IMG/VR virus record: IMGVR_UViG_3300035703_000006
Location: 1 to 64,000 of that record
Reading direction: 5' to 3' (one strand)
Length of the DNA stretch: 64,000 nucleotides
Shown here: positions 1-64,000 of the stretch, piece by piece
Layout of the letters: each line of letters begins with the position of its first letter
Position numbering within the stretch: the first letter of the stretch is position 1
Position numbers and translations under genes: made by a program
Notes under the pieces: model-generated
The model's input: only the letters and a program-made list of their open reading frames with translations
Databases searched by the model: none
Told to the model about the DNA's origin: nothing

Positions 1-118
1 GATTTATATTACCCAGAATGGCATTACTCTTATGCTTTGGGTGAAACGAGAATAGGTAAAAACAAATCAGAAGTTGGAAACAAACCAAAAGAGTCTCACG
101 AGATTCTAGTGGTAAAAG

Positions 119-177
119 TGTGACACTCGTAGCACTGGCACACTAAACCCCCACAGCACCCCCTGATGCCCTATAAT
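119..177 (+). promoter_or_regulatory. Early promoter cassette 1
   Basis: TGTGACA(119-125)-N10-TGGCACA(136-142)-CTAAA; TATAAT at 172-177; no -35 hexamer. Confidence 0.8.
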
Positions 178-203
178 ACAGGGACACAAGCAAAGGAGAC
201 CTG

Positions 204-455
204 ATGATTGCTTCTGAGGTGTTTCATTACACTACTTCCCGTTGGGATTGGATTGATTGTAATGTGAATCAGATGTGGATTGAAGAGATTGAGGAATCTC
301 CTGATTGTTACAAGTACGTTGCTGTTGCTTACAATCCTCGCAAGGATGCAAGTATGGTGATGAGTGAACCTCGTTGCTACGCAGATACCCTAAATTGGGT
401 TCGTAGTTGGTGCAATTCTTTCTGCATCCTTCCTGAGTTCTCTGTTGCTGTTTGA
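204..455 (+). CDS. Hypothetical early protein (83 aa)
   Basis: ORF directly after cassette 1, with AAGGAG RBS upstream. Confidence 0.8.
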   Translation: MIASEVFHYTTSRWDWIDCNVNQMWIEEIEESPDCYKYVAVAYNPRKDASMVMSEPRCYADTLNWVRSWCNSFCILPEFSVAV

Positions 456-457
456 TT

Positions 458-838
458 ATGACTTTCACCTTTCCTCGTGTTTCTGCTGGCATCTACGAAG
501 TCCAGAAGGATTCTAATACTGTTGGATTCATTCGTAAAGCAACTGCTTCTAAGTGGATTGTAACTGATGTTGTAGACACTCCTCAACACGTTACAAAGAC
601 TCTTAAGGATGCAAAGGATGCTTGTATCAACCTGATTATCTTTGAGAGTGTTGACAACACTCCTGAAGATGTGTATAATGACTCTGTGGAGGTTGATAAG
701 GTTAATGCTGAACTCAATAAGGTTCTTGAGGGTTCTTTGAGAACCTATAGGCAGATTCCTGGGACTGATGAGTTTGAGGAAGTATGTCCGAGTAAGTTTG
801 GATTTGCTGAACCTACTCTAGAACCTATTGTGTTCTAA
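458..838 (+). CDS. Hypothetical early protein, acidic C-terminus
   Basis: ATG at 458, coupled to the upstream stop. Confidence 0.75.
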   Translation: MTFTFPRVSAGIYEVQKDSNTVGFIRKATASKWIVTDVVDTPQHVTKTLKDAKDACINLIIFESVDNTPEDVYNDSVEVDKVNAELNKVLEGSLRTYRQIPGTDEFEEVCPSKFGFAEPTLEPIVF

Positions 839-931
839 TGACTTATTTTGTAGTTTATTTGATACTTCTTAGTATCGCACTGGTTTTTAATTACTCTCTT
901 CATTCAGTTAATCCAAAGGACGACGATTAAA

Positions 932-1066
932 ATGCACGATTCTACTCTTGACCTGTTTTGTGAACACGAGTCTGCTGAGTATGCAGATGAGTATGCACTG
1001 GAGATTGAAAGGAAAGCAGCAGAACTTGAAGTAACTGTTGATTATTATATGGCAGAGTTTATGTGA
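932..1066 (+). CDS. Small acidic hypothetical protein (44 aa, ...EIERKAAELEVTVDYYMAEFM)
   Basis: Hand-translated, below the ORF-track cutoff; AAGGA RBS; resembles a small-ORF family I recall from cyanophages. Confidence 0.7.
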   Translation: MHDSTLDLFCEHESAEYADEYALEIERKAAELEVTVDYYMAEFM

Positions 1067-1070
1067 TCTC

Positions 1071-1129
1071 TGTGCCACTTCTGAGACCGTCCAGCACTCT
1101 TCCCGAACTAACGGGAGGGGTGCTATAAT
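1071..1129 (+). promoter_or_regulatory. Early promoter cassette 2 (degenerate right arm)
   Basis: TGTGCCA 1071-1077; TGCTATAAT 1121-1129; same 53-nt offset as cassette 1. Confidence 0.75.
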
Positions 1130-1159
1130 GTATGAATACAAACGTGATTTGATTTATTG

Positions 1160-2395
1160 ATGCTGACTCTTCTTCCTTATCAACAACGTGCTCTTGATGC
1201 TGTGCAGAAAGCAATCAGGGGTTCTGTCTATATTCCTACTGGTGGTGGGAAAACTGTTGTGATGATGGAAGATGCCCGTCAACGTGTTCTTAATGCACAA
1301 GAACCGATGACGTTTGTTGTTGTTGCACCTCGTATTCTGCTTGCAAATCAACTCTGTTCAGAGTTCGAAACATATCTCAAAGACCAGAATGTTGCTTATA
1401 TGCACGTTCATAGTGGAGAAACTCATCATCAATCCTCTACACGTCCAGCAGTCATTGCAGAATACAATGACATTGCAACTGGAAGTGGAAAGCATCAGTT
1501 TATCTTCACCACATACAATTCAATTCAACGGGTGAATGATGCAGATATTAACATTGATGTTGTGTATTTTGATGAAGCACATCATTGTGTGAAACCATCT
1601 AACTTTGTGGGTATTGCTCATACTTCAGCAGTTGCAGAAAATGCTTATTTCTTCACTGCAACTCCGAAGTTCAATAATAGCACTGAGTCAATGAATAATA
1701 CTGATGTTTATGGTAACAACATCATCAGTATTCCTGCACAAGAACTGATTGAAGCAGGTAGTATCATTCCTCCTAAAGTTGTGCCTTATGAAGCACAAAC
1801 GATTCGCACTAAGGAAAATGCTCCTTTTGTAGATGCAGAGAACATTGTAGGTATTCTGTCAGAGATTTCTGATTGTGATGCACCTAAAGTTCTTGTTGCT
1901 GCACCAAGTACCAAAGTGATTTGGTCTATGTTTACTGAAAGTGATTTGCTGCAACAACTCAATGATATGGGTTACACAATTATGCACATTACTTCTAAGC
2001 ATGGTGCTTATATCGACAAACAGAAAGTTTCTCGTGAAGTGTTCTTCGAGAAGATGAATGAGTTTGGTGCTGACCCAGACAAGAAGTTCATTGTGTTTCA
2101 CTATTCCATTCTGAGTGAAGGAATAAATGTTCATGGTTTGACTCATTGCATCATGCTTCGCAATCTTCCTGCGATTGAAATGTGTCAAACGATTGGTCGT
2201 GTGATTCGTATGCACCAAGATGACCGACAAGCAATCGCAGATGGTAAGATGAAAGCAGGAGAGTTTGCTTTTTACAGGAAACCTTTTGGTACTATTACGA
2301 TTCCTGTCAATAACAACTATGGTGATAAGATTGCAAAACAACTTCAGAATGTGATTGATGCAGTATTTGTAAAAGGTGAAGTTCCAGTTGCATAA
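1160..2395 (+). CDS. Superfamily 2 DEAH-box helicase (ResIII/DEAD-like)
   Basis: Motif I PTGGGKT, motif II DEAH, motif III TATP, motif VI QTIGRVIR. Confidence 0.9.
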   Translation: MLTLLPYQQRALDAVQKAIRGSVYIPTGGGKTVVMMEDARQRVLNAQEPMTFVVVAPRILLANQLCSEFETYLKDQNVAYMHVHSGETHHQSSTRPAVIAEYNDIATGSGKHQFIFTTYNSIQRVNDADINIDVVYFDEAHHCVKPSNFVGIAHTSAVAENAYFFTATPKFNNSTESMNNTDVYGNNIISIPAQELIEAGSIIPPKVVPYEAQTIRTKENAPFVDAENIVGILSEISDCDAPKVLVAAPSTKVIWSMFTESDLLQQLNDMGYTIMHITSKHGAYIDKQKVSREVFFEKMNEFGADPDKKFIVFHYSILSEGINVHGLTHCIMLRNLPAIEMCQTIGRVIRMHQDDRQAIADGKMKAGEFAFYRKPFGTITIPVNNNYGDKIAKQLQNVIDAVFVKGEVPVA

Positions 2396-2422
2396 ATTAT
2401 ATTATGTGTGACAAATAGAATT

Positions 2423-2587
2423 ATGCCTTTTACAAAGAAGTTTCCACAATCAGGAGAAACAATTCACATTCGAGTTCCAAAGTGTTATGCTGAACTAATT
2501 GAGGAATTGATGGTAACTTTAGATGCACGATTTGATGTAGAAAAAGGAAAACATCTTCTTCATAAGTTCATACACAATCTCACCTGA
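2423..2587 (+). CDS. Small ribbon-helix-helix-like DNA-binding protein, paralog A (54 aa)
   Basis: Hand-translated MPFTKKFPQSGETIHIRVPKCYAELIEELMVTLDARFDVEKGKHLLHKFIHNLT; strand-helix-helix pattern; similar to 10936..11100. Confidence 0.6.
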   Translation: MPFTKKFPQSGETIHIRVPKCYAELIEELMVTLDARFDVEKGKHLLHKFIHNLT

Positions 2588-2659
2588 GTCTTGAGAGTCG
2601 TTGTGCCAGTTGTAGTGGTGGCACACTAAATGAGCACTGACCCGTGATTGTGGTATAGT
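2585..2659 (+). promoter_or_regulatory. Early promoter cassette 3
   Basis: TGAGTC 2585-2590; TGTGCCA 2602-2608; TGGCACA 2619-2625; TGGTATAGT 2651-2659. Confidence 0.8.
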
Positions 2660-2683
2660 AGTTCTATGGTTGAGGAAGACCCG

Positions 2684-2851
2684 ATGACTTACGCACCACA
2701 CATTCCACATAACATTCCTTATTTGCTTGTTCCTGAGAATCGAGTAAAGTGTGTTTTTGATTGGTATAAGAGAGGGCAAGACCATCCAATGAACTTTCCT
2801 GCTTATGCTTATTGGATTCAAAAATGTGAAAGTGATGGGAGTGATTACTGA
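2684..2851 (+). CDS. Hypothetical early protein (55 aa)
   Basis: ATG 2684 after GAGGA RBS, downstream of cassette 3. Confidence 0.7.
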   Translation: MTYAPHIPHNIPYLLVPENRVKCVFDWYKRGQDHPMNFPAYAYWIQKCESDGSDY

Positions 2852-3043
2852 ATGACTACTCAAACTCTACTCAACAAAGTTCTAATGATTGAAGAATTGC
2901 TCAACGAAAAGCAACTCACTGCACTGCGTGATATGCTTTATGTGTATAAAGAACTTCAGAGTGAGGTTCATAATTATCCTCCTGAAGATACTTTGTTCAC
3001 TCAAACTCAATTTGAAATCTTTGACATTTTCGACATCAAATGA
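2852..3043 (+). CDS. Hypothetical early protein
   Basis: Abutting ORF in operon. Confidence 0.7.
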   Translation: MTTQTLLNKVLMIEELLNEKQLTALRDMLYVYKELQSEVHNYPPEDTLFTQTQFEIFDIFDIK

Positions 3044-3249
3044 CTTCAATCTCTTTTACATCTGGTGAGTTGCTTGATATTATCAAAACACTTGAGGAAA
3101 AAGAAAATCTTGCCTACCTGGTAGATTATGACCCAGGACTTGCTGCTTATTATATGAATCTTGGAAATCAATTCCAAACAATCTATGATAAGTTGCAAGA
3201 ACTCCCTGGAGAGTCTAGAGTTGCCAATCTTGTCCTTGCTGTAAATTGA
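3040..3249 (+). CDS. Hypothetical early protein
   Basis: ATGA stop/start overlap with the previous ORF. Confidence 0.7.
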   Translation: MTSISFTSGELLDIIKTLEEKENLAYLVDYDPGLAAYYMNLGNQFQTIYDKLQELPGESRVANLVLAVN

Positions 3250-3515
3250 TGATGGAAAAGCACAATCTGGTTATTCTTTCCACTGCACACCTGCATCCAT
3301 TGGAAGCAGCAAAGATTGATGAGTTTGCTTATGTTGGAAACAAAGAGTGTGCTCTTGTTAATACATCTCCAGAGATGAGAGATTTTTATTATCAAGGTGG
3401 ATTGGTTTGTTTGTGCGACCTTCTAAAAGAAGTGCAAGAAAAGCACAATGCAGATTATGTGTTGTTTGACCCCGATGCAAACACTACTGATGGGTTTAAG
3501 TATTATGATTGGTGA
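3249..3515 (+). CDS. Hypothetical early protein
   Basis: TGATG coupling; ends directly at cassette 4. Confidence 0.7.
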   Translation: MMEKHNLVILSTAHLHPLEAAKIDEFAYVGNKECALVNTSPEMRDFYYQGGLVCLCDLLKEVQEKHNADYVLFDPDANTTDGFKYYDW

Positions 3516-3575
3516 TGTGCCAGTCGTAAAGGTGGCACATTAGACAATCCAATGGGGCACTTGATGCCCTATAAT
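3515..3575 (+). promoter_or_regulatory. Early promoter cassette 4
   Basis: Perfect ATGTGCCA-N10-TGGCACAT 3515-3540; TATAAT 3570-3575. Confidence 0.8.
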
Positions 3576-3596
3576 GACTTCATACGCAACCAACTG

Positions 3597-3788
3597 ATGA
3601 CTTACGATGAAGTTTATGAAATGATTTGCCGTATGGAAACGTATGGTGGGTCATTTGTTGTTGCACTTGCTGGTGCAATGCGAAAAGCAGATGCCTCTAA
3701 TAAAAATAGATTGATTCTTGCATTTCCTGAATATGTGCAAGAATATGGTCCTGATAGCAAGTTCCCTGTCCCTACTAAGTCTCTGTGA
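3597..3788 (+). CDS. Hypothetical early protein (63 aa)
   Basis: ATG 3597 downstream of cassette 4; motif YGGSFVxALAxAxxxADxxN. Confidence 0.75.
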   Translation: MTYDEVYEMICRMETYGGSFVVALAGAMRKADASNKNRLILAFPEYVQEYGPDSKFPVPTKSL

Positions 3789-3958
3789 ACTACCTTTGTT
3801 TGGTTGATGGTCTGCTAGAATATGCTAGCACCAGTCCCTCAAACTTTGCACATTATCAGTTAATGTATTCTGAAGAGCATAGAAATGCTGATGTTCAGTT
3901 TCTTACTTTGACTGATGAGGAGTATGATGAAATGTTCCCTTATGAGGAGGATGAATGA
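3785..3958 (+). CDS. Hypothetical acidic protein (57 aa)
   Basis: Hand-translated; GTGA overlap with the previous stop; MNYLCLVDGLLEY...EEDE. Confidence 0.65.
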   Translation: MNYLCLVDGLLEYASTSPSNFAHYQLMYSEEHRNADVQFLTLTDEEYDEMFPYEEDE

Positions 3959-4134
3959 AACCTAAGTTCCGTGTTATTCTTGAAATGGCAATTGAACAAG
4001 GTGTTCAACGTGGTTGGCGTCTTGCTCATAAACATGTAGAGAATCCAGAAGAGCATGTAATCATTGAACGTATCAATGATTCTGTAATGTCTGAAATCTA
4101 CGAATACTTTACTTTTGAGGATGAGAATTTCTGA
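3955..4134 (+). CDS. Hypothetical protein (59 aa)
   Basis: Hand-translated; ATGA overlap; MKPKFRVILEMAIEQGVQRGWRLAHKH... Confidence 0.7.
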   Translation: MKPKFRVILEMAIEQGVQRGWRLAHKHVENPEEHVIIERINDSVMSEIYEYFTFEDENF

Positions 4135-4556
4135 TGTTGAAAACTAAAATGAATCCTGAAGTTAAGCAGAAGTGGATTGATGCTCTGCGTTCTGGTGATT
4201 ATGAGCAAGGTAGTGAGAAACTCCGTGGTGTAAATGGTTATTGTTGCCTTGGTGTTCTTTGTGACATTTATGCACGAGAACATGATACTCAATGGGAGTT
4301 CAGGGGTTATGATGAACTTAGTGATGAATCTAATCCACATCCAATGGATTATTGGTATTTTGATGACCAAAGTGAGTTTCTACCTAAAATTGTGATGAAT
4401 TGGGCAGGATTGAAAACTCATAATCCTTCAGTGAGAGTTGATATTGAAGATAATTTTGGTGATGATAATTCTTTTTATACCGATGAGATTGCCAATGTGA
4501 ACGATTCGGGTTATACTTTTATGGACCTTTCTAAAATTATCGAACAACAACTCTGA
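4134..4556 (+). CDS. Hypothetical phage protein with YCCLGVLC motif
   Basis: 140-aa ORF coupled to both neighbours. Confidence 0.75.
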   Translation: MLKTKMNPEVKQKWIDALRSGDYEQGSEKLRGVNGYCCLGVLCDIYAREHDTQWEFRGYDELSDESNPHPMDYWYFDDQSEFLPKIVMNWAGLKTHNPSVRVDIEDNFGDDNSFYTDEIANVNDSGYTFMDLSKIIEQQL

Positions 4557-4744
4557 TGCAAGAAGATAACACTCTGTCTCAAGGACGCATTGCAACTCAC
4601 AAATCTGTGAATGTTGCTATCTATTTCAATGATGAAATGGATGATGGTGAAGTGCGAGACTTCATTGAACGTGCCCTTGAAAAGTATCAACATCCAGATG
4701 ACATTGTGAAAAACTATGAATACTGGTATGATGTTGAGTCTTAA
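4556..4744 (+). CDS. Hypothetical protein
   Basis: TGATG coupling. Confidence 0.7.
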   Translation: MQEDNTLSQGRIATHKSVNVAIYFNDEMDDGEVRDFIERALEKYQHPDDIVKNYEYWYDVES

Positions 4745-4811
4745 GTGAGAATGTGCCAGTTGTAGCACTGGCACACTATATCCCCCAAACCCCTGCTGGT
4801 GGTGCTATGAT
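4735..4811 (+). promoter_or_regulatory. Early promoter cassette 5
   Basis: TGAGTC 4735-4740; TGTGCCA 4752-4758; TGGCACA 4769-4775; TGCTATGAT 4803-4811. Confidence 0.8.
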
Positions 4812-4832
4812 GAACGGAGTTCAAAGAAACCA

Positions 4833-5264
4833 ATGATCTCTCTGCGGAATCCAATTATGGAAATCAACTACAAAGAAGTTTATTCTCAGAAAACTGCGAA
4901 TAAAATTGAAGAATTGGTTGCTGAATCTTATTGTCTTGAGGACATTGTAGAGTTCATTGAAGAAAACTCTGAAGAAGATTTCTGTAATCTTTATGAAGAG
5001 TATGTGAATGTTGGTGAGCAGTATTCTTATGGTGCTGTAGATGCCTTCATTGAAGAGTTTGGTCTTCAATCTTTCACTGCCACTTGCTTTGAAGATGCTT
5101 ACCGAGGACAATGGGAATCTAAAGCAGATTATGCTGAAAACTATGTCACTGATTGTTATTCTATAGATCTGCCTGGTTTCCTGGAGATTGACTGGGAAGC
5201 AACATTTGATAATCTGGATGTGACCATCACTGAGAATGGTTATGTGTTCGACACTCAATTCTGA
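4833..5264 (+). CDS. ArdA-like antirestriction (DNA-mimic) protein
   Basis: Very Asp/Glu-rich; C-terminus YRGQWESKADYA...FLEIDWEATFDNL...NGYVF matches the ArdA C-terminal pattern; first gene after cassette 5. Confidence 0.6.
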   Translation: MISLRNPIMEINYKEVYSQKTANKIEELVAESYCLEDIVEFIEENSEEDFCNLYEEYVNVGEQYSYGAVDAFIEEFGLQSFTATCFEDAYRGQWESKADYAENYVTDCYSIDLPGFLEIDWEATFDNLDVTITENGYVFDTQF

Positions 5265-5267
5265 ACT

Positions 5268-5420
5268 ATGAAACTTTATCTTCAAGACAAGGCAGTTGAA
5301 TTGATTCTCTATTGCTTGGAACAACAAGCAAGTGAGTTCAATGAGGAAGAAATGAAGGATTATGAACATATCCTTCATTCCATTGAAATTGCAAATGATT
5401 CTGTTGATTTCAATTTCTAA
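5268..5420 (+). CDS. Hypothetical protein (50 aa), paralog of 10226..10387
   Basis: Hand-translated; LILYCLEQQASEFNEEE. Confidence 0.65.
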   Translation: MKLYLQDKAVELILYCLEQQASEFNEEEMKDYEHILHSIEIANDSVDFNF

Positions 5421-5686
5421 TGATGCCTGATTTTCCTACAATTCAATCTAAGGATGGCACTATGATAGTGTCATTTTATCCAGTCAAAACACCATTTGGT
5501 GATATATCTGAGACCTGGACATTTAAGGTTCTTGAGTGGAAAGGTATTGAGACAATCTCCAAGAGGTTCATTAACAAAGTTGAGAAAAAAGTTCAACTTA
5601 GGGAATATGAATCTTTTGGTTATGTTTTTGTAAAAGACAATGCGGATCTTCCGCAACTTGGTAATCCTATGGCAGGTGCTGTGTAA
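5420..5686 (+). CDS. Hypothetical protein
   Basis: TAATG coupling. Confidence 0.7.
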   Translation: MMPDFPTIQSKDGTMIVSFYPVKTPFGDISETWTFKVLEWKGIETISKRFINKVEKKVQLREYESFGYVFVKDNADLPQLGNPMAGAV

Positions 5687-5901
5687 TGTTATTTCAATTA
5701 ACTGATATTGAGTTTGATTTTGATGATGGTGAGGAAATCTCTGGAGAACTTCCTTATGATGAACAAGTTGCAGTTGCTCAATCTGTCATTGGTGAAGTTT
5801 TTGATGTCGAATCTGAAGATGACCTTGCCGATGCAGTTAGTGATTACACTGGTTGGTGTGTGAAATCTCTTAATTATGTTGCAATCTCTGAATCTCACTG
5901 A
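5686..5901 (+). CDS. Hypothetical acidic protein
   Basis: TAATG coupling; highly acidic. Confidence 0.7.
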   Translation: MLFQLTDIEFDFDDGEEISGELPYDEQVAVAQSVIGEVFDVESEDDLADAVSDYTGWCVKSLNYVAISESH

Positions 5902-5902
5902 A

Positions 5903-6097
5903 ATGCCTGAAATGAATCGTGACCAACTGATTGAAGACTATATCCAGACACTCATTGAGAATATGGACTATAAGACAATGGAGTGTTTTGTTTATGATAC
6001 TCTGAAAGAGAATCTTTCTACCTACACTGATGAGGAACTTCTCACTGAAGTGGAAGAATACAATCCAGAACTCCTCGGTCTAGACGAATCTGCCTGA
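5903..6097 (+). CDS. Hypothetical acidic protein
   Basis: ATG 5903; its TGA is the start of cassette 6 (TGAGTC). Confidence 0.7.
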   Translation: MPEMNRDQLIEDYIQTLIENMDYKTMECFVYDTLKENLSTYTDEELLTEVEEYNPELLGLDESA

Positions 6098-6169
6098 GTC
6101 TAGTGTTGAGATGTGCCACTTGTTCTAGTGGCACACTAAATGAGCACAGACCCCAAAAGGTGCTATATT
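6095..6169 (+). promoter_or_regulatory. Early promoter cassette 6
   Basis: TGAGTC 6095-6100; TGTGCCA 6112-6118; TGGCACA 6129-6135; TGCTATATT 6161-6169. Confidence 0.8.
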
Positions 6170-6226
6170 AAGAGGGTGGAAGGGGTCAGACCCACCCACA
6201 AACGTCCAAACTCTATCTTAATCAAA

Positions 6227-6430
6227 ATGACTGCTGTTGTTGATTTCTCTAAGGATGTGATGCTCGGTATGCTTCGCAAGGGGCAAACTGGAACTCAGAT
6301 TCTGGACATTCTGAATGTTCTGGTTCCTGAGCAAACTGAACTCACTCGTGAGCAAGTTTGTGAGGATCTGGGCATTGCTGATTGTCCCGAGAATGATGAT
6401 GAGATTGCCCGTGCAATGTCTGCTGTCTGA
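6227..6430 (+). CDS. Hypothetical protein (67 aa)
   Basis: ATG 6227 after the cassette 6 leader. Confidence 0.7.
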   Translation: MTAVVDFSKDVMLGMLRKGQTGTQILDILNVLVPEQTELTREQVCEDLGIADCPENDDEIARAMSAV

Positions 6431-6528
6431 GTGATTAAATAGAAACGATAGAGGGCAAGTCCCTGTTATGTCCTGATGAGGCATATCACACTTGCTCCAT
6501 CAAAACAATTCCTTCATTATTGAAACCA

Positions 6529-6717
6529 ATGTTTGTTATTTGTCCCGCATCATTTGATCTGGTTGATGCAGAGTGGTTTGATAATGTTTATGAAGCAAAA
6601 GAAGAAGCACTCGACTGGAGTGTTGAACTTGCTGGTCGCAATGTGATTGTTTATGAGGCACTTGAAGATGATGATGGTGCTTATGACTTCAAACCCGTAA
6701 GTTCAATCTGTGCTTGA
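6529..6717 (+). CDS. Hypothetical acidic protein
   Basis: ATG 6529 (TTG 6520 is an alternative start). Confidence 0.7.
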   Translation: MFVICPASFDLVDAEWFDNVYEAKEEALDWSVELAGRNVIVYEALEDDDGAYDFKPVSSICA

Positions 6718-6863
6718 TGAAGACCTTAACATTCAAGGCACCAAATAAGATGAAGACTATAATTCTTATCTTTGCAGTTGCTTTTGTATTCTCTCCTGGA
6801 GTGCGAAATGCAACTGCAAATACTCTTTACAATGTTGCTGACATTATCAGCACAAATCGGTGA
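6717..6863 (+). CDS. Small putative membrane protein (48 aa)
   Basis: Hand-translated; hydrophobic stretch IILIFAVAFVF; its TGA starts cassette 7. Confidence 0.6.
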   Translation: MKTLTFKAPNKMKTIILIFAVAFVFSPGVRNATANTLYNVADIISTNR

Positions 6864-6935
6864 GTCCAGTGTTGAGATGTGCCACCTGTAGCACTGGCAC
6901 ACTAAACGGGCACTGGAACTTTTTTCTGGTAGATT
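6861..6935 (+). promoter_or_regulatory. Early promoter cassette 7
   Basis: TGAGTC 6861-6866; TGTGCCA 6878-6884; TGGCACA 6895-6901; TGGTAGATT 6927-6935. Confidence 0.8.
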
Positions 6936-6987
6936 AAGAGGGTGGAGGGGGTCAGTCCCACCCGAGTCCCAATCTCAATTCTTTACA

Positions 6988-7644
6988 ATGGATCGCACTC
7001 AAGTTATTGCAAAGATTCAGTCCATTCTGAAACTGCAAGAGAACACTACGTTTGATGGTGAAGCATCTGCTGCTGCTGCGATGATTGATAAACTCTGCAA
7101 GCAGTATGGTGTTACGATCAGTGAAGCAACTGAAACTCAAGTTCTCGATGAATCTTTTCTCAACTTCAAACGTGTAAATGTTGCACTGACAACTCTTCTC
7201 AATGCAATTGCATCTTTCTATGATGCAAAAGCATATATGAAGAATGGTGATACCAAATCTCTGCAAGTGATTGGTTCTGAAGCACAACAAATCCAAGTGC
7301 GTCTCTATTATGATTACCTGGTGCAGGTGATGGAGAAAGAAGCAGAAGTTGCACATCAAGCAGAAAAGATTATGTCTGCTCTGCAAGGTAAAGCAATGTC
7401 CCGTAGTTTCAAACTTAATTTCCGCAAGGCATTTGCAGATAATGTTGCTCTGCGTTTGCGTGAGATGAAAGAAGCAGAGGGACGAGTTCATGATGATGCT
7501 GATGCAGTGAAAAACAAACTCTCTGCAATGCGATTCGGACGTGCCAAGAAGATGAATGGTGCAAGTGGTGCTGGTGTTGGTAGTTCTGTTTCTTTGAATC
7601 GTCAAGCAACTGGTTCTGTGACCAAACAACTCTGTGGAGTGTGA
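6988..7644 (+). CDS. DUF2786-like domain protein
   Basis: N-terminus IAKIQSILKLQENTTFDGEASAAAAMIDKLCKQYGV matches the DUF2786 pattern; FRKAFA motif. Confidence 0.7.
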   Translation: MDRTQVIAKIQSILKLQENTTFDGEASAAAAMIDKLCKQYGVTISEATETQVLDESFLNFKRVNVALTTLLNAIASFYDAKAYMKNGDTKSLQVIGSEAQQIQVRLYYDYLVQVMEKEAEVAHQAEKIMSALQGKAMSRSFKLNFRKAFADNVALRLREMKEAEGRVHDDADAVKNKLSAMRFGRAKKMNGASGAGVGSSVSLNRQATGSVTKQLCGV

Positions 7645-7663
7645 GTTTCACACTCCTTTTTTT
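7636..7663 (+). terminator. Intrinsic terminator
   Basis: GGAGTGTGA-GTT-TCACACTCC 9-bp stem followed by T7, overlapping the stop of 6988..7644. Confidence 0.75.
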
Positions 7664-7684
7664 CCTTTAATTTTTTGATACGAG

Positions 7685-8017
7685 ATGAACGCACAACTTT
7701 CGATTGATGAGTGTAAAATTATGTGGGTTGTTGGAGCACTTGAACGACTTGCAACTTTAGGTTTGCTTGGTCCTGATGTTCCACTGAAACTTTCTGCTCA
7801 TGCAGTAGAAGATTATATTCAGATTGACGAGCATCGGGAACTTTTGTTTGAGTCAGATTTTGAGATTGCAAGTATTATGACTGCACTGATCAATGATGAA
7901 TGTGATCCAGAAGTTCAAGATCCTGAAGATACAAATCTTCTGATTGATCTTCTGCTAGAGTATAAGAATAATCGCACTGAGATTGTGAAGTATGCACTCT
8001 CTTATCAACTCATCTGA
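7685..8017 (+). CDS. Hypothetical protein
   Basis: 110-aa ORF; its TGA starts cassette 8. Confidence 0.75.
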   Translation: MNAQLSIDECKIMWVVGALERLATLGLLGPDVPLKLSAHAVEDYIQIDEHRELLFESDFEIASIMTALINDECDPEVQDPEDTNLLIDLLLEYKNNRTEIVKYALSYQLI

Positions 8018-8089
8018 GTCCAATGATACCCTGTGCCACTTGTACTGGTGGCACACTAAATGAGCACGGGGTTAAAAATGTGGTATTAT
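8015..8089 (+). promoter_or_regulatory. Early promoter cassette 8
   Basis: TGAGTC 8015-8020; TGTGCCA 8032-8038; TGGCACA 8049-8055; TGGTATTAT 8081-8089. Confidence 0.8.
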
Positions 8090-8148
8090 TAAAGGGTGGA
8101 GGGAGCAGGGGTGCCTGTCCCACCCACGAGACCCATTGTTTATTCTTT

Positions 8149-8727
8149 ATGACTTCTTTCACGATTGTTAAAAAAGGTGAAGAAATCAAGTTTGATTCTC
8201 AATTCACTGATGTGAATGAAGTGCGTAACTATCTGCGTGAGCAGATGTCTTACAACAACTTCGCAATGGATCTTGTTGAGAAGAAGAAAGTGTCTGCAAC
8301 TCAAATTGCTTGGATGCATTATCTTGCAACTCAAAGTGTAATTGATTCTCAAACTCCTGTTGAGTTTGGTCCTTACAAGCAACTTGTCAACAAGATGTAT
8401 GATGCAGGTGCATATCGAGCAACTAAGTTTCAAGTGCGACTGCCTGGAATTACTCTGAGCACTGTAACTAAAGGTGTCAATGTTGGTTGTGTTTATGTTT
8501 ATGAAAACAACCAATATGTTGGTAAAATTACTGCTACTGGTGATCTGATTGGTAACGTGAGTGAGGATGTTATCAATCTTCTGGAAGATGCCAATGATAA
8601 TCTCCTGCAACTGGCAAAGATTTATGGTCACGAGACTGGTACTTGTTCAATCTGTGCTCGCACACTGAATGATCCTCTCTCTGTTCAGATGGGAATTGGT
8701 CCTGTTTGTGCCAAACGACTCGGTTGA
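8149..8727 (+). CDS. DUF6011-like Cys/Zn-motif protein
   Basis: C-terminal GTCSICARTLNDPLSVQMGIGPVCAKRL; ATG 8149 lies downstream of cassette 8 (the track start at 8023 lies inside the promoter). Confidence 0.7.
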   Translation: MTSFTIVKKGEEIKFDSQFTDVNEVRNYLREQMSYNNFAMDLVEKKKVSATQIAWMHYLATQSVIDSQTPVEFGPYKQLVNKMYDAGAYRATKFQVRLPGITLSTVTKGVNVGCVYVYENNQYVGKITATGDLIGNVSEDVINLLEDANDNLLQLAKIYGHETGTCSICARTLNDPLSVQMGIGPVCAKRLG

Positions 8728-8756
8728 GTTCTTTATTCACTTTATTCCTCAAAACA

Positions 8757-9005
8757 ATGTTTGACCTTCTTAATTTTCAACCTCATTCAATTCCTGAATG
8801 TATTCAAGCACGATATAAGTTTGAGAATGATTGGGAGATTTCTGTTGTTGCGGGTCCACCGAATTGTGGATTATATGGTAATCTGAATGAGAATACTTAT
8901 GAAGTTGCTATTTTCCGACCGAATGGTAATATGACCGAAGATGTCAATGGTTGGAATACAAAACAAGAAGTCTCTGCGATGATGTGGGTGCTGTCTCAAC
9001 TCTAG
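8757..9005 (+). CDS. Hypothetical protein
   Basis: ATG 8757; ISVV...GLYG...YEVAI. Confidence 0.7.
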   Translation: MFDLLNFQPHSIPECIQARYKFENDWEISVVAGPPNCGLYGNLNENTYEVAIFRPNGNMTEDVNGWNTKQEVSAMMWVLSQL

Positions 9006-9054
9006 ACTCGCATACCCATCAGGGATGCTGATAGGTAGAACAATCGTAGACCCC

Positions 9055-9083
9055 TTGACAAACCCCCCGATCCGTGCTATGAT
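9055..9083 (+). promoter_or_regulatory. Canonical sigma70-type promoter
   Basis: TTGACA 9055-9060, 17-nt spacer, TG-C-TATGAT 9075-9083. Confidence 0.8.
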
Positions 9084-9105
9084 GAACGAAGTTCAGAGTC
9101 AAGAG

Positions 9106-9279
9106 ATGACCACTGCTCAACGGATGGAAAAGCAATTCTTTATTTCTTTCATCCGACTTGTTGATGAGGTTCAAGGTAAGCAAAAACTTCCTTCACAGAT
9201 TCAATCGAATCGTAAGTCTGTTTGGGTGAAGCAAACACAAAATCCTAAGCAAAAGAAAGATGCTCTTGCCCGAATCTAA
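9106..9279 (+). CDS. Hypothetical basic protein (57 aa)
   Basis: ATG 9106 after the promoter. Confidence 0.7.
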   Translation: MTTAQRMEKQFFISFIRLVDEVQGKQKLPSQIQSNRKSVWVKQTQNPKQKKDALARI

Positions 9280-9316
9280 ATCTTTCTTTCATCTGTCCCA
9301 CACAAACAAACAAGAA

Positions 9317-9481
9317 ATGCTGATCAAAACTGTTTTCGACGTTCAGACCAAACAACCTGGTTATGCTGTGTGTGATCCTCACACTGAACGTTGTGGTTTT
9401 GTGACTTACAACATTCTCAATGCAATTAAAGCAGGACAATGTAAGTCTTTCACTGAAGTCCAACAACTCATCAATGCCTGA
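9317..9481 (+). CDS. Hypothetical protein
   Basis: ATG 9317, in operon. Confidence 0.65.
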   Translation: MLIKTVFDVQTKQPGYAVCDPHTERCGFVTYNILNAIKAGQCKSFTEVQQLINA

Positions 9482-9632
9482 AATGTTTGAAGTTACTTAT
9501 CAAGTTCCTTACAACAATCAAGAGTGGAGAAGTCAATACTTCAATACTCGCAAAGAAGCACAATCAATGGTAGAGTTCTATCAATCTTGTGGTTCACCTG
9601 CTAAACTCATTGAACGTCAAGTCAGCAACTAA
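9474..9632 (+). CDS. Hypothetical protein
   Basis: ATG 9474; YQVPYNNQEWRSQYF...MVEFYQSCGSPA. Confidence 0.7.
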   Translation: MPEMFEVTYQVPYNNQEWRSQYFNTRKEAQSMVEFYQSCGSPAKLIERQVSN

Positions 9633-9737
9633 ATGAAACGCAAAGAAAAGATTCAACTACTCTCCAAAGCACAAATCGGCAATGATCTTCTACTCATTGC
9701 TCAAGCAATTCTCAATTCTCAAAAGGACAAGAAATGA
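9633..9737 (+). CDS. Small hypothetical protein (34 aa)
   Basis: Hand-translated; fills the gap exactly, with an ATGA overlap to the next ORF. Confidence 0.5.
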   Translation: MKRKEKIQLLSKAQIGNDLLLIAQAILNSQKDKK

Positions 9738-9928
9738 TTCTCATTCGCAAAGAAAATCACGGGTGCATTTATACGATTGATCCAGAATCCAATGAACTTT
9801 ATTATGCTCCTGTCTATCAAGATAACACTGTAAATCTTTCTGAGTTTGCACCAGTTGATCTTGATGATTATGATGATGTAAGTGAAATTGAATCTATTCA
9901 ACAACAACTTATTCAAGCAATCAAATGA
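9734..9928 (+). CDS. Hypothetical protein
   Basis: Coupled ORF. Confidence 0.7.
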   Translation: MILIRKENHGCIYTIDPESNELYYAPVYQDNTVNLSEFAPVDLDDYDDVSEIESIQQQLIQAIK

Positions 9929-10221
9929 AACAATCAGTTAAAGATGTTATTAATCAACTTGAAAAACTGAATCCAAACGAAACAATTTTTTCACTCATTT
10001 ATACAAAGAATGATGTGAAAGAACTAGAGCATTATGATCCAATTACAGGACAAATTGTTTATCCTTATAATGATGAACTCGCAGAACAGGTTTTGTCTAA
10101 TCTAGATTGTTATGATGTAATCTATGAAACGATTTACAAGTGTATGAATGATGAAGTTTCTTATCAAGTCGATCAATTAGCAAAGAAAGAAAACATTACT
10201 ATTGAACCTGCTTCTTACTAA
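9925..10221 (+). CDS. Hypothetical protein
   Basis: ATGA overlap. Confidence 0.7.
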   Translation: MKQSVKDVINQLEKLNPNETIFSLIYTKNDVKELEHYDPITGQIVYPYNDELAEQVLSNLDCYDVIYETIYKCMNDEVSYQVDQLAKKENITIEPASY

Positions 10222-10225
10222 TACA

Positions 10226-10387
10226 ATGCAAGAAACATTTGTAAGGTTAAGTGAAGATCAAATCAATTTGATTCTATTCACCTTAGAACAACAAGAGAGT
10301 GATTTCAATTCTGTTGAACAATCTCTATGTGAAGCAATCATTGATACTTTCACCACTGCTTTAGTAGAGTTAAACACTCAAGCATAA
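10226..10387 (+). CDS. Hypothetical protein (53 aa), paralog of 5268..5420
   Basis: LILFTLEQQESDFNSVE; last gene of the early block. Confidence 0.65.
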   Translation: MQETFVRLSEDQINLILFTLEQQESDFNSVEQSLCEAIIDTFTTALVELNTQA

Positions 10388-10390
10388 GAG

Positions 10391-10500
10391 ATTATTATCA
10401 TTTATAACAAAATAACGTTATAATTGATAATTCAATTAAATGTATTAAAAAACATAGTTTAGTGAATTGTGTTGATATGATGATAGTGTTATAAAACCTT
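10391..10500. other. Very AT-rich non-coding tract (candidate DNA-unwinding element)
   Basis: Counted 20 G/C in 110 nt, and 7 in the first 60 nt; contains TTATAAC-N8-GTTATAA. Confidence 0.5.
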
Positions 10501-10557
10501 CTTTTTATTGTCTTATATTCTCTCTAAACCCCTCTGGTTCTTGTTGTCTTGGCCTGC

Positions 10558-10617
10558 ATTATACCATAAGACCTAAAAAAAGTCAAGCACCTTACAGACT
10601 CTTCTAGGGGTGGCACA
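10558..10617 (-). promoter_or_regulatory. Leftward sigma70-type promoter carrying a TGTGCCA half-site
   Basis: Minus strand: TGTGCCA (10617-10611) ... TTGACT (10586-10581), 17 nt, TG-G-TATAAT (10563-10558); half-site 54 nt upstream of the -10, as in the cassettes. Confidence 0.75.
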
Positions 10618-10624
10618 AGGAGTT

Positions 10625-10654
10625 ATTGACAAAAACCTGTCAATACTTTATAAG
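10625..10654 (+). promoter_or_regulatory. Putative rightward sigma70-type promoter inside a palindrome
   Basis: ATTGACA-N6-TGTCAAT 10625-10644; TATAAG at 10649-10654, 17 nt after TTGACA. Confidence 0.5.
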
Positions 10655-10660
10655 AATGAA

Positions 10661-10697
10661 ACTCCTAAGACTCACACATCTTATGAGTCTTAGGAGT
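10661..10697. repeat. Perfect 14-bp inverted repeat
   Basis: ACTCCTAAGACTCA-N9-TGAGTCTTAGGAGT. Confidence 0.85.
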
Positions 10698-10884
10698 ATT
10701 TTGCTAGTTATTCCTGAGACTCACGATACTCAAACCACTTCAAAAACTGGCACATCGTATCATGAGTCTCACAGATTCGGGTGTAGACTTATAGGGTGGG
10801 TGGCAGAGGGAAGATCATCAAATACTGATAACTGATAAGAATTACCCAGAATCCAGTGATTGCAATACTTTTTCGGGGCATTAT

Positions 10885-10934
10885 AGTTTTGTCCCAAAAC
10901 CCCCTATAAATAACCCTAGTTTTGGGACAAAACT
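10885..10934 (+). promoter_or_regulatory. T4-type late promoter flanked by a 16-bp inverted repeat of self-palindromic arms
   Basis: AGTTTTGTCCCAAAAC (10885-10900) ... TATAAATA (10905-10912) ... GTTTTGGGACAAAACT (10919-10934); ATG at 10936. Confidence 0.75.
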
Positions 10935-10935
10935 T

Positions 10936-11100
10936 ATGAGACCTCAAAAGTATAAGAATTTAGGTGAAACTGAAAGAATGCGTGTACCCTTATGCAAGCA
11001 AATTACAAGTTTGTGTGATGCATTAGATAAAAAAGCAGAAGATGGTTATGATGTCGTTGCTTTATTAGATTCGTTCATTGAGAGCATACACAATATGTGA
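10936..11100 (+). CDS. Small ribbon-helix-helix-like DNA-binding protein, paralog B (54 aa)
   Basis: Hand-translated MRPQKYKNLGETERMRVPLCKQITSLCDALDKKAEDGYDVVAYLDSFIESIHNM; shares K[FY]xxxGETxxxRVPxC..LD with 2423..2587. Confidence 0.6.
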   Translation: MRPQKYKNLGETERMRVPLCKQITSLCDALDKKAEDGYDVVALLDSFIESIHNM

Positions 11101-11505
11101 ATCATTCGTTATTACTTATCAGTTCGTCTTATCATTCGTTATATCCTCGCAGTTCGTGCATACTTATCTCTTCGTCTTATGATTCGTTGTCTATACTTAA
11201 CATCATTATGAGTTCATTACACAACCCCCCATAATGTTTGCTATTTGAATCAACCAGTGCTATACTATTCATGATACTCAGTTTCTGACATAAACTGGTG
11301 TCGTCCTCTGAGTATCATTAATACCCTATGAGTTCGTTACACGACCCCCCATAAGGTTTGTTATTCTTATTGACCAGAACTATATTATTCGTGTCTCTCA
11401 GTTCGTGTTATAAACTGATGCCCTCCCTTCGTTATATCTAACCCCCCATATGGTTTCGTATTAGAATAAGGCAGTAATGAATATAAACTATTCGTGATTG
11501 TTCGT
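11070..11505 (+). repeat. Strand-biased TTCGT short-repeat (iteron-like) array
   Basis: 14 TTCGT copies counted on the + strand; the six at 11105-11187 are spaced 18,12,18,18,12 nt; no ACGAA seen in the interval. Confidence 0.75.
11207..11460 (+). repeat. Degenerate 120-bp tandem repeat (2 copies plus a partial third)
   Basis: TATGAGTTC.TTACAC.ACCCCCCATAA.GTTTG at 11207 and 11327; third ACCCCCCATA at 11441. Confidence 0.75.
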
Positions 11506-11736
11506 TTATTATAATTAAACAGCACTGTTTGACACTTATATTTTGTGTTGTTGTATTCTTATATCTAACCGATGCCCCCTATATAAAAACGCATCACTAC
11601 CCTAACCTACAACGGACCGAAAACGACCTTCAAATTGTCTTTCAAATAAAAAAATTTTACCCAATTTTTTTTTTCTTCCAAGGTTCACGCACAAAAAATA
11701 AAAAATGATATATAAGTTTAGAATTCAATAAAAAAG

Positions 11737-11895
11737 ATGACAATAAGATTAGAAATTGATGATTATGAAAAGGATCTTTTAATTGATACGATTCAACATA
11801 GATTGGATACGGACAAAATCCTAGTAATCAATAATAGTTTAAAAGAAGAACTCGAAGATCTTTTAAGGAAAGTGGAAGAAGATGAATACGTATAA
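11737..11895 (+). CDS. Hypothetical protein (52 aa)
   Basis: Hand-translated MTIRLEIDDYEKDLLIDTIQHRLD... Confidence 0.6.
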   Translation: MTIRLEIDDYEKDLLIDTIQHRLDTDKILVINNSLKEELEDLLRKVEEDEYV

Positions 11896-12052
11896 TATTT
11901 CAGTCAATGGAAATGAAATATTGAGTCAAGTGCCGCAGAATGATTTACAGGAAAATCTGAAAGTTATCAGAGGACTTGTATGGACATCTGGGGGAAATGA
12001 TGAGGACATTATAGTGTCTCTAAATAAAAACGAAGGCCATTGCAATGAATGA
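11882..12052 (+). CDS. Hypothetical protein (56 aa)
   Basis: Hand-translated MNTYNISVNGNEILSQVP...GLVWTSGG. Confidence 0.55.
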   Translation: MNTYNISVNGNEILSQVPQNDLQENLKVIRGLVWTSGGNDEDIIVSLNKNEGHCNE

Positions 12053-12068
12053 TTTGTAGTGGTAGAAT
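12040..12068 (+). promoter_or_regulatory. Putative sigma70-type promoter
   Basis: TTGCAA 12040-12045, 17 nt, TG-G-TAGAAT 12060-12068. Confidence 0.55.
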
Positions 12069-12101
12069 ACTAGAATAAATTATTTTTTACAATTACTTTT
12101 T

Positions 12102-12851
12102 ATGGCTAAAGGATTTACGGTAAAAGCAAAACTTCCTACAGGTCCTGTGGAAGGAGAATTTAATTTAGAAGCAGCAAAAGAAATGATGAGAGGCAAGTCA
12201 GTTGTCTTTTGTCTACCTGGAAGAGGAGTTTCGTATCTTTATTTGAAGAATTTTGTTCAATTGTGTTTTGATCTTGTTCAAAATGGAGCAAGTATCCAGA
12301 TTTCACAAGATTATAGTTCAATGGTGAACTTTGCCCGATGTAAGTGTCTTGGGGCAAATGTTCTCAGAGGACCTAAGCAAATTCCTTGGGATGGAAAACT
12401 ACAATATGATTATCAACTTTGGATTGATAGTGATATTGTTTTTGACACTGAGAAGTTCTATCGTCTTGTAGCAATGGATAAAGATATTGCTGCTGGTTGG
12501 TATTGTACTGAAGATGGACACACAACATCTGTTGCACATTGGTTGCAGGAAGATGATTTCCGTAATAATGGTGGAGTAATGAATCACGAAACCTTAGAGA
12601 CGATGAGCAAGCGTCGCAAACCATTCACAGTTGATTACACAGGTTTCGGATGGGTTCTGATTAAGAAAGGAGTCTTTGAAAATCTTGAATATCCTTGGTT
12701 TGCTCCGAAGATGCAGGTGTTTGAATCTGGTGAGGTTCAAGATATGTGTGGCGAAGATGTCTCATTCTGTCTAGATGCAAAAGAAGCAGGATTTGAAATC
12801 TGGTGTGATCCTCAGATTCGTGTGGGTCATGAGAAAACAAGAATTATTTGA
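12102..12851 (+). CDS. Glycosyltransferase-like (GT-A fold) conserved cyanomyovirus protein
   Basis: LWIDSDIVF (DxD), GFGWVLIKKGVFE, GEDVSFC, VRVGHEK pattern. Confidence 0.75.
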   Translation: MAKGFTVKAKLPTGPVEGEFNLEAAKEMMRGKSVVFCLPGRGVSYLYLKNFVQLCFDLVQNGASIQISQDYSSMVNFARCKCLGANVLRGPKQIPWDGKLQYDYQLWIDSDIVFDTEKFYRLVAMDKDIAAGWYCTEDGHTTSVAHWLQEDDFRNNGGVMNHETLETMSKRRKPFTVDYTGFGWVLIKKGVFENLEYPWFAPKMQVFESGEVQDMCGEDVSFCLDAKEAGFEIWCDPQIRVGHEKTRII

Positions 12852-12860
12852 TCTTCTTTC

Positions 12861-12889
12861 TTGACCTTTAAGGACGTTTAAAGTAGAAT
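12861..12889 (+). promoter_or_regulatory. Putative sigma70-type promoter
   Basis: TTGACC 12861-12866, 17 nt, TAGAAT 12884-12889. Confidence 0.55.
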
Positions 12890-12929
12890 GCACCTATGAG
12901 ATTTGGTAAATCTTATGAGTGCATTTTTT
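12887..12929 (+). terminator. Long hairpin with T-run (probable intrinsic terminator)
   Basis: AATGCAC-CT-ATGAGATTT-GGT-AAATCTTAT-GA-GTGCATT followed by Ts. Confidence 0.6.
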
Positions 12930-13003
12930 ATAAGCTAGAAGTTCTTATGAAAAATCCGTTTTGAAAAAAACCTTTGTAAACCGTACTAAGAGATTTAAAA
13001 ATT

Positions 13004-13150
13004 ATGGCAAAAGCAGCAGCTGGAAAATCAGTATCTTACAATCCAGGTCCTCCGAAGAAAACTCGTCAGGGTGATGGAGATGGGACAAAGTACGCAGCAT
13101 CTTCTCGTAATGGAGCACGTAAGAAGTATCGTGGGCAAGGTAAAGGATGA
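13004..13150 (+). CDS. Small basic hypothetical protein (48 aa)
   Basis: Hand-translated MAKAAAGKSVSYNPGPPKKTRQGDG...RKKYRGQGKG. Confidence 0.75.
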   Translation: MAKAAAGKSVSYNPGPPKKTRQGDGDGTKYAASSRNGARKKYRGQGKG

Positions 13151-13572
13151 ATCGTGAAGATGTTAAAAAACTGATTTATGAGCAACAAACCAAACTGGCA
13201 CCAAGTCAAATACCTGGTGCAGGTGTTGGTGTCTTTGCATTGATTGATATTCCTAAAGATACTTTAATCAAAGGATGCAAAGCATTTAGCGATTTTGTCA
13301 GAAAAGAAGATGAATATGTTTTTGACTGGAATGAATTTGAGGATTTAGATGATAGAATTAAAACATATCTTTGGGGAATGACAGATGGACACGATAGTAA
13401 ATTTTATATTGATGCTCCTCCCTTTATGTTTTATCAAGGATATTACATCAATCATTCAAATACACCGAACTGTTTTTGGGACAGACGAACTTCAAACATC
13501 TATACTCAAATTGATATTAAACCTGGTGAAGAACTGACAATGTATTACATGCCCTCTGAGAGAGATTTCTAA
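13147..13572 (+). CDS. SET-domain protein-lysine methyltransferase-like protein
   Basis: GAGVGVFALIDIPKDT, YINHSNTPNC, IKPGEELTMYY = SET motifs (GxG, NHS, ELxxxY). Confidence 0.85.
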   Translation: MNREDVKKLIYEQQTKLAPSQIPGAGVGVFALIDIPKDTLIKGCKAFSDFVRKEDEYVFDWNEFEDLDDRIKTYLWGMTDGHDSKFYIDAPPFMFYQGYYINHSNTPNCFWDRRTSNIYTQIDIKPGEELTMYYMPSERDF

Positions 13573-14228
13573 TGAGTCAATTAATCACTAATCTTCCACC
13601 TCAAAAAGTTTGGGTACGTAAAGAATATTTACGAGACTTGCAGGATGGGCATGGTGAATTTGTAGAAGGCGTTTGGGTAACGGCCAAGTCTTTACCCGGA
13701 CGCTCTTTTTATTTTGAAACCTACTTACCAGAATATGGAGCATTATATGATAAATTACCTATTTCTGCATTTGTTTCATCTCCAAAAACTCCAGAACCTG
13801 ATTTAGATCTCACAAATCTTCAATTTTGGGATTGTATGAGTTATGGTGTGGTGTGTGTAAGCAAAAAACACATTGGAGAACTTCATTTTGAGGTTAGAAC
13901 TAGAAACTATGGATCACTCAAAGGAGAATATCTGTTTAGTTTAGACAACTATCATCCATATAATGATAAAATTGATTGTGGAACAAGTGAACTACCCGAA
14001 GAACATAAATCACACAATTGCATTTTACTCGAAAATGGGCAATTTGGACTTTATCCTAACAACAGAATGAGACTTTATAGTCCATCAAGAACTCCAGATG
14101 AGGTTAAAACACCAGATTTTAAAATTTCAACAAAATTTTATAGAACTGAAATTGATATTAAGTGGGGTAGACTAGGAGATACGGACGAATATTTTTGGGA
14201 AACTTCTGAAGAAAAGAAAAATAAATAA
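13572..14228 (+). CDS. Conserved cyanomyovirus hypothetical protein
   Basis: 218-aa coupled ORF; NLPP.KVWVRKEYL. Confidence 0.8.
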   Translation: MSQLITNLPPQKVWVRKEYLRDLQDGHGEFVEGVWVTAKSLPGRSFYFETYLPEYGALYDKLPISAFVSSPKTPEPDLDLTNLQFWDCMSYGVVCVSKKHIGELHFEVRTRNYGSLKGEYLFSLDNYHPYNDKIDCGTSELPEEHKSHNCILLENGQFGLYPNNRMRLYSPSRTPDEVKTPDFKISTKFYRTEIDIKWGRLGDTDEYFWETSEEKKNK

Positions 14229-14262
14229 ATTTTTGCGGAAAATTGAATTGGAAAAGTTCTCA

Positions 14263-14589
14263 ATGGGGAAACACCTCCTTCTGGAGGTGTATGATGTCAA
14301 TTTTAACCTTTTAAATGACGTATATTCTCTTCAAAACGTCATGATTAAGGGCATTGAACGTGCAAAAATGACCATTTTGAACACTTTTTCCCATTGTTTT
14401 CTTCCTCAAGGGTGTACAATCGTCATTGCACTTGCAGAAAGTCATGTTTCTTGTCATACTTGGCCAGAAAATGGGTGTATTGCGATTGATATTTACACTT
14501 GTGGTGATGGAAATCCTAAAATCATTGCAATTGAACTTCTAAAATACTTAAATTCGGAAGAATACAGCATTAGAGAAGTAAATCGTTAA
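14263..14589 (+). CDS. speD: S-adenosylmethionine decarboxylase proenzyme (pyruvoyl-dependent, class 1B)
   Basis: GKHLLLEVY, LAESHVSCHTWPE (E-S cleavage site), DIYTCG. Confidence 0.85.
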   Translation: MGKHLLLEVYDVNFNLLNDVYSLQNVMIKGIERAKMTILNTFSHCFLPQGCTIVIALAESHVSCHTWPENGCIAIDIYTCGDGNPKIIAIELLKYLNSEEYSIREVNR

Positions 14590-14650
14590 ATAATAGTAGA
14601 GATAGCAACCTCTTTAAAAGTTCCAGTTTTACTAAAAACAGGAGTTGCAA

Positions 14651-14893
14651 ATGTCTTTTTATCAAATTGACAGAAATAAAGATTATATGAAAGAAATGTG
14701 GGGAACTACAAGCCTTATTACTGATTATAAACAACAAAATACTACAAAAAAGGTTCTTCAGGAAATTATGCACGATCAAGCACCGAAGCATGATTTCAAA
14801 AAGCAAACCGAATTGCACGAAAAAATTCGTAATGATGAAGATTATGATGATTGGAGTTATGGAACTGAACCAGTCTACGGAAAAGTTATCTGA
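14651..14893 (+). CDS. Conserved hypothetical protein
   Basis: ATG 14651; MKEMWGT..LITDY. Confidence 0.7.
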   Translation: MSFYQIDRNKDYMKEMWGTTSLITDYKQQNTTKKVLQEIMHDQAPKHDFKKQTELHEKIRNDEDYDDWSYGTEPVYGKVI

Positions 14894-14930
14894 AAAGTAT
14901 TATAGATATATAAAAGACAATTAATCTTAG

Positions 14931-15332
14931 ATGCCAATTAGCATTTCAAGATCTTTTAAAGACATTAGTTTGTCTTTTTCACGTCATCCAGTTACGAATG
15001 ATATTTTAATTTTAAACAATGAGGATGCAATCAAAAGATCTGTTCTTAATTTAGTTCAAACTCAACTTGGTGAGAGGTTCTTCAATGATTTATTGGGAAC
15101 CTCTGTGAATTCTTCTTTATTTGAGCTTGCTACAGAGGAGATAGAAATTATTTTAAACAGAGAAATTGAAACAGTTTTAAGTAATTTTGAACCAAGAATT
15201 AGATTAAATAATATTGAGGTAGAATTGGTTGATGATTATAATGAACTCAATGTAAAAATTGTATATGATATTGTTGGACTACCACTTCCCACACAAAATA
15301 TAGAGTTTATTCTACAAGGAACTAGAGTATAA
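14931..15332 (+). CDS. gp25: Baseplate wedge subunit gp25
   Basis: FKDISLSF, AIKRSVLNL, GERFF, NFEPR; upstream of gp6. Confidence 0.9.
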   Translation: MPISISRSFKDISLSFSRHPVTNDILILNNEDAIKRSVLNLVQTQLGERFFNDLLGTSVNSSLFELATEEIEIILNREIETVLSNFEPRIRLNNIEVELVDDYNELNVKIVYDIVGLPLPTQNIEFILQGTRV

Positions 15333-17224
15333 TGTCCTTCAATAATTTTACAAATTTAGATTTCAATGATTTAAGAACTCAAATTAAAAATTATTTGAGA
15401 GCAAATGCAAAATTTACGGATTTTGATTTTGAAGGATCAAATTTTTCTGTACTTATTGATCTTTTAGCATATAATTCTTACATAACAGCATTTAACACCA
15501 ATATGGTGGTAAATGAGTCCTTTATTGATAGTGCAACTCTTCGTGAGAATGTTGTTTCTCTTGCACGTAATATTGGTTATGTACCAAGATCAAAAAGAGC
15601 ATCAAGAGCAAAAGTAAGTTTCAGTGTAAGTACACCTAGAGATGCTAATGGGAATTTAATTTCAAAAACAGTAACACTTAAAGCAGGTGTGGTTGCTTTA
15701 GGTGCTGTAGAAAATGGAAATTATATTTTTTCAATCCCAGAAGATAAGACAGTTGTTATTGATAATGATGGATTTGCAAACTTTACAGATATTGACATAT
15801 TTGAAGGTACATTTTTAACAAAATCATTTACAATAAATGATTCACAATTGAATCAAAAATTTTTAATTCCAAATGCAAGTGTAGATACTTCAACAATTCG
15901 TGTTAAAGTCACAAATGTTGTGAATGAAAAATATGAATTATATAATAATATATTCAAAGTAGATAAAAACTCAAAATTATTTTTAGTTCAAGAAGTTAGT
16001 GATGAAAAATATGAAATTTTATTTGGTGATAATATATTAGGAAAAAGACCACCAAGTGGAAGTACAATTTTAGTTTCTTATATTGTAACAAATGGCAGAG
16101 AAGGTGATGGATGTACTAATTTTACTTTTTCTGGCATTTTAATTGATAATAATCAAACAGAAATCACCAATAATATTTCCCTAATTACCACAACTCAAGT
16201 ATCAGAAAATGGAGATGATATAGAATCAATTGATTCTATTAAATATCTTGGACCAAGAGTGTATGCTTCTCAATATCGTGCAGTAACTGCAAATGACTAT
16301 AGAGCAATTATTCCGATGGTCTTTCCCAATGTAGATACAGTTTCTGCTTATGGTGGTGAAGAGTTAGACCCTCCACAATATGGAAAAGTTTTTATTTCTA
16401 TAAAACCAAGAAATGGTAAGTTTTTATCTCAAATTTCTAAAAATGAAATTAAAAGAGAATTGAAACAATATTCTATTGCAGGAATACAACCAGAAATTAT
16501 TGATTTGAAGTATTTGTATGTTGAAGTAGAAACTTCAGTTTATTATGATAAAAGTTCAACAACAAGTGTTGTTAATTTGCAATCTAGAGTTTTAAATACA
16601 TTAAAAAACTATGCAAAATCATCAGAATTAAATAGTTTTGGTGGAAGATTTAAATTTAGTAAAGTTTCTACATTAATTGACAATACAAGTACTTCCATCA
16701 CATCAAACATCACTAAAATAAAAATAAGAAGAGATTTGCAACCAGAATTGAATAAACTTGCAAATTATGAAATATGTTTTGGAAATCAATTTCACGTACA
16801 AAAATTGATAGATGGAAAAGGATATAATATAAAATCCACAGGATTTACAATTAAAGATATATCAGATACATTATATCTTAGTGATATTCCAAAAACAGAT
16901 GATGCAGGAAATATATTCTTTTTTAAGATAGTTGATAATTCTCCAATTGTAGTTTTAAATAATGCCGGAGTTGTTGATTATAAAAAAGGAGAAATAAAGT
17001 TAAATCCTGTGATCATCACCTCTTCAACTAATACTAATGGAATTGAAATTCAAGCAATTCCAGAATCAAATGATGTCATATCTTTGAAAGATATATACTT
17101 AGAGTTGGATACAACTACACTTAAAGTTAATATGCTAGAGGATGTAATTACTTCCGGAGAAAATACATCTGCAACAGAGTATCCAGTAACATCTAGTTAT
17201 AATAACGGGAATTATATAAGATAA
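15332..17224 (+). CDS. gp6: Baseplate wedge subunit gp6
   Basis: FTDFDFEGSNFSVLIDLLAYN, ESFIDSATLRENVVSLARNIGY, RAVTANDY. Confidence 0.92.
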   Translation: MSFNNFTNLDFNDLRTQIKNYLRANAKFTDFDFEGSNFSVLIDLLAYNSYITAFNTNMVVNESFIDSATLRENVVSLARNIGYVPRSKRASRAKVSFSVSTPRDANGNLISKTVTLKAGVVALGAVENGNYIFSIPEDKTVVIDNDGFANFTDIDIFEGTFLTKSFTINDSQLNQKFLIPNASVDTSTIRVKVTNVVNEKYELYNNIFKVDKNSKLFLVQEVSDEKYEILFGDNILGKRPPSGSTILVSYIVTNGREGDGCTNFTFSGILIDNNQTEITNNISLITTTQVSENGDDIESIDSIKYLGPRVYASQYRAVTANDYRAIIPMVFPNVDTVSAYGGEELDPPQYGKVFISIKPRNGKFLSQISKNEIKRELKQYSIAGIQPEIIDLKYLYVEVETSVYYDKSSTTSVVNLQSRVLNTLKNYAKSSELNSFGGRFKFSKVSTLIDNTSTSITSNITKIKIRRDLQPELNKLANYEICFGNQFHVQKLIDGKGYNIKSTGFTIKDISDTLYLSDIPKTDDAGNIFFFKIVDNSPIVVLNNAGVVDYKKGEIKLNPVIITSSTNTNGIEIQAIPESNDVISLKDIYLELDTTTLKVNMLEDVITSGENTSATEYPVTSSYNNGNYIR

Positions 17225-17225
17225 A

Positions 17226-20200
17226 ATGTCAGAAATTAAAAGAGTAAAAATACAATCTTTCATTGAATCTCAGATTCCAGAGTTTCTAAATTCTGAATCT
17301 CCGTTATTTAAAGAATTTTTAGAGCAATATTATATTTCTCAAGAACATCAAACAGGTGTTGTTGACTTATCAGCAAATTTACAAAAATATAAAAGTATTG
17401 ACAATTTCAATACTGAAACTTTTTATAGTTTAGTTGGAATTTGTACTTTGACTTCTGACTTGGCATCTTTTGAAGATACTTTATATGTCAATCATACAAT
17501 AGGATTTCCTCAACAATATGGTCTTTTGAAAATTGATGATGAAATAATTACTTACACGGGAATTACAACTAACTCTTTTACTGGATGCATTCGTGGTTTT
17601 TGTGGATTAGAAAAAAATGAAGTAAATGATTCATTCAAATTTTCATCGACAGATTCCTCAGATCATATTAAAGGTTCTCAAGTAACTAATTTAAATATTT
17701 TATTTTTCCAAGAATTATTTAAAAAATTTAAAACCCAATTTTTGCCTGGGTTTGAAGATAGAGAATTTACTAGTGGTGTAAATTTACAAACTATTTTATC
17801 AAGAGCAAAGGATTTTTATATCACTAAAGGAACTGACACTTCATTTAAGATACTTTTTAGTATTTTATTTAATGAATCTATATCTGTCATTAAACCTCAA
17901 GATTATGTAATCTCATCGTCATCTAATGAATATTTGATAACAAAAAATATCTTAGTTGAGCAAATTGCTAGAGATGCAAATCTTAAAGTTTCAGATTCTG
18001 TTTTAAGAAAAGAATTAAAAGGAAAAACAATATTCCAAACTACTTCAGACAATAAAACTGCAAGTGCTTCAATTTACAATGTTGAATATAGACCTGTAAA
18101 TACTGGTGACTTTATATACAATTCGATTGGTGCTGGACAAACAACACAAAAGAATTATACAATAAAAGATTTTTATGAAATCTCATTAGATAGTACATCT
18201 TTGATATTAGATTTTAAATCTACTAAGAAAACAAAGGTTTTAGAATATACACTTAAAAATTCAAAATCAATTTTAGTTGATTCTACAATTGGATTTAAGC
18301 AGTCTGGAACTTTACTGATTAAACCGAAAAATCTTTCAAATCCGATTGTTCTATCCTATACTGATAAAACAATCAATGAATTTTTAAATGTAACAGGATT
18401 GACAATAGATTTAGATTATGGGGCAGAAATAATTGAAGAAGAATTTTTATACTCATATTTGAATGATGGGACAAAAGTTGAATTTAGACTAATAAACATT
18501 ATTGATAGTATTGATTATGGAAAAACATCAAATTTAAGAGTCGATGACAAAATAAACCTATCTTCATTTGGAATTGATTTAAATGATAGACTTGAATTTA
18601 ATCAATGGATTTATAATATCCCAACTACACATAACATAAAATCAGTCGAAGACAATACAATATATTTGTACGAAAACATTAATTTGTCAATTGGAGATAA
18701 AGTAATATTATCCAATCCAAATTTAATTGATGTAGAAAGTGTTGAAGTAGAAGTTGAAAATTTTGGATTTAATAATTATGGATATTTTGTTAACGTAAAG
18801 AGTTTTGGTCAAATCTTGAATGACAAGACTCAGTTAAAGAAAACAATCAATAAAGCATTTAGCAATCAAAATTATTTTCCAAATATTTCTGTTTTTTCTA
18901 CTGGAATTCAAAATAGCTATATTGATTATAATAATGAAAATTTTTATGTAGCATCTTCAGGATTGCCAAATTATGATATTTACGCAACAGATAGAAAAGT
19001 TTTCCCCTCTGCTGGAGTTGGAGTTTCTATATTAAATTGCCAAGATCATAATTTTTTTACAGGTGAAAAAATATACTATATTCCAAAGTCTGGTAATGTT
19101 GGTATAAAAACTTCTGCATATTTTGTAACAAAATTAAATAAAGACCAAATTAAACTTTCGTATAGTAATTCTGATGTATTTTCTAAAAATTATGTTTTTA
19201 CCAATGCTAACATCAATGGCGATTGCATTGTAAAATTTGATTTTCAAAATAAAACATTAGAAGACCAAAAACTTTTTAAAAAATTTAATTTAACAAAAAA
19301 ATTAAATAAATTTTTTACTAAAGACGACAGGAGTACAATTGATAGAGCAACAGGAATTTTAATTAATGGGGTTGAAGTGTTTTCCCCAACTCTTTATGAT
19401 GAAAACATTTATTATGGGAAATTGGATTCAGTAAAAATTGAATCTGAAGGAAAGGGATATGATGTTATTAATTTCTCTGGGTTGGAAGTCACTGATATTA
19501 ATGGTTCTAATGCAGATTTAAAAGCACATTTGATTGGTAGTTTAAGTGAAGTAAAAATATTAAGACCAGGAATTGGATATTCAAGAAAACCAAAAATTAC
19601 TTTATCTGGGGGAAATGGTTCTGGTGCAGTTTTAGAGTCAAATCTAGTAAAAACTAACATTATATCAAATTTTAAGGGAAGCACTGCTGTCAGCATTGGT
19701 TTTACTACAATTGATTTCCTAAATGGACACAATTTTGATGACGGTGAAGAAGTCTCATACATTAATAATTCAAATGGAAGTGTAAATCCACTTGTAAATA
19801 ATTCAAATTATTTTGTTGGAATAGTAAGTTCAACTCAATTAAAATTATATAAAACAAAAGAAAAAGCATTAGGAAAAACTGATCCAATTGTTTTTACTGG
19901 AATTGGATCAGGAACTCATTCTTTAAAAACATTAAATTCAAAAAATACAATTACAAAAATTTATGTAAAAAATCGTGGAGAAGGATATTCAAATAGAAAT
20001 ATTAGTGTTTTAAGTCAAATTTCGGTAAACAATCAAGAAAATGGCATAAACACTTTTGATCATTACATTTTTGCGAAAAATCATAATTTTAAAGATGAGG
20101 ATATTGTTCAGTATCAAAACAATAATACACCAATATCTGGTCTATCAACTCAGACAAATTATTATGTTAAAGTTGTAGATGAAAATAAATTTAAATTGTC

Positions 20201-23200
20201 AGTTCAAGGTCCTTCTGGAAGTGAGAAGGATAATTATAATAATAAAAAATATGTTAAATTTAATTCAATAGGTTCAGGGATTCATACATTTTCTTACCCA
20301 CCAATTCAAATAAATGTTGAATATGTTTCTGGAATTTCAACTACTCCATCACTGGAACCAATAGTTCTTGGTTCAGTTGAAAATGTATTTATAAGTAATG
20401 AAGGAAGAAATTATGGTTCTTCTAATATTTTGAATTATCATAGAAGACCATACGTTGGACTTTCTTCAATTTCAGAGTGCGTATTAAAACCAGTAATATT
20501 AAATGGTTCTATTATTGATGTTCAAGTATTAAATTTTGGTAAAGGATATAAAAAAGACATTGATATAAAGATATTCGGTAAAGGAAAATACGCAGAAGTT
20601 TACCCAATTGTTGAAGATGGAAAAATAAAAAGCATAAATGTTTTAAATCCCGGAATAGGGTATGATGAAAAAACCACTTTATTTGTACAAAGAAGAGGAA
20701 GTGGTGCAAAATTTACAGCAAATGTTTTTGAATGGAAAATTAATCAGGTTGAAAAAAATAAAAATATAATTTCATCAGATGATGAAGGATTGATTGCTCC
20801 AAGTAAAAATAATAATTTAACATTAGAATTTATACATTTTTATCCTACAAAAAAATTAAGATATAAAGTAAATAACTTTATAGACAAAGATGGAAATGAA
20901 GTTGTTCCCGACAATAATCAAAACCCATATAAAATTTTAGGTTGGGCATATGATGGAAATCCAATCTTTGGTCCTTACGGAAAAATTAATGGTGAATCTA
21001 AACTATTAAAATCTAGTTATGAATTAAAGAATTTCGGAGAAATTGAAGTTTCAATTGCCAATCAATTGAGACCGGATTTTCCTTCTGGATTTTTTGTTCA
21101 AGATTATTCTTACACTGAAGGTAATGGTGATTTGGATGAATATAATGGAATGTTTATTGATGACAAGAACTTACCAAACATAAACTATGGTTACTTCGCA
21201 ACATTGTCTGAGGACGTAAAAGAACCACAATACCCTTACATATTGCCATTATTATTTAAAGATTCCCCAATAAAAGAAAATTTTAATCCACAATTTAATC
21301 AAAAGATTGATTTTGAAGAACTTAATATTGTTAGGAATGTTGGTCCATACTATCTAAATTCAGATAATTCTACATATGAATTAATTGATAAAGTTGACCA
21401 GAAATACAAGCAAGAATTTATAGTTAATGACATAAAATTATCTGGTATTGATTCAGTTTCTATTTTTAATTCTGGTGATGGATATAAAGTTGGAGATTTA
21501 CTAAAATTTGATAGCCAATCTTCTAGTGGCAATTCAGTTTCTGCTTCAATTTCACGAATAGAAGGAAAATCAGTATCAAATGTTCAGGTTGGTATTTCAA
21601 CTTTTACTGATGTCAATTTTATAACTAAAGGAATTTCAGTTAAGGGGATCACATCTCAACCTCATAATTTGGTAAGTGATGATGAAATTATTATCTCAAA
21701 TATATCATCTAGTGATTTTGATTATCTGAAAGGAACTAAGAAAATTTATGTTTTCCAAAAAACTACTGGTTTAGTTGAAGATCTGCAAAACCAATCAGCA
21801 ACTGGAGTTACAACATATATTAAAGTAAATGATGTAACAGGATTCGAAGTTGACAACTTTATAGGAATAGGAACGGAAACTTTAAAGGTAATTGATGTTT
21901 CTTCATCAGAATCAAAATTATATGTTAATAGATTTGATAATTATTCTGGAATACATAGTGTCGGATTGGTAAGTGTATCTTTACTGCCAAATTCATTCAC
22001 ATTTTCTTCCGATTTTTATGACGACTCAATATTAGAAAATAAAACTACTTATTTTAATCCAACCAATACCATTGGAATTGGAACTACTGGTTCAGTTTAT
22101 TATAATTTAGTTGGATTCTTAACTTCTTTAATTGGTACACTAGATGCTTCTAGTCCAAATGTAGTTGGATTAAATACAGCAATTCTGAAAATTGGTGATT
22201 ATTTAGAAGGAAGTAATAATATTCAAAATAACACTATCATAACATCAATAGGAATTGGTACAATTGGAATATCCCAAAATCACACTCTTGGTGGTGGCAT
22301 ATCTACAAGTTTATTGAGATTTTCAAGAAATGTATATGATAAAACAATACCAAGTCGTTCAATTTATATACCAAGTCACAAATATTATACAGGACAACCA
22401 ATTACGTATAATGTCGGATTGGGTGGAAATGGTATCATTGTATCTGAAACTGGAGCAGGAACAACATTTAGATTAACAAATAATCAAACAATATATGCAG
22501 TCAATTTAGGTAAAGATTATGTTGGTTTATCGACTTTAGGATTTACAACCAATACTGGAATTGGAACTACTCAAAATTCATTATATTTCTTTAACCCTGT
22601 CAGTAATGTTGGACTATCACATTCACTAACAACTCAATTTGAAAAAATTAAAGGAGTAGTTAACAATTATTCTGTAGTCGTATCAACATCTCAAACACAC
22701 GGATTGCAAACTGGTGATAACATTAATTTTAATTTTTATCAAAGTAACACAAAAACGATAAAAATTAGATACGATAGTGCAATTAGAAAAATAACCACTG
22801 AACTTATTGATTTTAATCCAATTTCCGGAATAAACACATTAACAAATGAAATTGAAATACCTGGAAATAATTTAAAAACAGGAGATAAAGTTGTATATTA
22901 TACTGAAGGACAAACTTCCGTTGGTGGATTGTCCACAAATTCTGTATATTATGTACTAAAACAAGATTTGAATAAAATTAAATTGTGCAATTATCAGTAT
23001 GATACTAATGTTGGTGTTGCAATCACTTTAACTTCTGTTGGGGCAGGTTCTTCTCATAGTTTTGCACTAATTAATCCACCAATTAATATTTTGAAAGGAA
23101 ATATATTATCTTTCGATTTAAGTGATAGTAGCCTTTTAAATATGGACTTGAAATTATATAAAGATTCTAATTTCACTCAAGAACTTGAGACATTTAAGTA

Positions 23201-25604
23201 TTCCAATTATAATGAAAGGAAATTAGATACAAATTTGACATCAATTCCAACTGAAATTTATTACAATTTAGTTTCATTATCTAATCAGGAAATAGAAAAA
23301 AATCAACTATCTTCTGACAATGAAGTTGTTGGATTTAATAAAATTAAAATAATTCCAAATAACATCAATACTTACCATCCTATAATAAAAACAGGAAATT
23401 CACAATTTAAATTCAATTTAAATACTATTCCAGAACCCCTTACATTCATTTCTGGTTTATCAACTTCTAACTACGATACAGATTCAAAAAATGCTATTGG
23501 GCCTATATCAAATATTAGAGTTAATTTTGGAGGAAGAGGATATAAAAAAGTTCCAAAAATTTCAACAATCCAAACATCTTTAGGCAAAGGGGCATCATTA
23601 GAAGCAAAATCATCATCTATTGGAAAAATAGAAAATTTAGAAAGAGTTAAAGATGGATTTGATTATCCAAGTGATATTACATTAAAACCATATTTGAGTG
23701 TTCCTGCTGTTGCTCAAGTTGGAGATATATCAAGAATAGAATATATTGGAATCATTACTGGTGGAAAAAATTATAATACTGCACCCACATTAAAGGTTTT
23801 AGGAAATGATAAGATTAAATTATCTGCAAATTTACAAAGTGGTAGTGTAGTTAGTGTTAATATTATTCAAAATACAAATGATTTAATAAATCCTTTAAGA
23901 ATTGTACCTATAAGAAATTCTAATGGTTATGAAATTGATTCTGTTGTTTCTGCCAATAATGGTTCTAGTGTAACTTTAGAACTTCTTAATAACTCTGAAT
24001 TGTATCCACTAATTACAACTGGTTATGGTAATACTGATGTTGTATTTCCATTTTCTCAAGGTGATGAAATTTTTATAGAAAATTGCAGACAAGTTGATAA
24101 AACTAAAGACAATATAAATTCAAAAGATTATGGATATAGATTTTTCACCATAACTTCAGTAAGTCCCGAAAATTATACTATTACTTTTAGTATGACTGGA
24201 GTTAAAGATTCTTTGAATTTAAATCAGAATAATGGAGAATCAAATTATGAAAATGGATTTGGATATGGATATGTGGTGAATAAAAAAGATATGGCAGAAT
24301 TTGAAATGAACTTAGTTGATGACTTAAGTTATATTTCTGGTGAATCTGTCGTTGGATTTGATCGACAAGGAAATGCTGTTTTCTCTGCAAAAGTTGCAGA
24401 AGATGGTTGGGATAATGATATTAATCAATTAAGAATGATTGATGTGAAAGGTGAGCTTGAAATTGGCAATAAACTAAAAGGGGAAAAATCATTATTAAAT
24501 GGAACAATTAAAAACATAAACATATTTAATTTAAAAGCAAATCTCGGAGTATCAAGAAATAAAGTCAATGATAGTAAGAAACAAAATGGATATTTGAATG
24601 ATTACTTACAAAGAATTTCTGATAATTTTTACTATCAAAAATTCTCATATGCAATAAAAAGTCAACTTTCTTATGACAAATGGAAAGAACCCATTCGTTC
24701 AATTATTCACCCATCTGGATTTAAAGAATTTTCTGATTTAGATATTATAAGCATTCCATCTTCTTCTATGAAAGTTGGAATAAGCAGTAATAATTTAAGC
24801 TTAAATGTCTTGATGGATAATGTACAATCACTTTATTCCAAAAATAACTTTATTCTTGTTTCTGAAGATGAAGATAATTTATTTGAAGATGGTTCAATTG
24901 AGAGAGTTAACATTGGAGCAGAAGAAGGAATAGTTGCTGGAATTGGAACATTTGGGCCAATTTTTGGAATTCCATTAAAACAATACATTTTAAATAAAAC
25001 TAATAAAGTTTTATTGATGAATGACATTAGTGAAGAGTTTGATGGCTCTAATGATTATATTTCACTAGGAACAACTTCAATCACATTCAATTCATTAACT
25101 CAATATTACGTTGGAATTGCTACTAATAATTTAAATGTAGGAGATTATCTTGCAAATTCTGAATTTTTAATTCCAGAAGCAACCAGAATTGAATCTATAG
25201 GAATTAATAGTGTTAGAATAAATCTTTCACATCGTCTTACGAGTGGAATTAGCACAACTAATGTGGAAATTAGAAGAAAACTTCCAGGAAATAAGATTGT
25301 TGGTAAAAAATCTTTTGAATTAACTTCTGGTATTGGTTCAGATAAAGTTCCATTATATTACAGAGAATTTGATTCAAATTCAACTGAAGTTTTGAAATTG
25401 GACAATAATATTATTGAACTTAAAAATCATAATTTTCAATCTGGTCAAAAAATATTTTATAACCAAGATATTATTGATATTAGTCCAGTTGGTTCAGCAA
25501 CAACTGAAGTTGATAATGGATTTTCTTACACCATTTCCAACAGATTTGATTCAAATACAATTATGAGATTTGATATGACTATATTTAATTTTGATTCAAA
25601 TTAA
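17226..25604 (+). CDS. gp7: Baseplate wedge initiator gp7-like protein (2792 aa)
   Basis: Follows gp6; ESQIPEF N-terminus, KDFYITKGTDTSFKILF, IIHPSGFKEF; internal GxGY repeats and a YHYH-like segment. Confidence 0.8.
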   Translation: MSEIKRVKIQSFIESQIPEFLNSESPLFKEFLEQYYISQEHQTGVVDLSANLQKYKSIDNFNTETFYSLVGICTLTSDLASFEDTLYVNHTIGFPQQYGLLKIDDEIITYTGITTNSFTGCIRGFCGLEKNEVNDSFKFSSTDSSDHIKGSQVTNLNILFFQELFKKFKTQFLPGFEDREFTSGVNLQTILSRAKDFYITKGTDTSFKILFSILFNESISVIKPQDYVISSSSNEYLITKNILVEQIARDANLKVSDSVLRKELKGKTIFQTTSDNKTASASIYNVEYRPVNTGDFIYNSIGAGQTTQKNYTIKDFYEISLDSTSLILDFKSTKKTKVLEYTLKNSKSILVDSTIGFKQSGTLLIKPKNLSNPIVLSYTDKTINEFLNVTGLTIDLDYGAEIIEEEFLYSYLNDGTKVEFRLINIIDSIDYGKTSNLRVDDKINLSSFGIDLNDRLEFNQWIYNIPTTHNIKSVEDNTIYLYENINLSIGDKVILSNPNLIDVESVEVEVENFGFNNYGYFVNVKSFGQILNDKTQLKKTINKAFSNQNYFPNISVFSTGIQNSYIDYNNENFYVASSGLPNYDIYATDRKVFPSAGVGVSILNCQDHNFFTGEKIYYIPKSGNVGIKTSAYFVTKLNKDQIKLSYSNSDVFSKNYVFTNANINGDCIVKFDFQNKTLEDQKLFKKFNLTKKLNKFFTKDDRSTIDRATGILINGVEVFSPTLYDENIYYGKLDSVKIESEGKGYDVINFSGLEVTDINGSNADLKAHLIGSLSEVKILRPGIGYSRKPKITLSGGNGSGAVLESNLVKTNIISNFKGSTAVSIGFTTIDFLNGHNFDDGEEVSYINNSNGSVNPLVNNSNYFVGIVSSTQLKLYKTKEKALGKTDPIVFTGIGSGTHSLKTLNSKNTITKIYVKNRGEGYSNRNISVLSQISVNNQENGINTFDHYIFAKNHNFKDEDIVQYQNNNTPISGLSTQTNYYVKVVDENKFKLSVQGPSGSEKDNYNNKKYVKFNSIGSGIHTFSYPPIQINVEYVSGISTTPSLEPIVLGSVENVFISNEGRNYGSSNILNYHRRPYVGLSSISECVLKPVILNGSIIDVQVLNFGKGYKKDIDIKIFGKGKYAEVYPIVEDGKIKSINVLNPGIGYDEKTTLFVQRRGSGAKFTANVFEWKINQVEKNKNIISSDDEGLIAPSKNNNLTLEFIHFYPTKKLRYKVNNFIDKDGNEVVPDNNQNPYKILGWAYDGNPIFGPYGKINGESKLLKSSYELKNFGEIEVSIANQLRPDFPSGFFVQDYSYTEGNGDLDEYNGMFIDDKNLPNINYGYFATLSEDVKEPQYPYILPLLFKDSPIKENFNPQFNQKIDFEELNIVRNVGPYYLNSDNSTYELIDKVDQKYKQEFIVNDIKLSGIDSVSIFNSGDGYKVGDLLKFDSQSSSGNSVSASISRIEGKSVSNVQVGISTFTDVNFITKGISVKGITSQPHNLVSDDEIIISNISSSDFDYLKGTKKIYVFQKTTGLVEDLQNQSATGVTTYIKVNDVTGFEVDNFIGIGTETLKVIDVSSSESKLYVNRFDNYSGIHSVGLVSVSLLPNSFTFSSDFYDDSILENKTTYFNPTNTIGIGTTGSVYYNLVGFLTSLIGTLDASSPNVVGLNTAILKIGDYLEGSNNIQNNTIITSIGIGTIGISQNHTLGGGISTSLLRFSRNVYDKTIPSRSIYIPSHKYYTGQPITYNVGLGGNGIIVSETGAGTTFRLTNNQTIYAVNLGKDYVGLSTLGFTTNTGIGTTQNSLYFFNPVSNVGLSHSLTTQFEKIKGVVNNYSVVVSTSQTHGLQTGDNINFNFYQSNTKTIKIRYDSAIRKITTELIDFNPISGINTLTNEIEIPGNNLKTGDKVVYYTEGQTSVGGLSTNSVYYVLKQDLNKIKLCNYQYDTNVGVAITLTSVGAGSSHSFALINPPINILKGNILSFDLSDSSLLNMDLKLYKDSNFTQELETFKYSNYNERKLDTNLTSIPTEIYYNLVSLSNQEIEKNQLSSDNEVVGFNKIKIIPNNINTYHPIIKTGNSQFKFNLNTIPEPLTFISGLSTSNYDTDSKNAIGPISNIRVNFGGRGYKKVPKISTIQTSLGKGASLEAKSSSIGKIENLERVKDGFDYPSDITLKPYLSVPAVAQVGDISRIEYIGIITGGKNYNTAPTLKVLGNDKIKLSANLQSGSVVSVNIIQNTNDLINPLRIVPIRNSNGYEIDSVVSANNGSSVTLELLNNSELYPLITTGYGNTDVVFPFSQGDEIFIENCRQVDKTKDNINSKDYGYRFFTITSVSPENYTITFSMTGVKDSLNLNQNNGESNYENGFGYGYVVNKKDMAEFEMNLVDDLSYISGESVVGFDRQGNAVFSAKVAEDGWDNDINQLRMIDVKGELEIGNKLKGEKSLLNGTIKNINIFNLKANLGVSRNKVNDSKKQNGYLNDYLQRISDNFYYQKFSYAIKSQLSYDKWKEPIRSIIHPSGFKEFSDLDIISIPSSSMKVGISSNNLSLNVLMDNVQSLYSKNNFILVSEDEDNLFEDGSIERVNIGAEEGIVAGIGTFGPIFGIPLKQYILNKTNKVLLMNDISEEFDGSNDYISLGTTSITFNSLTQYYVGIATNNLNVGDYLANSEFLIPEATRIESIGINSVRINLSHRLTSGISTTNVEIRRKLPGNKIVGKKSFELTSGIGSDKVPLYYREFDSNSTEVLKLDNNIIELKNHNFQSGQKIFYNQDIIDISPVGSATTEVDNGFSYTISNRFDSNTIMRFDMTIFNFDSN

Positions 25605-25606
25605 AC

Positions 25607-25614
25607 CATAAATA
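25607..25614 (+). promoter_or_regulatory. Late promoter variant (CATAAATA)
   Basis: In the short gap before 25637. Confidence 0.55.
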
Positions 25615-25636
25615 ATCAAAAGAATTTTAATATCTA

Positions 25637-27373
25637 ATGGCAAGACTAGGGATATTTACTGGAACTACACCTAATGACGGAACCGGAGACACATTATCTC
25701 AAGGTGCAGTGAAGGTTAATAGTAATTTTGCTGAGATTTACAATGCAATCGGTGATGGCACTAACATCACCAATACTATTTCTTTTGCAGGAACCTCAAC
25801 AAATGTAGTTGGTGGAATTGCTTCTGTAACAAATTTAAATGTTTCTTCTGGCATTGCTACAATTGGATTTTTGACTGCAACTAACATTAATGTTGCTGGA
25901 GTTATAACTGCTTCTAGTTTTGTTGGTAACGTTACTGGAACGGCAACCACCGCCAATAACGTAAGTTCATTTATAAACATTAATACTTCAGGCATTATAA
26001 CTGCTTCTAGTTTTGTTGGTAGTGTTACTGGAACAGCAACTACAGCATCTAGTTTACCCTCAAATATTAATATTAATACTTCAGGTATTATAACTGCTTC
26101 TAGTTTTGTTGGTAGTGTTACTGGAACAGCAACTACAGCATCTAGTTTACCCTCAAATATTAATATTAATACTTCAGGTATTATAACTGCTTCTAGTTTT
26201 GTTGGTAATGTTACTGGTACAGCAACCACAGCAACTACAGCACTTGGTGTATCAACAACAATTAATATCAATACTAGTGGTATTATAACTGCTTCTAGTT
26301 TTGTTGGTAATGTTACTGGTACAACAACTACAGCAACTACAGCACTTGGTGTATCAACAACTATTAATATAAACACTTCAGGTATTATAACTGCTTTTAG
26401 TTTTGTTGGTAATGTTACTGGAACAGCAACCACAGCAATTGGATTAGGAACAACATCTAATATCAATACTAGTGGTATTATAACTGCTTTAAATTTCGTA
26501 TCAAATCAATCAGTTACAATTGATGGATCAGCTTTGATTGGTTCTACTATACTTTCACTCTCTGGTGTTTCATCTGATTTCACCTCAGTTGGTTCTCATA
26601 CTTTTACTATTCCAACAGGAGTTACAAAAATTTCAGCAATTGTAATTGCTGGTGGTGGTGGTGGTGGTGCAGGTCAAGCAAATAATGGGGGATCTGGAGG
26701 GGGAGGAGGAGGATTAAGATACATCAATGATTATCCAGTCACTCCAGGTCAAGTATTGAATATTAATGTTGGTAATGGTGGCAATGGAGGTATTAGTGGT
26801 GGCAGTGGAAGTTCTGGAGGGAATTCTGAAATTACTGGAATAGTAACTGCTTTCGGTGGCGTTGGTGGTTCAAACGCACAGGGAGGGTCTGCTGCTGGAG
26901 GGACAGGAAGTACAATTGGAGGAAATATTGGAGGAGGAAATGGAGGTAATGGTGGGCCTGGAGAATTGAATAGAGGTGGAGGTGGAGGAGGAACTGGTGG
27001 ATATACAGGAAATGGTGGAGATGGTACATCAAATACTGGAAATAATGGTTCTGGTGGTGGTGGAGCAGGTGGTGGTGGAGTAGGTGGTGGTGGTGGTGGA
27101 GTAGGATTACTTGGAGCATCTTCAAGTGGCACAGGGGCAGCAAACTCAGGTGGTGGAGGTGGATCTGGAGGTTCTTCTGGAACAACAGGAACAGATAATT
27201 CAAATGGAAGTTCTGGGGGCAACTATGGAGCAGGTGGTGGTGGTGGTGATAATTTTAATGGAGCACTTGGAGGTAATGGTGCCCAAGGTGCTGTGAGAAT
27301 TTTATGGTCTCCAAATTCAAAATTTTCAAGACTTTATCCATCACATCAAGTTGGAAACAACATAAATCAATAA
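25637..27373 (+). CDS. Tail fibre/baseplate-attached protein with gp9/gp10-like N-terminus, internal repeats and Gly-rich C-terminus
   Basis: GTTPNDGTGDTLSQGAVKVNSNF; SGIITASSFVG repeats; GGGGG-rich domain. Confidence 0.75.
   Translation: MARLGIFTGTTPNDGTGDTLSQGAVKVNSNFAEIYNAIGDGTNITNTISFAGTSTNVVGGIASVTNLNVSSGIATIGFLTATNINVAGVITASSFVGNVTGTATTANNVSSFININTSGIITASSFVGSVTGTATTASSLPSNININTSGIITASSFVGSVTGTATTASSLPSNININTSGIITASSFVGNVTGTATTATTALGVSTTININTSGIITASSFVGNVTGTTTTATTALGVSTTININTSGIITAFSFVGNVTGTATTAIGLGTTSNINTSGIITALNFVSNQSVTIDGSALIGSTILSLSGVSSDFTSVGSHTFTIPTGVTKISAIVIAGGGGGGAGQANNGGSGGGGGGLRYINDYPVTPGQVLNINVGNGGNGGISGGSGSSGGNSEITGIVTAFGGVGGSNAQGGSAAGGTGSTIGGNIGGGNGGNGGPGELNRGGGGGGTGGYTGNGGDGTSNTGNNGSGGGGAGGGGVGGGGGGVGLLGASSSGTGAANSGGGGGSGGSSGTTGTDNSNGSSGGNYGAGGGGGDNFNGALGGNGAQGAVRILWSPNSKFSRLYPSHQVGNNINQ
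25883..26500 (+). repeat. Coding tandem repeat (93-102 bp units, about 7 copies)
   Basis: TAATACTTCA recurs at 25981, 26074, 26167; unit ININTSGIITASSFVGxVTGTATTA. Confidence 0.9.
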
Positions 27374-27388
27374 AGGTATTAAAGAAAA

Positions 27389-27874
27389 ATGGCAAACAAC
27401 ACAGGAGTATTTTTTAATATTAATGATAATGATGGAATACCTTTGGTTGGTGTTTCGACTAATGGAAGAGTATTTCTTGATCCTTTTTATGGTAATGTTG
27501 GTGTCGGAGTGACAAATCCAATAACAAAGTTTCAAATTGAAACTTATGGAATTTCAACAAAGTCTAGTTATTTTAATGCTTCTGTTGGAATTACCACGGA
27601 CATTGATTCATTTACCATTTCTTCTTCAGATTTTAAAACTTTAGAATATACTTTACATTTTCAAAATGGGAATAATATACAATCACAAAAAGTTCTTGTA
27701 ATGCAAAATGGTTCTTCTGCTTATGCAGAAGAGTATGCAATTATGTTCGAACCAAATCAAATTGTTTCAATTGGTGCTACAGTTTCTTCTGGTGTTTGTA
27801 AGTTGCAGGCAACACCAGAATCTGGAATAACTGGATTGACCACATATAGAATTGTGAGAGGAGGATTGTTGTGA
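27389..27874 (+). CDS. Putative virion structural protein
   Basis: In the tail module; GNVGVGVTNP fibre-type motif. Confidence 0.7.
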   Translation: MANNTGVFFNINDNDGIPLVGVSTNGRVFLDPFYGNVGVGVTNPITKFQIETYGISTKSSYFNASVGITTDIDSFTISSSDFKTLEYTLHFQNGNNIQSQKVLVMQNGSSAYAEEYAIMFEPNQIVSIGATVSSGVCKLQATPESGITGLTTYRIVRGGLL

Positions 27875-28128
27875 GAAAAATAATACAAAAATTAAATAAT
27901 GATGATGAGATTGAGATTAATGTTAGTCATGAAGATTTTTTCAGAAGAAAAATTATAGTTGATAATCTTAAAAATCCAATCATGAGAGAAAAACTAAAAC
28001 AATTATATGATTCTAAAACGTTGCCTCCAGAAAAAGCAGAAATGCTCAATGAACTTTTTGAGGTAAAAGAAATAATTGAAATTGATCGTGATGATGCATT
28101 AAATTTAATTCCATTAGAAGATAACTAA
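27871..28128 (+). CDS. Hypothetical protein
   Basis: GTGA overlap; 85 aa. Confidence 0.6.
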   Translation: MRKIIQKLNNDDEIEINVSHEDFFRRKIIVDNLKNPIMREKLKQLYDSKTLPPEKAEMLNELFEVKEIIEIDRDDALNLIPLEDN

Positions 28129-31100
28129 TGAAAAAAGTATATACTGTCATTATTAAAGACGCATCAAAATCTGAAGAAATTCATAACTTATTGTGTTCTC
28201 ATACTCATGACATTGAAAATATTCCCAACGAATGTATTGAGTGTGCCAATAGAAAGACTTCTAGTTCTTTACGAACTAGTTATTTGTTGACAAAAGAACA
28301 AGTAAATATCCTAAGAAATAACCCTGACATTGAAAGTGTTGAACTTGATCAACACTTTCATCCCAATTATAATGCATCTATTAGAACAAATAGATATGCA
28401 AATGAGACATATTCGTATAGAACTCAATATCGTGATTTTTACAAAAGAGCGTTTAATGTAAGTGGTACAATTTATTATGGATATACATTCCCATGGAAAA
28501 ACATGGGGTCATCCACAAATACATCATTGAGGCAAACATATTCTAAAATACAAGAATATGCAAAAGAAGCAACAACAAATAATACAGCGTTTTATGTATA
28601 TCTAAATCCTACAAACTTATCAGACCAAAATTCTGATGTTATAAGTTGGAGTAAAATAAGGACAAAGTACAAATATAATCCGTGGAAAAATGTTAGTTCT
28701 GGGATAGTTTATAATGATAATATTCTTTCTGGAAGAGATGGAAGTGATGTAGATATTGTTATACAAGACGTAGGTGTTGATAAACATCATCCAGATTTTT
28801 TAGATTCTCAAGGAAACAGTAGAGTCAGAGATATTGTTGTCGATGGTCCACAATATGTTGATCCACAATATTTTTCAAACAATCCAAGTAAAACGTATAT
28901 TGATTGGTGGCAAAATGCAAGTAATAGATCCTCTCAATTTCAAAGTTTAGGAACCTTAACTGTTCCAAGATATACTGTATTACTTTATGTTTTTACAGGT
29001 GCAACGTATGCTAATTTTAGTTCAAATATTGGGAAAACTATTACTCAAACTGTAGGTGGTGTAGAATATACTAGAGGAACAATTGTCAATACTCTTGAAA
29101 TTTTTGGAGATAGTTGGTTTTACGTTAAAGTTCAATTAGATTTAGGTAAACCACATTTTAGATATCATTCACCTGAGTCTGCAGGCAATCCATACAATGG
29201 AAATTCTCCAACATTGGGAAATACTCCAGCAGATATTAAAATTGACCCTACAGGATCTAATATAACAGAATTTCCACCAAATATTGCTGCTGGATTTGTT
29301 TATCAAACAGGATCTGTATTGGAAAATAATCCTAACAATACTCCAGTTGATAGTACGGGGCATTACAATCTTGCTACAACTATGTCGATTACTGAGGCGA
29401 CATTTGGAAACAATGCAAATGCGTGGGCAGATGGTGCTTCTGGGGGAACTCCACCATCCAGTGCCTTAGAATATGATTGGGACACATCTACAAATCCATC
29501 AACATATCAAGGATATACATTAGAATATAAACTTGGATTAGAGGGTAGAACAAGAACACATGGAACTCATTGTGCCTCTGAAGCTGCTGGAAAAAAACAT
29601 GGATATGCGCCAGGGGCAAATATATGGTCCATTAAATGCCCATTCGATGGTCAATCTTGGGCATCTGGATCTACAACAATTGATGCTGAGCAATCTTTTG
29701 ATTTTGTAAGAATATTTCATCAGGCAAAACCAAATAATCCAACATATGGAAATAAAAATCCAACAATACTCAGTGGAAGTTGGGGATATGGTATAACACC
29801 TTTTTATGGAATTTCGAATGGAACAACAATTAGTTATAATTATAGAGGAAACTCTTCAACATACTCTTTTGTTGATTCTGGAGCAAATCCTAATGATTTG
29901 AGTTCTACTCCAGATTTCATAAAAACTAGTTTATACCTAGAAAAACAAAATATAAGTAATGCAATCAACAATACGTATTATCAATCTAATTCTGGACGAA
30001 ATGTTTTTACTGGAATATCTGTAAATCTTAGTGATAGTGCAATCAAATCTGCAGGAGAAGAATGCCTTAATGCAGGAGTTCATATGTGTTTTAGTGCTGG
30101 CAATGATAATACTTATGTTATTAAAGACACCTCCGATCAGGATTATAATAATTCAATTGTTAATCCAGTTCTTAACGAAACAGTATATCTCCATAGAGTT
30201 GGAACCCCAAGTGATATTGATGGTTCTGTAAATGTTGGAGCACTTTCTTGTACTACAAAAACTGATGGAACAGAAAGAAAAGATAATTATTCATGTAAAG
30301 GGCCTGGTGTTGATATATATGCACCAGCTCTGAATACAATTTCTGCTAGGGCTTTTCAAAAGCATAATGTCAATTCTTCTGTAGGTAGTGAAGTCTGGTA
30401 TTTTCAATATTATCCAAATAATCAAAAAGATGAATTGTACGATTGGTTCTCTGGAACTAGTTCTGCCTGCCCAAACGTTGTAGGTGTTTTAGCATTATTC
30501 TTACAAAAAAATAGAACTGCTACACCAGCACAATCAAAATCTTGGTTACTTGGAACATCTTCAACCTATTCTACTTCAGGTTCTTATATAGATACTGATA
30601 TTTCAAATCCAACTCCTAACAATTTCTGGGGAGATTTTTCAACATACACAACAGATATTTCAAATACAATTAACGAGCAAACTTATAATGTTGGCAATGT
30701 ATCTATTGTTTTAGATGCAAATCATCATATAGCATATTCTCAGACTGCTGAGATGTTAATGGATACTAATATTAAAATTTTACATAACCCCTATGCTTCT
30801 ACTTATTATGCTACAGATGCTTCATATGGTTTTTCAACAACAATATCCAATACAAATCCAGTTGAAGGTGAATCAATTCTGATAACAATTTCTACAGATC
30901 CTTCTATAAATGAAATATATTATTATAATATAGAAGAATTTCCTGGATCCAGTATAAGTGCTTCAGATTTTGTAAGCAATTCATTAAGTGGAAATTTTAT
31001 TGTAATAAATGGAATAGGTACAATATTATTAACTTTAGCAAAAAATCCAGAACTAGAAGGAGCAGAAAAATTTAGAGTTAGAATTCACTCCAATAGTTTA

Positions 31101-31238
31101 AATGGAACTATTGTTGGATATTCCGATTACATTACTAATTCTGATTTTGTTTCTGTTCAAACTGAAAATTCTTCAAATAATACATTTAAAATTTTAAATG
31201 CCAATGGTCTTACGTTTAAAAACATTATATTTAAATAA
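28128..31238 (+). CDS. Subtilisin-like serine protease (peptidase S8)
   Basis: Asp IVIQDVGVD, His THGTHCAS, oxyanion SAGND, Ser SGTSSACP. Confidence 0.85.
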   Translation: MKKVYTVIIKDASKSEEIHNLLCSHTHDIENIPNECIECANRKTSSSLRTSYLLTKEQVNILRNNPDIESVELDQHFHPNYNASIRTNRYANETYSYRTQYRDFYKRAFNVSGTIYYGYTFPWKNMGSSTNTSLRQTYSKIQEYAKEATTNNTAFYVYLNPTNLSDQNSDVISWSKIRTKYKYNPWKNVSSGIVYNDNILSGRDGSDVDIVIQDVGVDKHHPDFLDSQGNSRVRDIVVDGPQYVDPQYFSNNPSKTYIDWWQNASNRSSQFQSLGTLTVPRYTVLLYVFTGATYANFSSNIGKTITQTVGGVEYTRGTIVNTLEIFGDSWFYVKVQLDLGKPHFRYHSPESAGNPYNGNSPTLGNTPADIKIDPTGSNITEFPPNIAAGFVYQTGSVLENNPNNTPVDSTGHYNLATTMSITEATFGNNANAWADGASGGTPPSSALEYDWDTSTNPSTYQGYTLEYKLGLEGRTRTHGTHCASEAAGKKHGYAPGANIWSIKCPFDGQSWASGSTTIDAEQSFDFVRIFHQAKPNNPTYGNKNPTILSGSWGYGITPFYGISNGTTISYNYRGNSSTYSFVDSGANPNDLSSTPDFIKTSLYLEKQNISNAINNTYYQSNSGRNVFTGISVNLSDSAIKSAGEECLNAGVHMCFSAGNDNTYVIKDTSDQDYNNSIVNPVLNETVYLHRVGTPSDIDGSVNVGALSCTTKTDGTERKDNYSCKGPGVDIYAPALNTISARAFQKHNVNSSVGSEVWYFQYYPNNQKDELYDWFSGTSSACPNVVGVLALFLQKNRTATPAQSKSWLLGTSSTYSTSGSYIDTDISNPTPNNFWGDFSTYTTDISNTINEQTYNVGNVSIVLDANHHIAYSQTAEMLMDTNIKILHNPYASTYYATDASYGFSTTISNTNPVEGESILITISTDPSINEIYYYNIEEFPGSSISASDFVSNSLSGNFIVINGIGTILLTLAKNPELEGAEKFRVRIHSNSLNGTIVGYSDYITNSDFVSVQTENSSNNTFKILNANGLTFKNIIFK

Positions 31239-31241
31239 ATA
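31234..31241 (+). promoter_or_regulatory. Late promoter variant (AATAAATA)
   Basis: Just before 31256. Confidence 0.5.
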
Positions 31242-31255
31242 ACTAAAAAAGAAAA

Positions 31256-32476
31256 ATGGCAAATAAAAGTTTTGGTGTAAAAGAATTATCTGTTATTAGT
31301 TCAAATCAAACACCAACAATTGAAAGTGTCACTGATATAATAGTAAATGCCAATAATGTAGCCATTAGCACTAATGTGACTGTTGGCAATCGTGTTGGAG
31401 TGGGAACTACAAATCCAATAACAAGTTTGGATATTCGTGGAAATGTTTATACTTCAGGTATTATAACTGCTTCTAGTTTTGTTGGTAATGTTACTGGTAC
31501 AGCAACCACAGCAATTGGTGTATCGACAACAATTAGTATCAACACCAGTGGCATTATAACTGCTTCTAGTTTTGTTGGTAATGGTTCTGGACTTACAAAT
31601 ATTCAATCTGGGCAATTGACAGGAGCACTTCCCGCAATTGATGGTAGTGCTTTAACTGGAATTGTCGGAAGTGGTTCTGGTATTATTGTAAAAGACTCTG
31701 GAACAACTGTAGGAACAGCAGGAACTATTGACTTTGGTGATAACTTAACTGTATCTGCAATTTCTGCTGGTGTTGTTACTGTAACAGGATCTGCTGGTGG
31801 TGGTTCTTCTCAATGGGTCACGACTGATGTAGGTATTCATACACTCTCTAATGTTGGTATCGGAACCACAAATCCAGGGGCAAGATTAAATGTAGTAAAT
31901 AATAGTTCTTCTGATGCATTAAGAATCACTCAACTTGGAACTGGCAATGCTCTGGTAGTTGAAGACAGTGCTAATCCTGATAGTACTCCTTTTGTTGTTA
32001 ATGCTTCTGGTTCTGTCGGTATAGGAACCACAAATATAACAACAGGTTATAAAGTACAAATTCATAATGGGTTTCTTCAACTTACTAATAATAATGAAGG
32101 AATTGCGTTCAACAAAGGTTTACTTATTGGTTACAGCAGTTTTGATAATTTTCATACTATAAGTTCTTGGAATTTAGCACTTACTCTTACTACTGGTATA
32201 AATGCAGTACCTGTAGTAATACAACCAATTAACGATAGAAGAGTTGGTATTGGATCCCAAAATCCAAATAATAAACTTGATGTTATTGGTAGTACTTATA
32301 TTTCTGATAATCTTGGAGTTGGAATCACAAATCCAACATCAAAACTTCATATCATTGGTGATGCAAGAGTTGGTATTGATACATCTCAGGGTGTAATCTT
32401 AACATCAGCAAATGGAACAAAATATCGTCTAATTGTAAGTGATGCAGGGGCATTGAGTACAATTTTAGTCCCTTAA
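31256..32476 (+). CDS. Tail fibre-like protein
   Basis: VGIGTTNP repeats, SGIITASSFVG repeats, GSGLTN motif. Confidence 0.75.
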   Translation: MANKSFGVKELSVISSNQTPTIESVTDIIVNANNVAISTNVTVGNRVGVGTTNPITSLDIRGNVYTSGIITASSFVGNVTGTATTAIGVSTTISINTSGIITASSFVGNGSGLTNIQSGQLTGALPAIDGSALTGIVGSGSGIIVKDSGTTVGTAGTIDFGDNLTVSAISAGVVTVTGSAGGGSSQWVTTDVGIHTLSNVGIGTTNPGARLNVVNNSSSDALRITQLGTGNALVVEDSANPDSTPFVVNASGSVGIGTTNITTGYKVQIHNGFLQLTNNNEGIAFNKGLLIGYSSFDNFHTISSWNLALTLTTGINAVPVVIQPINDRRVGIGSQNPNNKLDVIGSTYISDNLGVGITNPTSKLHIIGDARVGIDTSQGVILTSANGTKYRLIVSDAGALSTILVP

Positions 32477-32482
32477 TAAATA
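32475..32482 (+). promoter_or_regulatory. Late promoter variant (AATAAATA)
   Basis: Just before 32504. Confidence 0.5.
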
Positions 32483-32503
32483 TAAAAAAATCAGAAAATA
32501 ATA

Positions 32504-35500
32504 ATGAGAACAACTCCAGGTACTGGTGCCATATTACTTCCATTTTTTGATGAAGATTTGTACTCTGTAACAAAAATAGAGGTAATTGATGGCGGAACTG
32601 GATATGCATCAACGGATCCTCCAAAAATTGAAATTAAAGAAACTGCTACTCCATTTGTGGAAGGAGTTTTTTATCCAGTAATCAATCATCCAAGTAATGG
32701 TTCTATTGTATCTGTGGTTGTTGCGAATCCTGGATCTGGTTATTTTCCACTAAAAAATACAATTGGAACAAAGGTAGGAATAGCAACAACTTCTTTAGTA
32801 GAACCACAATTTGTAACTAAAGAATATGGTGCTGGAATTATAATGGGTGTAACTGGAGGAATAGGAAGTGCAATATTTGAAAATGGATATAATGTTGCAA
32901 TTACTACTGCAGTTTCTGGTGCATCATCAATAATACCAGCAAATAATGGACTTGTTGTCTATGGATTTGGAAACCCAATTCCATCTACAACAACTGGAAT
33001 TGGCACTGATGCTAGATTTGAAGTATGGATAGTATATGATGAAGATCCAGCTGGACATCCAATATCAACCTCAATTATATTAAAAGACGGAGGGAGAGGG
33101 TATAAAATTGGGGATAGTGTGTCAATTGCTGGCACATATCTTGGTGGTCTAACTCCAACAAATGATTTATCATTTAATGTCTCAAAAGTGTCTAGTACAA
33201 TAGTTGCAGGAGCAGCAAATGGAAGTTATATAGGTGTTGCAGCAAGCACTATTGTTGGAATTGGATCATCTGCAACTTTTGATGTTACTAGGGATTCTTC
33301 AGGAAAGATAAGTTCAGTTTCTGTAAAAAATGGTGGAAGAAATTATGAAATTGGATATGGCAACACAACTACGGACATTCTCGTAATTCAAGGAACAAGC
33401 ATAGGAGGAATAACACCACAAGATGATTTATATTTGTCTCCAAATCTTCTTGGAACAGATCTTCTTCCTGAAATTTTATATGTAGATAAATTAAATGAAA
33501 ATCAATTTAAAGTTTCTGGACTTTCAACTGCATTAGAACTTGACATAAATCAAGTTGGTGTCGGGACTCAATCATTTACATTTAATGATCCAAATTCAAG
33601 TTCTTTAATTGCAATTGATAATATCATTCAAACTCCTTTGTATAGAAAAGATCTTACACTTTCTTTATTATCTTCTGTTGGTCTTGGAAATACCATTTAT
33701 GTAACTTCTGGAATTTCTTCTTTAACATCTTTGGATGTTTTGAAAATTGACTCTGAGTATATGAGTGTTAGAGCAGTTGGAATTGGATCAACTAATGATA
33801 TTATAGTAGAAAGAGGTCAATATGGCACTAATATTAAACTACATAGTTTAAGTTCTCCTGTTAAAATTTATAGAGGAGATTATAACATAGAAAAAGGAAA
33901 AATTTATTTTTCAACTCCTCCATATGGGAAAATAGGACAAGAAGGGCTGAAAGTTAATTCAAATTTCCAAGGAAGATACTTTAGTAGAAGATTTGACCCA
34001 GGAAATACTTCAGATAAAAATTTAGTAATAGATGATATTTCTTTGAATTTTACAGGAAAGGCAGAAAATCTAGGAATAAGAACAGGAACTTTAAATTCAA
34101 ACAATCAAAGCAATATAACAGGAATAGATACTACAAATTTACAAGTTGGTGATATATTAAATTTAGAATATACAACTCCATTTGTAATTAATTTGGATAC
34201 TACAATCAATTCAATTGGAATTGGAAGTATAGGAATTGCACCAGATCATAATGTATATGTTGGGATAGCAACAACCACATTTAGTATTAAACGACTTAAT
34301 TATGTTCTTAAGTCAGACAACCAATCAACATCTGTACTTTATAATGATACAAATAGTTCAACAGATATAAACAATAATCCAATTATATTAATTAATAACA
34401 TTCCACAAATTCCAGAAAAAGACTTTAAAATAGATACTACAAATAATAATACTATTAAATTTATTAGTGGTGTTCCAAATGCTGGAAGAATAGTTAGAGT
34501 TGCGATTACAACTGGATTTGGATATCAACCACTTGTAGGTGCTTCTGCAACTGTTTCAGTTTCTTCTGCTGGAACAATATCAAGTGTTTCTTTGACTGGA
34601 GCAGGAAGTGGGTATAGAATTCCCCCAATCATCAGTATTGCTTCAACAGTTGGATCTGGAGCAACAATTACTGCAACAATTGGATCTGGGGGGACAATAA
34701 CTTCTTTGGTTATTGTAAATGCAGGATCAGGATATACTACTAATTTACTTCCACTAGTGAATATACCAATTCCCCCAAACTATAGTGATCTGAGTACGAC
34801 TTATGCTGGAATTTCAACTGGTGGAGGAGAAGGTGCAAAAGTATCAGTAGTTGTTGGAAATGGTTCTAGCATTACTGGATTTACTTTGGAAAATCCAGGA
34901 AGAGGTTATAAAGTAGGTGAAATTTTAGTCGTTCCTGGAATCACAACTAATCCAACAATTGGAGCAGGTCTAAGTGAATTTAGAATTACTATCGAAGAAA
35001 TTTTTACTGATAAATTTGGTGGATTTTATCCTGGTCAATTTATAAAATTTGATGATATATCAAAATATTTTACTGGAATAAAGAGAAAATTTGATTTGTT
35101 AATAGACAAAGAAACAATTTCCTTAAAAACAAATCCAATTTCTGATTTAAAGATTGAAAATAACTTTTTTATTTTTATAAATGATGTAATTCAGGTTCCA
35201 GGAGTATCCTACAAAATTGTTGGATCTAGGATAATTTTTACAGAAGCACCAAAAAAAGGTTCAAAATCTTTAGTTTTATTTTATAGAGGCTCCGATTTAG
35301 ATGTAGATCAAATTGATCCACCACAAACATTAAAAGAAGGTGATACAATTCAAATACAACAAAATAGATTCGAATTAACACAAAGAGAGCAGTTTGAAAG
35401 AGTAATTAAAAAAATTATTTCTTCTGACCAATTTGATACATTTACATATGATAGTTTTGGGATAAATGTTGATCCAAAAAAATCAAGACCACTTAAATGG

Positions 35501-37486
35501 ACAAAACAAACTAAAGATAGAATTATTAATGGAGTTTTATACTCTAAACAAAGACCAGATCTGAAATCAAGAGTTACTCCAAAAACACAAATCATTAAAT
35601 CTGTTTCAAAAACAGATACTAAGATTTATGTAAATAATGCCTTTCCACTTTTTTCTATAGATGAAAATTTAAACTTAAAGGAAGAATTACGAGACATCGT
35701 AATAGTATTAAATAAAGATTTTTCACTTGCAACTGGTTCTGCATCTGTATCTGCAGCATCAACAATTTCTAATATTTCTATTGCAAATGGTGGTTCTGGG
35801 TATGAAGGATTGAATAATCCAATTATTTCAATTTCTTCTGCAGCAATCACCAAAAAAGACCCAATTTACAATTGGAAAACTACTACAGGAGTAACTACCT
35901 CTTTTGATTTTAGATCAATTTTATACGGAAATAAATTTGTTGCAATTGGAGGTAGCAGTTTATTGGCAACTAGTAGTGATGGAAGAATTTGGAATTTATC
36001 TAATGTTGGTTTTGGAACAACTATATCATTCAATTCAATCTCATATGCATCAACTTCAAATACCTATGTTGCTGTTGGTAATACGGGAAAAATAATTAAG
36101 TCTGTTGGATTATCAACTTGGACAGAATATGCATTAGTTCAAAAAATTCAAAGTGGTATAGATCTCAATGATGAAATTGAGTTTGAAAATAGTGATTTTA
36201 ATGGCGAATTTAGAGATATTACATATTTGAATTCAAAAGATACTTTTGTTGCAGTTGGATCGACCTTTATTTTTTCTTCGATTGGCACTAATTCTACTCA
36301 GTTTGTAAAAAATAAAATAAATTTACAAAATGATTTAAATAGTGTATCTAATAATAATTCATTGTTTGTTGCAGTTGGAAATAATGGAAAAATACTATAT
36401 TCAATAATAGCAAACATTTGGGTCCCAGTCGATCAATTTACAAATGAAAATTTAAACAAAGTTATTTGGGATGGAAGCAAATTTATAGTTGTTGGTAATA
36501 ATTCAATTATAGCAACTTCATTAACAGGAGTTGATTGGTCAATACAACAAAATGTAAATATCTCAACAAATATAAAAAATATCAAATATTTTGATGGAAT
36601 TTATACTATTTTAAATGACAATGGTGATCTGTTCTATTCATTAAATCTTTCATACTGGGAAAAAAGATCAACAGGACAAAATAATCCAATCAAAGATATA
36701 GTTCACGTTACTGGATTGGATTCGGATAACATAACAGTTGCTGTGGGAATTGCAGGAACAATAATTTATGCTAATCCAACTTACAATAGAGCAGCAGCAA
36801 TTTCATCAATAACAAGTGGGTCAATCTCATCTGTTGCTATAACAAATGGTGGATTTGGGTATTCCGAATCTAATCCTCCTCCTATATTATTTGAAAGTAT
36901 AAAACCAAATAAAGAAAAAGTATTTTCAATTAAAGCAAAAGGTGATTTCGGAAAAATTGTAGGAATCAATACATTAGGAATTGGACAATCATCACTTGAG
37001 TTTAGATTGGAATCAGAAAATTACGACAATCTCAATTTGGGTATTGGATATTCCTCTTTGAACAAATTTGGAATTGAACGTAGTCAATTGAGTGTTGGCG
37101 ATTATTTTGTAATTTTCGATAGCAATGTAACAACTGGTTACGCCCTTACTGGAATCACAACATCAACCGGAACAATTGTTGGATCTTCTGGAGTTTCTAC
37201 AAATACTATTGATGGATTGTATAGAGTAGAAAATATAATTTCAGATACTTCCTCAGGAATTGTTACCGTTAGGTGTGATTTTAATTTAGTTCCTGGTGGT
37301 GTTGATAAATCAATTAGCACTGGAATTAATAGTACTGGATTTTACGGAAGATATACATGGGGTCAAATTTATGATTATCAAAATAGAGTAAGAGAAAATC
37401 CAAGTGAATTCAGTGTAAATACAAGAGATGGATTGTCTGGATTGTCAACTGCACCAGAAGTTTATAGAACTCGTGGTTTAATTTAG
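32504..37486 (+). CDS. Large virion structural protein (baseplate/tail-associated) with beta-propeller-like repeats
   Basis: 1660 aa; GSGY repeats; FVAVGxxG...WT repeats near the C-terminus. Confidence 0.7.
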   Translation: MRTTPGTGAILLPFFDEDLYSVTKIEVIDGGTGYASTDPPKIEIKETATPFVEGVFYPVINHPSNGSIVSVVVANPGSGYFPLKNTIGTKVGIATTSLVEPQFVTKEYGAGIIMGVTGGIGSAIFENGYNVAITTAVSGASSIIPANNGLVVYGFGNPIPSTTTGIGTDARFEVWIVYDEDPAGHPISTSIILKDGGRGYKIGDSVSIAGTYLGGLTPTNDLSFNVSKVSSTIVAGAANGSYIGVAASTIVGIGSSATFDVTRDSSGKISSVSVKNGGRNYEIGYGNTTTDILVIQGTSIGGITPQDDLYLSPNLLGTDLLPEILYVDKLNENQFKVSGLSTALELDINQVGVGTQSFTFNDPNSSSLIAIDNIIQTPLYRKDLTLSLLSSVGLGNTIYVTSGISSLTSLDVLKIDSEYMSVRAVGIGSTNDIIVERGQYGTNIKLHSLSSPVKIYRGDYNIEKGKIYFSTPPYGKIGQEGLKVNSNFQGRYFSRRFDPGNTSDKNLVIDDISLNFTGKAENLGIRTGTLNSNNQSNITGIDTTNLQVGDILNLEYTTPFVINLDTTINSIGIGSIGIAPDHNVYVGIATTTFSIKRLNYVLKSDNQSTSVLYNDTNSSTDINNNPIILINNIPQIPEKDFKIDTTNNNTIKFISGVPNAGRIVRVAITTGFGYQPLVGASATVSVSSAGTISSVSLTGAGSGYRIPPIISIASTVGSGATITATIGSGGTITSLVIVNAGSGYTTNLLPLVNIPIPPNYSDLSTTYAGISTGGGEGAKVSVVVGNGSSITGFTLENPGRGYKVGEILVVPGITTNPTIGAGLSEFRITIEEIFTDKFGGFYPGQFIKFDDISKYFTGIKRKFDLLIDKETISLKTNPISDLKIENNFFIFINDVIQVPGVSYKIVGSRIIFTEAPKKGSKSLVLFYRGSDLDVDQIDPPQTLKEGDTIQIQQNRFELTQREQFERVIKKIISSDQFDTFTYDSFGINVDPKKSRPLKWTKQTKDRIINGVLYSKQRPDLKSRVTPKTQIIKSVSKTDTKIYVNNAFPLFSIDENLNLKEELRDIVIVLNKDFSLATGSASVSAASTISNISIANGGSGYEGLNNPIISISSAAITKKDPIYNWKTTTGVTTSFDFRSILYGNKFVAIGGSSLLATSSDGRIWNLSNVGFGTTISFNSISYASTSNTYVAVGNTGKIIKSVGLSTWTEYALVQKIQSGIDLNDEIEFENSDFNGEFRDITYLNSKDTFVAVGSTFIFSSIGTNSTQFVKNKINLQNDLNSVSNNNSLFVAVGNNGKILYSIIANIWVPVDQFTNENLNKVIWDGSKFIVVGNNSIIATSLTGVDWSIQQNVNISTNIKNIKYFDGIYTILNDNGDLFYSLNLSYWEKRSTGQNNPIKDIVHVTGLDSDNITVAVGIAGTIIYANPTYNRAAAISSITSGSISSVAITNGGFGYSESNPPPILFESIKPNKEKVFSIKAKGDFGKIVGINTLGIGQSSLEFRLESENYDNLNLGIGYSSLNKFGIERSQLSVGDYFVIFDSNVTTGYALTGITTSTGTIVGSSGVSTNTIDGLYRVENIISDTSSGIVTVRCDFNLVPGGVDKSISTGINSTGFYGRYTWGQIYDYQNRVRENPSEFSVNTRDGLSGLSTAPEVYRTRGLI

Positions 37487-37487
37487 A

Positions 37488-37495
37488 GATAAATA
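37488..37495 (+). promoter_or_regulatory. Late promoter variant (GATAAATA)
   Basis: Just before gp8. Confidence 0.5.
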
Positions 37496-37515
37496 AAAAA
37501 AAGTATTTTCACACA

Positions 37516-39087
37516 ATGCCTGCGATTATATCTGACCAATTTAGAGTTATGAATGCTGAGACTTTCGTAAAAAGTCTTGTAGCAATTGGTAATACTAATA
37601 ATACCTATTATACTTTTATTGGACAACCAAATGCTCTCAACCCACAAGCAAATGGAATTTCCGAGTGGGCACTGAATCCGCCTCCACCATCAGATGGATT
37701 TAAAGAAGAAAGTGAAATAAAAGAAACTATAATATCTATGAAAAAGGTCACTAATAGTGATGTTAGAAGAATGGTGAGAAAGGTTGTATGGGAATCTGGT
37801 TCAACTTATGAAATGTACAGACATGATTATTCAATTTATAATCTATCACCAATTACAAATTCAACAAATTTATATGATGCAAATTATTATGTAATCAATG
37901 AAGACCTAAGAGTTTACATTTGTTTGTTTAATGGAGCAAATCCAGAAAATCCAAGAGGAAGACCATCAGTTGATCAACCAACATTTGTCGATTTAGAACC
38001 AAGACCAGCAGGAACAAGTGGAGATGGTTATATTTGGAAATATCTATATACAATTAAGCCTTCAGAAATTGTAAAATTCGATTCCATTGAATTTATTCCT
38101 GTTCCTGAAGATTGGGGAACTACAGGAGAAAGTATTTCCACAAAGAATAATGCAATTGATGGAAAAATAGAAATCATTAATATTAAAAATAGAGGTTCTG
38201 GATATAGTCCAATTTCTCAAACTTTTACAAACGTACCAATTCTTGGTGATGGGTCTGGAGGAAAAGCAACAATTACTGTAGATTCTTTTGGAAAGGTTTC
38301 TGACATTTTTGTAAGTGATGGTGGAACTGGATATACAAAAGGAATAATTAAGTTTGAACCAGGAGCACCAGGAATAACACAAAATTTAAGCAACACTGGA
38401 TCAATTGCTATATTTGAGGTTATCATTCCACCAAAAGGTGGTCACGGATATGATGTTTATAGAGAATTAGGTGCATATAGAGCATTAGTTTTCTCAAGAT
38501 TTTCTACAGATTCAACAAACCCTGATACAATTATAGGAAATGATTTTGCAAGAATTGGTATTATTAAAAATCCAACAAAAAGTGGAAGTGCTGTTGAAAA
38601 ATTAGAAAATGCAGAAGTAAGTGCATTAAAGGCACTAAAATTAACTGGAGTTGCAACTAGCACTACCATTTATGCAGTGGATTCGGTAATCACTCAGCAA
38701 GTTAGTACAGGGGTCACTGCAATTGGTTTTGTTGCTGCTTGGGATAATGTTACTGGTGTTTTAAAATATTATCAACCAGCAGGATTAGCAACAGCAGGTG
38801 TGGGTTATGTTATAAACAACTTTGCTTCTACACTTGGTTCTGGTGGATCTTTGACTATAAATGGGTCTTCTATGAGTGGAAGTCCATTGTCAATTGAGTC
38901 TTCTTTTTCTGGTGAAAATGTAGTAATAAATAATACTACATACCAACTTGGAAGTAATTTTATCTCGGGAATTTCATCATCCGAATATAATAATAAGTCT
39001 GGTGAAATTATATACATTGATAATAGATTCCCAGTGCCAAGGTCAAAAAGCCAAAAAGAAGATATTAAAATCGTCCTGGAGTTTTAA
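37516..39087 (+). CDS. gp8: Baseplate wedge subunit gp8
   Basis: YYVINEDLRVYICLFN, DGYIWKYLYTI, EIIYIDNR..V.R...QKEDIKIVLEF. Confidence 0.9.
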   Translation: MPAIISDQFRVMNAETFVKSLVAIGNTNNTYYTFIGQPNALNPQANGISEWALNPPPPSDGFKEESEIKETIISMKKVTNSDVRRMVRKVVWESGSTYEMYRHDYSIYNLSPITNSTNLYDANYYVINEDLRVYICLFNGANPENPRGRPSVDQPTFVDLEPRPAGTSGDGYIWKYLYTIKPSEIVKFDSIEFIPVPEDWGTTGESISTKNNAIDGKIEIINIKNRGSGYSPISQTFTNVPILGDGSGGKATITVDSFGKVSDIFVSDGGTGYTKGIIKFEPGAPGITQNLSNTGSIAIFEVIIPPKGGHGYDVYRELGAYRALVFSRFSTDSTNPDTIIGNDFARIGIIKNPTKSGSAVEKLENAEVSALKALKLTGVATSTTIYAVDSVITQQVSTGVTAIGFVAAWDNVTGVLKYYQPAGLATAGVGYVINNFASTLGSGGSLTINGSSMSGSPLSIESSFSGENVVINNTTYQLGSNFISGISSSEYNNKSGEIIYIDNRFPVPRSKSQKEDIKIVLEF

Positions 39088-39092
39088 GTAAA

Positions 39093-42000
39093 ATGCCACA
39101 AAATACAAATTTAAATGTATCTCCATATTTTGATGACTTCTCTGATCAAAAAGGATATCAGAGAGTTTTATTTAAACCAGGAACTCCAATACAATCAAGA
39201 GAATTAACAACACTTCAAAGTATTTTACAAAATCAAATTGAAAAATTCGGAAAGCACTTTTTTAAAGAAGGATCCGTAGTAATACCCGGACAAATTGGTT
39301 ATGATGATCAATATTATTCTGTTCAAATTGATGAATCTCATCTTGGAATTCCAGTTTCTTCATATATAGAAAAATTTATAGGAAAAAGCATTCAAGGAGA
39401 AACTAGTGGCATTACAGCAGTAGTAGAAAATTATATTACCAATGAAGAATCTGAAAGAGGTAATTATACACTTTATGTAAAATATAAAAATTCAAGTAGC
39501 ACTAATTTTACTACAAGAACTTTTATTGATGGTGAAAATTTAATTTCTTTAGAAGATGTGGATTATACACTATCTGCAATTCAAAGAAATACCTCCTTTG
39601 CAACTGCAATTATATCAAATTCAACTTCTATTGGATCTGCAGCAAAAATAGAAGAAGGTGTTTACTTCATTAGAGGATTTTTCTTAAATGTAAAAAAACA
39701 AACAATAATATTAAATCAATATGATAATAAACCATCATATCGTGTAGGTCTTTTTATTGATGAAGAAATCGCAGTATCTTCAAATAGTTATAATGATTTG
39801 TTTGATAATGCTCAAGGATTTTCCAATTATTCAGCACCTGGTGCAGATAGATTGAAAATATCTTTATCTTTAATTAAAAAACCACTTGATGATTTTAATG
39901 ATGAAAATTTTGTTGAATTGATGAGATTAAATTCTGGTATATTAATTAAATTTGTAAATGATTCTGACTATAATCTTCTAAAAAATGAATTTGCTAGAAG
40001 AACTTATGATGAATCTGGAGATTATTATATCAAACCATTTAATGTGCATCTAAAAGAATCATTAAATGATAAAATAGGAAACAATGGAATATATTCAGAA
40101 AAGCAAAAAACAACTCAGGGAAATGTTCCATCCGATGATTTATCTTGCTTGTCTATAAGTCCAGGAAAAGCATATGTTAGAGGATATGAAATAGAAACAA
40201 TAAGCAATATTAGTGTTGATATAGAAAAACCAAGGACAACTGAGAAGGTGTCAAATTCATCAGTTCCATTTAATATTGGTAGAAAGATTATAGTCAATAA
40301 TGTTTTTGGATCAATTCCAGTAGGATTTGGAACAACATCACAAGTTTCTCTATATAGTGACCGAACATCTACAGTTGGAGTATCATCCGGATCTAAAATT
40401 GGGGTAGCAAGAGTTTATGATTTTAAACTTAAAAATTCTGAATATTCCAACGCTGCCACACAATTTGAACTTTTTCTTTATGACATTCAAACATATACAA
40501 AATTGACTTTAAATTCCACATTAACTTCATTATCCACTCCAGCATTTATAGAAGGAAAAAGCAGTGGTGCTTCTGGATACTTGGTAAGCAATGTTTCAAA
40601 TTCTTCAGAACTAATTTTATATCAAGTATCTGGTTCTTTTATCTCAAATGAACAACTCAAATCCAATGGTGAAGATTTAGATAGAGTTGTATCTAGTTTG
40701 ACCGATTATAACTTATCAGATGTTCACCAAATCATTGCCAACGAAACAACAGGAATAGGGACATTTACTTCAGATCCACTACTTTCTCTTCAAACTTTAT
40801 TAGCTCCATCTGGAGCACAATTTTCTATTAGTTCCGGTGGTGTTGTAAAGTCTGGGCAAGAAAATTTTTATGTAGGAATAAAAGTAGGTGATATCGTTTC
40901 TTATACAAAACAAGGAGACATTGTTCCAACTTATAATAAAGTTTCCGCAATAAGTACATCTGGAAAAACTATAACAATTACACCAACAACTTCAGTTTCT
41001 GGTATTTGTAGTGGATCTTTACCTGCAAGTGACATTGCAGTTAATGATTTTAAGAAAGTTTCTTTAGAAATTTTAAATAATCAAAACGCATTTTTATATT
41101 CTAAACTAAGTGATTCAAATGTTTCAAATGTAGATTTAACAGGATCTGAAATTATTATAAGAAAATCATATCAAATTCCATCAAGTTCATTTTCTTCTGG
41201 ATCATACTCACAGGTTTTAGAGACTGATCCAAATTTAACTCTATTACCATTTGATGAAGAAGATTATAATTTGAGTTTTTCTGACGGAGTTACTCCACCA
41301 TTAGATGATCAAAAACTAACTATAAGTGGCAGAACGATATCGATTCAAGGAATTTCACCAAATTCTAATTCTTCAATTTTAACAGCAACATTTAAAAAAA
41401 TTAATACGTCTTCTAGAAAAAAAATATACAATAGATGTTCTTCATTAATTGTAAATAAAACTTTATCTGGAATAAACACTTCTACCAATGGATTGACAAA
41501 AAGTAATATATATGGGCTAAGAGTTGAAGATAAAGAAATATCATTAAATGTTCCAGAAGTAGAAAGAATTATTGGAGTTTATGAGTCATCTACATCATCT
41601 GATCCTGTTTTACCAAACATTACATTAACAAATTTAAATTCAAATATTTTAAATTTAGTTAAAGGAGAAAGAATCATTGGCAATGACAGCAATGCTGTGG
41701 CAGTTGTTGTTTCAAGCAATTCAACCAATATAGTTGAATTGTCATATTTAAATGAAAATTTATTTTATATTGGGGAAAACGTAACCTTTGAGGAGTCAAA
41801 AGTATCAGGAAAAATAGATTCAATTATAGTTGGTGATAGAAACATAAAAAATAATTACATCTTGGACGAAGGACAAAGACTAGAATATTTGGACTTTTCT
41901 AGGATAATTAGAAAAAATGAATTTTCTCCTCCAACAAAAAAACTTAAAATAATTTTTAATAATTATACAATAAATTCTGCAGATGATGGAGATTTGGTTA

Positions 42001-45000
42001 GTGTAGACTCGTATGATAAAGAAAGATATGGAAAAAATATTTCTTTTGTTGGTTCAAATAGTTTAAGTGATGTTATTGATCTGAGACCAAGAGTTTCTTC
42101 ATATTCTGGTGTATATTCCCCATTTGAATACCAATCAAGAAATTTTGAAACAATAAATTCATCAAAAAATATATTTTCAAATAACAAAGATATTAATTTA
42201 TCTTATGAATATTACTTACCAAGAATTGATAAATTATATTTAAATAAATACGGAATATTTTTCTTAAATAAAGGAGTTCCATCCAAAGAACCAAAAGAAC
42301 CAAATTCTTTGGATTCTTCTCTGGAAGTTGCCACAATTAGATTACCTGCATATTTGTACAATACTGAAGATGCATCTATTATATTATCTCCTCACAAGAG
42401 ATATACCATGAGAGATGTCTCTAAATTAGAAGACAGGATAAAAAATATAGAATATTATACTTCACTATCTTTACTAGAATCTGATACTCAGAATCTTTCA
42501 ATTCGTGATCCCCAAACAAAATTAGATAGATTTAAATGTGGTTTTTTTGTTGATAATTTTAGATCATATAATGGTGGGCAAATAAGAAATAGAGACTATA
42601 AATCGAGCATTGACACTGCAAATGGAATTTTAAGACCACCACATTATACAACATCAATTGATTTACTTATAGGATCTGAATCTGTTATTGGATTGGGTTC
42701 AGTAACAAATCCAAATGCAGATCTCCGTTTTGTAGATGATTTTGGTTCACCAAATATAAAAAAAATTGGTAGTCAATTATTGCTGAATTATTCTGAAATA
42801 GAATATGTAAAAAATATATTTGCTACAAGATCTGAAAATGTAAATCCTTTTCACGTTATAAACTGGATTGGATCTATTGAATTAAATCCTTCATCTGATA
42901 CTTGGATTGAAACGAGAAGGACCGATAGGACAATTGATATTGAAGGAAGTTATCAGCAAGCAATTCAACAACTTGGTGTTGATACTAATACAGGTCTTTC
43001 CCCAATAGATTGGAATTCTTGGGAAACAAATTGGACTGGAGAAAGTATATCTAATGGTCCAGAATTAGGAAGATTACTTCAAGGTTCAACTAATTTGGGG
43101 ACCACCACTAATGATCCAGGAGGAGGAAGAAGATTAGTTACAGACACAACTACTTTTAGAGATAACTTTTTGACTTTTAGTGAGCAAACTGTAACCCGAA
43201 CTGGAACGAGTACAAGAAATGGTATTCAATTTAGAGTATCGGAAAAATTTGATTCTACTAATTTGGGAGATAGGGTAGTTTCTAGAGAAATTATCAAAAA
43301 AATGAGATCTAGAAATATTGAAATTATCGCAAGAAGATTAAAACCTTCTTCTAGATTTTATTGTTTTTTTGATAGTGTAGATTTAACTTCTTATGTAGTT
43401 CCAAAACTTTTAGAAGTTTCTATGGTTAGTGGCACTTTCTCCTCTGGAGAAACAATAGTTGGAACTTTGGGGTCAAAAAGTATAAAATTTAGACTTTCTC
43501 AGCAAAATCACAAATATGGTCCATATAATTCCCCTACAGAAGTTTATACAGAAAATCCATATCAACCTTCAAATTTATTATCAAATTCATATTCATCAAC
43601 AACAACAATTTTAAATGTTGATACTGCTAGTTTATCAATAAACTCTGAGTCTAACTTTTATGGATCAGTAATTCAAGGAATGCAAATTGTTGGACAAACT
43701 AGTAATGCAATCGCAACTATTTCTGATATCAGGTTAATAAGCGATTCTTCTGGAGTTTTTATTGGTTCTTTATTGATTCCCGATTCTACTATTCCTTCAA
43801 CACCTTCATTCGAAACCGGAACAAAGACTCTTGTGTTAACAACTAGTTCTACGAACTCTACGGTTATAACTTCAAATGAAAGCACTGCAGAAACTAATTT
43901 TTACTCAGAAGGTGCTCTAGATAATGTTGAAAATTCAACTCTTCGCATTAAAAACGCAAATATAGAAAGATTACCAAGAACAGAATCAATATTGGCTTCA
44001 GAAACTGAAACCAATTTAGTGGCAGATACCACTTCAGTAACTAGAACAACACAAAGCCAAAGATGGGTTGATCCATTAGCACAATCATTCGAAGTTGCAG
44101 ATAGAAATGGGGTATTTATAACAAAATGTGATATTTACTTTAAAACAAAGGATACCAAAGGAATTCCTGTAACTCTTCAAATTAGAACTATGAGAGATGG
44201 AACTCCAACTCAAGAAATTCTACCTTTTGGTGAAGTTGTTCTAAATGCAAAAGATGTAAATATTTCCGAAGATGGAACTATTCCCACTACATTTACGTTC
44301 TCTTCTCCAATTTATCTCGAACCAGTAGGTAGTGGGTATGCAATTGCATTGGTTTCATCTTCAAATGAATATAATGTTTGGATTTCTAGAATGGGTGAAA
44401 CTGATATTTCCACAATAAACAATCCCGATTCTGAAAAAGTAATTGTTTCGCAGCAACCAACTCTTGGTTCTTTATTTAAATCACAAAATGGTTCTACTTG
44501 GGAACCAAGTCAATTAGAAGACTTGAAATTTACTTTATATAGAGCAAATTTTGTAACTTCGCCAGCATCAATTAGATTTTATAATCCAGAACTAGCAGTT
44601 GGAAATAACCAAATAGTTTCATTAAGACCAAATCCAATCAATACAAATTCAAATTCGGCATTAGTTGGAATTGGAACTAGTTTATCTTCTGCTCAGCAAA
44701 GTTCTCTCGTTGTTGGGAACACAATAAGCCAAACATCTAATACTAATTTTACTGGAAAATTGAAATCCCTTGTTGGTGCTATTGGAATTAATTCAACATT
44801 AACTTTAACGAATTCTGGAATAGGTTTTACAAGTGGCCCTAAAGTATACTCTAATATAAATCTAGTAACACTTAGTGGATTTGGAAATAATGCAAAAGTA
44901 AATCTTTCTGTATCTGGTGGTGTTGCTGTTGCAGCAACAATCACAAATGGTGGTTCTGGTTATAAGATTGGTGATACATTAACTATAAATTCTTCTGATA

Positions 45001-46565
45001 CAGATGGATTTGGAAAAAATCTAATTTTAACTATACCAAATAATCCTGGAATTATTTCTTCCTTCAATTCAATTCTTATTGATAATATTCAAGGAAAAGT
45101 GAATACATCTGGTTCATATACGTTGACAAATAATGGTTCAGAATTAACTAGTGCAACAGTAGTCAGTTCTCTTGAATTGACTAACGGATTATACTTTAAA
45201 GTCAATCACAATAATCATGGAATGTATGCAGCAAATAATCAAGTAATCTTAAGTGGAATTGAATCTGATTATTCTCCAGAAACTTTGGTAAGTGACTATT
45301 CTTCTACATCTACTGATAATATTGTAGTTTCTTCTGGTTCTATATTTGCAACTTTTGAAAATGTTGGAGTTGCATCAACAAATCCAGGATATGTTTTAAT
45401 TGATCAAGAAATTATTAAATATACTGGAGTTTCTGGAAATTCATTAACTGGAATAACAGGAAACAGAGGAATAGATGGAACAATACCAACTTTACATAAG
45501 GCAAAATCTTTAGTATTTAAATATGAAATGAATGGCATTTCATTAAGGAGAATTAATAAAACTCACACATTTACTGATGTCGATGTAAGTAATTATCCTA
45601 TTGAAATGGATTCTTATTATTTGAAAGTTGACACATCATCCAAAACAGGGACAGATAGAACTGCTGGAAGTGCTGTTGGACCAGAACTATTTTTCAATCA
45701 ATCAAAATCTTGTGGTTCGTATTTATCTAACACACCACAACTAAATTCATTAATTGGTCCAAAAGCAACTCAAAACATAGTATTTAATAATGTCAGACCA
45801 AACATAATCACAATGTTGCCAAATATGACCTCAATAGATACCAAATTAAGGACAACATCTGCGACTAGTGTAAATGGAACTGAATTGTCATTTTTTGATG
45901 CTGGTTTTGATAATATTTCTTTGAATTCAAATAATGAATTTAATTCGGTAAGAATGATATGCTCCAAGGTCAATGAAGAATTTCATTTAAATTCTTTACC
46001 TGGAAATAAATCATTGACGATTGAATTATCTTTACAAACAAATGATTCTAAGGTTTCTCCTGTAATTGATTTTGATCGTGTAAGTTTAATTACAACTATG
46101 AATAGAATTGATTCCCCTGTCAAAAATTACTTATCTGATCCAAGAATCAATCAACTGACTGGTGATCCAAATTCTGCAATTTACTTATCAAAGATAGTAA
46201 AGTTAGAAAAATCATCAGATAATTTAAAAGTTTTATTCGATGCATATAGAAATAAATCTAATGATTTTAGAGTTCTATATCGTTTATTGAGAAATGATAC
46301 TCCAGATGAACAGCAAGTGTGGGAGTTTTTCCCAGGTTATGATAATTTAGATCAAAATAGCAATGTTATAGATCCATCTAAAAACAATGGAAAACCAGAT
46401 AGATTTGTGCCATCATCTAATACTATAGATGATTATGGAAATTATGAATTTACCGCAAAAAATTTACCACTATTCAATGGATTTCAAATTAAAATTATTA
46501 TGGCAGGAACAAATCAGGCACAAGTTCCCTACATTAAAGATCTTCGCATTATTGCAACAATATGA
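39093..46565 (+). CDS. Very large virion structural protein (DUF4815-like)
   Basis: MPQNTNLNVSPYFDDF, RELTTLQSILQNQIEKFG, APGADRLKI, DPLAQSF. Confidence 0.8.
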   Translation: MPQNTNLNVSPYFDDFSDQKGYQRVLFKPGTPIQSRELTTLQSILQNQIEKFGKHFFKEGSVVIPGQIGYDDQYYSVQIDESHLGIPVSSYIEKFIGKSIQGETSGITAVVENYITNEESERGNYTLYVKYKNSSSTNFTTRTFIDGENLISLEDVDYTLSAIQRNTSFATAIISNSTSIGSAAKIEEGVYFIRGFFLNVKKQTIILNQYDNKPSYRVGLFIDEEIAVSSNSYNDLFDNAQGFSNYSAPGADRLKISLSLIKKPLDDFNDENFVELMRLNSGILIKFVNDSDYNLLKNEFARRTYDESGDYYIKPFNVHLKESLNDKIGNNGIYSEKQKTTQGNVPSDDLSCLSISPGKAYVRGYEIETISNISVDIEKPRTTEKVSNSSVPFNIGRKIIVNNVFGSIPVGFGTTSQVSLYSDRTSTVGVSSGSKIGVARVYDFKLKNSEYSNAATQFELFLYDIQTYTKLTLNSTLTSLSTPAFIEGKSSGASGYLVSNVSNSSELILYQVSGSFISNEQLKSNGEDLDRVVSSLTDYNLSDVHQIIANETTGIGTFTSDPLLSLQTLLAPSGAQFSISSGGVVKSGQENFYVGIKVGDIVSYTKQGDIVPTYNKVSAISTSGKTITITPTTSVSGICSGSLPASDIAVNDFKKVSLEILNNQNAFLYSKLSDSNVSNVDLTGSEIIIRKSYQIPSSSFSSGSYSQVLETDPNLTLLPFDEEDYNLSFSDGVTPPLDDQKLTISGRTISIQGISPNSNSSILTATFKKINTSSRKKIYNRCSSLIVNKTLSGINTSTNGLTKSNIYGLRVEDKEISLNVPEVERIIGVYESSTSSDPVLPNITLTNLNSNILNLVKGERIIGNDSNAVAVVVSSNSTNIVELSYLNENLFYIGENVTFEESKVSGKIDSIIVGDRNIKNNYILDEGQRLEYLDFSRIIRKNEFSPPTKKLKIIFNNYTINSADDGDLVSVDSYDKERYGKNISFVGSNSLSDVIDLRPRVSSYSGVYSPFEYQSRNFETINSSKNIFSNNKDINLSYEYYLPRIDKLYLNKYGIFFLNKGVPSKEPKEPNSLDSSLEVATIRLPAYLYNTEDASIILSPHKRYTMRDVSKLEDRIKNIEYYTSLSLLESDTQNLSIRDPQTKLDRFKCGFFVDNFRSYNGGQIRNRDYKSSIDTANGILRPPHYTTSIDLLIGSESVIGLGSVTNPNADLRFVDDFGSPNIKKIGSQLLLNYSEIEYVKNIFATRSENVNPFHVINWIGSIELNPSSDTWIETRRTDRTIDIEGSYQQAIQQLGVDTNTGLSPIDWNSWETNWTGESISNGPELGRLLQGSTNLGTTTNDPGGGRRLVTDTTTFRDNFLTFSEQTVTRTGTSTRNGIQFRVSEKFDSTNLGDRVVSREIIKKMRSRNIEIIARRLKPSSRFYCFFDSVDLTSYVVPKLLEVSMVSGTFSSGETIVGTLGSKSIKFRLSQQNHKYGPYNSPTEVYTENPYQPSNLLSNSYSSTTTILNVDTASLSINSESNFYGSVIQGMQIVGQTSNAIATISDIRLISDSSGVFIGSLLIPDSTIPSTPSFETGTKTLVLTTSSTNSTVITSNESTAETNFYSEGALDNVENSTLRIKNANIERLPRTESILASETETNLVADTTSVTRTTQSQRWVDPLAQSFEVADRNGVFITKCDIYFKTKDTKGIPVTLQIRTMRDGTPTQEILPFGEVVLNAKDVNISEDGTIPTTFTFSSPIYLEPVGSGYAIALVSSSNEYNVWISRMGETDISTINNPDSEKVIVSQQPTLGSLFKSQNGSTWEPSQLEDLKFTLYRANFVTSPASIRFYNPELAVGNNQIVSLRPNPINTNSNSALVGIGTSLSSAQQSSLVVGNTISQTSNTNFTGKLKSLVGAIGINSTLTLTNSGIGFTSGPKVYSNINLVTLSGFGNNAKVNLSVSGGVAVAATITNGGSGYKIGDTLTINSSDTDGFGKNLILTIPNNPGIISSFNSILIDNIQGKVNTSGSYTLTNNGSELTSATVVSSLELTNGLYFKVNHNNHGMYAANNQVILSGIESDYSPETLVSDYSSTSTDNIVVSSGSIFATFENVGVASTNPGYVLIDQEIIKYTGVSGNSLTGITGNRGIDGTIPTLHKAKSLVFKYEMNGISLRRINKTHTFTDVDVSNYPIEMDSYYLKVDTSSKTGTDRTAGSAVGPELFFNQSKSCGSYLSNTPQLNSLIGPKATQNIVFNNVRPNIITMLPNMTSIDTKLRTTSATSVNGTELSFFDAGFDNISLNSNNEFNSVRMICSKVNEEFHLNSLPGNKSLTIELSLQTNDSKVSPVIDFDRVSLITTMNRIDSPVKNYLSDPRINQLTGDPNSAIYLSKIVKLEKSSDNLKVLFDAYRNKSNDFRVLYRLLRNDTPDEQQVWEFFPGYDNLDQNSNVIDPSKNNGKPDRFVPSSNTIDDYGNYEFTAKNLPLFNGFQIKIIMAGTNQAQVPYIKDLRIIATI

Positions 46566-46762
46566 TACCAGTAGAAGGACATAAAGGTCTCTATAGAGAT
46601 GAAAACACTAATGCAATTGTAAATTGCAATGATTATCAGTATGAAGAATATTTGAAATTAAAAAACGAATCTCTATCAGAAAAACAAGAAATTGAAAATT
46701 TAAAAAATGAGTTGAATGAGATTAAAAGTTTACTAAAGCATTTAATAAATAATCAATCATAA
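46562..46762 (+). CDS. Small conserved hypothetical protein
   Basis: VEGHKGLYRDENTNAIVN plus a coiled-coil tail; ATGA overlap. Confidence 0.75.
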   Translation: MIPVEGHKGLYRDENTNAIVNCNDYQYEEYLKLKNESLSEKQEIENLKNELNEIKSLLKHLINNQS

Positions 46763-46765
46763 ATA
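46758..46765 (+). promoter_or_regulatory. Late promoter variant (CATAAATA)
   Basis: Just before 46793. Confidence 0.5.
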
Positions 46766-46792
46766 TTATAGAATAAAGGGGTTGTTGATAAA

Positions 46793-47146
46793 ATGTCTGT
46801 ATACGTAGTTAATATAGTGATTCCGTATGGATCAGACTTCAATCAATCATTTTTTCTTGAAGACGCAGAGTCAAATTCATCTCTTAATTTGACAAATTAT
46901 AGTGTGTATTCAATGATTAAAAAAAGTCCATTATCATTAACTACTTCAGCAAATTTTAATGTATCTGTAGTTGCTCCTGCAACTCAGGGACAGATTTTAA
47001 TTTCTTTGGCATCTAGTATCACTTCTTCATTAAAACCAGGAAGATATTCTTATGATATATTGATAAAAAACAATTCAACTGGAATAAAAACTAGAGTAGT
47101 AGAAGGGAGTGCCTTAGTTACACCAGGAATTACAACAGCGGCATAG
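46793..47146 (+). CDS. Putative virion accessory protein
   Basis: LKPGRYSYDILI...TRVVEGSALVTPG; upstream of the neck genes. Confidence 0.7.
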   Translation: MSVYVVNIVIPYGSDFNQSFFLEDAESNSSLNLTNYSVYSMIKKSPLSLTTSANFNVSVVAPATQGQILISLASSITSSLKPGRYSYDILIKNNSTGIKTRVVEGSALVTPGITTAA

Positions 47147-47151
47147 AAAAA

Positions 47152-47967
47152 ATGGCTCAACCATCAACAAGACAAGGATTAATTGATTATTGTTTAAGAA
47201 AACTGGGATATCCAGTTTTAGAAATAAATGTAGATGACGATCAGATTGATGATTTAGTTGATGATGCAATTCAATATTTTAATGAAAGGCATTTTGATGG
47301 GATGGAAAGGGTTTATCTTAAACATAAATTGACTCCAGAAGAAAAAAATATAGTAAGAACAGGTGTCACTACAACTAGCGCAACTACAAATGTTGGTATA
47401 ACTTCAATATCATATGAAGAATCAAATAATTTTATACAACTTCCAGATAGTGTAATCGGTGTTTTCAATGTTTTTAAATCAGATGCAAATACAATATCAA
47501 GTGGATTATTTAATATAAAATATCAATTATTCTTAAATGATTTGTATTATTATGGAGCATTGGATTTATTAAACTATGCAATGGTTAAAACCCATCTTGA
47601 AGATATTAGTAGGATTATTACTCCTGATGTTCAATTAAGATTTAATAAAAAACAACATAGATTGTATTTGGATATTGATTGGGCTATGGTTAATAGCAAT
47701 AGTTATATTATTATTGATTGTTTTAGATTCGTAGATCCCTCAGATTTTCCAAAAGTCTATAATGATTGGTGGTTGAAAAAATATTTAACTTCATTAATTA
47801 AAAGACAATGGGGTATAAATATGAGTAAATTTCAGGGAGTTCAACTTCCTGGAGGAATTACTTTAAATGGAAGACAACTATATGATGACGCAGTTTTAGA
47901 ATTGGAAAAACTTGAAGAACAACTACATAACGAATATGAATTACCACCTATGGATATGATTGGATAA
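47152..47967 (+). CDS. gp13: Neck protein gp13
   Basis: YCLRKLGYPVLEINVDDDQIDD, QLPGGITLNGRQLYDDA. Confidence 0.92.
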   Translation: MAQPSTRQGLIDYCLRKLGYPVLEINVDDDQIDDLVDDAIQYFNERHFDGMERVYLKHKLTPEEKNIVRTGVTTTSATTNVGITSISYEESNNFIQLPDSVIGVFNVFKSDANTISSGLFNIKYQLFLNDLYYYGALDLLNYAMVKTHLEDISRIITPDVQLRFNKKQHRLYLDIDWAMVNSNSYIIIDCFRFVDPSDFPKVYNDWWLKKYLTSLIKRQWGINMSKFQGVQLPGGITLNGRQLYDDAVLELEKLEEQLHNEYELPPMDMIG

Positions 47968-49343
47968 TGACACCACTAAATCCTTATTTTTTACACGGAT
48001 CTTCAAGTGAACAAAGACTTGTTCAAGATTTAATTAATGAACAATTGAGAATGTATGGGCAAGATGTAGTCTACATGCCCAGAAAATTAATTAATGAAAA
48101 AACTATCATCAAGGAAGCAATTGTTTCTAAATTTGATGATAGTTTTAGAATAGAAGCATACGTAATGAATTTTGAAGGATTTGGAGGGCAAGGTGACATT
48201 TTAAGCAAATTTGGTGTCAGAACAACAGATGAATTAAATTTAATAATATCAAAAGAAAGATATGAAGATTTTATTTCCCCCTTTTTAATTTCAGATTCAA
48301 AAATAAAAGTTGCAACAAGACCACAAGAGGGAGATCTTATATATTTTCCACTCGATAATTCACTTTTTGAAATTAAGTACGTAGAGGGAAAACAACCATT
48401 TTATCAATTAAATAATTTATATGTTTATCAATTAAAATGTGAAATATTTGAATATGAAGATGAAAATATTTCTACCACAATTGATGAAGTTGACCAATCA
48501 GTTAAGGATTTTGGATATATTCAAACCATCACAATGGTATCTTCTGCATCTACATCAGCAACAGCAAGTATTTCATATTTACCAACAGAAAAATCAATTC
48601 AGTATATTGATCTCATTAATGACGGAACTGGATATTTAACGACTCCATTAATTCGTATTGAAAAAGCACCTGCTGGAGGAATTGATGCCACAGCAGTTGC
48701 AATTATGACTTACAGACCACCAAGAAAAGGAAGTTCTATTGATAAAATTTTACTTATAAATCCTGGTGCTGGTTATACTATGACACCAAAAGTTGAAATT
48801 TTAAGTGATACTGGAACTGGTGGAATTGCAACGGCAGTTATTTCTACTGGATCTCTTGGTCAAATATCAATACTAACTAGTGGATCTGGATATTCTTCTG
48901 CACCAAATGTTGCAATTACTTCTGCACCAGCAGGCGGATCAAATGCGACAGCACAGGCATTTATTAATTCTGCAGGAATAGTAACTGCAATTAGATTCGT
49001 AAACTCTGGTGCTGGATACACTTCTATACCCAGTGTCACTTTATCTTCCCCTGTTGGAACTTCAACTGGCAATTTCATCTTTAACGAAGCAGTCAAAGGT
49101 GTTTCTACCGGAACAACCGCATATGTTAAAAATTGGGATGCTGATACAAAAGTCCTTAAAGTTTCAATTGCAAATGGAAACTTTGCTTTAGGGGAACTTA
49201 TAGTTGGGTCAAAAGCAACTCACAAAGTCTTTTCAATTCAATCTGATGATTTATATGATCCATATGCGGAAAATATTCAAATAGAAAACGAGTCCGATAC
49301 TATATTAGATTTTACTCAAAGAAATCCTTTTGGTGATTACTAA
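47967..49343 (+). CDS. gp14: Neck protein gp14 with an inserted repeat domain
   Basis: NEQLRMYGQDVVYMPR, RPQEGDLIYFP, C-terminal DFTQRNPFGDY. Confidence 0.9.
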   Translation: MTPLNPYFLHGSSSEQRLVQDLINEQLRMYGQDVVYMPRKLINEKTIIKEAIVSKFDDSFRIEAYVMNFEGFGGQGDILSKFGVRTTDELNLIISKERYEDFISPFLISDSKIKVATRPQEGDLIYFPLDNSLFEIKYVEGKQPFYQLNNLYVYQLKCEIFEYEDENISTTIDEVDQSVKDFGYIQTITMVSSASTSATASISYLPTEKSIQYIDLINDGTGYLTTPLIRIEKAPAGGIDATAVAIMTYRPPRKGSSIDKILLINPGAGYTMTPKVEILSDTGTGGIATAVISTGSLGQISILTSGSGYSSAPNVAITSAPAGGSNATAQAFINSAGIVTAIRFVNSGAGYTSIPSVTLSSPVGTSTGNFIFNEAVKGVSTGTTAYVKNWDADTKVLKVSIANGNFALGELIVGSKATHKVFSIQSDDLYDPYAENIQIENESDTILDFTQRNPFGDY

Positions 49344-49377
49344 TTGCAATTACTAAATAATTATAAAGTGTTTGATT

Positions 49378-50436
49378 ATGTTAGGAACGTATAGTTATCA
49401 CGAAATTATAAGGAAGACAATCATATCTTTTGGTACGCTTTTTAATAATATTTTAATTAAGCACGAAGAGCAAGATGGAACTGATTATAGTTTAATTAAA
49501 GTTCCTATTGCGTATGGACCTATTCAAAAGTTTTTAGCAAGATTAGAACAAAAACCAGATTTAAGAAAAAGAGTTGCTTTGACTCTTCCTCGTATGTCTT
49601 TTGAATTATCAAGTATTAATTATGATGCAAGTAGAAAAGTTTCTACATTACAAACATTTAAAGCATTAAATTCAGAAAATCAAAATAAAGCAGTTAAGGT
49701 TTATATGCCAGTCCCATATAATTTGGGGATAAAATTAAGCATAATGGCAAAATATAATGATGATATGCTTCAAATTTTAGAACAAATTTTACCATTTTTT
49801 CAACCATCATTCTCATTAACAATCGATTTAGTATCATCCATTGGAGAAAAAAAAGATGTTCCAATGATATTAGAAAACATTCAAATGGAAGATAATTATG
49901 AAAGTGATTTTACAACAAGAAGAGTTTTAATTTATACTTTAAATTTTGTTGCTAAAACATATATTTTTGGTCCGATTGCAGATAGTACAGATGCGTTAAT
50001 CAAAAAAGTTCAAGTTGATTATTATACTGATACTAATACAAAAAATTCTTCAAGACAATTGCGATATACTGCAACTCCAAGAGCAATTAAAGACTACAAT
50101 AACGATAATACAACCACTTTAGCAGAAGAAATTAATGAATATGTTACAGAAATTGAAGTTTCCAATGCATCCTTATTAACTGCTAATACTTATATTATGA
50201 TAGAAAAAGAAGAAATGTTTATTAAGAATATTGATGGAAATACTTTAAAAGTATTAAGAGGACAGGACAATACTATTGCAATATCTCATCCAATAAATTC
50301 TTCAGTTGATATAATAAATGCAACTGATAATAATTTAATTGAACCAGATGATGATTTTGGATTTAGTGAAAATTATTTTGATTTTGGTGATGGTAAAATC
50401 TATAGCACAACAAAGGGAGTTGATGTATCGTTATGA
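49378..50436 (+). CDS. gp15: Tail sheath stabilizer/terminator gp15
   Basis: FGTLFNNI, KVPIAYGPIQKFLARL, QILEQILPFFQP. Confidence 0.92.
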   Translation: MLGTYSYHEIIRKTIISFGTLFNNILIKHEEQDGTDYSLIKVPIAYGPIQKFLARLEQKPDLRKRVALTLPRMSFELSSINYDASRKVSTLQTFKALNSENQNKAVKVYMPVPYNLGIKLSIMAKYNDDMLQILEQILPFFQPSFSLTIDLVSSIGEKKDVPMILENIQMEDNYESDFTTRRVLIYTLNFVAKTYIFGPIADSTDALIKKVQVDYYTDTNTKNSSRQLRYTATPRAIKDYNNDNTTTLAEEINEYVTEIEVSNASLLTANTYIMIEKEEMFIKNIDGNTLKVLRGQDNTIAISHPINSSVDIINATDNNLIEPDDDFGFSENYFDFGDGKIYSTTKGVDVSL

Positions 50437-50864
50437 AAAGTAAATTTGATAAAATAAACGAAACTCTAAATATAGAATCAACCTCCATAGTGAAAGAGGT
50501 TGAAACAACTAAATCTAAAAATATTCAAAAAGTTGAAGAAAGAATTCCATTAGATTGTTCTGATGAAGATTTTGAATATACAAGAGGTAATTTATATTCT
50601 TTGATAGAGAAAGGACAAGAGGCAATCAATGATATTATGGAATTAGCACATCAAAGTGAAAGTCCAAGAGCATATGAAGTTGCCGGTCAATTAATTAAAA
50701 ATGTTGGTGATGTTACAGATAAATTAATTGATTTGCAGCAAAAAATGAAAAAATTAAAAGAAGAAGATGTAAAAGGTCCAAAAAATGTTACCAATGCTTT
50801 ATTTGTTGGGTCAACAGCAGACTTACAGAAATTACTCAAACAACAATTTATAGACAATAAATAG
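50433..50864 (+). CDS. gp16: Terminase small subunit gp16
   Basis: DFEYTRGNLYSLIEKG, ESPRAYEVAGQLIK, ALFVGSTADLQKLL. Confidence 0.9.
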   Translation: MKSKFDKINETLNIESTSIVKEVETTKSKNIQKVEERIPLDCSDEDFEYTRGNLYSLIEKGQEAINDIMELAHQSESPRAYEVAGQLIKNVGDVTDKLIDLQQKMKKLKEEDVKGPKNVTNALFVGSTADLQKLLKQQFIDNK

Positions 50865-50874
50865 TTTAAAAACT

Positions 50875-52074
50875 ATGAAAACTTTTTCACGATTTCTTAT
50901 AGAAGCAACTGACCCTAAAGGTCCTATCAAGAAATATATGTCTCCAGAGGAGATTGCGAAAAAGCACAAAATTTCATTAGAAACTTTAAATTCTCAGTTA
51001 GATATGGGAATTAAAGTTGAAAGTGAGCACACTGGAAGTAAAAAAATGGCAAGAATGATTGCCTTACAACACTTAGAAGAACTTCCAGATTATTACTCTA
51101 GACTAAAAAAAGCAGAAAAAATTAAAGAAGAAGGTCTTCTTGCTTGGTTTGGTCAATCCAAATCAAAAGGTAAAAAAGGTAAAAAGGGAAAACGTGGTTG
51201 GGTTGATGTTGTAGATGGTGATGCTTGTGCCAGAGAAGAAGGGGAAACTGCAACTCCAAAATGTGTACCATCTTGGAGACGTGCTTCTATGAGTAAAGAA
51301 GAAAGACTTGCTGCTCAGGCAAGAAAACGTCGTCAAGATCCAAATCAACCACAAAAATCTGGAGCAGCAAAACCAACTTATGTCAAAACCGACTATACAC
51401 CAGAAGGTGACATGAATCTTCAAGAAATAAAGGACAGACCAGGAAAAGGTAGTGGTAAAAAAGATGCTTGCTATCATAAAGTAAAATCAAGATATAGAGT
51501 TTGGCCAAGTGCATATGCTTCTGGTGCTTTGGTTAAGTGTCGAAAGGTTGGTGCGGATAGTTGGGGAACAAAATCGGAAAGCACTGATGCTCTTGCGTAT
51601 GATTGGGATGGACCAATATATGAAGGAGAAAAAAGATATTGTCCCAACTGCAAAAAAATGGAATCCATGAGAGAATGTAAATATGGACCAAAATCTTGGT
51701 TATTATATTCTTCTGCTATTGAACCCACATTTCCCACAATTTCAATTTCTAATAAAAAATATGACCCAAATAGACCTCATCCAGCAAATGAAGAAATAAA
51801 ATATAATTACTCTGATAATAAAATAAAAAATATCCGAGAAATATATACTAGAATACAATCAAGAGGTTCTACTTATTCTATAATGTTTAACTGGAGAGGT
51901 AGATATCTTTCTGCACAAATGTTTTTCCCTCAGTTCACTAGACCATCAAAACAGCAAGTAACTTATGAACTAAGAAAAATATATCCAGATGCAATTGTTC
52001 TAAGTTTTAACCCTTCAATTAAAGACCCAACAAAACCTTTATTATTTACAGGAGAATTAGATGGATCCAGATAA
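50875..52074 (+). CDS. Multi-domain hypothetical protein
   Basis: Modules MGIKVESEH...QHLEELPDYYSRL and KDACYHKVKSRYRVWPSAYASGALVKCRK; lies between gp16 and gp17. Confidence 0.7.
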   Translation: MKTFSRFLIEATDPKGPIKKYMSPEEIAKKHKISLETLNSQLDMGIKVESEHTGSKKMARMIALQHLEELPDYYSRLKKAEKIKEEGLLAWFGQSKSKGKKGKKGKRGWVDVVDGDACAREEGETATPKCVPSWRRASMSKEERLAAQARKRRQDPNQPQKSGAAKPTYVKTDYTPEGDMNLQEIKDRPGKGSGKKDACYHKVKSRYRVWPSAYASGALVKCRKVGADSWGTKSESTDALAYDWDGPIYEGEKRYCPNCKKMESMRECKYGPKSWLLYSSAIEPTFPTISISNKKYDPNRPHPANEEIKYNYSDNKIKNIREIYTRIQSRGSTYSIMFNWRGRYLSAQMFFPQFTRPSKQQVTYELRKIYPDAIVLSFNPSIKDPTKPLLFTGELDGSR

Positions 52075-52249
52075 AATAACCTTAGATTGTTTAACTAAAA
52101 ATTTTGAATATGAAAGAATTTCAAGGGAAGTTGATTCTTGCGAAAACATAGAACAAGTAAGAAATATAGCAAAGTCATTTATAAAATTATACCTACAACA
52201 ACAAGAAGTTATATCAAAAATTGGATTAATTGATGGAAAAACACTATAA
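52061..52249 (+). CDS. NblA-like small helical protein
   Basis: ITLDCLTKNF...V....EQVRNIAKSFIKLYLQQ resembles the NblA pattern L.L...F...V.....EQA..FLVKLYEQ. Confidence 0.5.
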   Translation: MDPDKITLDCLTKNFEYERISREVDSCENIEQVRNIAKSFIKLYLQQQEVISKIGLIDGKTL

Positions 52250-53876
52250 GGGAAATCCTAATCTAAAAGCAGAAAATGTTTCAATAGATTGGACAAAGGA
52301 GAGACTTGATGAATATTTAAAATGCAAAAGTGATCCAATATATTTTGCAAAAAATTATGTAAAAATTGTATCTCTTGATCACGGATTAATTCCGTTTAGC
52401 ATGTATGATTTTCAAGAAACTTTAATTAGTAACTTTCATATTAATAGATTTAATATTGCAAAACTACCAAGGCAAACAGGAAAATCAACTACTGTAGTCT
52501 CTTATCTTCTTCATTATGCACTTTTTAATGATAATATAAGAATTGCAATTCTTGCAAATAAAGCAGAAACAGCAAGAGAATTATTACAAAGATTGCAATT
52601 GTCTTATGAAAATTTACCAGATTGGATGCAACAAGGAGTTGGTTCTTGGAATAAAGGATCCTTAGAATTGGAAAATGGATCTAAAATTGTGGCAGCATCT
52701 ACATCTTCATCTGCTGTAAGGGGAAACTCTTTTAATATTATTTTCTTAGATGAATTTGCTTTTATTCCAAATCATATTGCGGAGCAATTCTTTTCTTCTG
52801 TATATCCTACAATTTCCTCTGGTAATACTACAAAAGTGATTATCATCTCAACACCTAATGGGATGAATATGTTTTATAAACTTTGGCATGATGCCGAAAG
52901 AGGAAAAAATGGTTACATTCCGTTAGAGGTTCATTGGTCTCAAGTTCCAGGAAGAGATGCGGAATGGAAACGACAAACAATTGCAAACACTTCAGAAAGA
53001 CAATTCACACAAGAATTTGAATGTGAATTTTTAGGGTCTGTTGATACATTAATTACAGCATCAAAACTGAGAATGATGGCATATGATGATCCATTAACTA
53101 GAAGTAAAGGTCTAGATGTTTATGAAGAACCCCAAGAAAATAATACCTATTTAATGACTGTAGACGTATCTCGTGGAATGAGTAATGATTATTCTGCATT
53201 TATTGTGTTTGATATAAGTCAGTTTCCATACAAAGTTGTTGCAAAATATCGTAATAACGAAATTAAACCTATGCTTTTTCCAAATATCATTCACGAAGTT
53301 GCAAAAGCATATAACAAAGCATTTGTTCTTACCGAGGTTAATGATATTGGAGAACAAGTATCAAGCATTTTGCATTTTGATTTAGAATATGATAATATTT
53401 TAATGTGCTCTATGAGGGGAAGAGCAGGACAATTAGTTGGTCAAGGATTTTCCGGCAAAAAGACACAACTTGGTATTAAAATGTCTAAGACAGTTAAAAA
53501 AGTAGGTTGCTCAAACCTAAAAACAATTATTGAAGATGATAAGTTATTAATTAAAGATTATGATATCATCAGTGAATTGACTACTTTTATTCAAAAAAAT
53601 CAATCATTTGAAGCAGAAGAAGGTTGCAATGATGATCTTGCAATGTGTCTTGTTATTTTTTCTTGGTTAGTGGTCCAAGACTATTTCAAAGAAATGACAG
53701 ACAATGATGTCCGAAAAAGAATTTATGAAGAACAAAAGGATCAGATTGAACAAGATATGGCACCTTTTGGATTTATTATTGATGGGACAGATGAATCTAG
53801 TTTTGTTGATCAAGATGGAGATAGATGGTATTTGGATGAGTATGGTGACAGGTCATATATGTGGGAATACAGATAA
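52233..53876 (+). CDS. gp17: Terminase large subunit gp17
   Basis: KLPRQTGKST (Walker A), IIFLDEFAF, RQFTQEFECEFLGS, TVDVSRG, NDDLAMCLV. Confidence 0.95.
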   Translation: MEKHYKGNPNLKAENVSIDWTKERLDEYLKCKSDPIYFAKNYVKIVSLDHGLIPFSMYDFQETLISNFHINRFNIAKLPRQTGKSTTVVSYLLHYALFNDNIRIAILANKAETARELLQRLQLSYENLPDWMQQGVGSWNKGSLELENGSKIVAASTSSSAVRGNSFNIIFLDEFAFIPNHIAEQFFSSVYPTISSGNTTKVIIISTPNGMNMFYKLWHDAERGKNGYIPLEVHWSQVPGRDAEWKRQTIANTSERQFTQEFECEFLGSVDTLITASKLRMMAYDDPLTRSKGLDVYEEPQENNTYLMTVDVSRGMSNDYSAFIVFDISQFPYKVVAKYRNNEIKPMLFPNIIHEVAKAYNKAFVLTEVNDIGEQVSSILHFDLEYDNILMCSMRGRAGQLVGQGFSGKKTQLGIKMSKTVKKVGCSNLKTIIEDDKLLIKDYDIISELTTFIQKNQSFEAEEGCNDDLAMCLVIFSWLVVQDYFKEMTDNDVRKRIYEEQKDQIEQDMAPFGFIIDGTDESSFVDQDGDRWYLDEYGDRSYMWEYR

Positions 53877-54107
53877 ATGAACATAAGTGATCAGTTTGAA
53901 TTGGAGCACTTATTTTTAACAGAAAGAAAATGTAGAGTTTGTAAAGAAATAAAAGATTTGATTGATGGTTTTTATTTAACTCGTAAAGGTAGAGGGGATA
54001 TATCATCCGCATATTCATATGAATGTAAAATATGCACAATCAAAAGAATCACTCAAAATAGAAAAAAAAATATAAGCACATTTTATTGGGAATACCCAGA
54101 TTGGTAA
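53877..54107 (+). CDS. Small zinc-ribbon protein
   Basis: CRVC...ECKIC. Confidence 0.7.
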   Translation: MNISDQFELEHLFLTERKCRVCKEIKDLIDGFYLTRKGRGDISSAYSYECKICTIKRITQNRKKNISTFYWEYPDW

Positions 54108-54146
54108 ATGTTCACTGGCCGTTTCCCCATTGTAAAGTATGTAATT

Positions 54147-54154
54147 TATAAATA
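54147..54154 (+). promoter_or_regulatory. T4-type late promoter
   Basis: TATAAATA upstream of gp18. Confidence 0.75.
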
Positions 54155-54192
54155 TTTCTAGGCAAAATGAACTTCTTAACGAGGGGAAACAA

Positions 54193-56586
54193 ATGGCGTT
54201 AAATTTAGTATCACCTGGCGTCAAAATTAGGGAAGTTGACTTAACTGTTGGTGGAATTACCGCTGGAACAAATCAGGTAGGTGCTATTGCTGGTCCTTTC
54301 CAAAAAGGTCCCGTTAATCAACCTATTTTAATTGAAAATGAAAATGATTTACTTAATGTATTCGGAAAACCAATTTCTTCAGATAGTCAATATGAATATT
54401 GGTTAAGTGCATCATCTTTCCTTTCTTATGGTGGAATTTTAAGAGTTGTAAGATGCAATGGAACAAATTTAAGTAACTCAAATTCTGGAGTTGCAGCAAC
54501 ATCAGTTTCATTAAAAATTGAATCTTTAGAAGATTATGATAATAATCATACTTCTGATACAAATTGGTATTGGGCATCAAGAAATCCAGGATCTTGGGCA
54601 AATAATTTAAAAGTATGTGTAATTGATGGTCTCGCAGACCAGAGAATCGCAATCAATACTACTGGTCTTTCTGTTGGTTACGGTATTAGTGCTTCGTACA
54701 CAAGAACTGCTGGTGGCATCGGAACAACTACTTCTGAAGCAGGAATATTGAAAGGAATCATCACACAAGTTAATTCTGGTTCAGTAGATGTTAAAGTTCT
54801 CAGCAAAAATGTTGGAGGAGTTGATAGTGAAGTTTCATATCAACAAGGTGGTACATACGAGTTTAAATCTTCAGATTCTGTAGGTATTAATTCAACTGGA
54901 ACACTTGTTAGAGTCAAATCATCAACAGTATCCGATCTTTCTGTTGTTGTTGCCACAGGATCTTCTATTGTTCTTCCTGGTCCTTCTGTTACTGGAGCAA
55001 CACCATTCGCAAGTGCAGGATATGTTTCTTCACAGGTCATAAGATCAGTTTCAGACAATGGGACATTAGTACCATTAACTTCAATTGTTGGTTTTGGAAC
55101 AACCAATGTTAATGGATTCCAACAAGATACTTTGATTCTAGCATCTGGATCACCAGTTGCCTCAGGAACCACTACAATTGGTGTGTTTAATACAACTACT
55201 TCAATATCTACACCTCTGGATTGGTATGATCAACAAACTCTTGGATTGACAAATTCAACTGTTTATTGGAAAAATATTGCACCAAAACCAGCAACCTCTC
55301 AGTATGCATCAGAAAGAAGTGCAAAAAACGATGAAGTTAACATTGTAGTAGTTGATGATACAGGAGCAGTTACTGGAGTAGTTGGAAATATTGTAGAAAA
55401 ATATTCAAAACTATCTAAAGCATCTGATGGAAAGATTTCCCCAAATCAAGGAATTTATTACAAAAACATAATTAAAGATCAATCGCAATATATTTTTGCA
55501 GGTATTGCAACAACTGGCATTAAAACTAAGTTTTCTACTTTATCTGGATATGGTGCTGCATCTGATACTACTTGGGGATTAGAAGCACAAGGAAACACAT
55601 TCAATTGTATTGGGGCACAAACCTATACATTATCTGGTGGTAAAGATTACTCTGGTATATCTAGTGTTGGTGGATATTCTGTAGGATTATCTGATGTAAT
55701 TTCTGCTTATAGAAATTATACAAACCCAGCAGAATACTCTATTGATTATTTAATTAGTGGTCCTTCTGGTGGATCTACAATTTATGAATCTCAAGCAAAA
55801 GCAAATGAATTAATTGCAATTGCAGATTTACGTAAAGATTGTATTGCTGTAATATCTCCACATAGATCTGGTGTGGTAAATGTTTCAAACTCAGAAACAC
55901 AAACTAATAATATTATTGAATTTTTTGATCCACTAACATCATCATCTTATGCTGTATTTGATAGTGGATACAAATACACTTATGATAGATTCAATAATAC
56001 ATTTAGATATATCCCCTGTAATGCTGATATTGCCGGTTTAATGGCAAGAACTGCCAATAATTCGTTCCCTTGGTACTCACCTGCCGGATCAAGTAGAGGG
56101 ACAATTAACAATGCAACTAAACTTGCTTACAATCCATCGCAAGAACAAAGAGACAGGTTATACACAAGAAGAGTAAATCCAATTATATTCTCTCAGGGAT
56201 CTGGAATTATTCTTTTTGGTGATAAAACTGCACTCTCATATGTTTCAGCATTTGATAGAATTAATGTTCGTCGTTTGTTCTTAACTATTGAAAGAGCAAT
56301 TGAAAGGGCAGCAAGAGCACAACTCTTTGAATTCAATGATTTAATTACCAGAGCAAACTTTATTAATATTGTTGAACCCTATCTCCGTGATGTAAAAGCA
56401 AAAAGAGGTATTACTGACTTTGTTGTAGTTTGCGATGAAACTAATAATACTCCAGACATTATTGACTCCAATCAGTTTAAAGCTGACATTTATGTCAAAC
56501 CAGCAAGAAGCATTAACTTCATTGGATTGACTTTTGTTGCTACTCGCACTGGGGTTAGCTTTGAAGAAATCGTCGGTACTGTTTAA
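54193..56586 (+). CDS. gp18: Tail sheath protein gp18
   Basis: LVSPGVKIREVDLT, FDSGYKYTYDRFN, PWYSPAG, FDRINVRRLF, KPARSINFIGLTFVATR. Confidence 0.95.
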   Translation: MALNLVSPGVKIREVDLTVGGITAGTNQVGAIAGPFQKGPVNQPILIENENDLLNVFGKPISSDSQYEYWLSASSFLSYGGILRVVRCNGTNLSNSNSGVAATSVSLKIESLEDYDNNHTSDTNWYWASRNPGSWANNLKVCVIDGLADQRIAINTTGLSVGYGISASYTRTAGGIGTTTSEAGILKGIITQVNSGSVDVKVLSKNVGGVDSEVSYQQGGTYEFKSSDSVGINSTGTLVRVKSSTVSDLSVVVATGSSIVLPGPSVTGATPFASAGYVSSQVIRSVSDNGTLVPLTSIVGFGTTNVNGFQQDTLILASGSPVASGTTTIGVFNTTTSISTPLDWYDQQTLGLTNSTVYWKNIAPKPATSQYASERSAKNDEVNIVVVDDTGAVTGVVGNIVEKYSKLSKASDGKISPNQGIYYKNIIKDQSQYIFAGIATTGIKTKFSTLSGYGAASDTTWGLEAQGNTFNCIGAQTYTLSGGKDYSGISSVGGYSVGLSDVISAYRNYTNPAEYSIDYLISGPSGGSTIYESQAKANELIAIADLRKDCIAVISPHRSGVVNVSNSETQTNNIIEFFDPLTSSSYAVFDSGYKYTYDRFNNTFRYIPCNADIAGLMARTANNSFPWYSPAGSSRGTINNATKLAYNPSQEQRDRLYTRRVNPIIFSQGSGIILFGDKTALSYVSAFDRINVRRLFLTIERAIERAARAQLFEFNDLITRANFINIVEPYLRDVKAKRGITDFVVVCDETNNTPDIIDSNQFKADIYVKPARSINFIGLTFVATRTGVSFEEIVGTV

Positions 56587-56605
56587 TTAAAAGAGGTAAA
56601 ACCAA

Positions 56606-57292
56606 ATGGCACTTACACAAGGCACAACAACTGGTGGACCTATTAATCCATCATTAAGAACTTTAAACGATTTTAAAAGTAGATTAACAGGTGGTGGGGC
56701 AAGACCAAATTTATTTGAATGCACAATTAATTTTCCAGAAGTGATATCCAATACAGATAAAGGATTGGGTGAATATACTAGATTTCTTGTAAAAGCAGCA
56801 AATTTGCCCGCATCAACTTTAAGTGTAATTGATATTCCATTTAGGGGAAGAAATCTCAAAATTGCCGGTGATAGAACCTTCGATCCTTGGACAATTACTG
56901 TAATTAATGATACTGATTTTAGAATCAGAAATGCGTTTGAGAAATGGATGAATTATATCAATAAACATGAAGATAATTCTGGTCAAACTGATCCTGTTAC
57001 TTATCAAACTACAATGAGAGTTGACCAATTAGGAAGAGCAAAAGTTGGATCTGATATGTCATCTAGTGAAGCAATGCCAATTCTTAAATCATATGAATTT
57101 TATGGAACTTTCCCAACTTCAGTAAGTGCAATTGATCTTTCATATGATTCATCAGATACAATTGAGGAATTTACTGTAGATCTTCAAGTTCAATGGTGGG
57201 ATGCTATTGATCCAAAATCTAATAAGAGTATTCTTGGTTCTAATGCCACAGAACAATTTAATTCAACCTCAATAAGCACAGGCACTTTCTAA
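56606..57292 (+). CDS. gp19: Tail tube protein gp19
   Basis: GGGARPNLFE, KAANLPAST, GDRTFDPWTITVIND, IEEFTVDLQVQWW. Confidence 0.95.
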   Translation: MALTQGTTTGGPINPSLRTLNDFKSRLTGGGARPNLFECTINFPEVISNTDKGLGEYTRFLVKAANLPASTLSVIDIPFRGRNLKIAGDRTFDPWTITVINDTDFRIRNAFEKWMNYINKHEDNSGQTDPVTYQTTMRVDQLGRAKVGSDMSSSEAMPILKSYEFYGTFPTSVSAIDLSYDSSDTIEEFTVDLQVQWWDAIDPKSNKSILGSNATEQFNSTSISTGTF

Positions 57293-57327
57293 TAGGTCTA
57301 AATAGAATATAAGACTTAATCATTACT

Positions 57328-58998
57328 ATGGCAAAATTATTTGGATTTAAAATAAAAGATACGGGGGACAATAATTCCAAAGGGATTATGTCTCCCATTC
57401 CTCGTAATGAGGAAGATAAATCTGACTTTTATATCTCTAGTGGTTTTTATGGACAATATGTAGATATTGAAGGTGTTTATAAAACTGAGGCAGATTTAAT
57501 CAGAAGATATCGTGAGATGTCTTTGCATCCAGAGTGCGATAGTGCGATTGAAGATATCGTAAATGAAGCAATAGTATCTGACCTAAATGATTCTCCAGTA
57601 GAAATAGAACTTTCAAATCTTCCAGCATCTGATAAATTGAAAGATATTATCAGAGAAGAATTTAAGTATATTAAAGAGATTATGGACTTTGATAAAAAGT
57701 GCCATGAAATCTTTAGAAATTGGTATATTGATGGAAGAATTTATTACCATAAAGTAATTGATTTGAAAAAACCAAATGAAGGTATTAAAGAAATTAGATA
57801 CATTGATGCTCTCAAAATTAAATATGTAAGAAAATTAAAAAGAGATAATAAAGATGCTTTTGGGACAGAATATCGTCAAATTGTAAACGGTAAAAATAAA
57901 ATTGATTTTTCAAATCAAGAATTAGAAGAATATTATCTTTATGATCCAAATGTGGGTTCTTCGCAAAATGCAACTTACAAAACATCAGATGTTAATAGTG
58001 TAAAAATTGCAAAAGATTCGATTGTTTATGTAACTTCTGGATTAGTTGATCGTAATAAACAAACTGTACTTTCATTTTTACACAAAGCAATTAAATCTCT
58101 CAATCAATTGAGAATGATTGAGGATAGTCTTGTCATTTATAGATTATCTCGTGCCCCAGAGAGAAGAATTTTTTACATTGATGTAGGAAATCTTCCTAAA
58201 GTCAAAGCAGAGCAATATTTGCGTGACGTAATGAATCGTTACAGAAATAAACTTGTATATGATGCCAACACTGGAGAAATTCGTGATGATCGCAAATATA
58301 TGGCAATGCTTGAAGATTTTTGGCTACCACGTAGAGAAGGTGGTCGTGGTACAGAGATTACAACTCTTCCTGGTGGTCAAAATCTTGGTGAACTTGCTGA
58401 CATTGAATATTTTCAGAAAAAACTTTATGATTCTTTAGGTGTTCCTCCTACCCGTCTTGATGCCGGTGGTGGATTTAATCTCGGACGTTCATCAGAAATT
58501 CTTAGAGATGAACTTAAATTCACAAGATTTGTAGGGAGATTGAGAAAAAGATTTTCTCAAATCTTTATTGATATGTTAAGAACTCAATTGATTCTTAAAA
58601 ATATCGTTACACCAGAAGACTGGAAAACATTAAGTGACCATATTCAATTTGATTATGTTTATGATAATCATTTTTCTGATCTGAAGAAAAATGAATTAAT
58701 GAATGATAAATTAGGTGTAGTTGCTGCAATGGATCCATATGTTGGTCGTTATTTTTCATCTCAATATGTAAGAACAAGAATACTTGGACAATCTGATAGT
58801 GAAATCATAGAAATCGATAAGCAAATTAAAAAAGAAATTAAAGAAGGAATTATTCCAGACCCAGCACTAGCAATGAACCCTATGGCAGGAATGCCTCCAG
58901 ATCAACAATCTCAAAATAACATGGGAAACATTCCACAAGAGGGTGGATTAACTGATGCTCAAACTGGAGTTGAATTAGGCAGTCAGGGAGAGATATAA
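57328..58998 (+). CDS. gp20: Portal protein gp20
   Basis: LRMIEDSLVIYRLSRAPERRIFYIDVGNLP, EDFWLPRREGGRGTEITTLPGGQNLG. Confidence 0.97.
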   Translation: MAKLFGFKIKDTGDNNSKGIMSPIPRNEEDKSDFYISSGFYGQYVDIEGVYKTEADLIRRYREMSLHPECDSAIEDIVNEAIVSDLNDSPVEIELSNLPASDKLKDIIREEFKYIKEIMDFDKKCHEIFRNWYIDGRIYYHKVIDLKKPNEGIKEIRYIDALKIKYVRKLKRDNKDAFGTEYRQIVNGKNKIDFSNQELEEYYLYDPNVGSSQNATYKTSDVNSVKIAKDSIVYVTSGLVDRNKQTVLSFLHKAIKSLNQLRMIEDSLVIYRLSRAPERRIFYIDVGNLPKVKAEQYLRDVMNRYRNKLVYDANTGEIRDDRKYMAMLEDFWLPRREGGRGTEITTLPGGQNLGELADIEYFQKKLYDSLGVPPTRLDAGGGFNLGRSSEILRDELKFTRFVGRLRKRFSQIFIDMLRTQLILKNIVTPEDWKTLSDHIQFDYVYDNHFSDLKKNELMNDKLGVVAAMDPYVGRYFSSQYVRTRILGQSDSEIIEIDKQIKKEIKEGIIPDPALAMNPMAGMPPDQQSQNNMGNIPQEGGLTDAQTGVELGSQGEI

Positions 58999-59001
58999 AT
59001 A
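58994..59001 (+). promoter_or_regulatory. T4-type late promoter
   Basis: TATAAATA at the gp20 stop. Confidence 0.7.
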
Positions 59002-59024
59002 AAAATAGTTAATTTTGAATAATT

Positions 59025-59180
59025 ATGGAAGAATTAGTAGATATGATTGCTGGAGATTCAGCACCATCAGATATTTCAGATAAAATTAAAGAGGTATTAT
59101 TTGCAAAAGCTTCAGAAAAAATTAATTCTGTAAGACCTGATATTGCAGCATCAATGTTTGATTTGGAAGATGAGGAATGA
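59025..59180 (+). CDS. Small conserved hypothetical protein (51 aa)
   Basis: Hand-translated MEELVDMIAGDSAPSDISDKIKEVLFAKASEKINSVRP... Confidence 0.7.
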   Translation: MEELVDMIAGDSAPSDISDKIKEVLFAKASEKINSVRPDIAASMFDLEDEE

Positions 59181-59183
59181 TAA

Positions 59184-59999
59184 GTGAATTTTGAAGATAA
59201 TTCAAAAGATTTATCTGATTTTTTCAGTACAATTAGTGTAGGAAAACAAAAAAGAAAAAAGCAATTAGAAGAATCTGTAGGGGATTCAGTAGATTGTTTT
59301 TTTCAGACCATTAGTATTGGCAAAAAAATAGAACAAGAAAAAAAGGAATCTTTAGTTGGAGATTCCTTTGAAACTCTTTTTTTATCAAAACTCAAAGAAG
59401 ATAAAAAACCAACAAAAAAGAAAAAACAAAAGCAAATTTCAGAAGAAAACTTTTCAATTGAAAATCCAATTAAAGAAATTCAAATTAAGGAAACAATAAA
59501 AAGTACACAAACATTAGATTTAAGTTTAGTTGAAGGTTTACTTAGAGAACCACCATCAGTTAAAAATTCTGATCCCCTTACTCCATTAAATCAAACTGGT
59601 TTAGGAATAGAAAGATTGGAGAAAAAATTTAATCTTTTTGTAAATAGAGTTCAAGAACAACTCTCCACTTTAGGTGGGGGTGGAGAAACAAATTTAACTT
59701 ATATGGATGTTCCAATAACATCCGTTATTACATCTTCTTATGCAATAAAACTACAAGATTATTATATTGGAGTGAATTATGCAGGTGCAGTTACTATTAC
59801 ATTACCAAAAGCAGATAGAGAAGGAAAAATATTTGTTATTAAAGATGAACTTGGAGAAGCATCAAAAGGATCAAATAGATATATCACAATTATTCCATCA
59901 GGAATAGACTTAATTGATGGTAGAGATAGAGCAATTCTTGCATTTGATTATGGCAGTTTAACATTTATATGGAAAGATAATTCCTGGAGGGTAATCTAA
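59184..59999 (+). CDS. Hypothetical protein with a C-terminal DYYIGV...VTITLP domain
   Basis: GTG start; charged N-terminus, beta-rich C-terminus. Confidence 0.65.
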   Translation: MNFEDNSKDLSDFFSTISVGKQKRKKQLEESVGDSVDCFFQTISIGKKIEQEKKESLVGDSFETLFLSKLKEDKKPTKKKKQKQISEENFSIENPIKEIQIKETIKSTQTLDLSLVEGLLREPPSVKNSDPLTPLNQTGLGIERLEKKFNLFVNRVQEQLSTLGGGGETNLTYMDVPITSVITSSYAIKLQDYYIGVNYAGAVTITLPKADREGKIFVIKDELGEASKGSNRYITIIPSGIDLIDGRDRAILAFDYGSLTFIWKDNSWRVI

Positions 60000-61255
60000 T
60001 GTCTCATCTATATGATCCTTTTAAACCAGAAGCAGATGCTTTTGGTAGATTAAGAACATCCGATCCATTTACTCTTGGTGATTATAAGCACATATATTCC
60101 ATTGATCCAGATTTTGTAGATGTTATATCTGGAGTAGGTGCAACAATTACATTTAATTCAAATCAAGCTGCAGCAATTCTTCAATCTGGAACTGGTAGCA
60201 CAGGTTTTGCTATTCACCAGACAAAGAGATACCATCATTATATGCCAGGTAAATCTCAATTAATATTTTCAACTTTCAATTTTGGCAGTGCTCAGCAAAA
60301 TGTCACCAAAAGAACCGGATATTTTGATGACAGGGATGGAATTTATTTTGAACAAGCACCTAATGGAACTTTAAGTTTTGTAATTAGGTCTTATGTTACT
60401 GCTGGAATTGGATCAACAGAAAGAAGAATTCCTCAATCTGAGTGGAACAAAGACAAACTTGACGGAACTGGAGTATCTGGATATACCTTAGATATTACTA
60501 AAACTCAATTATTTTTTACAGATTTTGAATGGTTAGGAGTTGGTAGAGTTAGGTGTGGATTTAGTTTAGATGGTAAAAATATTGTAGCGCACGAGTTTTA
60601 TAACTCAAATACTCTTCCTACTGTCTATATGTCAAATCCCAATCTTCCAGTAAGATGTGAGGTTAGAAATAATGGAACTCAGGTAGGTGTTGGTGGATCA
60701 TTTATACAAATTTGTTCTACAGTAATGAGTGAAGGTGGATATTCTGAAGCAGGTAGAGAATTTTCTCACACAACTTCCTTGAGATCAGTTGGTGTTGGCA
60801 GCACTGTTCCCATCTTAGCAATTAGATTAAAAAATTTATTCAAAGGTTATCCAAATAGAGCAACAGTAAAATTAGAAGATATTTCAGTTTTTAGCGCTGG
60901 ATCTAATATAAAATATGAAGTTGTAAAATTTAGAAGTTCTGTTGGAATTAATACATCTGGAACTTGGGTTTCCGAGAACACCGAATCCGTTGTCGAATAT
61001 AACGAGTCATCGACCGGAATAAGCACTACATATTTTGAAGATTTTATGGGAGGTTACGCTGCTGGAGATAGTCAAAATACAAATAAACCTTCAGCAACAA
61101 CAGCACAAGTTACTACAGGACCAACATCAAAGAAAAACTTTTTATCACAAAATTATTATTCGACAGACTCTGAAATATTTTCAGTAAGGGTTACCAACAT
61201 TGGAGCAGATCCAACCAATGTTGGAGTATCTTTAAGATGGAAGGAAATTTATTAA
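59999..61255 (+). CDS. Hypothetical beta-rich (putative virion) protein
   Basis: DAFGRLRTSDPFTLGDYK, DFEWLGVGRVRCGF; TAATG coupling. Confidence 0.75.
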   Translation: MSHLYDPFKPEADAFGRLRTSDPFTLGDYKHIYSIDPDFVDVISGVGATITFNSNQAAAILQSGTGSTGFAIHQTKRYHHYMPGKSQLIFSTFNFGSAQQNVTKRTGYFDDRDGIYFEQAPNGTLSFVIRSYVTAGIGSTERRIPQSEWNKDKLDGTGVSGYTLDITKTQLFFTDFEWLGVGRVRCGFSLDGKNIVAHEFYNSNTLPTVYMSNPNLPVRCEVRNNGTQVGVGGSFIQICSTVMSEGGYSEAGREFSHTTSLRSVGVGSTVPILAIRLKNLFKGYPNRATVKLEDISVFSAGSNIKYEVVKFRSSVGINTSGTWVSENTESVVEYNESSTGISTTYFEDFMGGYAAGDSQNTNKPSATTAQVTTGPTSKKNFLSQNYYSTDSEIFSVRVTNIGADPTNVGVSLRWKEIY

Positions 61256-61257
61256 AT

Positions 61258-61265
61258 AATAAATA
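61258..61265 (+). promoter_or_regulatory. Late promoter variant (AATAAATA)
   Basis: Just before 61290. Confidence 0.5.
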
Positions 61266-61289
61266 AGTTATATAACAACAACATTTAAA

Positions 61290-61826
61290 ATGTCCGCATA
61301 TAAGATTGTTCAAAAAATTAGTGATTTGTCCACTGGAATTAGTACCAGTGGACCAATTGCTTTGAAGTCTGGTTATTTGAGAATTGTTCCAGAAACTGAT
61401 GCATATATTGAAGTTGATTCAAATCCTGGTGTAAGTACTTCAAATAGTATTTGGGCAAAAGCAGGAACAGAATTAATTCTTAAAGAAACTGTTATTTCTC
61501 AAAGAGTTGTTGGTGTTGATACTGGTGCTACAACCACCATATATCTCCCAGAAGGAACATTCTCTTCATTTTCTGTGGGTGACTATGTTGAATTGACTGG
61601 AATTTCTCCAGCAGGAATTAACACCACTTTTGCATCAATTGCAACTATTGATGCTACTGGTGGAGTTAATGGTGGTTTTTCAAGAAAACTTACATTGAAT
61701 TGGAACACATCTTCTGGTCTATCTGCTCCAACAGATACTGAAGGTGAATTAAGAAAAGTAGTAAAAATTGCTGCTTCATCAACAGGAAAAGTTCACATTA
61801 CAGAAATTCAAATCGCAGGTGGTTAA
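61290..61826 (+). CDS. Putative virion protein
   Basis: 178-aa ORF upstream of gp21; ends VHITEIQIAGG. Confidence 0.7.
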   Translation: MSAYKIVQKISDLSTGISTSGPIALKSGYLRIVPETDAYIEVDSNPGVSTSNSIWAKAGTELILKETVISQRVVGVDTGATTTIYLPEGTFSSFSVGDYVELTGISPAGINTTFASIATIDATGGVNGGFSRKLTLNWNTSSGLSAPTDTEGELRKVVKIAASSTGKVHITEIQIAGG

Positions 61827-61830
61827 TTCA

Positions 61831-62481
61831 ATGAAACTTATCACAGAAGAAATCGAAAAGGTAAAAGTTATTACCGAAGAAAAAAATGGTGTCAAATCAC
61901 TTTTTATTGAAGGTATTTTTCTTCAAGCAAATAGACCAAATAGAAATAAAAGACTCTATGAAATGAGAACTCTCGAAAGAGAAGTTAAAAGGTACAATGA
62001 GAATTTTATTCAAAAAGGTCGTGCTCTTGGTGAGCTTGGTCACCCAGATGGGCCAACTTTAAATCTTGATAGAGTTTCTCATAAAATCACTATGCTTGAA
62101 AAAAATGGTGATAATTTTATAGGAAAAGCAAAAATTCTTGACACTCCAATGGGAAAAATTGCATCTTCACTTCTTGGAGAAGGTGTAATGCTTGGTGTTT
62201 CTTCTCGTGGTGTTGGTTCTCTAATTCCAACTAATGAAGGATATTCTTTAGTTGGCGAAGATTTTATGCTTGCCACTGCAGCAGATATTGTTGCAGATCC
62301 CTCTGCCCCTGACGCATTTGTAAATGGAATTATGGAAGGAAAGGAGTGGATTTATGATTCAAATAAAAAATCTTGGGTTGCAGAATCAATTAAAAATATT
62401 ATTGAAAAAGATGTAAGGCAAAGACAATTGACTGAACAGAGAAGGTTGCAACATTTTGAAAAGTTTTTAGGTATGCTGTAA
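61831..62481 (+). CDS. gp21: Prohead protease gp21
   Basis: LFIEGIFLQA, RALGELGHPDGP, GVSSRGVGSL, DIVADPSAPDAFV. Confidence 0.95.
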   Translation: MKLITEEIEKVKVITEEKNGVKSLFIEGIFLQANRPNRNKRLYEMRTLEREVKRYNENFIQKGRALGELGHPDGPTLNLDRVSHKITMLEKNGDNFIGKAKILDTPMGKIASSLLGEGVMLGVSSRGVGSLIPTNEGYSLVGEDFMLATAADIVADPSAPDAFVNGIMEGKEWIYDSNKKSWVAESIKNIIEKDVRQRQLTEQRRLQHFEKFLGML

Positions 62482-62505
62482 TTTTATAGTATTAAAATTC
62501 TAAAT

Positions 62506-62513
62506 TATAAATA
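62506..62513 (+). promoter_or_regulatory. T4-type late promoter
   Basis: TATAAATA upstream of gp22. Confidence 0.75.
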
Positions 62514-62552
62514 AATATAGATTTAAGACATTAGTTAAATCGGAGAGTTCAA

Positions 62553-63779
62553 ATGTCCCGTGGTAAAAACTTACAAGAAATGGAATCAGACACAAAACAA
62601 TCTAAAACTGCTGTAAATGCCGGTGCAAAGGCAGCAGAACCAATGCCAAAGTTAACCACAGGAATTCCTGATGGACAAACCGGCAGTTGGGAAGATCTTG
62701 GTGGACCAACACCAGAGAATTATCGTTCCGATGACGATTCATCAAAATTAAAAGATCCTTCTACAACTCTAAAGCAAGTAAAAGATGTTGTAACCAAAGG
62801 TGCCAAGGCAGCTGAAGGCATGAAGAAAATGGCTTCACCAGTCAAAGAATCTTCAGAGGAAGATGAAGATGAAGAATTAGTTGAAGATGAATATGAGACA
62901 GAAGAAGGTGAAGAAGAACTAGAAGAAGCCCATAAAAAAGAATCTAAAAAGGGCGAAGAAGAAAACGAAGACGAAGAAGAAGACGAAGAAGAAGATGATG
63001 AGGAGGAGGAGGATGAAAAAGAAAAAGCAATGAAAGAAGCTTTTGCAGAAATTGAAGAAGAAATTGAAGAAGATGTTTCTGCACTTCTTTCCGGTGAAGA
63101 TCTTTCTGAAGATTTTAAAGTAAAAGCAAAAACTGTTTTTGAAGCAGCATTGAATGCTAGAACTCAGCAGATCGAAGAAGCAATTCAATATCACTATGAG
63201 CAAAGACTCGTAGAGGAAATTGAATTAGTCAAAGAAGAATTGACAGATAGACTTGATTCCTATCTTGAATATGTTTCAGATGAATGGATTCAAGAAAATG
63301 CTCTTGCTATTGAGCAAGGCATTAAAACTGAAATGACTGAGAGTTTTCTCTCAGGAATGAAAAATCTTTTTGAAGAACATTATGTATCAATCCCTGAAGA
63401 AAAATATAATGTAATTGAGAGTATGGTAGATAAACTTGATGAAATGGAGACTAAACTCAACGAGCAAATCGAAAGAAATGTTGCTCTAAATAAGAGATTA
63501 GCAGAATCAGTTACTGATGTAATTTTTGCTGATGTCACTGAGGGTCTTGCTCTTTCTCAGAAAGACAAACTCGCTTCTCTTGCCGAAAATGTTGAGTTTG
63601 ATAGTGAAGAAGACTATCGTGAGAAACTAGTAACTCTCAGGGAATCTTATTTCCCAAGATATGCTGGTACTCAACTAGATAACTCAGATTATATCGCAGA
63701 AGGTATGGAGTATCATCAAGAGGTTTCAGGGTCAATGGCCCATTATCTTGATGCACTTGGAAGAGTTTCTAAGAAGTGA
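62553..63779 (+). CDS. gp22: Prohead core scaffolding protein gp22
   Basis: EDFKVKAKTVFEAAL, DSYLEYVSDEWIQENALAIE, KLVTLRESYF; acidic N-terminal tract. Confidence 0.92.
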   Translation: MSRGKNLQEMESDTKQSKTAVNAGAKAAEPMPKLTTGIPDGQTGSWEDLGGPTPENYRSDDDSSKLKDPSTTLKQVKDVVTKGAKAAEGMKKMASPVKESSEEDEDEELVEDEYETEEGEEELEEAHKKESKKGEEENEDEEEDEEEDDEEEEDEKEKAMKEAFAEIEEEIEEDVSALLSGEDLSEDFKVKAKTVFEAALNARTQQIEEAIQYHYEQRLVEEIELVKEELTDRLDSYLEYVSDEWIQENALAIEQGIKTEMTESFLSGMKNLFEEHYVSIPEEKYNVIESMVDKLDEMETKLNEQIERNVALNKRLAESVTDVIFADVTEGLALSQKDKLASLAENVEFDSEEDYREKLVTLRESYFPRYAGTQLDNSDYIAEGMEYHQEVSGSMAHYLDALGRVSKK

Positions 63780-63828
63780 TTTTTAAATTATAAACAATCA
63801 AACTAAAACTTTTAAAGAGGTAAAAAAA

Positions 63829-64000
63829 ATGCAAATGTTCAACGCAGAGCATCTGCAGGAGAAGTGGTCACCACTCCTTGATTATCAGGGTCTAGACCCA
63901 ATCAAAGATTCACATCGCAGAATGGTAACTGCAGTTCTCCTGGAGAATCAAGAAAAATTCCTTCGTGAAGAAAGATCATTTCTTTACGAAACTGGTGCTC
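63829..64000 (+). CDS. gp23: Major capsid protein gp23 (5' end, truncated by the window)
   Basis: AAGAGG RBS; MQMFNAEHLQEKWSPLLD...VTAVLLENQEKFLREE; follows gp22. Confidence 0.92.
   Translation, partial: MQMFNAEHLQEKWSPLLDYQGLDPIKDSHRRMVTAVLLENQEKFLREERSFLYETGA

What the first reader, a model, noticed from the sequence alone, without database searches (positions are those of the whole stretch)
119..8089. Eight-copy early promoter cassette that replaces the -35 box with a spaced palindrome
Seen: TGTGCCA-N10-TGGCACA begins at 119, 1071 (right arm degenerate), 2602, 3516, 4752, 6112, 6878 and 8032. It is always followed by a TGnTAnnnT-type -10 (cassettes 1 and 4 read TGCCC-TATAAT) starting 52-54 nt after the left arm, with no TTGACA at -35. 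The spacer sequence varies but its length is fixed at 10. Copies 3, 6 and 8 share a further identical 20-mer, GTGGCACACTAAATGAGCAC. Each copy heads a small operon. Established: dyads centred around -40 to -60 upstream of a lone -10 are typical activator sites (CRP, NtcA class). I recall a palindrome-plus-Pribnow early motif reported for marine cyanomyoviruses, so the motif may not be new, but I know of no identified binding factor. Inference: a dimeric host or phage activator recruits host RNA polymerase to all early operons at once.
Basis: partly seen in the sequence, partly recalled or inferred. Interest (0 to 1): 0.7.

Follow-up and report, generated by a model that had tools for sequence, protein, structure and literature searches.

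The report
Cyanomyovirus early promoters with upstream dyad
The repeated palindrome-plus-Pribnow cassettes are real and are the family-wide early-promoter type of T4-like cyanophages, most likely docking sites for a still unidentified dimeric activator, so this is a good new example of a promoter class that has probably already been described.

Summary
TGTGCCA-N10-TGGCACA occurs 7 times in the first 8.1 kb (0.12 expected), always on the + strand, with a TGnTAnnnT -10 starting 28-30 nt after the right arm. The copy at 1071 keeps only the left arm.

The window is the start of a 247-kb T4-like cyanomyovirus from fresh water. The cluster runs across the record ends, giving 15-16 cassettes. One of them heads a ~26-tRNA array.

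The same dyad (consensus TGTGMCASTT-N4-AASTGKCACA, spacer strictly 10) lies at the same distance from a -10 in Syn9, P-SSM2, S-SSM7, S-PM2, P-TIM40, S-CRM01 and over 120 IMG/VR contigs. It was not found in four cyanophages of other families. It is therefore almost certainly the "novel early regulatory element" reported for Syn9 and P-TIM40 in 2016, a paper I could not read.

The dyad spans about -65 to -42. It lies upstream of the -35 position and does not replace it.

Spacer positions show no pairing covariation and no T-run follows, so a terminator hairpin is unlikely and a duplex protein site is likely. The factor remains unknown.

New lead: the same 24-bp element precedes the rRNA operon and some defence genes in a sponge-symbiont Synechococcus clade.

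The parts
119..142 (+). Dyad 1 (TGTGACA-N10-TGGCACA); -10 TATAAT at 172-177; heads ORFs 204-455 and 458-838
1071..1094 (+). Degenerate cassette 2: left arm TGTGCCA only, right arm CGTCCAG; TGCTATAAT with -10 at 1124-1129; heads the helicase gene 1160-2395
2602..2625 (+). Dyad 3, exact; shared 20-mer at 2618-2637; -10 TATAGT at 2654-2659
3516..3539 (+). Dyad 4, exact; -10 TATAAT at 3570-3575
4752..4775 (+). Dyad 5, exact; -10 TATGAT at 4806-4811; first gene 4833-5264 is ArdA-like (below the Pfam cut-off)
6112..6135 (+). Dyad 6, exact; 20-mer at 6128-6147; -10 TATATT at 6164-6169; conserved leader AAGAGGGTGGAAGGGG...CCCACCC at 6170-6200
6878..6901 (+). Dyad 7, exact; -10 TAGATT at 6930-6935; the same G-rich leader; heads gene 6988-7644 (DUF2786), which ends in an intrinsic terminator at 7636-7656
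8032..8055 (+). Dyad 8, exact; 20-mer at 8048-8067; -10 TATTAT at 8084-8089; heads gene 8149-8727 (DUF6011)
10731..10754 (+).

Best explanation
The cassettes are the early promoters of a T4-like cyanomyovirus (family Kyanoviridae). Each has three parts. First, a 24-bp dyad with consensus TGTGMCASTT-N4-AASTGKCACA, spanning about -65 to -42 and centred near -53.5. Second, a variable -35 region that in this phage lacks TTGACA. Third, an extended -10 of the form TGnTAnnnT.

Inferred mechanism. A dimeric sequence-specific protein binds the dyad as duplex DNA, and its promoter-proximal half-site abuts the -35 position. From there it helps host SigA-RNA polymerase, through the alpha C-terminal domain or sigma region 4, to occupy weak extended -10 promoters. 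About 16 operons would then fire together at the start of infection. They hold roughly 100 small genes, a helicase, an ArdA-like protein and a tRNA array.

The factor is not identified. I lean towards a host protein (about 55:35 over a phage-borne one), because early promoters must work at time zero and the same element precedes host genes in one picocyanobacterial clade.

What is shown: the sequence architecture, its conservation and its geometry. What is inferred: protein binding, activation, and early timing.
For: - Non-random and strand-specific. There are 7 sites against 0.12 expected in the window. The genome holds 15 sites with an exact right arm plus a -10 at 28-30 nt on the + strand, against 1 on the - strand. 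All but that one lie at 224.5-247.1 kb or 1-10.8 kb.
- Fixed geometry. Among 156 IMG/VR sites with a -10 matching at least 5 of 6 positions, the offset after the right arm is 29 (88 sites), 28 (23) or 30 (33). The spacer is 10 in 39 sites, against 0-2 at any other length.
- Conserved across diverged phages. The dyad clusters in Syn9, P-SSM2, S-SSM7, S-PM2 and P-TIM40, with reversed-pattern controls of 0-1. S-CRM01 has 11 copies. More than 120 IMG/VR stretches hold it.
- The left arm is conserved even when sites are chosen only by right arm plus -10: CA at positions 6-7 in 49 and 48 of 52 sites, TT at positions 9-10 in 45 and 38 of 52.
- It does not behave as a hairpin. Spacer pairs 8/17, 9/16 and 11/14 pair less often than shuffles (z = -3.8, -2.2, -2.9). 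Mixed arms such as TGTGACA...TGGCACA are common. No cassette is called a terminator. About half the copies in this genome have a degenerate left arm but keep the right arm and the spacing.
- Early-region context: synteny with Syn9 gp63-93, the helicase, an ArdA-like gene and many ORFans.
- Host machinery may use the element. An invariant copy lies upstream of the 16S leader in 9 genomes of one Cyanobiaceae clade.
- The dyad is enriched in cyanobacterial genomes: 38 sites against 5 in the reversed control across 401 genomes.
Against: - The RNA runs are contigs of related strains, and some span the cassettes.
- The whole dyad is essentially absent from complete Prochlorococcus-like and Synechococcus-like genomes.
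- The half-site plus -10 is not enriched in 121 host genomes.
- Other cyanophage families infecting the same kinds of host (P-SSP7, Syn5, P-SS2, S-TIM5) lack the dyad. A host activator with a regulon is therefore not evident in the usual hosts, and a Kyanoviridae-borne factor or a repressor role stays open.
- If transcribed, the arms would fold at -11 to -14.5 kcal/mol, so an RNA-level role cannot be excluded on energy alone.
- A centre near -53.5 is not a classical class I or class II activator position.
Confidence: 0.6

Rival explanations
1. PeSL-type composite element. The palindrome works in RNA as a stem-loop that stops, attenuates or stabilises read-through from the upstream operon. The -10 is an independent activator-free extended -10 promoter. 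The conserved cassette also serves as a recombination point for shuffling ORFans.
For: - T4-like phages are known to carry promoter-early stem-loop cassettes in hyperplastic regions in front of ORFans (PMC2839356, PMC4122927).
- Here the cassettes sit directly after stop codons in an ORFan-rich region.
- The arms would fold at -11 to -14.5 kcal/mol.
- A related strain has an indel ending next to cassette 2.
Against: - No T-run follows the stem, and no cassette passes the terminator scan. A true terminator is found at 7636-7656 in the same region.
- Spacer positions pair less than chance.
- Mismatched arm combinations are frequent, and half the copies have no usable left arm yet keep the right arm at a fixed distance from the -10.
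- The arm sequence itself, not just the ability to pair, is conserved from marine to freshwater phages and in host genomes. PeSL stems differ between phage groups (PMC4122927).
Confidence: 0.12
2. Operator for a Kyanoviridae-encoded dimeric regulator, either delivered in the virion or made very early. It would either activate the early promoters or shut them off at the early-to-middle switch. The host has no part in recognising the site.
For: - The dyad is confined to T4-like cyanophages among the phages tested. It is absent from P-SSP7, Syn5, P-SS2 and S-TIM5.
- It is absent or not enriched in ordinary host genomes.
- T4 sets a precedent with injected Alt and with MotA/AsiA (textbook knowledge).
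Against: - No clear DNA-binding protein was found among 47 early-region ORFs by Pfam. The only hint is a sub-threshold HTH in the 190-aa ORF at 245,013-245,585.
- A position of -65 to -42 is unusual for steric repression.
- The same element is kept upstream of rRNA genes in 9 host genomes, where no phage protein is expected.
Confidence: 0.25
3. The repeats are only recently duplicated DNA, copied together with gene cassettes, and the palindrome has no function of its own.
For: Cassettes 3, 6 and 8 share an identical 20-mer, and cassettes 6-8 share leader sequence.
Against: - Flanks, spacers and the stretch between the dyad and the -10 differ widely, while the arms, the spacer length and the distance to the -10 are held across phages whose portal proteins are only 64-73% identical.
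Confidence: 0.03

Closest known systems
Early-gene regulatory element of T4-like cyanophages (Doron et al. 2016, ISME J 10:1437; Syn9 and P-TIM40)
   Same: The phage family, the genomic region (the small-gene block before the baseplate genes) and the wide conservation in cyanomyovirus genomes and metagenomes are the same. I find the dyad plus -10 in Syn9 at 48558, 51000 and 52996, and in P-TIM40 at 7 sites.
   Different: I could not open the paper. Identity with the published logo rests on my memory of the abstract and on the location, not on a comparison. As far as I know, no binding factor was named there.
PeSL (promoter-early stem-loop) cassettes of T4-like phages RB49/phi1, T4/PST and KVP40/nt-1
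   Same: Both are short conserved cassettes that combine an inverted repeat with an early promoter. Both are repeated in front of ORFans in hyperplastic regions of T4-like genomes (PMC2839356, PMC4122927).
   Different: - PeSL promoters are near-consensus -35/-10 promoters with AT-rich upstream regions.
- Their stems are G/C runs that act as terminators. The stems sit between or over the hexamers and differ in sequence between phage groups.
- Here the -35 is missing. The dyad has one conserved sequence, lies upstream at a fixed distance, lacks a T-run and shows no pairing covariation.
Class I activator-dependent promoters (CRP at lac) and Fis/UP-element-stimulated rrn P1 promoters of E. coli
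   Same: A dimer site or upstream element lies between -40 and -65 and helps RNA polymerase at a promoter with a poor -35. Use at an rRNA promoter in one host clade is also shared.
   Different: The CRP site is TGTGA-N6-TCACA, centred at -61.5 or -41.5. This dyad is 7-N10-7 (or 10-N4-10), centred near -53.5. No CRP-family or Fis-like protein is implicated.
T4 middle promoters (MotA box in place of -35)
   Same: This is the precedent within T4-like phages for a promoter class defined by a -10 plus a non-sigma element.
   Different: The MotA box is a single asymmetric element at -30 and needs phage MotA and AsiA. Cyanomyoviruses lack both genes (PMC2984593). The present element is a dyad further upstream, in the early class.

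Membership tests
Kyanoviridae early-promoter element | Conserved motif upstream of small-gene operons in many T4-like cyanophage genomes | tested here: met
Kyanoviridae early-promoter element | Lies just upstream of experimentally mapped early transcription starts | not testable with these tools
Kyanoviridae early-promoter element | Sequence identical to the published logo | not testable with these tools
   The paper is not held. No open paper quoting the motif was found.
PeSL | Near-consensus sigma-70 promoter with both hexamers | tested here: not met
   The -10 is present, but no cassette reaches 9 of 12 in the two-hexamer scan.
PeSL | Stem-loop acting as terminator or attenuator (stable stem, T-run) | tested here: not met
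   No T-run and no terminator call. No pairing covariation. The left arm is degenerate in about half the copies.
PeSL | Repeated before ORFans in a hyperplastic region | tested here: met
PeSL | Recombination between cassettes shuffles genes | tested here: inconclusive
   One indel ends beside cassette 2 in a related strain. Apparent junctions at cassette 3 are explained by cross-mapping of the cassette 8 orthologue.
CRP/FNR-type site | TGTGA-N6-TCACA, half-sites one helical turn apart, centred at -41.5 or -61.5 | tested here: not met
   The arms are 7 bp with a strict N10 spacer. The centre is about -53.5.
NtcA site | GTA-N8-TAC centred at -41.5 | tested here: not met
   No such pattern appears in the dyad consensus.
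Sigma-54 promoter | TGGCAC-N5-TTGCW, 12 nt before the start | tested here: not met
   TGGCACA is followed by 28-30 nt and then a Pribnow box.
Intrinsic terminator | G+C-rich hairpin followed by a T-run | tested here: not met

The most novel reading that the evidence does not exclude
The dyad is the site of a Kyanoviridae-specific activator that arrives with the phage. Some hosts have wired their own genes to it. In the sponge-symbiont Synechococcus clade the same 24-bp element precedes the rRNA operon and several restriction, NTPase and antitoxin-like genes. Those promoters would then respond to infection, as phage-sensing defence induction. Conversely, the phage may have copied a clade-specific host super-promoter.
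Probability: 0.12. Interest if true: 0.85.

Novelty: new member of a known kind. Interest (0 to 1): 0.45.

Why it matters
T4-like cyanophages kill a large share of marine and freshwater picocyanobacteria, and their first minutes of gene expression decide takeover. They lack T4's Alt, Mod, MotA and AsiA. How host polymerase is steered to roughly 100 early genes is therefore an open point.

This analysis adds four things:
- A sharper definition of the element: a 10-4-10 dyad with a strict spacer, a promoter-proximal half-site that is essential, and a 7-nt gap to the -35 position.
- Evidence against a hairpin role.
- Restriction of the element to the Kyanoviridae.
- Natural host copies at an rRNA promoter.

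Together these turn 'unknown factor' into a straightforward pull-down and reporter experiment. They also supply a portable, probably strong promoter module for cyanobacterial genetics.

Tried and rejected
- Literature. Ten full-text searches and several look-ups did not yield the Doron et al. 2016 text or any open paper giving the motif. Sullivan 2010 and Clokie 2010 mention only sigma-70-like, NtcA, Pho and late promoters.
- RNA evidence. The runs that hold the window are freshwater metagenome or metatranscriptome contigs of related strains and give no 5' ends. I first read loose ends at 2602 and 2643 as cassette-mediated rearrangement. I dropped that reading because one contig of the cassette 8 orthologue cross-mapping onto cassette 3 explains both.
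- Rfam. There is nothing in window 1-16000 at E <= 0.1.
- Leader hairpins (GGGTGG...CCCACC) after cassettes 6-8 fold no better than shuffles, with z from -0.1 to -1.0. I keep them as conserved sequence, not as structure.
- Host regulon. The whole dyad is not enriched in 5 complete host genomes, and the half-site plus -10 is not enriched in 121 genomes. Conserved half-sites before rpmI and clpC in a few Cyanobium-like genomes may simply reflect close relatedness.
- Wider cyanobacteria. Dyad neighbours across Cyanobacteriia have no common function. They include an MFS transporter, ppk, a phycobilisome gene, a glycosyltransferase and kinases, and seven sites lie inside tyrS.
- Candidate factors. 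The HTH_17 protein next to a dyad in the sponge-symbiont clade is sporadic (18 of 151 genomes) and absent from the phage. The P-TIM40 AbrB-like gp091 has no convincing homologue here. Pfam found no clear regulator among 47 early ORFs.
- I did not run a complex prediction, because no candidate justified it.
Full report
WHAT THE WINDOW IS

The window is the first 64 kb of a 247,112-bp linear IMG/VR virus record with 34% G+C. Baseplate wedge, tail sheath, head-closure and portal proteins match T4-type PHROGs. The portal is 64-73% identical to those of S-SSM7, P-SSM2, S-SKS1 and other cyanomyoviruses. The genome carries psbA and psbD, and the psbA is closest to a freshwater Cyanobium (91%). The public runs that hold the sequence are freshwater metagenomes. 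It is therefore a freshwater T4-like cyanophage of the family Kyanoviridae. No closely similar record was visible in the phage collection, although the tool may hide the window's own record.

THE OBSERVATION

TGTGCCA-N10-TGGCACA is exact at 2602, 3516, 4752, 6112, 6878 and 8032. It has one mismatch at 119 (TGTGACA). That is 7 matches against 0.12 expected. At 1071 only the left arm survives.

A -10 hexamer starts 28-30 nt after the right arm in every copy, which is 52-54 nt after the left-arm start. Most are preceded by TG. The shared 20-mer is exact at 2618, 6128 and 8048. No cassette passes a two-hexamer sigma-70 scan and none is called a terminator. A genuine terminator at 7636-7656 is detected in the same stretch.

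- A left-degenerate cassette lies at 10731.
- The cluster continues at the other end of the record, at 224577, 233535, 236408, 242266, 244005 and 245547, and perhaps 231735.

T4-like genomes are circularly permuted, so this is one early region of about 33 kb. All copies are on the + strand, and each precedes 2-22 small ORFs. The copy at 224577 heads an array of about 26 tRNA genes.

Early-region ORFs are mostly ORFans. The exceptions are a helicase, an ArdA-like protein (below the Pfam cut-off), HNH and NUMOD3 endonucleases, a metallophosphatase and a CAAD protein. The block is syntenic with Syn9 gp63-gp93, which also contains the helicase and ends at the baseplate genes.

HOW WIDESPREAD THE ELEMENT IS

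I oriented the 233 sites by the better -10. The best hexamer matches at least 5 of 6 positions in 156 of them, and in those it lies 29 nt (88 sites), 28 nt (23) or 30 nt (33) after the right arm.

The five 39-50 kb contigs I checked are rated 15-23% complete, so they are fragments of genomes of about 200 kb, and none carries a T7-type polymerase.

The dyad clusters in Syn9, P-SSM2, S-SSM7, S-PM2 and P-TIM40, with 0-1 hits for the reversed control. The freshwater T4-like S-CRM01 has 11 copies. P-SSP7, Syn5, P-SS2 and S-TIM5 have none. The element is thus a trait of T4-like cyanophages.

I believe it is the 'novel regulatory element' that Doron et al. (2016) tied to early transcription starts in Syn9 and P-TIM40. 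That paper is not held here, so this rests on memory and on matching location.

ANATOMY

I took 52 sites from five phages, chosen only by an exact right arm plus a -10. They give the consensus TGTGMCASTT-N4-AASTGKCACA:
- The inner left CA is kept in 49 and 48 of 52 sites.
- TT at positions 9-10 is kept in 45 and 38 of 52.
- The outer TGTG is kept in about 71-77%.

The spacer is strictly 10, with 39 sites at N10 against 0-2 at every other length from 4 to 16.

With the hexamer at -12 to -7, the dyad spans about -65 to -42. In S-SSM7 and P-SSM2 a TTGnnn hexamer usually begins 7 nt after the dyad and 16-17 nt before the -10. The dyad is therefore an upstream element that abuts the -35 position, not a substitute for it. 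In this phage the -35 position reads AGCACA, CCCACA or CCCCAA. In P-TIM40 it reads CACTAC.

HAIRPIN OR PROTEIN SITE

As RNA the arms would fold at -11 to -14.5 kcal/mol. Four results argue against selection for pairing:
- Among 153 oriented, non-identical IMG/VR sites, spacer pairs 8/17, 9/16 and 11/14 are complementary less often than in column shuffles (z = -3.8, -2.2, -2.9). Positions 8 and 17 are both S but tend to be the same letter.
- Arms with C or A at position 5 and G or T at position 20 combine freely, giving mismatched pairs.
- Half the copies in this genome have a degenerate left arm yet keep the right arm and its distance to the -10.
- No T-run follows the stem.

This pattern fits two half-sites read independently on duplex DNA by a rigid dimer, with the promoter-proximal half-site the more important. 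It does not fit the PeSL stem-loops of other T4-like phages. Those are G/C-rich terminators of variable sequence placed within near-consensus promoters (PMC2839356, PMC4122927).

WHO BINDS

This is unresolved.

Evidence for a host factor:
- Early promoters must work on arrival, and cyanomyoviruses lack alt, mod, motA and asiA (PMC2984593).
- In 201 genomes of the host family the dyad (M/K version) occurs in 9 genomes, against 0 for the control.
- Four of those hits, and six of 30 16S-upstream loci when mismatches are allowed, lie about 430-450 nt upstream of the 16S rRNA gene.
- In nine species-level genomes the element T(G/A)TGACR-N10-TGGCACA is conserved there while its flanks vary, and TGCTACCTT starts 30 nt downstream.
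- The spacer also resembles phage spacers: GGTGAATTAG in the host against GTTGGATTAG in P-TIM40.
- DNA of this clade sits in sponge metagenomes, so it is probably Candidatus Synechococcus spongiarum. That name is my inference.
- Five genomes of the clade hold 20 sites at up to one mismatch, against 7 for the control. Several look exactly like phage sites and precede an AAA_16/BrxC-like NTPase, HsdR, a XamI-type endonuclease and an HTH_17 protein, often with TTGACR 7 nt after the dyad.
- Across 401 Cyanobacteriia genomes the dyad occurs 38 times against 5 for the control. Seven of those are inside tyrS, and the neighbouring genes share no theme.

Evidence against a general host regulon:
- rRNA upstream regions of Prochlorococcus-like and other family members contain no arm at all.
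- Five complete host genomes show no enrichment.
- The half-site plus -10 is not enriched in 121 genomes.
- Other phage families on these hosts lack the dyad.

A factor carried or made by the phage, or a repressor role at the early-to-middle switch, therefore stays possible. Pfam found no clear regulator among 47 early ORFs. The HTH_17 protein is sporadic and absent from the phage.

VERDICT

The interpretation as a co-ordinated early-promoter class with a dimer site is the best reading, at about 0.6 for activation by a dyad-binding protein. That these are promoters is much more certain.

The motif is very probably already published, so this is a new member of a known kind. Three things go beyond what I know to be published: the refined geometry, the evidence against a hairpin, and the host copies at an rRNA promoter and at defence genes in a sponge-symbiont clade. 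They make the open question of the factor directly testable.

Noticed in passing
G000 224,687-227,760 (outside the window; locus L265 4687-7760): An array of about 26 tRNA genes lies directly downstream of the early-type cassette at 224577, so the phage tRNAs appear to be driven by an early promoter.
   Followed up: partly
L265 8357-8513 (G000 228,357-228,513) and L266 10849-10965 (G000 244,849-244,965): There is a borderline permuted-tmRNA match (47.9 bits against a 47-bit cut-off). An abiF RNA motif (50.8 bits) is immediately followed by a tRNA inside the early region.
   Followed up: no
Host loci L227-L234, L219 and L235-L239 (about 430-450 nt upstream of 16S rRNA): The same 24-bp dyad is invariant upstream of the rRNA operon in nine genomes of one Cyanobiaceae clade found in sponge metagenomes. 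It is absent upstream of 16S in the other family members examined.
   Followed up: yes
Host loci L318-L327 (sponge-symbiont clade): Further phage-like dyads, some identical to S-SSM7 sites, precede an AAA_16/BrxC-like NTPase, a type I restriction R subunit, a XamI-type endonuclease and an HTH_17 antitoxin-like gene. A shared GTTGAG lies just before the left arm, as in phage cassettes 6 and 7.
   Followed up: partly
window 651-679 and 9055-9083: A perfect sigma-70 consensus (TTGACA-17-TATAAT) lies inside ORF 458-838. A second site, TTGACA-17-TATGAT with an upstream TG, lies at 9055-9083. These are possible middle-class or internal promoters.
   Followed up: no
window 7636-7656 and 10661-10697: A clear intrinsic terminator (9-bp stem plus T7) ends the operon of cassette 7. 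A 16-bp-stem hairpin lies on the minus strand just before the ninth cassette.
   Followed up: no
window 6170-6200, 6936-6965, 8090-8125, 10790-10805; G000 224,636-224,660: A conserved G-rich leader (AAGRGGGTGGAGGG...CCCACC) starts right after the -10 in one subclass of cassettes and recurs in many IMG/VR contigs. Its fold is no better than shuffles, so its meaning is unexplained.
   Followed up: partly
window 837-1100: A related strain in a freshwater RNA run lacks this 264-bp segment (ORF 932-1066) and joins gene 458-838 directly to cassette 2.
   Followed up: no
L196 (NYUL01000008.1, 49-kb contig of a 'Gammaproteobacteria' MAG) and L224 (contig of host MAG G140, GC 0.40): The first contig carries a psbA 94% identical to the phage's. 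The second carries a 44-bp perfect palindrome around the dyad, with TATAAT 29 nt downstream. Both look like cyanophage DNA binned into bacterial MAGs.
   Followed up: no
window 4833-5264: The first gene after cassette 5 resembles the antirestriction protein ArdA (E = 5e-5, below the Pfam cut-off). This fits an early anti-defence role.
   Followed up: no

What the first reader, a model, noticed from the sequence alone, without database searches (positions are those of the whole stretch)
2423..2587. Early RHH-like paralog A, co-transcribed with the helicase: candidate reader of the cassette palindrome
Seen: a 54-aa ORF below the track cutoff, directly after the DEAH helicase and ending on the TGA of cassette 3. 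It has the same length as paralog B and shares K[FY]xxxGETxxxRVPxC...LD, but differs in the predicted DNA-reading strand (TIHIRV versus TERMRV). Established: RHH specificity resides in this beta-strand. Inference: an early and a late paralog with different operators could form a two-step regulatory cascade, with A acting on TGTGCCA-N10-TGGCACA or TGAGTC and B on GTTTTG-N3-CAAAAC.
Basis: partly seen in the sequence, partly recalled or inferred. Interest (0 to 1): 0.6.

Follow-up and report, generated by a model that had tools for sequence, protein, structure and literature searches.

The report
Small ribbon-helix-helix-like cyanophage DNA-binding protein
The 54-codon ORF is a real, strongly conserved gene for a new family of small, probably dimeric DNA-binding proteins in T4-like cyanophages, but it is unlikely to be the general reader of the repeated promoter cassette, because cultured phages carry that cassette without this protein family.

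Summary
ORF A (2423-2587, 54 aa) follows the DEAH helicase and ends on the TGA of TGAGTC, 14 nt before the palindrome at 2602-2625. It has a 54-aa paralog, B (10936-11100; 35% identity).

- **Real gene:** A has 29 homolog clusters and 44 viral loci. Median dN/dS is 0.10.
- **No family match:** no Pfam, PHROG or NCBIfam model fits.
- **Predicted fold:** extended N-terminus plus two helices. The homodimer model pairs the two N-terminal strands antiparallel around I16, which is ribbon-helix-helix (RHH) topology.
- **DNA binding:** distant relatives carry the module in tandem, or fused to HNH and GIY-YIG-like nuclease domains.
- **Paralog B:** B sits behind a TATAAATA late promoter bracketed by inverted 16-bp repeats. 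The repeat centres co-vary with outward-facing strand residues.

A's own site is not identified. The best candidate is the dyad at 2403-2417.

The cassette-reader idea meets its own refutation test. Synechococcus phage S-SSM7 has nine such cassettes, and S-SRM01 and S-SKS1 have a few, yet none encodes the family. The cassette looks like a PeSL-type stem-loop/promoter module.

Verdict: new RHH-like family, interpretation partly supported, moderate interest.

The parts
1121..1129 (+). Extended -10 box TGCTATAAT of the cassette-type promoter upstream of the helicase. It is the likely promoter of a helicase-A transcription unit.
   Evidence: Sequence. Most other cassettes carry the same TGnTATAAT-type box. 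The simple sigma-70 scan finds no promoter between the helicase and A.
1157..2395 (+). SF2 DEAH helicase, 412 aa. It is the upstream neighbour of A in most related loci.
   Evidence: Pfam ResIII 1.2e-19, DEAD 6e-13, Helicase_C 7e-6. PHROG 16 'DNA helicase' 7e-68. T4 UvsW is not among its PDB matches.
2391..2398 (+). CATAAATT. It matches 7 of 8 positions of the cyanomyovirus late-promoter consensus NATAAATA and overlaps the helicase stop codon. Status uncertain.
   Evidence: Sequence. Relatives have TATAAATT or CATAAATC at this place. The consensus is taken from PMC2984593.
2403..2417 (.). Near-palindrome TATGTGT-G-ACAAATA (one mismatched pair), ending 5 nt before A's ATG. It is the best candidate for A's own operator.
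   Evidence: A dyad sits at the same place, ending 4-6 nt before the ATG, in 14 of 24 distinct configurations (15 of 25 with L021): perfect in 6 and with one mismatch in 8. Only 2.3% of random 60-mers hold a perfect one anywhere. It does not fold as RNA (-0.4 kcal/mol). It is not more conserved than synonymous sites.
2423..2587 (+). ORF A, 54 aa (P0001). Predicted layout: N-terminal arm 1-12, strand about 13-19, helix 20-36, helix 39-53.
2585..2590 (+). TGAGTC, the 5' end of the cassette. It supplies A's stop codon.
   Evidence: TGAGTC lies 11-12 nt before the palindromes at 2602, 4752, 6112, 6878 and 8032. It gives the in-frame TGA of four of the five upstream ORFs. It is conserved after A in most loci.
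2602..2625 (.). Cassette palindrome TGTGCCA-N10-TGGCACA.
   Evidence: 129 distinct copies in the loci fetched. It is also present in phages without the family.
2651..2659 (+). Extended -10 box TGGTATAGT of the cassette promoter that serves the next gene.
   Evidence: Sequence. The same layout is seen in the other cassettes.
10885..10900 (.). Inverted repeat O1 (AGTTTTGTCCCAAAAC), upstream of B's late promoter.
   Evidence: pair I1: 16 nt, 100% complementary to 10919-10934. Conserved and co-varying across the family.
10905..10912 (+). TATAAATA, the T4-type late promoter of B.
   Evidence: [CA]TAAATA is kept at this place in 20 of 22 configurations. Consensus from PMC2984593.
10919..10934 (.). 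Inverted repeat O2 (GTTTTGGGACAAAACT), which ends 1 nt before B's ATG.
   Evidence: As RNA, O1 and O2 would pair at -22.4 kcal/mol, z -6.8.
10936..11100 (+). ORF B, 54 aa (P0002), the paralog of A.
11101..11560 (+). Cluster of TTCGT repeats directly after B, inside a non-coding stretch of about 1.4 kb.
   Evidence: 12 copies in one 500-bp bin, against about 0.3 genome-wide, all on the + strand. Repeat families are listed. The cluster is present after close B homologs only.

Best explanation
ORF A is an expressed gene for a member of a previously unannotated family of small strand-helix-helix (ribbon-helix-helix-like) proteins of T4-like cyanophages.

**How it most likely works**
- Two A chains form an intertwined dimer. 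Their N-terminal strands (about residues 13-19) pair antiparallel.
- Side chains T13, H15 and R17, together with the invariant basic arm MPFTKKFP, would contact DNA.
- A most likely acts as a sequence-specific DNA-binding regulator. It would be made with the helicase from the cassette promoter at 1121-1129.

**Target**
- Its DNA target is not identified.
- The best candidate is the dyad directly before its own start codon (2403-2417). This follows paralog B, whose gene sits behind a late promoter bracketed by two inverted repeats that co-vary with B's strand residues.
- A is not the general reader of the TGTGCCA-N10-TGGCACA cassette. That cassette is a PeSL-type stem-loop/early-promoter module and works in phages that lack the family.

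**Shown:** gene reality, paralogy, family spread, nuclease fusions, B's repeat architecture, and cassettes in genomes without the family.
**Predicted:** fold and dimer.
**Inferred:** DNA binding by A, its site, and its timing.
For: **Conservation**
- 29 clusters, 44 loci and 37 representatives at E <= 0.001 in the full profile search.
- dN/dS is 0.10, and the N-terminal 19 codons are the most constrained part.

**Fold**
- The AF2 monomer has pLDDT 87.6: extended 1-19, then helices 20-36 and 39-53.
- Homodimer model: score 0.68, best of 3 controls 0.00. That mark was reached by 20 of 30 proteins solved as pairs of one chain and by 1 of 23 solved as single chains.
- The three runs agree in at least 93% of contacts, and the partner's pLDDT is at least 82.
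- Contacts 16-16, 15-17, 18-14 and 20-13 describe an antiparallel ribbon. Contacts 46-25, 50-29 and 49-49 describe intertwined helices.
- The natural tandem protein P0046 folds with two DSSP strands, 13-19 and 77-83, each followed by helices.

**DNA binding of the module**
- P0058 is an HNH domain (phrog_4234, E 5e-20) followed by one module.
- Seven B-family loci have an HNH domain fused in frame.
- P0051 has a GIY-YIG-like N-terminus and two modules.

**B's repeats**
- In 22 distinct configurations the strand class predicts the repeat centre without exception.
- O1 equals the reverse complement of O2 with no mismatch in 17 of the 22.

**A's dyad**
- A dyad lies 4-6 nt before the ATG in 14 of 24 distinct configurations.

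**Against the cassette as target**

**Expression hints**
- Contigs from RNA libraries cover 2424-2574 and 2284-2471.
Against: - No sequence model of any RHH family matches.
- Fold searches are uninformative. Foldseek against the PDB gave nothing for A's model and E >= 2.9 for the tandem model. Foldseek against BFVD gave E >= 7. VIA-align gave Z <= 5.4 and the atlas search gave TM <= 0.38.
- The fold and the dimer are predictions only.
- A's dyad is missing in several lineages (L025, L032, L038, L033, L036, L042) although the reading strand is invariant.
- The dyad is degenerate in this window.
- The 22 nt before the ATG are not more conserved than third codon positions (0.48 against 0.57).
- The core TGT[GC]ACA is not enriched in the genome (14 found, 28 expected).
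- B's O1/O2 could act as a nucleic-acid hairpin rather than as protein sites. In HNH-fusion loci the repeats stay complementary to each other but are no longer self-palindromic.
- The co-variation involves only about three clades.
Confidence: 0.6

Rival explanations
1. A is made early and binds the cassette palindrome (or TGAGTC), feeding back on all early promoters. B acts later on GTTTTG-N3-CAAAAC.
For: - A ends inside a cassette in most loci.
- Most A-bearing contigs carry several cassettes.
- A's reading strand and the cassette arms are both invariant.
- Each arm (GTGCCAC / GTGGCAC in most copies) is close to a 7-bp dyad of the size that one RHH dimer reads.
- A's own dyad shares TGTG/CACA.
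- The variant arm TGTGACA at window position 119 equals the core of the dyad at 2407-2413.
Against: - Complete genomes of S-SSM7 (9 cassettes), S-SRM01 (3) and S-SKS1 (2) have no family member.
- Four cassette-bearing contigs of 73-178 kb, plus a 128-kb contig from the cassette scan, also lack it.
- An A-bearing 46-kb contig has no cassette.
- The cassette matches the published PeSL stem-loop/promoter concept, which needs no phage reader.
- The conserved CTTGT in the 5' half of the loop is not symmetric.
- The arm centres lie 15-17 bp apart and so are out of helical phase.
Confidence: 0.12
2. A is not a DNA binder. It is a small adaptor that uses its conserved N-terminal peptide to bind a protein, such as the neighbouring helicase or a host factor like RNA polymerase.
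For: - The helicase-A gene order is kept in most loci.
- The N-terminal 19 residues are nearly invariant even where the nearby DNA motifs differ.
- No target site could be fixed.
Against: - The module is fused to HNH and GIY-YIG-like nuclease domains, and occurs in tandem, as DNA-binding domains of homing endonucleases do.
- A strong homodimer is predicted with its strands in the interface.
- A-like genes occur without the helicase (L036, L042-L044).
Confidence: 0.12
3. A and B are free-standing DNA-binding domains left over from, or captured by, homing endonucleases. They persist as site protectors or selfish remnants rather than as transcription regulators.
For: - In-frame HNH-B fusions occur in seven loci.
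- Remnant linkers (KYKPKTIAGG-RPQKY...) occur without the HNH domain in L063 and L066-L068.
- Repeat sequences around the insertions look mosaic.
Against: - Purifying selection on A is strong, over dS of about 1.
- No A-type nuclease fusion was found.
- B's repeats bracket a promoter, which points to control of transcription.
Confidence: 0.1
4. The fold is only a helical hairpin with a disordered N-terminus, and the RHH-like dimer is a modelling artefact.
For: The monomer model shows no strand. Fold searches return only generic helical hairpins such as ZapA and NblA at Z about 3.
Against: - The dimer score lies far above the controls.
- The tandem homolog has two paired strands.
- The alternation of hydrophobic (I14, I16, V18) and polar (T13, H15, R17) residues fits a strand.
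Confidence: 0.06

Closest known systems
Arc/Mnt (phage P22), CopG, MetJ, omega: ribbon-helix-helix repressors
   Same: - About 50 residues.
- N-terminal strand followed by two helices.
- Predicted intertwined dimer with an antiparallel ribbon.
- Alternating inward and outward strand residues.
- In paralog B, repeats at the gene's own promoter, as in autoregulated RHH repressors.
   Different: - No sequence match to any RHH model.
- There is a long, invariant N-terminal arm.
- The promoter bracketed by B's repeats is a T4-type late promoter, not a sigma-70 promoter.
- DNA binding is untested.
PeSL cassettes (promoter-early stem-loop) of T4-type phages (PMC2839356, PMC4122927)
   Same: - A stem-loop followed by an early sigma-70-like promoter, repeated between small ORFs of a variable region.
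- Contigs of relatives diverge exactly at the palindrome (loose ends at 2602).
   Different: - The stem sequence TGTGCCA/TGGCACA, the conserved CTTGT in the loop and the TGAGTC stop module are specific to this cyanophage group.
- No U-tract follows the stem.
- This concerns the cassette, not ORF A.
Modular DNA-binding domains of free-standing HNH and GIY-YIG homing endonucleases (for example the I-TevI type or NUMOD modules; recalled from memory)
   Same: Homologs of the A/B module sit C-terminal to HNH and GIY-YIG-like nuclease domains, singly or in tandem.
   Different: A and B themselves carry no nuclease domain. No sequence relation to NUMOD modules was tested.
TraY and other tandem RHH proteins
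   Same: P0046, P0051 and P0071 carry two modules in one chain. The P0046 model has two strands. The weak best Foldseek hit is a chain of the F-plasmid relaxosome (E 2.9).
   Different: The match is not significant, and A is a single module.
T4 UvsW.1 (small gene directly after the uvsW helicase; recalled from memory)
   Same: A small ORF directly downstream of an SF2 helicase gene.
   Different: T4 UvsW is not among the helicase's PDB matches, and the profile search of the PDB shows no UvsW.1 match. This is a positional analogy only.

Membership tests
Ribbon-helix-helix superfamily (Arc/MetJ/CopG) | About 45-55 residues with an N-terminal beta-strand followed by two alpha-helices | tested here: met
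   AF2 gives an extended 1-19, then H20-36 and H39-53, at pLDDT 87.6. The tandem homolog shows E13-19 and E77-83, each followed by helices. Prediction only.
Ribbon-helix-helix superfamily (Arc/MetJ/CopG) | Intertwined homodimer in which the two N-terminal strands form an antiparallel two-stranded sheet | tested here: met
   Homodimer score 0.68 against a best control of 0.00. Contacts 16-16, 15-17, 18-14 and 20-13 are centred on I16. Prediction only.
Ribbon-helix-helix superfamily (Arc/MetJ/CopG) | Sequence match to a curated RHH family model | tested here: not met
   Pfam gave 0 families at E <= 10. PF01402 gave no match in the whole genome. NCBIfam gave none. The PDB profile search gave only TCP15 at E 1.1.
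Ribbon-helix-helix superfamily (Arc/MetJ/CopG) | Structure search recovers solved or annotated RHH proteins | tested here: inconclusive
   Foldseek gave nothing significant. VIA-align gave Z <= 5.4. NikA-like and ParG/56B_RHH clusters appear in the atlas list, but at TM about 0.3. Libraries of single chains suit an obligate dimer poorly.
Ribbon-helix-helix superfamily (Arc/MetJ/CopG) | Sequence-specific DNA binding through the sheet in the major groove | not testable with these tools
   The evidence is indirect: nuclease fusions of the module, and co-variation of B's outward strand residues with the repeat centre.
Autoregulated RHH repressor | Repeated or palindromic operator at the gene's own promoter | tested here: inconclusive
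   Met for B. For A a dyad precedes the ATG in 14 of 24 configurations. It is absent in several lineages and is not better conserved than synonymous sites.
PeSL-type regulatory cassette (for the cassette next to A) | Stem-loop plus early promoter, repeated between small ORFs of a variable region | tested here: met
   Eight copies lie at the two ends of the record, each with a -10 box, most of the TGnTATAAT type. There are 129 distinct copies in relatives. S-SSM7 has 9 palindromes, most with the same layout. The concept is from PMC4122927.
   S-SSM7, S-SRM01 and S-SKS1 carry cassettes but not the family. Four cassette-bearing contigs of 73-178 kb, plus a 128-kb contig from the cassette scan, lack it. 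The same profiles find A and B in the window's own genome.
T4 UvsW / UvsW.1 pair | The upstream helicase is a UvsW homolog | tested here: not met
   The only PDB matches of the helicase are MDA5-type helicase domains at E about 1e-5.

The most novel reading that the evidence does not exclude
A and B would be the first site-specific transcription factors recognised in T4-like cyanophages, which lack MotA and AsiA. B would be an autorepressor that clamps a gp55-type late promoter between two operators. A would be an early-made paralog with a different reading strand that times a set of phage promoters. The same DNA-binding module would have been captured by HNH homing endonucleases to target these loci.
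Probability: 0.15. Interest if true: 0.75.

Novelty: new member of a known kind. Interest (0 to 1): 0.45.

Why it matters
How T4-like cyanophages switch between early, middle and late transcription is unsettled, because they lack motA and asiA (PMC2984593). A conserved, unannotated family of small DNA-binding proteins has one copy in the early cassette region. A second copy lies behind a late promoter bracketed by co-varying repeats. This gives concrete candidates and concrete DNA sites to test.

The analysis also shows that the repeated palindrome/promoter cassette of this phage group does not depend on this family. That redirects the search for its reader to host factors or to RNA structure. 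The nuclease fusions show a DNA-binding module shared between regulators and homing endonucleases.

Tried and rejected
**Searches that gave nothing useful**
- Family scans of A and B: none in Pfam or NCBIfam, and only one weak PHROG row for A (phrog_14046, E 0.065).
- Profile against PDB sequences: only chance-level rows, with TCP15 at E 1.1.
- Fold searches: Foldseek PDB, BFVD, VIA-align wide and the atlas shape search gave nothing significant.
- ESM Atlas feature search returned only unnamed viral clusters.
- tblastn of A, of a B homolog and of a distant B-type against 50,697 phage records found no match.
- megablast of the first 12 kb found no match.
- Rfam on 1-12500 found nothing.

**Ideas tested and dropped**
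- UvsW/UvsW.1 analogy: the helicase is not UvsW-like.
- An RNA hairpin at A's dyad: -0.4 kcal/mol.
- The cassette stem after A as a strong RNA structure: weak here (z -1.2), though the copy at 6112 is strong (z -3.9).
- Extra base pairing at stem position 8: only mildly above expectation, 68% Watson-Crick.
- Enrichment of the dyad core TGT[GC]ACA in the genome: none.
- Stronger conservation of A's upstream spacer than of synonymous sites: not found.

**Ideas rejected from memory only**
- Sigma-54, CRP-type or NtcA-type sites for the palindrome were considered and set aside on spacing. No tool test was made.

**Limits of the RNA evidence**
- The RNA evidence consists of contigs from RNA libraries, so DNA carry-over cannot be excluded. 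They show no transcript ends or strand.

Full report
**Observation**

It runs from ATG 2423 to TGA 2585-2587 and codes for 54 aa. It starts 27 nt after the stop of a 412-aa SF2 helicase (1157-2395). The helicase matches ResIII/DEAD/Helicase_C and has the motif DEAH.

A's stop is the first triplet of TGAGTC. Eleven nt after that hexamer lies TGTGCCA-N10-TGGCACA at 2602-2625. The longer GTG-started reading (2408) is not conserved. Homologs share the N-terminus MPFTKKFP, which fixes the start at 2423.

Paralog B is at 10936-11100 and is also 54 aa. A and B align at 35% identity, E 6e-5 for the single comparison.

**Context**

The window is the first 64 kb of a 247,112-bp viral record. PHROG matches to gp6- and gp7-type baseplate proteins and to ferredoxin show a T4-like cyanomyovirus. 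The nearest cultured phages by gp6 are S-SCSM2R, Sf-FS3 and S-SSM7, at about 60% identity. Near-identical DNA occurs in freshwater, riverine and subsurface metagenomes.

The first 8 kb is packed with small ORFs separated by copies of the cassette. One further copy lies at 244005, so the early region wraps around the ends of the record.

**A is a real gene of an unannotated family**

- The word search found 29 clusters at 59-96% identity.
- The viral collection gave 44 loci.
- The exhaustive profile search gave 37 representatives at E <= 0.001.
- Median dN/dS among 79 pairs is 0.10. The first 19 codons have dN 0.023 at dS 0.78.
- No Pfam or NCBIfam model fits; the only PHROG row for A is at chance level.
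- RHH_1 (PF01402) finds nothing in the genome.
- The genome holds only two members, A and B.
- No match was found in 50,697 deposited phage records.

**Fold**

The AF2 monomer (pLDDT 87.6) has an extended N-terminus and helices 20-36 and 39-53.

The homodimer model scores 0.68, and the best of 3 controls scores 0.00. That mark was reached by 20 of 30 proteins solved as pairs of one chain and by 1 of 23 solved as single chains. The runs agree in at least 93% of contacts, and the partner's pLDDT is at least 82.

The least uncertain contacts (16-16, 15-17, 18-14, 20-13) describe two strands paired antiparallel about I16. Contacts 46-25, 50-29, 49-49 and 26-26 describe intertwined helices. This is the ribbon-helix-helix arrangement.

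A natural tandem relative, P0046, folds with two DSSP strands (13-19 and 77-83), each followed by helices.

With I14, I16 and V18 facing inward, residues T13, H15 and R17 face outward. In B the outward residues are T12, R14 and R16.

Fold searches gave nothing decisive. This is expected for a very small obligate dimer compared with single chains. The fold therefore remains a prediction.

**The module binds DNA in relatives**

- P0058 is an HNH domain (phrog_4234, E 5e-20) followed by one module.
- Seven B-family loci carry an HNH domain fused in frame to B's second codon. Four more loci keep only the linker.
- P0051 has a GIY-YIG-like N-terminus and two modules. P0046 and P0071 are tandem.

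This is the pattern of a DNA-binding domain.

**Paralog B**

B homologs at 35-100% identity are preceded by a 16-bp repeat, a C-rich spacer with [CA]TAAATA, the inverted copy of the repeat, and then ATG. In the window these are 10885-10900, TATAAATA at 10905-10912, and 10919-10934. GTTTTG-N3-CAAAAC occurs nowhere else in the genome.

In 22 distinct configurations the strand class predicts the repeat centre without exception:

| Strand class | Repeat centre |
|---|---|
| GEMSI[IVL]R | TTAA |
| GxG[VA]M[IV]R | [AC]TA[GT] |
| G[EP]TERMR | TCC |

The varying residues are the outward ones. This fits a dimer reading the repeat centre, with B repressing its own late promoter.

There are three caveats:
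- About three clades carry the signal.
- O1 and O2 would also pair as a hairpin (-22.4 kcal/mol, z -6.8).
- In HNH-fusion loci the repeats remain complementary to each other but are no longer self-palindromic.

**A's target**

By analogy with B, the best candidate is the dyad that ends 4-6 nt before A's ATG. It reads CTATGTG-TCC-CACATAG or TATGTGT-C-ACACATA in relatives and TATGTGT-G-ACAAATA at 2403-2417 in the window. It is perfect in 6 and has one mismatch in 8 of 24 distinct configurations. Only 2.3% of random 60-mers hold a perfect one. In L044 a perfect ATGTGTCACAT lies about 16 nt upstream of the TATAAT box of the A-like gene.

The case is only moderate:
- Several lineages lack the dyad although the reading strand is invariant.
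- The spacer is not better conserved than third codon positions.
- The core is not enriched in the genome.

**The cassette**

The cassette has a fixed order:
1. TGAGTC, which supplies the stop codon of four of the five upstream ORFs.
2. The palindrome, with a conserved and asymmetric CTTGT in the loop.
3. CTAAA-GAGCAC.
4. An extended -10 box.

This is the published PeSL idea of a composite stem-loop/early promoter that also serves as a recombination joint (PMC4122927). Consistent with that, contigs of relatives diverge exactly at 2602, and different genes follow the same cassette after A.

- S-SSM7 (complete genome, 9 palindromes at 41.8-51.1 kb, most with the same layout) has no family member at E <= 1 with two profiles. 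The same holds for S-SRM01 (3 cassettes) and S-SKS1 (2).
- The same profiles score A and B at 1e-18 to 1e-21 in the window's genome.
- Four cassette-bearing contigs of 73-178 kb, and a 128-kb contig taken from the cassette scan, also lack the family.
- One A-bearing 46-kb contig has no cassette.

A could still modulate cassettes in phages that have it, because the arms are close to its dyad core. But it is not their general reader.

**Expression**

No sigma-70-type promoter or terminator was found between the helicase and A. CATAAATT at 2391-2398 is one base off the late consensus NATAAATA. Contigs from RNA libraries cover 2424-2574 (a relative) and 2284-2471 (identical, bridging the helicase end and A's start). 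These contigs show neither transcript ends nor strand and may contain DNA. Co-transcription with the helicase is therefore plausible but not shown.

**Verdict**

A is a new RHH-like family member and probably a DNA-binding regulator whose site is still open. The assignment of B to its repeats is well supported. The assignment of A to the cassette is not. The novelty lies in the family and in B's bracketed late promoter. Interest is moderate.

Noticed in passing
window 10350-11800: A non-coding stretch of about 1.4 kb surrounds B. It holds 12 TTCGT repeats on one strand (11101-11560), a 120-bp tandem pair (11207-11446), and GACTCA/TGAGTC inverted repeats (10661-10697 and 10715-10771). It also holds the motif CCATAAGACC-N-AAAAAAGTCAAGCA (10564-10589), which recurs upstream of the A-like genes in L042 and L044. 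It may be a replication origin or a regulatory region.
   Followed up: partly
L061, L064, L084, L086, L093, L095, L097; remnants in L063, L066-L068: An HNH endonuclease domain is fused in frame to the second codon of B-family genes. In some relatives only the linker remains. The flanking repeats look mosaic, as expected after homing events.
   Followed up: partly
NC_015287.1 (S-SSM7) 41862-51053; locus L226: The marine isolate S-SSM7 has nine copies of the same palindrome. Most are followed by a TATAAT-type box between small hypothetical ORFs. The cassette is therefore widespread in cyanomyoviruses and is not annotated there.
   Followed up: partly
window 2602 (also 2634-2637): Metagenome and RNA-library contigs of relatives match from the palindrome onward but carry different sequence before it. 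Joints link 2634/2637 to other cassettes (162, 4803). This fits recombination at cassettes.
   Followed up: partly
window 1-8000 versus 16000-48000: G+C is 39% in the early small-ORF region and 27-33% in the structural region.
   Followed up: no
G000 244005-244028: One further cassette lies near the right end of the 247-kb record, so the early region spans the ends of the record (a circularly permuted or circular map).
   Followed up: no
window 17226-25604, 32504-37486, 39093-46565: Three giant ORFs of 2792, 1660 and 2490 aa. The first matches the PHROG baseplate-wedge and virion structural families.
   Followed up: no
window 1071-1129: The cassette before the helicase keeps the left arm TGTGCCA and the -10 box but lacks the right arm, so it is a half-cassette.
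   Followed up: no
P0041 (126 aa): One database protein joins the first 40 residues of an A-type module to a fragment of an E1 dehydrogenase (PF00676, 3.6e-16). It is most likely an assembly chimera.
   Followed up: no

What the first reader, a model, noticed from the sequence alone, without database searches (positions are those of the whole stretch)
10499..10617. Ninth, inverted cassette member: a non-coding leftward transcript convergent on the early operons
Seen: the minus strand has TGTGCCA 54 nt upstream of a TG-G-TATAAT (the cassette spacing), plus a near-canonical TTGACT -35 at 17 nt. The first ~50 nt of the predicted RNA are 78% purine (39 of 50 + strand bases at 10501-10550 are pyrimidines) and run into a tract of about 12-18% GC with only a 7-codon ORF. 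Established: purine-rich RNA forms more stable RNA:DNA hybrids, and T4 origins are promoter plus unwinding element. Inference: an R-loop primer RNA, or an antisense/collision mechanism that shuts off the distal early genes.
Basis: partly seen in the sequence, partly recalled or inferred. Interest (0 to 1): 0.65.

Follow-up and report, generated by a model that had tools for sequence, protein, structure and literature searches.

The report
Conserved promoter inside cyanophage origin-like region
The leftward promoter is real and is conserved in many T4-like cyanophages, where it fires a short non-coding RNA across repeat units into a very AT-rich block that in most relatives sits beside clusters of host DnaA boxes, so it most likely marks a phage replication origin and is not a copy of the early-promoter cassette.

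Summary
The window is the first 64 kb of a 247-kb T4-like cyanomyovirus (Kyanoviridae-like). Every literal observation holds. On the minus strand there is TTGACT, 17 nt, then TGgTATAAT (10586-10558). TGTGCCA lies 54 nt upstream. 39 of 50 bases at 10501-10550 are pyrimidines. The tract 10391-10500 is 18% GC. There is no conserved ORF.

As a consensus match alone the promoter is at chance level. However, its -35, TG and T-12/A-11/T-7 are kept at fixed spacing, with a free spacer, in more than 45 related loci. These include phages S-SCSM2R, S-SRM01 and P-TIM68.

It is not a cassette member. The cassette is a 24-bp palindrome plus a -35-less extended -10, about 14 copies, all on the plus strand. 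This site has one half-site only.

The promoter belongs to a conserved intergenic module of promoter, tandem 30-nt units and an AT/T-run block. Exact cyanobacterial DnaA boxes are about 90-fold enriched around it in relatives, but this genome has none.

Best reading: an origin-associated promoter, either T4 oriF/oriG-like or acting by transcriptional activation. The purine-richness argument for an R-loop is not conserved. An antisense role remains possible. RNA evidence is weak: one metatranscriptome contig ends at the predicted start.

The parts
10611..10617 (-). TGTGCCA heptamer at about -66 to -60 of the leftward promoter. It is identical to one half of the early-cassette palindrome, but no second half is present.
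   Evidence: 5/14 mismatches to the palindrome. It is kept at the same position in 12 of 38 related promoters; the others have TGTG(A/G)GGATTTT there.
10581..10586 (-). -35 hexamer TTGACT
   Evidence: TTGAC is invariant in all six loci anchored on the glycosyltransferase gene, in S-SCSM2R, S-SRM01 and P-TIM68, and in 9 further independent loci.
10558..10566 (-). Extended -10, TGgTATAAT, 17 nt from the -35
   Evidence: TG, T-12, A-11 and T-7 are invariant while the middle of the hexamer and the spacer vary.
10549..10551 (-). Predicted transcription start (A10550/A10549, 7-9 nt after the -10), behind a GC-rich discriminator
   Evidence: Inference from promoter geometry. A 223-nt contig of an RNA library (X1) lies on 10340-10549 with 3 unaligned end bases. 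That is contigs only, with no strand, and about a 0.15 chance of an end falling there.
10520..10550 (-). Repeat unit 1 (AAGACAACAAGAACCAGAGG..TTTAGAG type), the conserved first ~30 nt of the RNA
   Evidence: The same unit is tandemly repeated 1 to about 10 times in relatives. It is also present in Syn9, which has no leftward promoter.
10488..10514 (-). Repeat unit 2, degenerate (AAGACAATAAAAAGAAGGTTTTATAAC)
   Evidence: Read. Together with unit 1 it makes up the 'purine-rich' 50 nt.
10438..10470 (.). Most conserved block of the intergenic region (plus strand AAATGTATTAAAAAACATAG...; as the leftward RNA, a T6 run followed by AATACATTT). Candidate unwinding element.
   Evidence: (unique in the genome).
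10391..10500 (.). AT-rich tract (18% GC), which includes the 15-bp-arm AT inverted repeat 10394-10408/10417-10431
   Evidence: In 39 relatives the mean GC of the corresponding tail is 20%.
10626..10654 (+). Context: divergent sigma-70-like promoter TTGACA-17-TATAAG. It sits in a 25-nt insertion found only in this genome and locus L152. TGGCACA lies 31 nt before its -10, so the heptamer may belong to this plus-strand promoter.
   Evidence: S-SCSM2R and Syn9 have a 12/12 plus-strand promoter at the equivalent place.
10661..10697 (+). Context: 14-bp-arm hairpin, followed in relatives by a T6-7 run on the plus strand. It is the likely intrinsic terminator of the early operon, which would place the leftward promoter inside that operon's 3' untranslated region.
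   Evidence: compensatory stem changes in L127 and L152.
10748..10791 (+). Context: degenerate plus-strand cassette promoter (TGGCACA 10748-10754, -10-like TAGACT 10786-10791)

Best explanation
The site is a host-RNA-polymerase promoter (group-1 sigma, extended -10) that belongs to a conserved, non-coding, origin-like module of T4-like cyanophages.

Predicted transcript. It starts at about 10550 and runs leftward. It crosses two ~30-nt repeat units and enters a conserved, very AT-rich block (10470-10391), which lies just beyond the stop codon of the last early gene.

Most likely function. I think transcription from it helps to open or prime this AT-rich region for the first round of phage DNA replication. 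This could work by a T4 oriF/oriG-style RNA-DNA hybrid handed to the phage replisome, or by transcriptional activation of an iteron/DnaA-type origin.

DnaA boxes. In most relatives the same module carries clusters of 2-8 exact cyanobacterial DnaA boxes. This genome has lost them, so here the promoter and the repeat units would carry the function alone.

Shown: the promoter's conservation, its constant orientation towards the block, the repeat units, the DnaA-box enrichment in relatives, and the lack of coding potential.

Inferred: that the RNA is made, where it ends, and any role in replication.
For: - Promoter conservation. The -35, TG, T-12, A-11 and T-7 are kept at 17-nt spacing over a variable spacer. 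This holds in 6/6 relatives anchored on a flanking gene, in 38 distinct IMG/VR loci, in cultured phages S-SCSM2R, S-SRM01 and P-TIM68, and in 9 further loci chosen without reference to the AT block.
- Module order. The order is always promoter, then unit(s) in 1 to about 10 tandem copies, then the AT/T-run block.
- DnaA boxes. TT[AT]TCCACA occurs 96 times within -500..+700 of the promoter in 39 loci (2.05/kb), against 7 in 315 kb of flanks (0.022/kb). In the independent sample, 31 of 34 boxes lie within about 400 nt of the promoter. The only box clusters of S-PM2 (19231-19264) and Syn9 (52565-52597) sit in this module. TTTTCCACA is the cyanobacterial DnaA box (PMC4674748).
- AT tract. It is in the lowest 0.1-0.5% of the genome for GC and for duplex stability.
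- T4 precedent. [quoted passage not shown] R-loop formation there needs no specific sequence (PMC3016281).
- Replisome parts. The genome encodes a gp59-like helicase loader and a UvsW-type helicase candidate.
- RNA. A contig from an RNA library ends at 10549(+3), the predicted start, and that library has no depth at 10672-11172.
Against: - No experiment, and no strand-specific read, shows the transcript. The RNA-library contig has no strand, and its end could fall there by chance (about 0.15).
- This genome has no DnaA box even at one mismatch in 9000-12500.
- In the closest relatives the box cluster lies 260-500 nt on the far side of the promoter, about 400-600 nt from the AT block. That is far for DnaA-driven melting of the block.
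- Syn9 keeps the boxes, a degenerate block and one unit but has no leftward promoter, and S-PM2's version is weak. The promoter is therefore not indispensable to the module.
- Purine richness is not conserved.
- Over the block the RNA would be U-rich, which gives weak RNA-DNA hybrids.
- GC skew is positive along the whole genome, and also in Syn9 and S-PM2, so it gives no independent origin signal.
- T4 RNase H C-domain was not found (the control was also silent).
Confidence: 0.45

Rival explanations
1. Cis-antisense or convergent-transcription control. The promoter sits inside the 3' untranslated region of the plus-strand early operon. Its RNA, or its polymerase, would collide or pair with read-through early transcripts. 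That would define or destabilise their 3' ends, or shut down the distal early genes (9734-10387).
For: - All neighbouring genes are on the plus strand and are real phage families (phrog_4138, phrog_1255).
- There is no GC-rich terminator between the stop codon at 10387 and the conserved hairpin/T-run at 10661-10697, so early transcripts should cross the promoter.
- The orientation against the early operon is conserved in all relatives.
- An antisense RNA (CfrI) is known in cyanophage S-PM2 (PMC2984593).
Against: - It does not explain the conserved DNA motifs downstream (units in tandem arrays, the AT block), nor the DnaA-box clusters.
- In several relatives a bidirectional terminator lies directly left of the block, so the RNA would not reach the genes (L209, L318).
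- Syn9 keeps the module without the promoter.
Confidence: 0.2
2. A trans-acting small RNA or protein-titrating RNA. The conserved 5' unit(s) would be the seed or binding motif acting on host or phage targets.
For: - The first ~30 nt of the RNA are the best conserved transcribed part.
- The RNA is non-coding.
- It is short in relatives that have a terminator after the block.
Against: - There is no Rfam match.
- There is no significant fold (z = -1.8, mostly from one AT hairpin) and no intrinsic terminator in this genome.
- There is no second site complementary to the unit in the genome.
- The unit persists in Syn9 without a promoter, which points to a DNA-level element.
- Copy number varies from 1 to about 10.
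Confidence: 0.1
3. This would be an inverted ninth copy of the early-promoter cassette, controlled through TGTGCCA by the same factor that reads the 24-bp palindrome.
For: - The heptamer is identical and lies at the cassette distance of 54 nt.
- It is kept at that position in the closest 12 of 38 relatives.
Against: - The second half-site is absent (5/14 mismatches).
- A canonical -35 replaces the cassette's TAAAtgaGCAC box.
- All ~14 true cassettes are plus-oriented and confined to 224 kb-8 kb.
- In 26 of 38 relatives the heptamer is replaced by TGTG(A/G)GGATTTT.
- The heptamer may belong to the divergent plus-strand promoter, whose -10 lies 31 nt after it. In true cassettes that gap is 28-30 nt.
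Confidence: 0.1
4. A fortuitous consensus match with no function.
For: Minus-strand matches of at least 11/12 are no more frequent than in shuffled sequence.
Against: The critical promoter positions are kept over a freely varying spacer in more than 45 loci, from marine and freshwater phages.
Confidence: 0.03

Closest known systems
Phage T4 oriF (uvsY) and oriG (gene 34) R-loop origins
   Same: A promoter with a sigma-70-type -10 directly upstream of an A+T-rich unwinding element, in a T4-like genome that has gp59-, gp41/61- and UvsW-type functions. R-loop formation there needs no specific sequence (PMC3016281).
   Different: The T4 promoters are MotA-dependent middle promoters, and cyanophages lack MotA/AsiA. 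Here the promoter is a full -35/-10 host-type promoter. The AT block lies about 95 nt (47-412 nt in relatives) downstream, behind repeat units. DnaA boxes accompany the module in relatives. No R-loop has been shown.
Iteron plus DnaA-box plus AT-rich theta origins (P1 oriR, pSC101, F, R6K type) and cyanobacterial oriC
   Same: In relatives, tandem repeat units, clusters of exact host DnaA boxes (TTTTCCACA) and an AT-rich region lie side by side.
   Different: No initiator gene is known for the units. This genome has no DnaA box. The position of the boxes relative to the AT block is variable. The host genome here is that of a lytic T4-like phage. The plasmid comparison rests on my own knowledge.
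T7 primary origin; ColE1 RNA II; lambda ori activation by pR transcription
   Same: A promoter whose transcript or transcription primes or activates an adjacent AT-rich origin (own knowledge; ColE1 is also mentioned in PMC3016281).
   Different: The polymerases and processing enzymes differ. No RNase H site or processing signal was identified here.
CfrI antisense RNA of cyanophage S-PM2
   Same: A non-coding RNA transcribed against the gene direction in a T4-like cyanophage (PMC2984593).
   Different: CfrI overlaps psbA and a homing-endonuclease gene. This RNA starts in an intergenic module and has no sequence relation to CfrI.

Membership tests
Early-promoter cassette of this phage (24-bp palindrome + extended -10) | Palindrome TGTGCCA-N10-TGGCACA | tested here: not met
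   The finding site has 5 of 14 mismatches. True members have 0-3.
Early-promoter cassette of this phage (24-bp palindrome + extended -10) | TGn-extended -10 lying 52-54 nt after the first half-site | tested here: met
   54 nt.
Early-promoter cassette of this phage (24-bp palindrome + extended -10) | No -35 hexamer; a cTAAAtgaGCAC-type box after the palindrome; plus orientation within the early region | tested here: not met
   A canonical TTGACT -35 is present, there is no box, and the site is on the minus strand. All 14 members are plus-oriented.
T4 oriF/oriG-type R-loop origin | Promoter with a sigma-70-like -10 immediately upstream of the element | tested here: met
   It is a host-type promoter, not MotA-dependent.
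T4 oriF/oriG-type R-loop origin | [quoted passage not shown] | tested here: met
   18% GC, in the lowest 0.1-0.5% of the genome for GC and stability, and conserved as AT-rich in 39 relatives.
T4 oriF/oriG-type R-loop origin | Persistent RNA-DNA hybrid, and autonomous phage-dependent replication of the ~100-bp element | not testable with these tools
   Needs DRIP/S1 mapping and plasmid replication assays. The purine-richness proxy is not conserved.
DnaA-dependent (oriC-like) origin | Cluster of host DnaA boxes | tested here: not met
   This genome has none at one mismatch or fewer in 9000-12500. The feature is met in 25 of 39 related loci and in S-PM2, Syn9 and P-TIM68.
DnaA-dependent (oriC-like) origin | GC-skew inversion at the origin | tested here: inconclusive
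   Skew is positive throughout G000, Syn9 and S-PM2, because nearly all genes lie on one strand.
Known RNA families (Rfam 15) | Covariance-model match | tested here: not met
   No hit at gathering score. Only chance-level miRNA/snoRNA rows appear at E of 0.9 or more.

The most novel reading that the evidence does not exclude
Kyanoviridae (T4-like cyanophages) share one dedicated replication origin. It would be built from a host-sigma promoter, phage-specific iterons, an AT/T-run unwinding block and, in most lineages, host DnaA boxes. A lytic T4-like phage would then recruit the host initiator, while lineages such as this one have dropped DnaA and rely on the promoter-driven route alone.
Probability: 0.35. 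Interest if true: 0.8.

Novelty: new variant of a known kind. Interest (0 to 1): 0.62.

Why it matters
How T4-like cyanophages start replication is not established. The only statement I found is a predicted single theta origin in Syn9 (Weigele 2007, cited in PMC2984593). My searches found no paper linking cyanophages with DnaA boxes.

A conserved, easily recognised module present in cultured model phages (S-PM2, Syn9, P-TIM68, S-SRM01, S-SCSM2R) would make the question directly testable.

Host DnaA boxes in a lytic T4-like phage would tie phage replication to the host's initiator status. In cyanobacteria that status may be linked to growth and nutrient state. They would also give a marker for locating origins in metagenomic cyanophage contigs.

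Tried and rejected
- tRNA scan and Rfam, at gathering score and at E-value thresholds: nothing.
- Nucleotide searches of the phage collection with the region: no match. Relatives had to be reached through a flanking protein and through DNA patterns.
- Promoter match as evidence by itself: rejected. Minus-strand matches are at chance level.
- Purine-rich 5' end as a conserved R-loop feature: rejected.
- The 7-codon ORF, or any peptide: rejected, because the start codon is not conserved.
- The block as an intrinsic terminator: no consistent upstream hairpin.
- The units read on the plus strand as T4-type late promoters (TATAAATG): considered. The TA of the motif is not kept (the window has CTAAAC), and tandem copies make little sense as promoters.
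- DnaA boxes in this genome: none.
- GC skew of this genome, Syn9 and S-PM2: uninformative.
- T4 RNase H C-domain: no hit, but the control genomes were silent too.
- Reads. Only Logan contigs were available. They give no strand, start or level. I report the contig end at 10549 as weak support only.
- Doron et al. 2016 (Syn9 start-site map) is not held in the library. Whether the palindrome cassette equals their early-gene motif rests on my unverified memory and is not claimed.

Full report
WHAT THE WINDOW IS

The window is bases 1-64000 of a 247,112-bp IMG/VR virus record. It carries T4-type baseplate genes gp6, gp8 and gp53. The gp6 homologue is 59-62% identical to those of Synechococcus phages S-SCSM2R, Sf-FS3 and S-SSM7. 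It is therefore a T4-like cyanomyovirus (Kyanoviridae-like). The sequencing runs that hold it are labelled freshwater. Almost all genes lie on the plus strand. The finding sits in a 548-nt gap (10388-10935) between small early-region genes (phrog_4138, phrog_1255) and the block that leads to a glycosyltransferase, a 2OG-Fe(II) oxygenase and the baseplate genes.

THE OBSERVATION

All literal statements are correct.
- TGTGCCA lies at 10617-10611.
- TTGACT lies at 10586-10581.
- A 17-nt spacer follows, then TGgTATAAT at 10566-10558. The heptamer-to-hexamer distance is 54 nt.
- 39 of 50 bases at 10501-10550 are pyrimidines, the top 0.025% of windows.
- GC is 18.2% at 10391-10500, the lowest 0.5% of windows. 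By nearest-neighbour stability the tract is in the lowest 0.1-0.4%.
- The 7-codon ORF starts at 10454.

As a bare consensus match the promoter is not remarkable. There are six minus-strand matches of at least 11/12 in the genome, which is no more than in shuffles. It is, however, the only one with TG and a 17-nt spacer.

THE CASSETTE, AND WHY THIS IS NOT A MEMBER

It consists of a 24-bp palindrome, TGTGCCA-N10-TGGCACA, then a cTAAAtgaGCAC-like box. A TGn-extended -10 without a -35 lies 52-54 nt from the first half-site.

I count about 14 copies. All are on the plus strand and all lie between 224 kb and 8 kb, that is, in the early region that spans the record's arbitrary start. The palindrome is widespread: more than 120 IMG/VR contigs carry it, often 3-7 copies each.

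The finding site shares one heptamer and the spacing only.
- The second half has 2 of 7 matches, giving 5 of 14 mismatches overall.
- There is a canonical -35 in place of the box.
- The strand is opposite.
- Among 38 related promoters, 12 keep TGTGCCA at that position. The rest have TGTG(A/G)GGATTTT.
- The heptamer may equally belong to the divergent plus-strand promoter (TTGACA 10626, TATAAG 10649), whose -10 lies 31 nt after it.

THE PROMOTER IS CONSERVED

I fetched relatives through the flanking glycosyltransferase gene and aligned the homologous gap of five of them. The -35 (TTGAC), TG, T-12, A-11 and T-7 are invariant at fixed spacing, while the spacer and the middle of the -10 vary. That is the signature of a working sigma-70-type promoter.

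A scan of IMG/VR with the most conserved AT block gave 38-39 further distinct loci with the same promoter 47-412 nt away, always pointing at the block.

Cultured phages S-SCSM2R, S-SRM01 (freshwater) and P-TIM68 (Prochlorococcus) have it too. S-PM2 has a weak version, TTGACA-17-TGcTAAGCC. Syn9 has none.

Nine more loci, chosen only by the glycosyltransferase anchor, show the same layout.

Unselected features are also shared: a T-run after the -35, a G-rich stretch before it, and a GC-rich discriminator.

WHAT THE PROMOTER BELONGS TO

The transcribed side has a constant order.

1. Repeat units. First comes a ~30-nt unit (tAGAtCACAAGaCCtgGAGgCATTTAtAAG type). It is present in 1 to about 10 tandem copies in different phages, which is iteron-like. 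The window has one good copy and one degenerate copy (10550-10520 and 10514-10488). Together they make up the 'purine-rich' 50 nt.
2. Variable stretch. A variable stretch follows.
3. AT block. Last comes the best conserved block of the whole gap, 10438-10470. Read as the leftward RNA it is a T6-7 run followed by AATACATTT. It is embedded in a tract of about 20% GC in all relatives.

The decisive surprise is the distribution of exact cyanobacterial DnaA boxes (TT[AT]TCCACA; consensus confirmed in PMC4674748).
- They occur 96 times within -500..+700 of the promoter in 39 loci.
- Only 7 occur in 315 kb of flanking sequence, an enrichment of about 90-fold. 25 of 39 loci have clusters of 2-8 boxes.
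- In the independent sample, 31 of 34 boxes lie next to the promoter.
- The only box clusters of the S-PM2 and Syn9 genomes lie in this module.

The window's own genome has no box at all here, even at one mismatch. At the place where its closest relatives carry 5-8 boxes, it has an inverted repeat around TATAAATA instead (10885-10934).

MECHANISM

A promoter, then iteron-like repeats, then an AT-rich block, with host DnaA boxes alongside, is the anatomy of a replication origin.

[quoted passage not shown] The transcript forms an R-loop that primes the leading strand. The sequence of the element is not critical (PMC3016281).

The phage has a gp59-like helicase loader and a UvsW-type helicase candidate.

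I therefore rank 'origin-associated promoter' first (0.45). I cannot decide between priming by an R-loop and activation by transcription.

Evidence against the R-loop detail:
- Purine richness is 78% here but 58% on average in relatives.
- The RNA over the block is U-rich.
- The RNA has little structure (z = -1.8).

Evidence against the necessity of the promoter: Syn9 keeps the boxes, the block and one unit without it.

GC skew is positive throughout this genome, Syn9 and S-PM2, and gives no test.

TRANSCRIPT EVIDENCE

One freshwater RNA library (X1) holds a 223-nt contig on 10340-10549, with three unaligned end bases. It therefore ends at the predicted start. The library has no depth at 10672-11172, while the other runs laid beside it (X2 and X4, library type not on record) are continuous across the region.

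These are assembled contigs, so they give no strand, level or true end. With about 110 contig ends over 5 kb, the chance of one falling within 3 nt of a named place is about 0.15. I count it as weak support.

RIVALS

- Convergent or antisense control of the early operon (0.2). This is plausible because the promoter lies between the last stop codon (10387) and the conserved plus-strand terminator hairpin (10661-10697), which shows compensatory changes and a T-run in relatives. It does not explain the conserved DNA motifs or the DnaA boxes.
- A trans-acting small RNA (0.1). It lacks a fold, a terminator and a target.
- Cassette membership (0.1). It fails two of three defining features.
- Chance (0.03). 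It is excluded by conservation.

NOVELTY

My searches found no paper linking cyanophages to DnaA boxes or describing this module. A review reports only a predicted single theta origin for Syn9 (PMC2984593). I file the finding as a new variant of a known kind: a transcription-linked phage origin.

Noticed in passing
window 119-8090, and G000 224,482-245,600 (for example 2602-2662, 3516-3575, 6112-6170, 8032-8092): About 14 plus-strand copies of a 24-bp palindrome, TGTGCCA-N10-TGGCACA. Each is followed by a TAAAtgaGCAC-like box and a -35-less TGn-extended -10, and is often preceded by a TGAGTC box. The palindrome occurs in more than 120 IMG/VR contigs, several copies each. It looks like an activator-dependent early or delayed-early promoter class whose binding factor is unknown.
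   Followed up: partly
L333 (S-PM2 19231-19264); L338 (Syn9 52565-52597); L325 (P-TIM68, locus 1866-1888); IMG/VR loci L124, L126, L127, L221, L222 and others: Clusters of 2-8 exact cyanobacterial DnaA boxes (TTTTCCACA) in the homologous intergenic module of many T4-like cyanophages. In Syn9 the stretch is annotated as small ORFs gp86/gp87.
   Followed up: partly
window 10661-10697: A perfect 14-bp-arm hairpin built on GACTCA/TGAGTC. It shows compensatory changes in relatives and is followed there by a plus-strand T6-7 run, so it is the likely terminator of the early operon. A second GAGACTCA inverted repeat (10715-10729/10757-10771) brackets the next cassette-like operator.
   Followed up: partly
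window 10885-10934: A 16-nt perfect inverted repeat whose loop holds an exact T4 late-promoter consensus, TATAAATA (10906-10913), just before the ORF at 10936. It occupies the place where the closest relatives have their DnaA-box cluster.
   Followed up: no
window 11101-11528: A second apparently non-coding stretch. It has three ~27-30-nt direct repeats rich in CTTATCA (11101-11188). It also has two ~120-nt repeats (about 11200-11320 and 11320-11440), each with a CCCCCCATAA box and a TGcTATACT / CTATATT -10-like element.
   Followed up: no
G000 223,960-224,290: The least stable duplex of the genome (about 224,000-224,090) lies between a terminator and a small lysine/alanine-rich ORF. It carries TTGACA-17-TAAAAT and TATAAATA. 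I did not examine it for origin features.
   Followed up: no
window 10620-10644: A 25-nt insertion carrying TTGACA, present only in this genome and locus L152. It creates a divergent plus-strand sigma-70-like promoter whose predicted start falls at the foot of the terminator hairpin.
   Followed up: no
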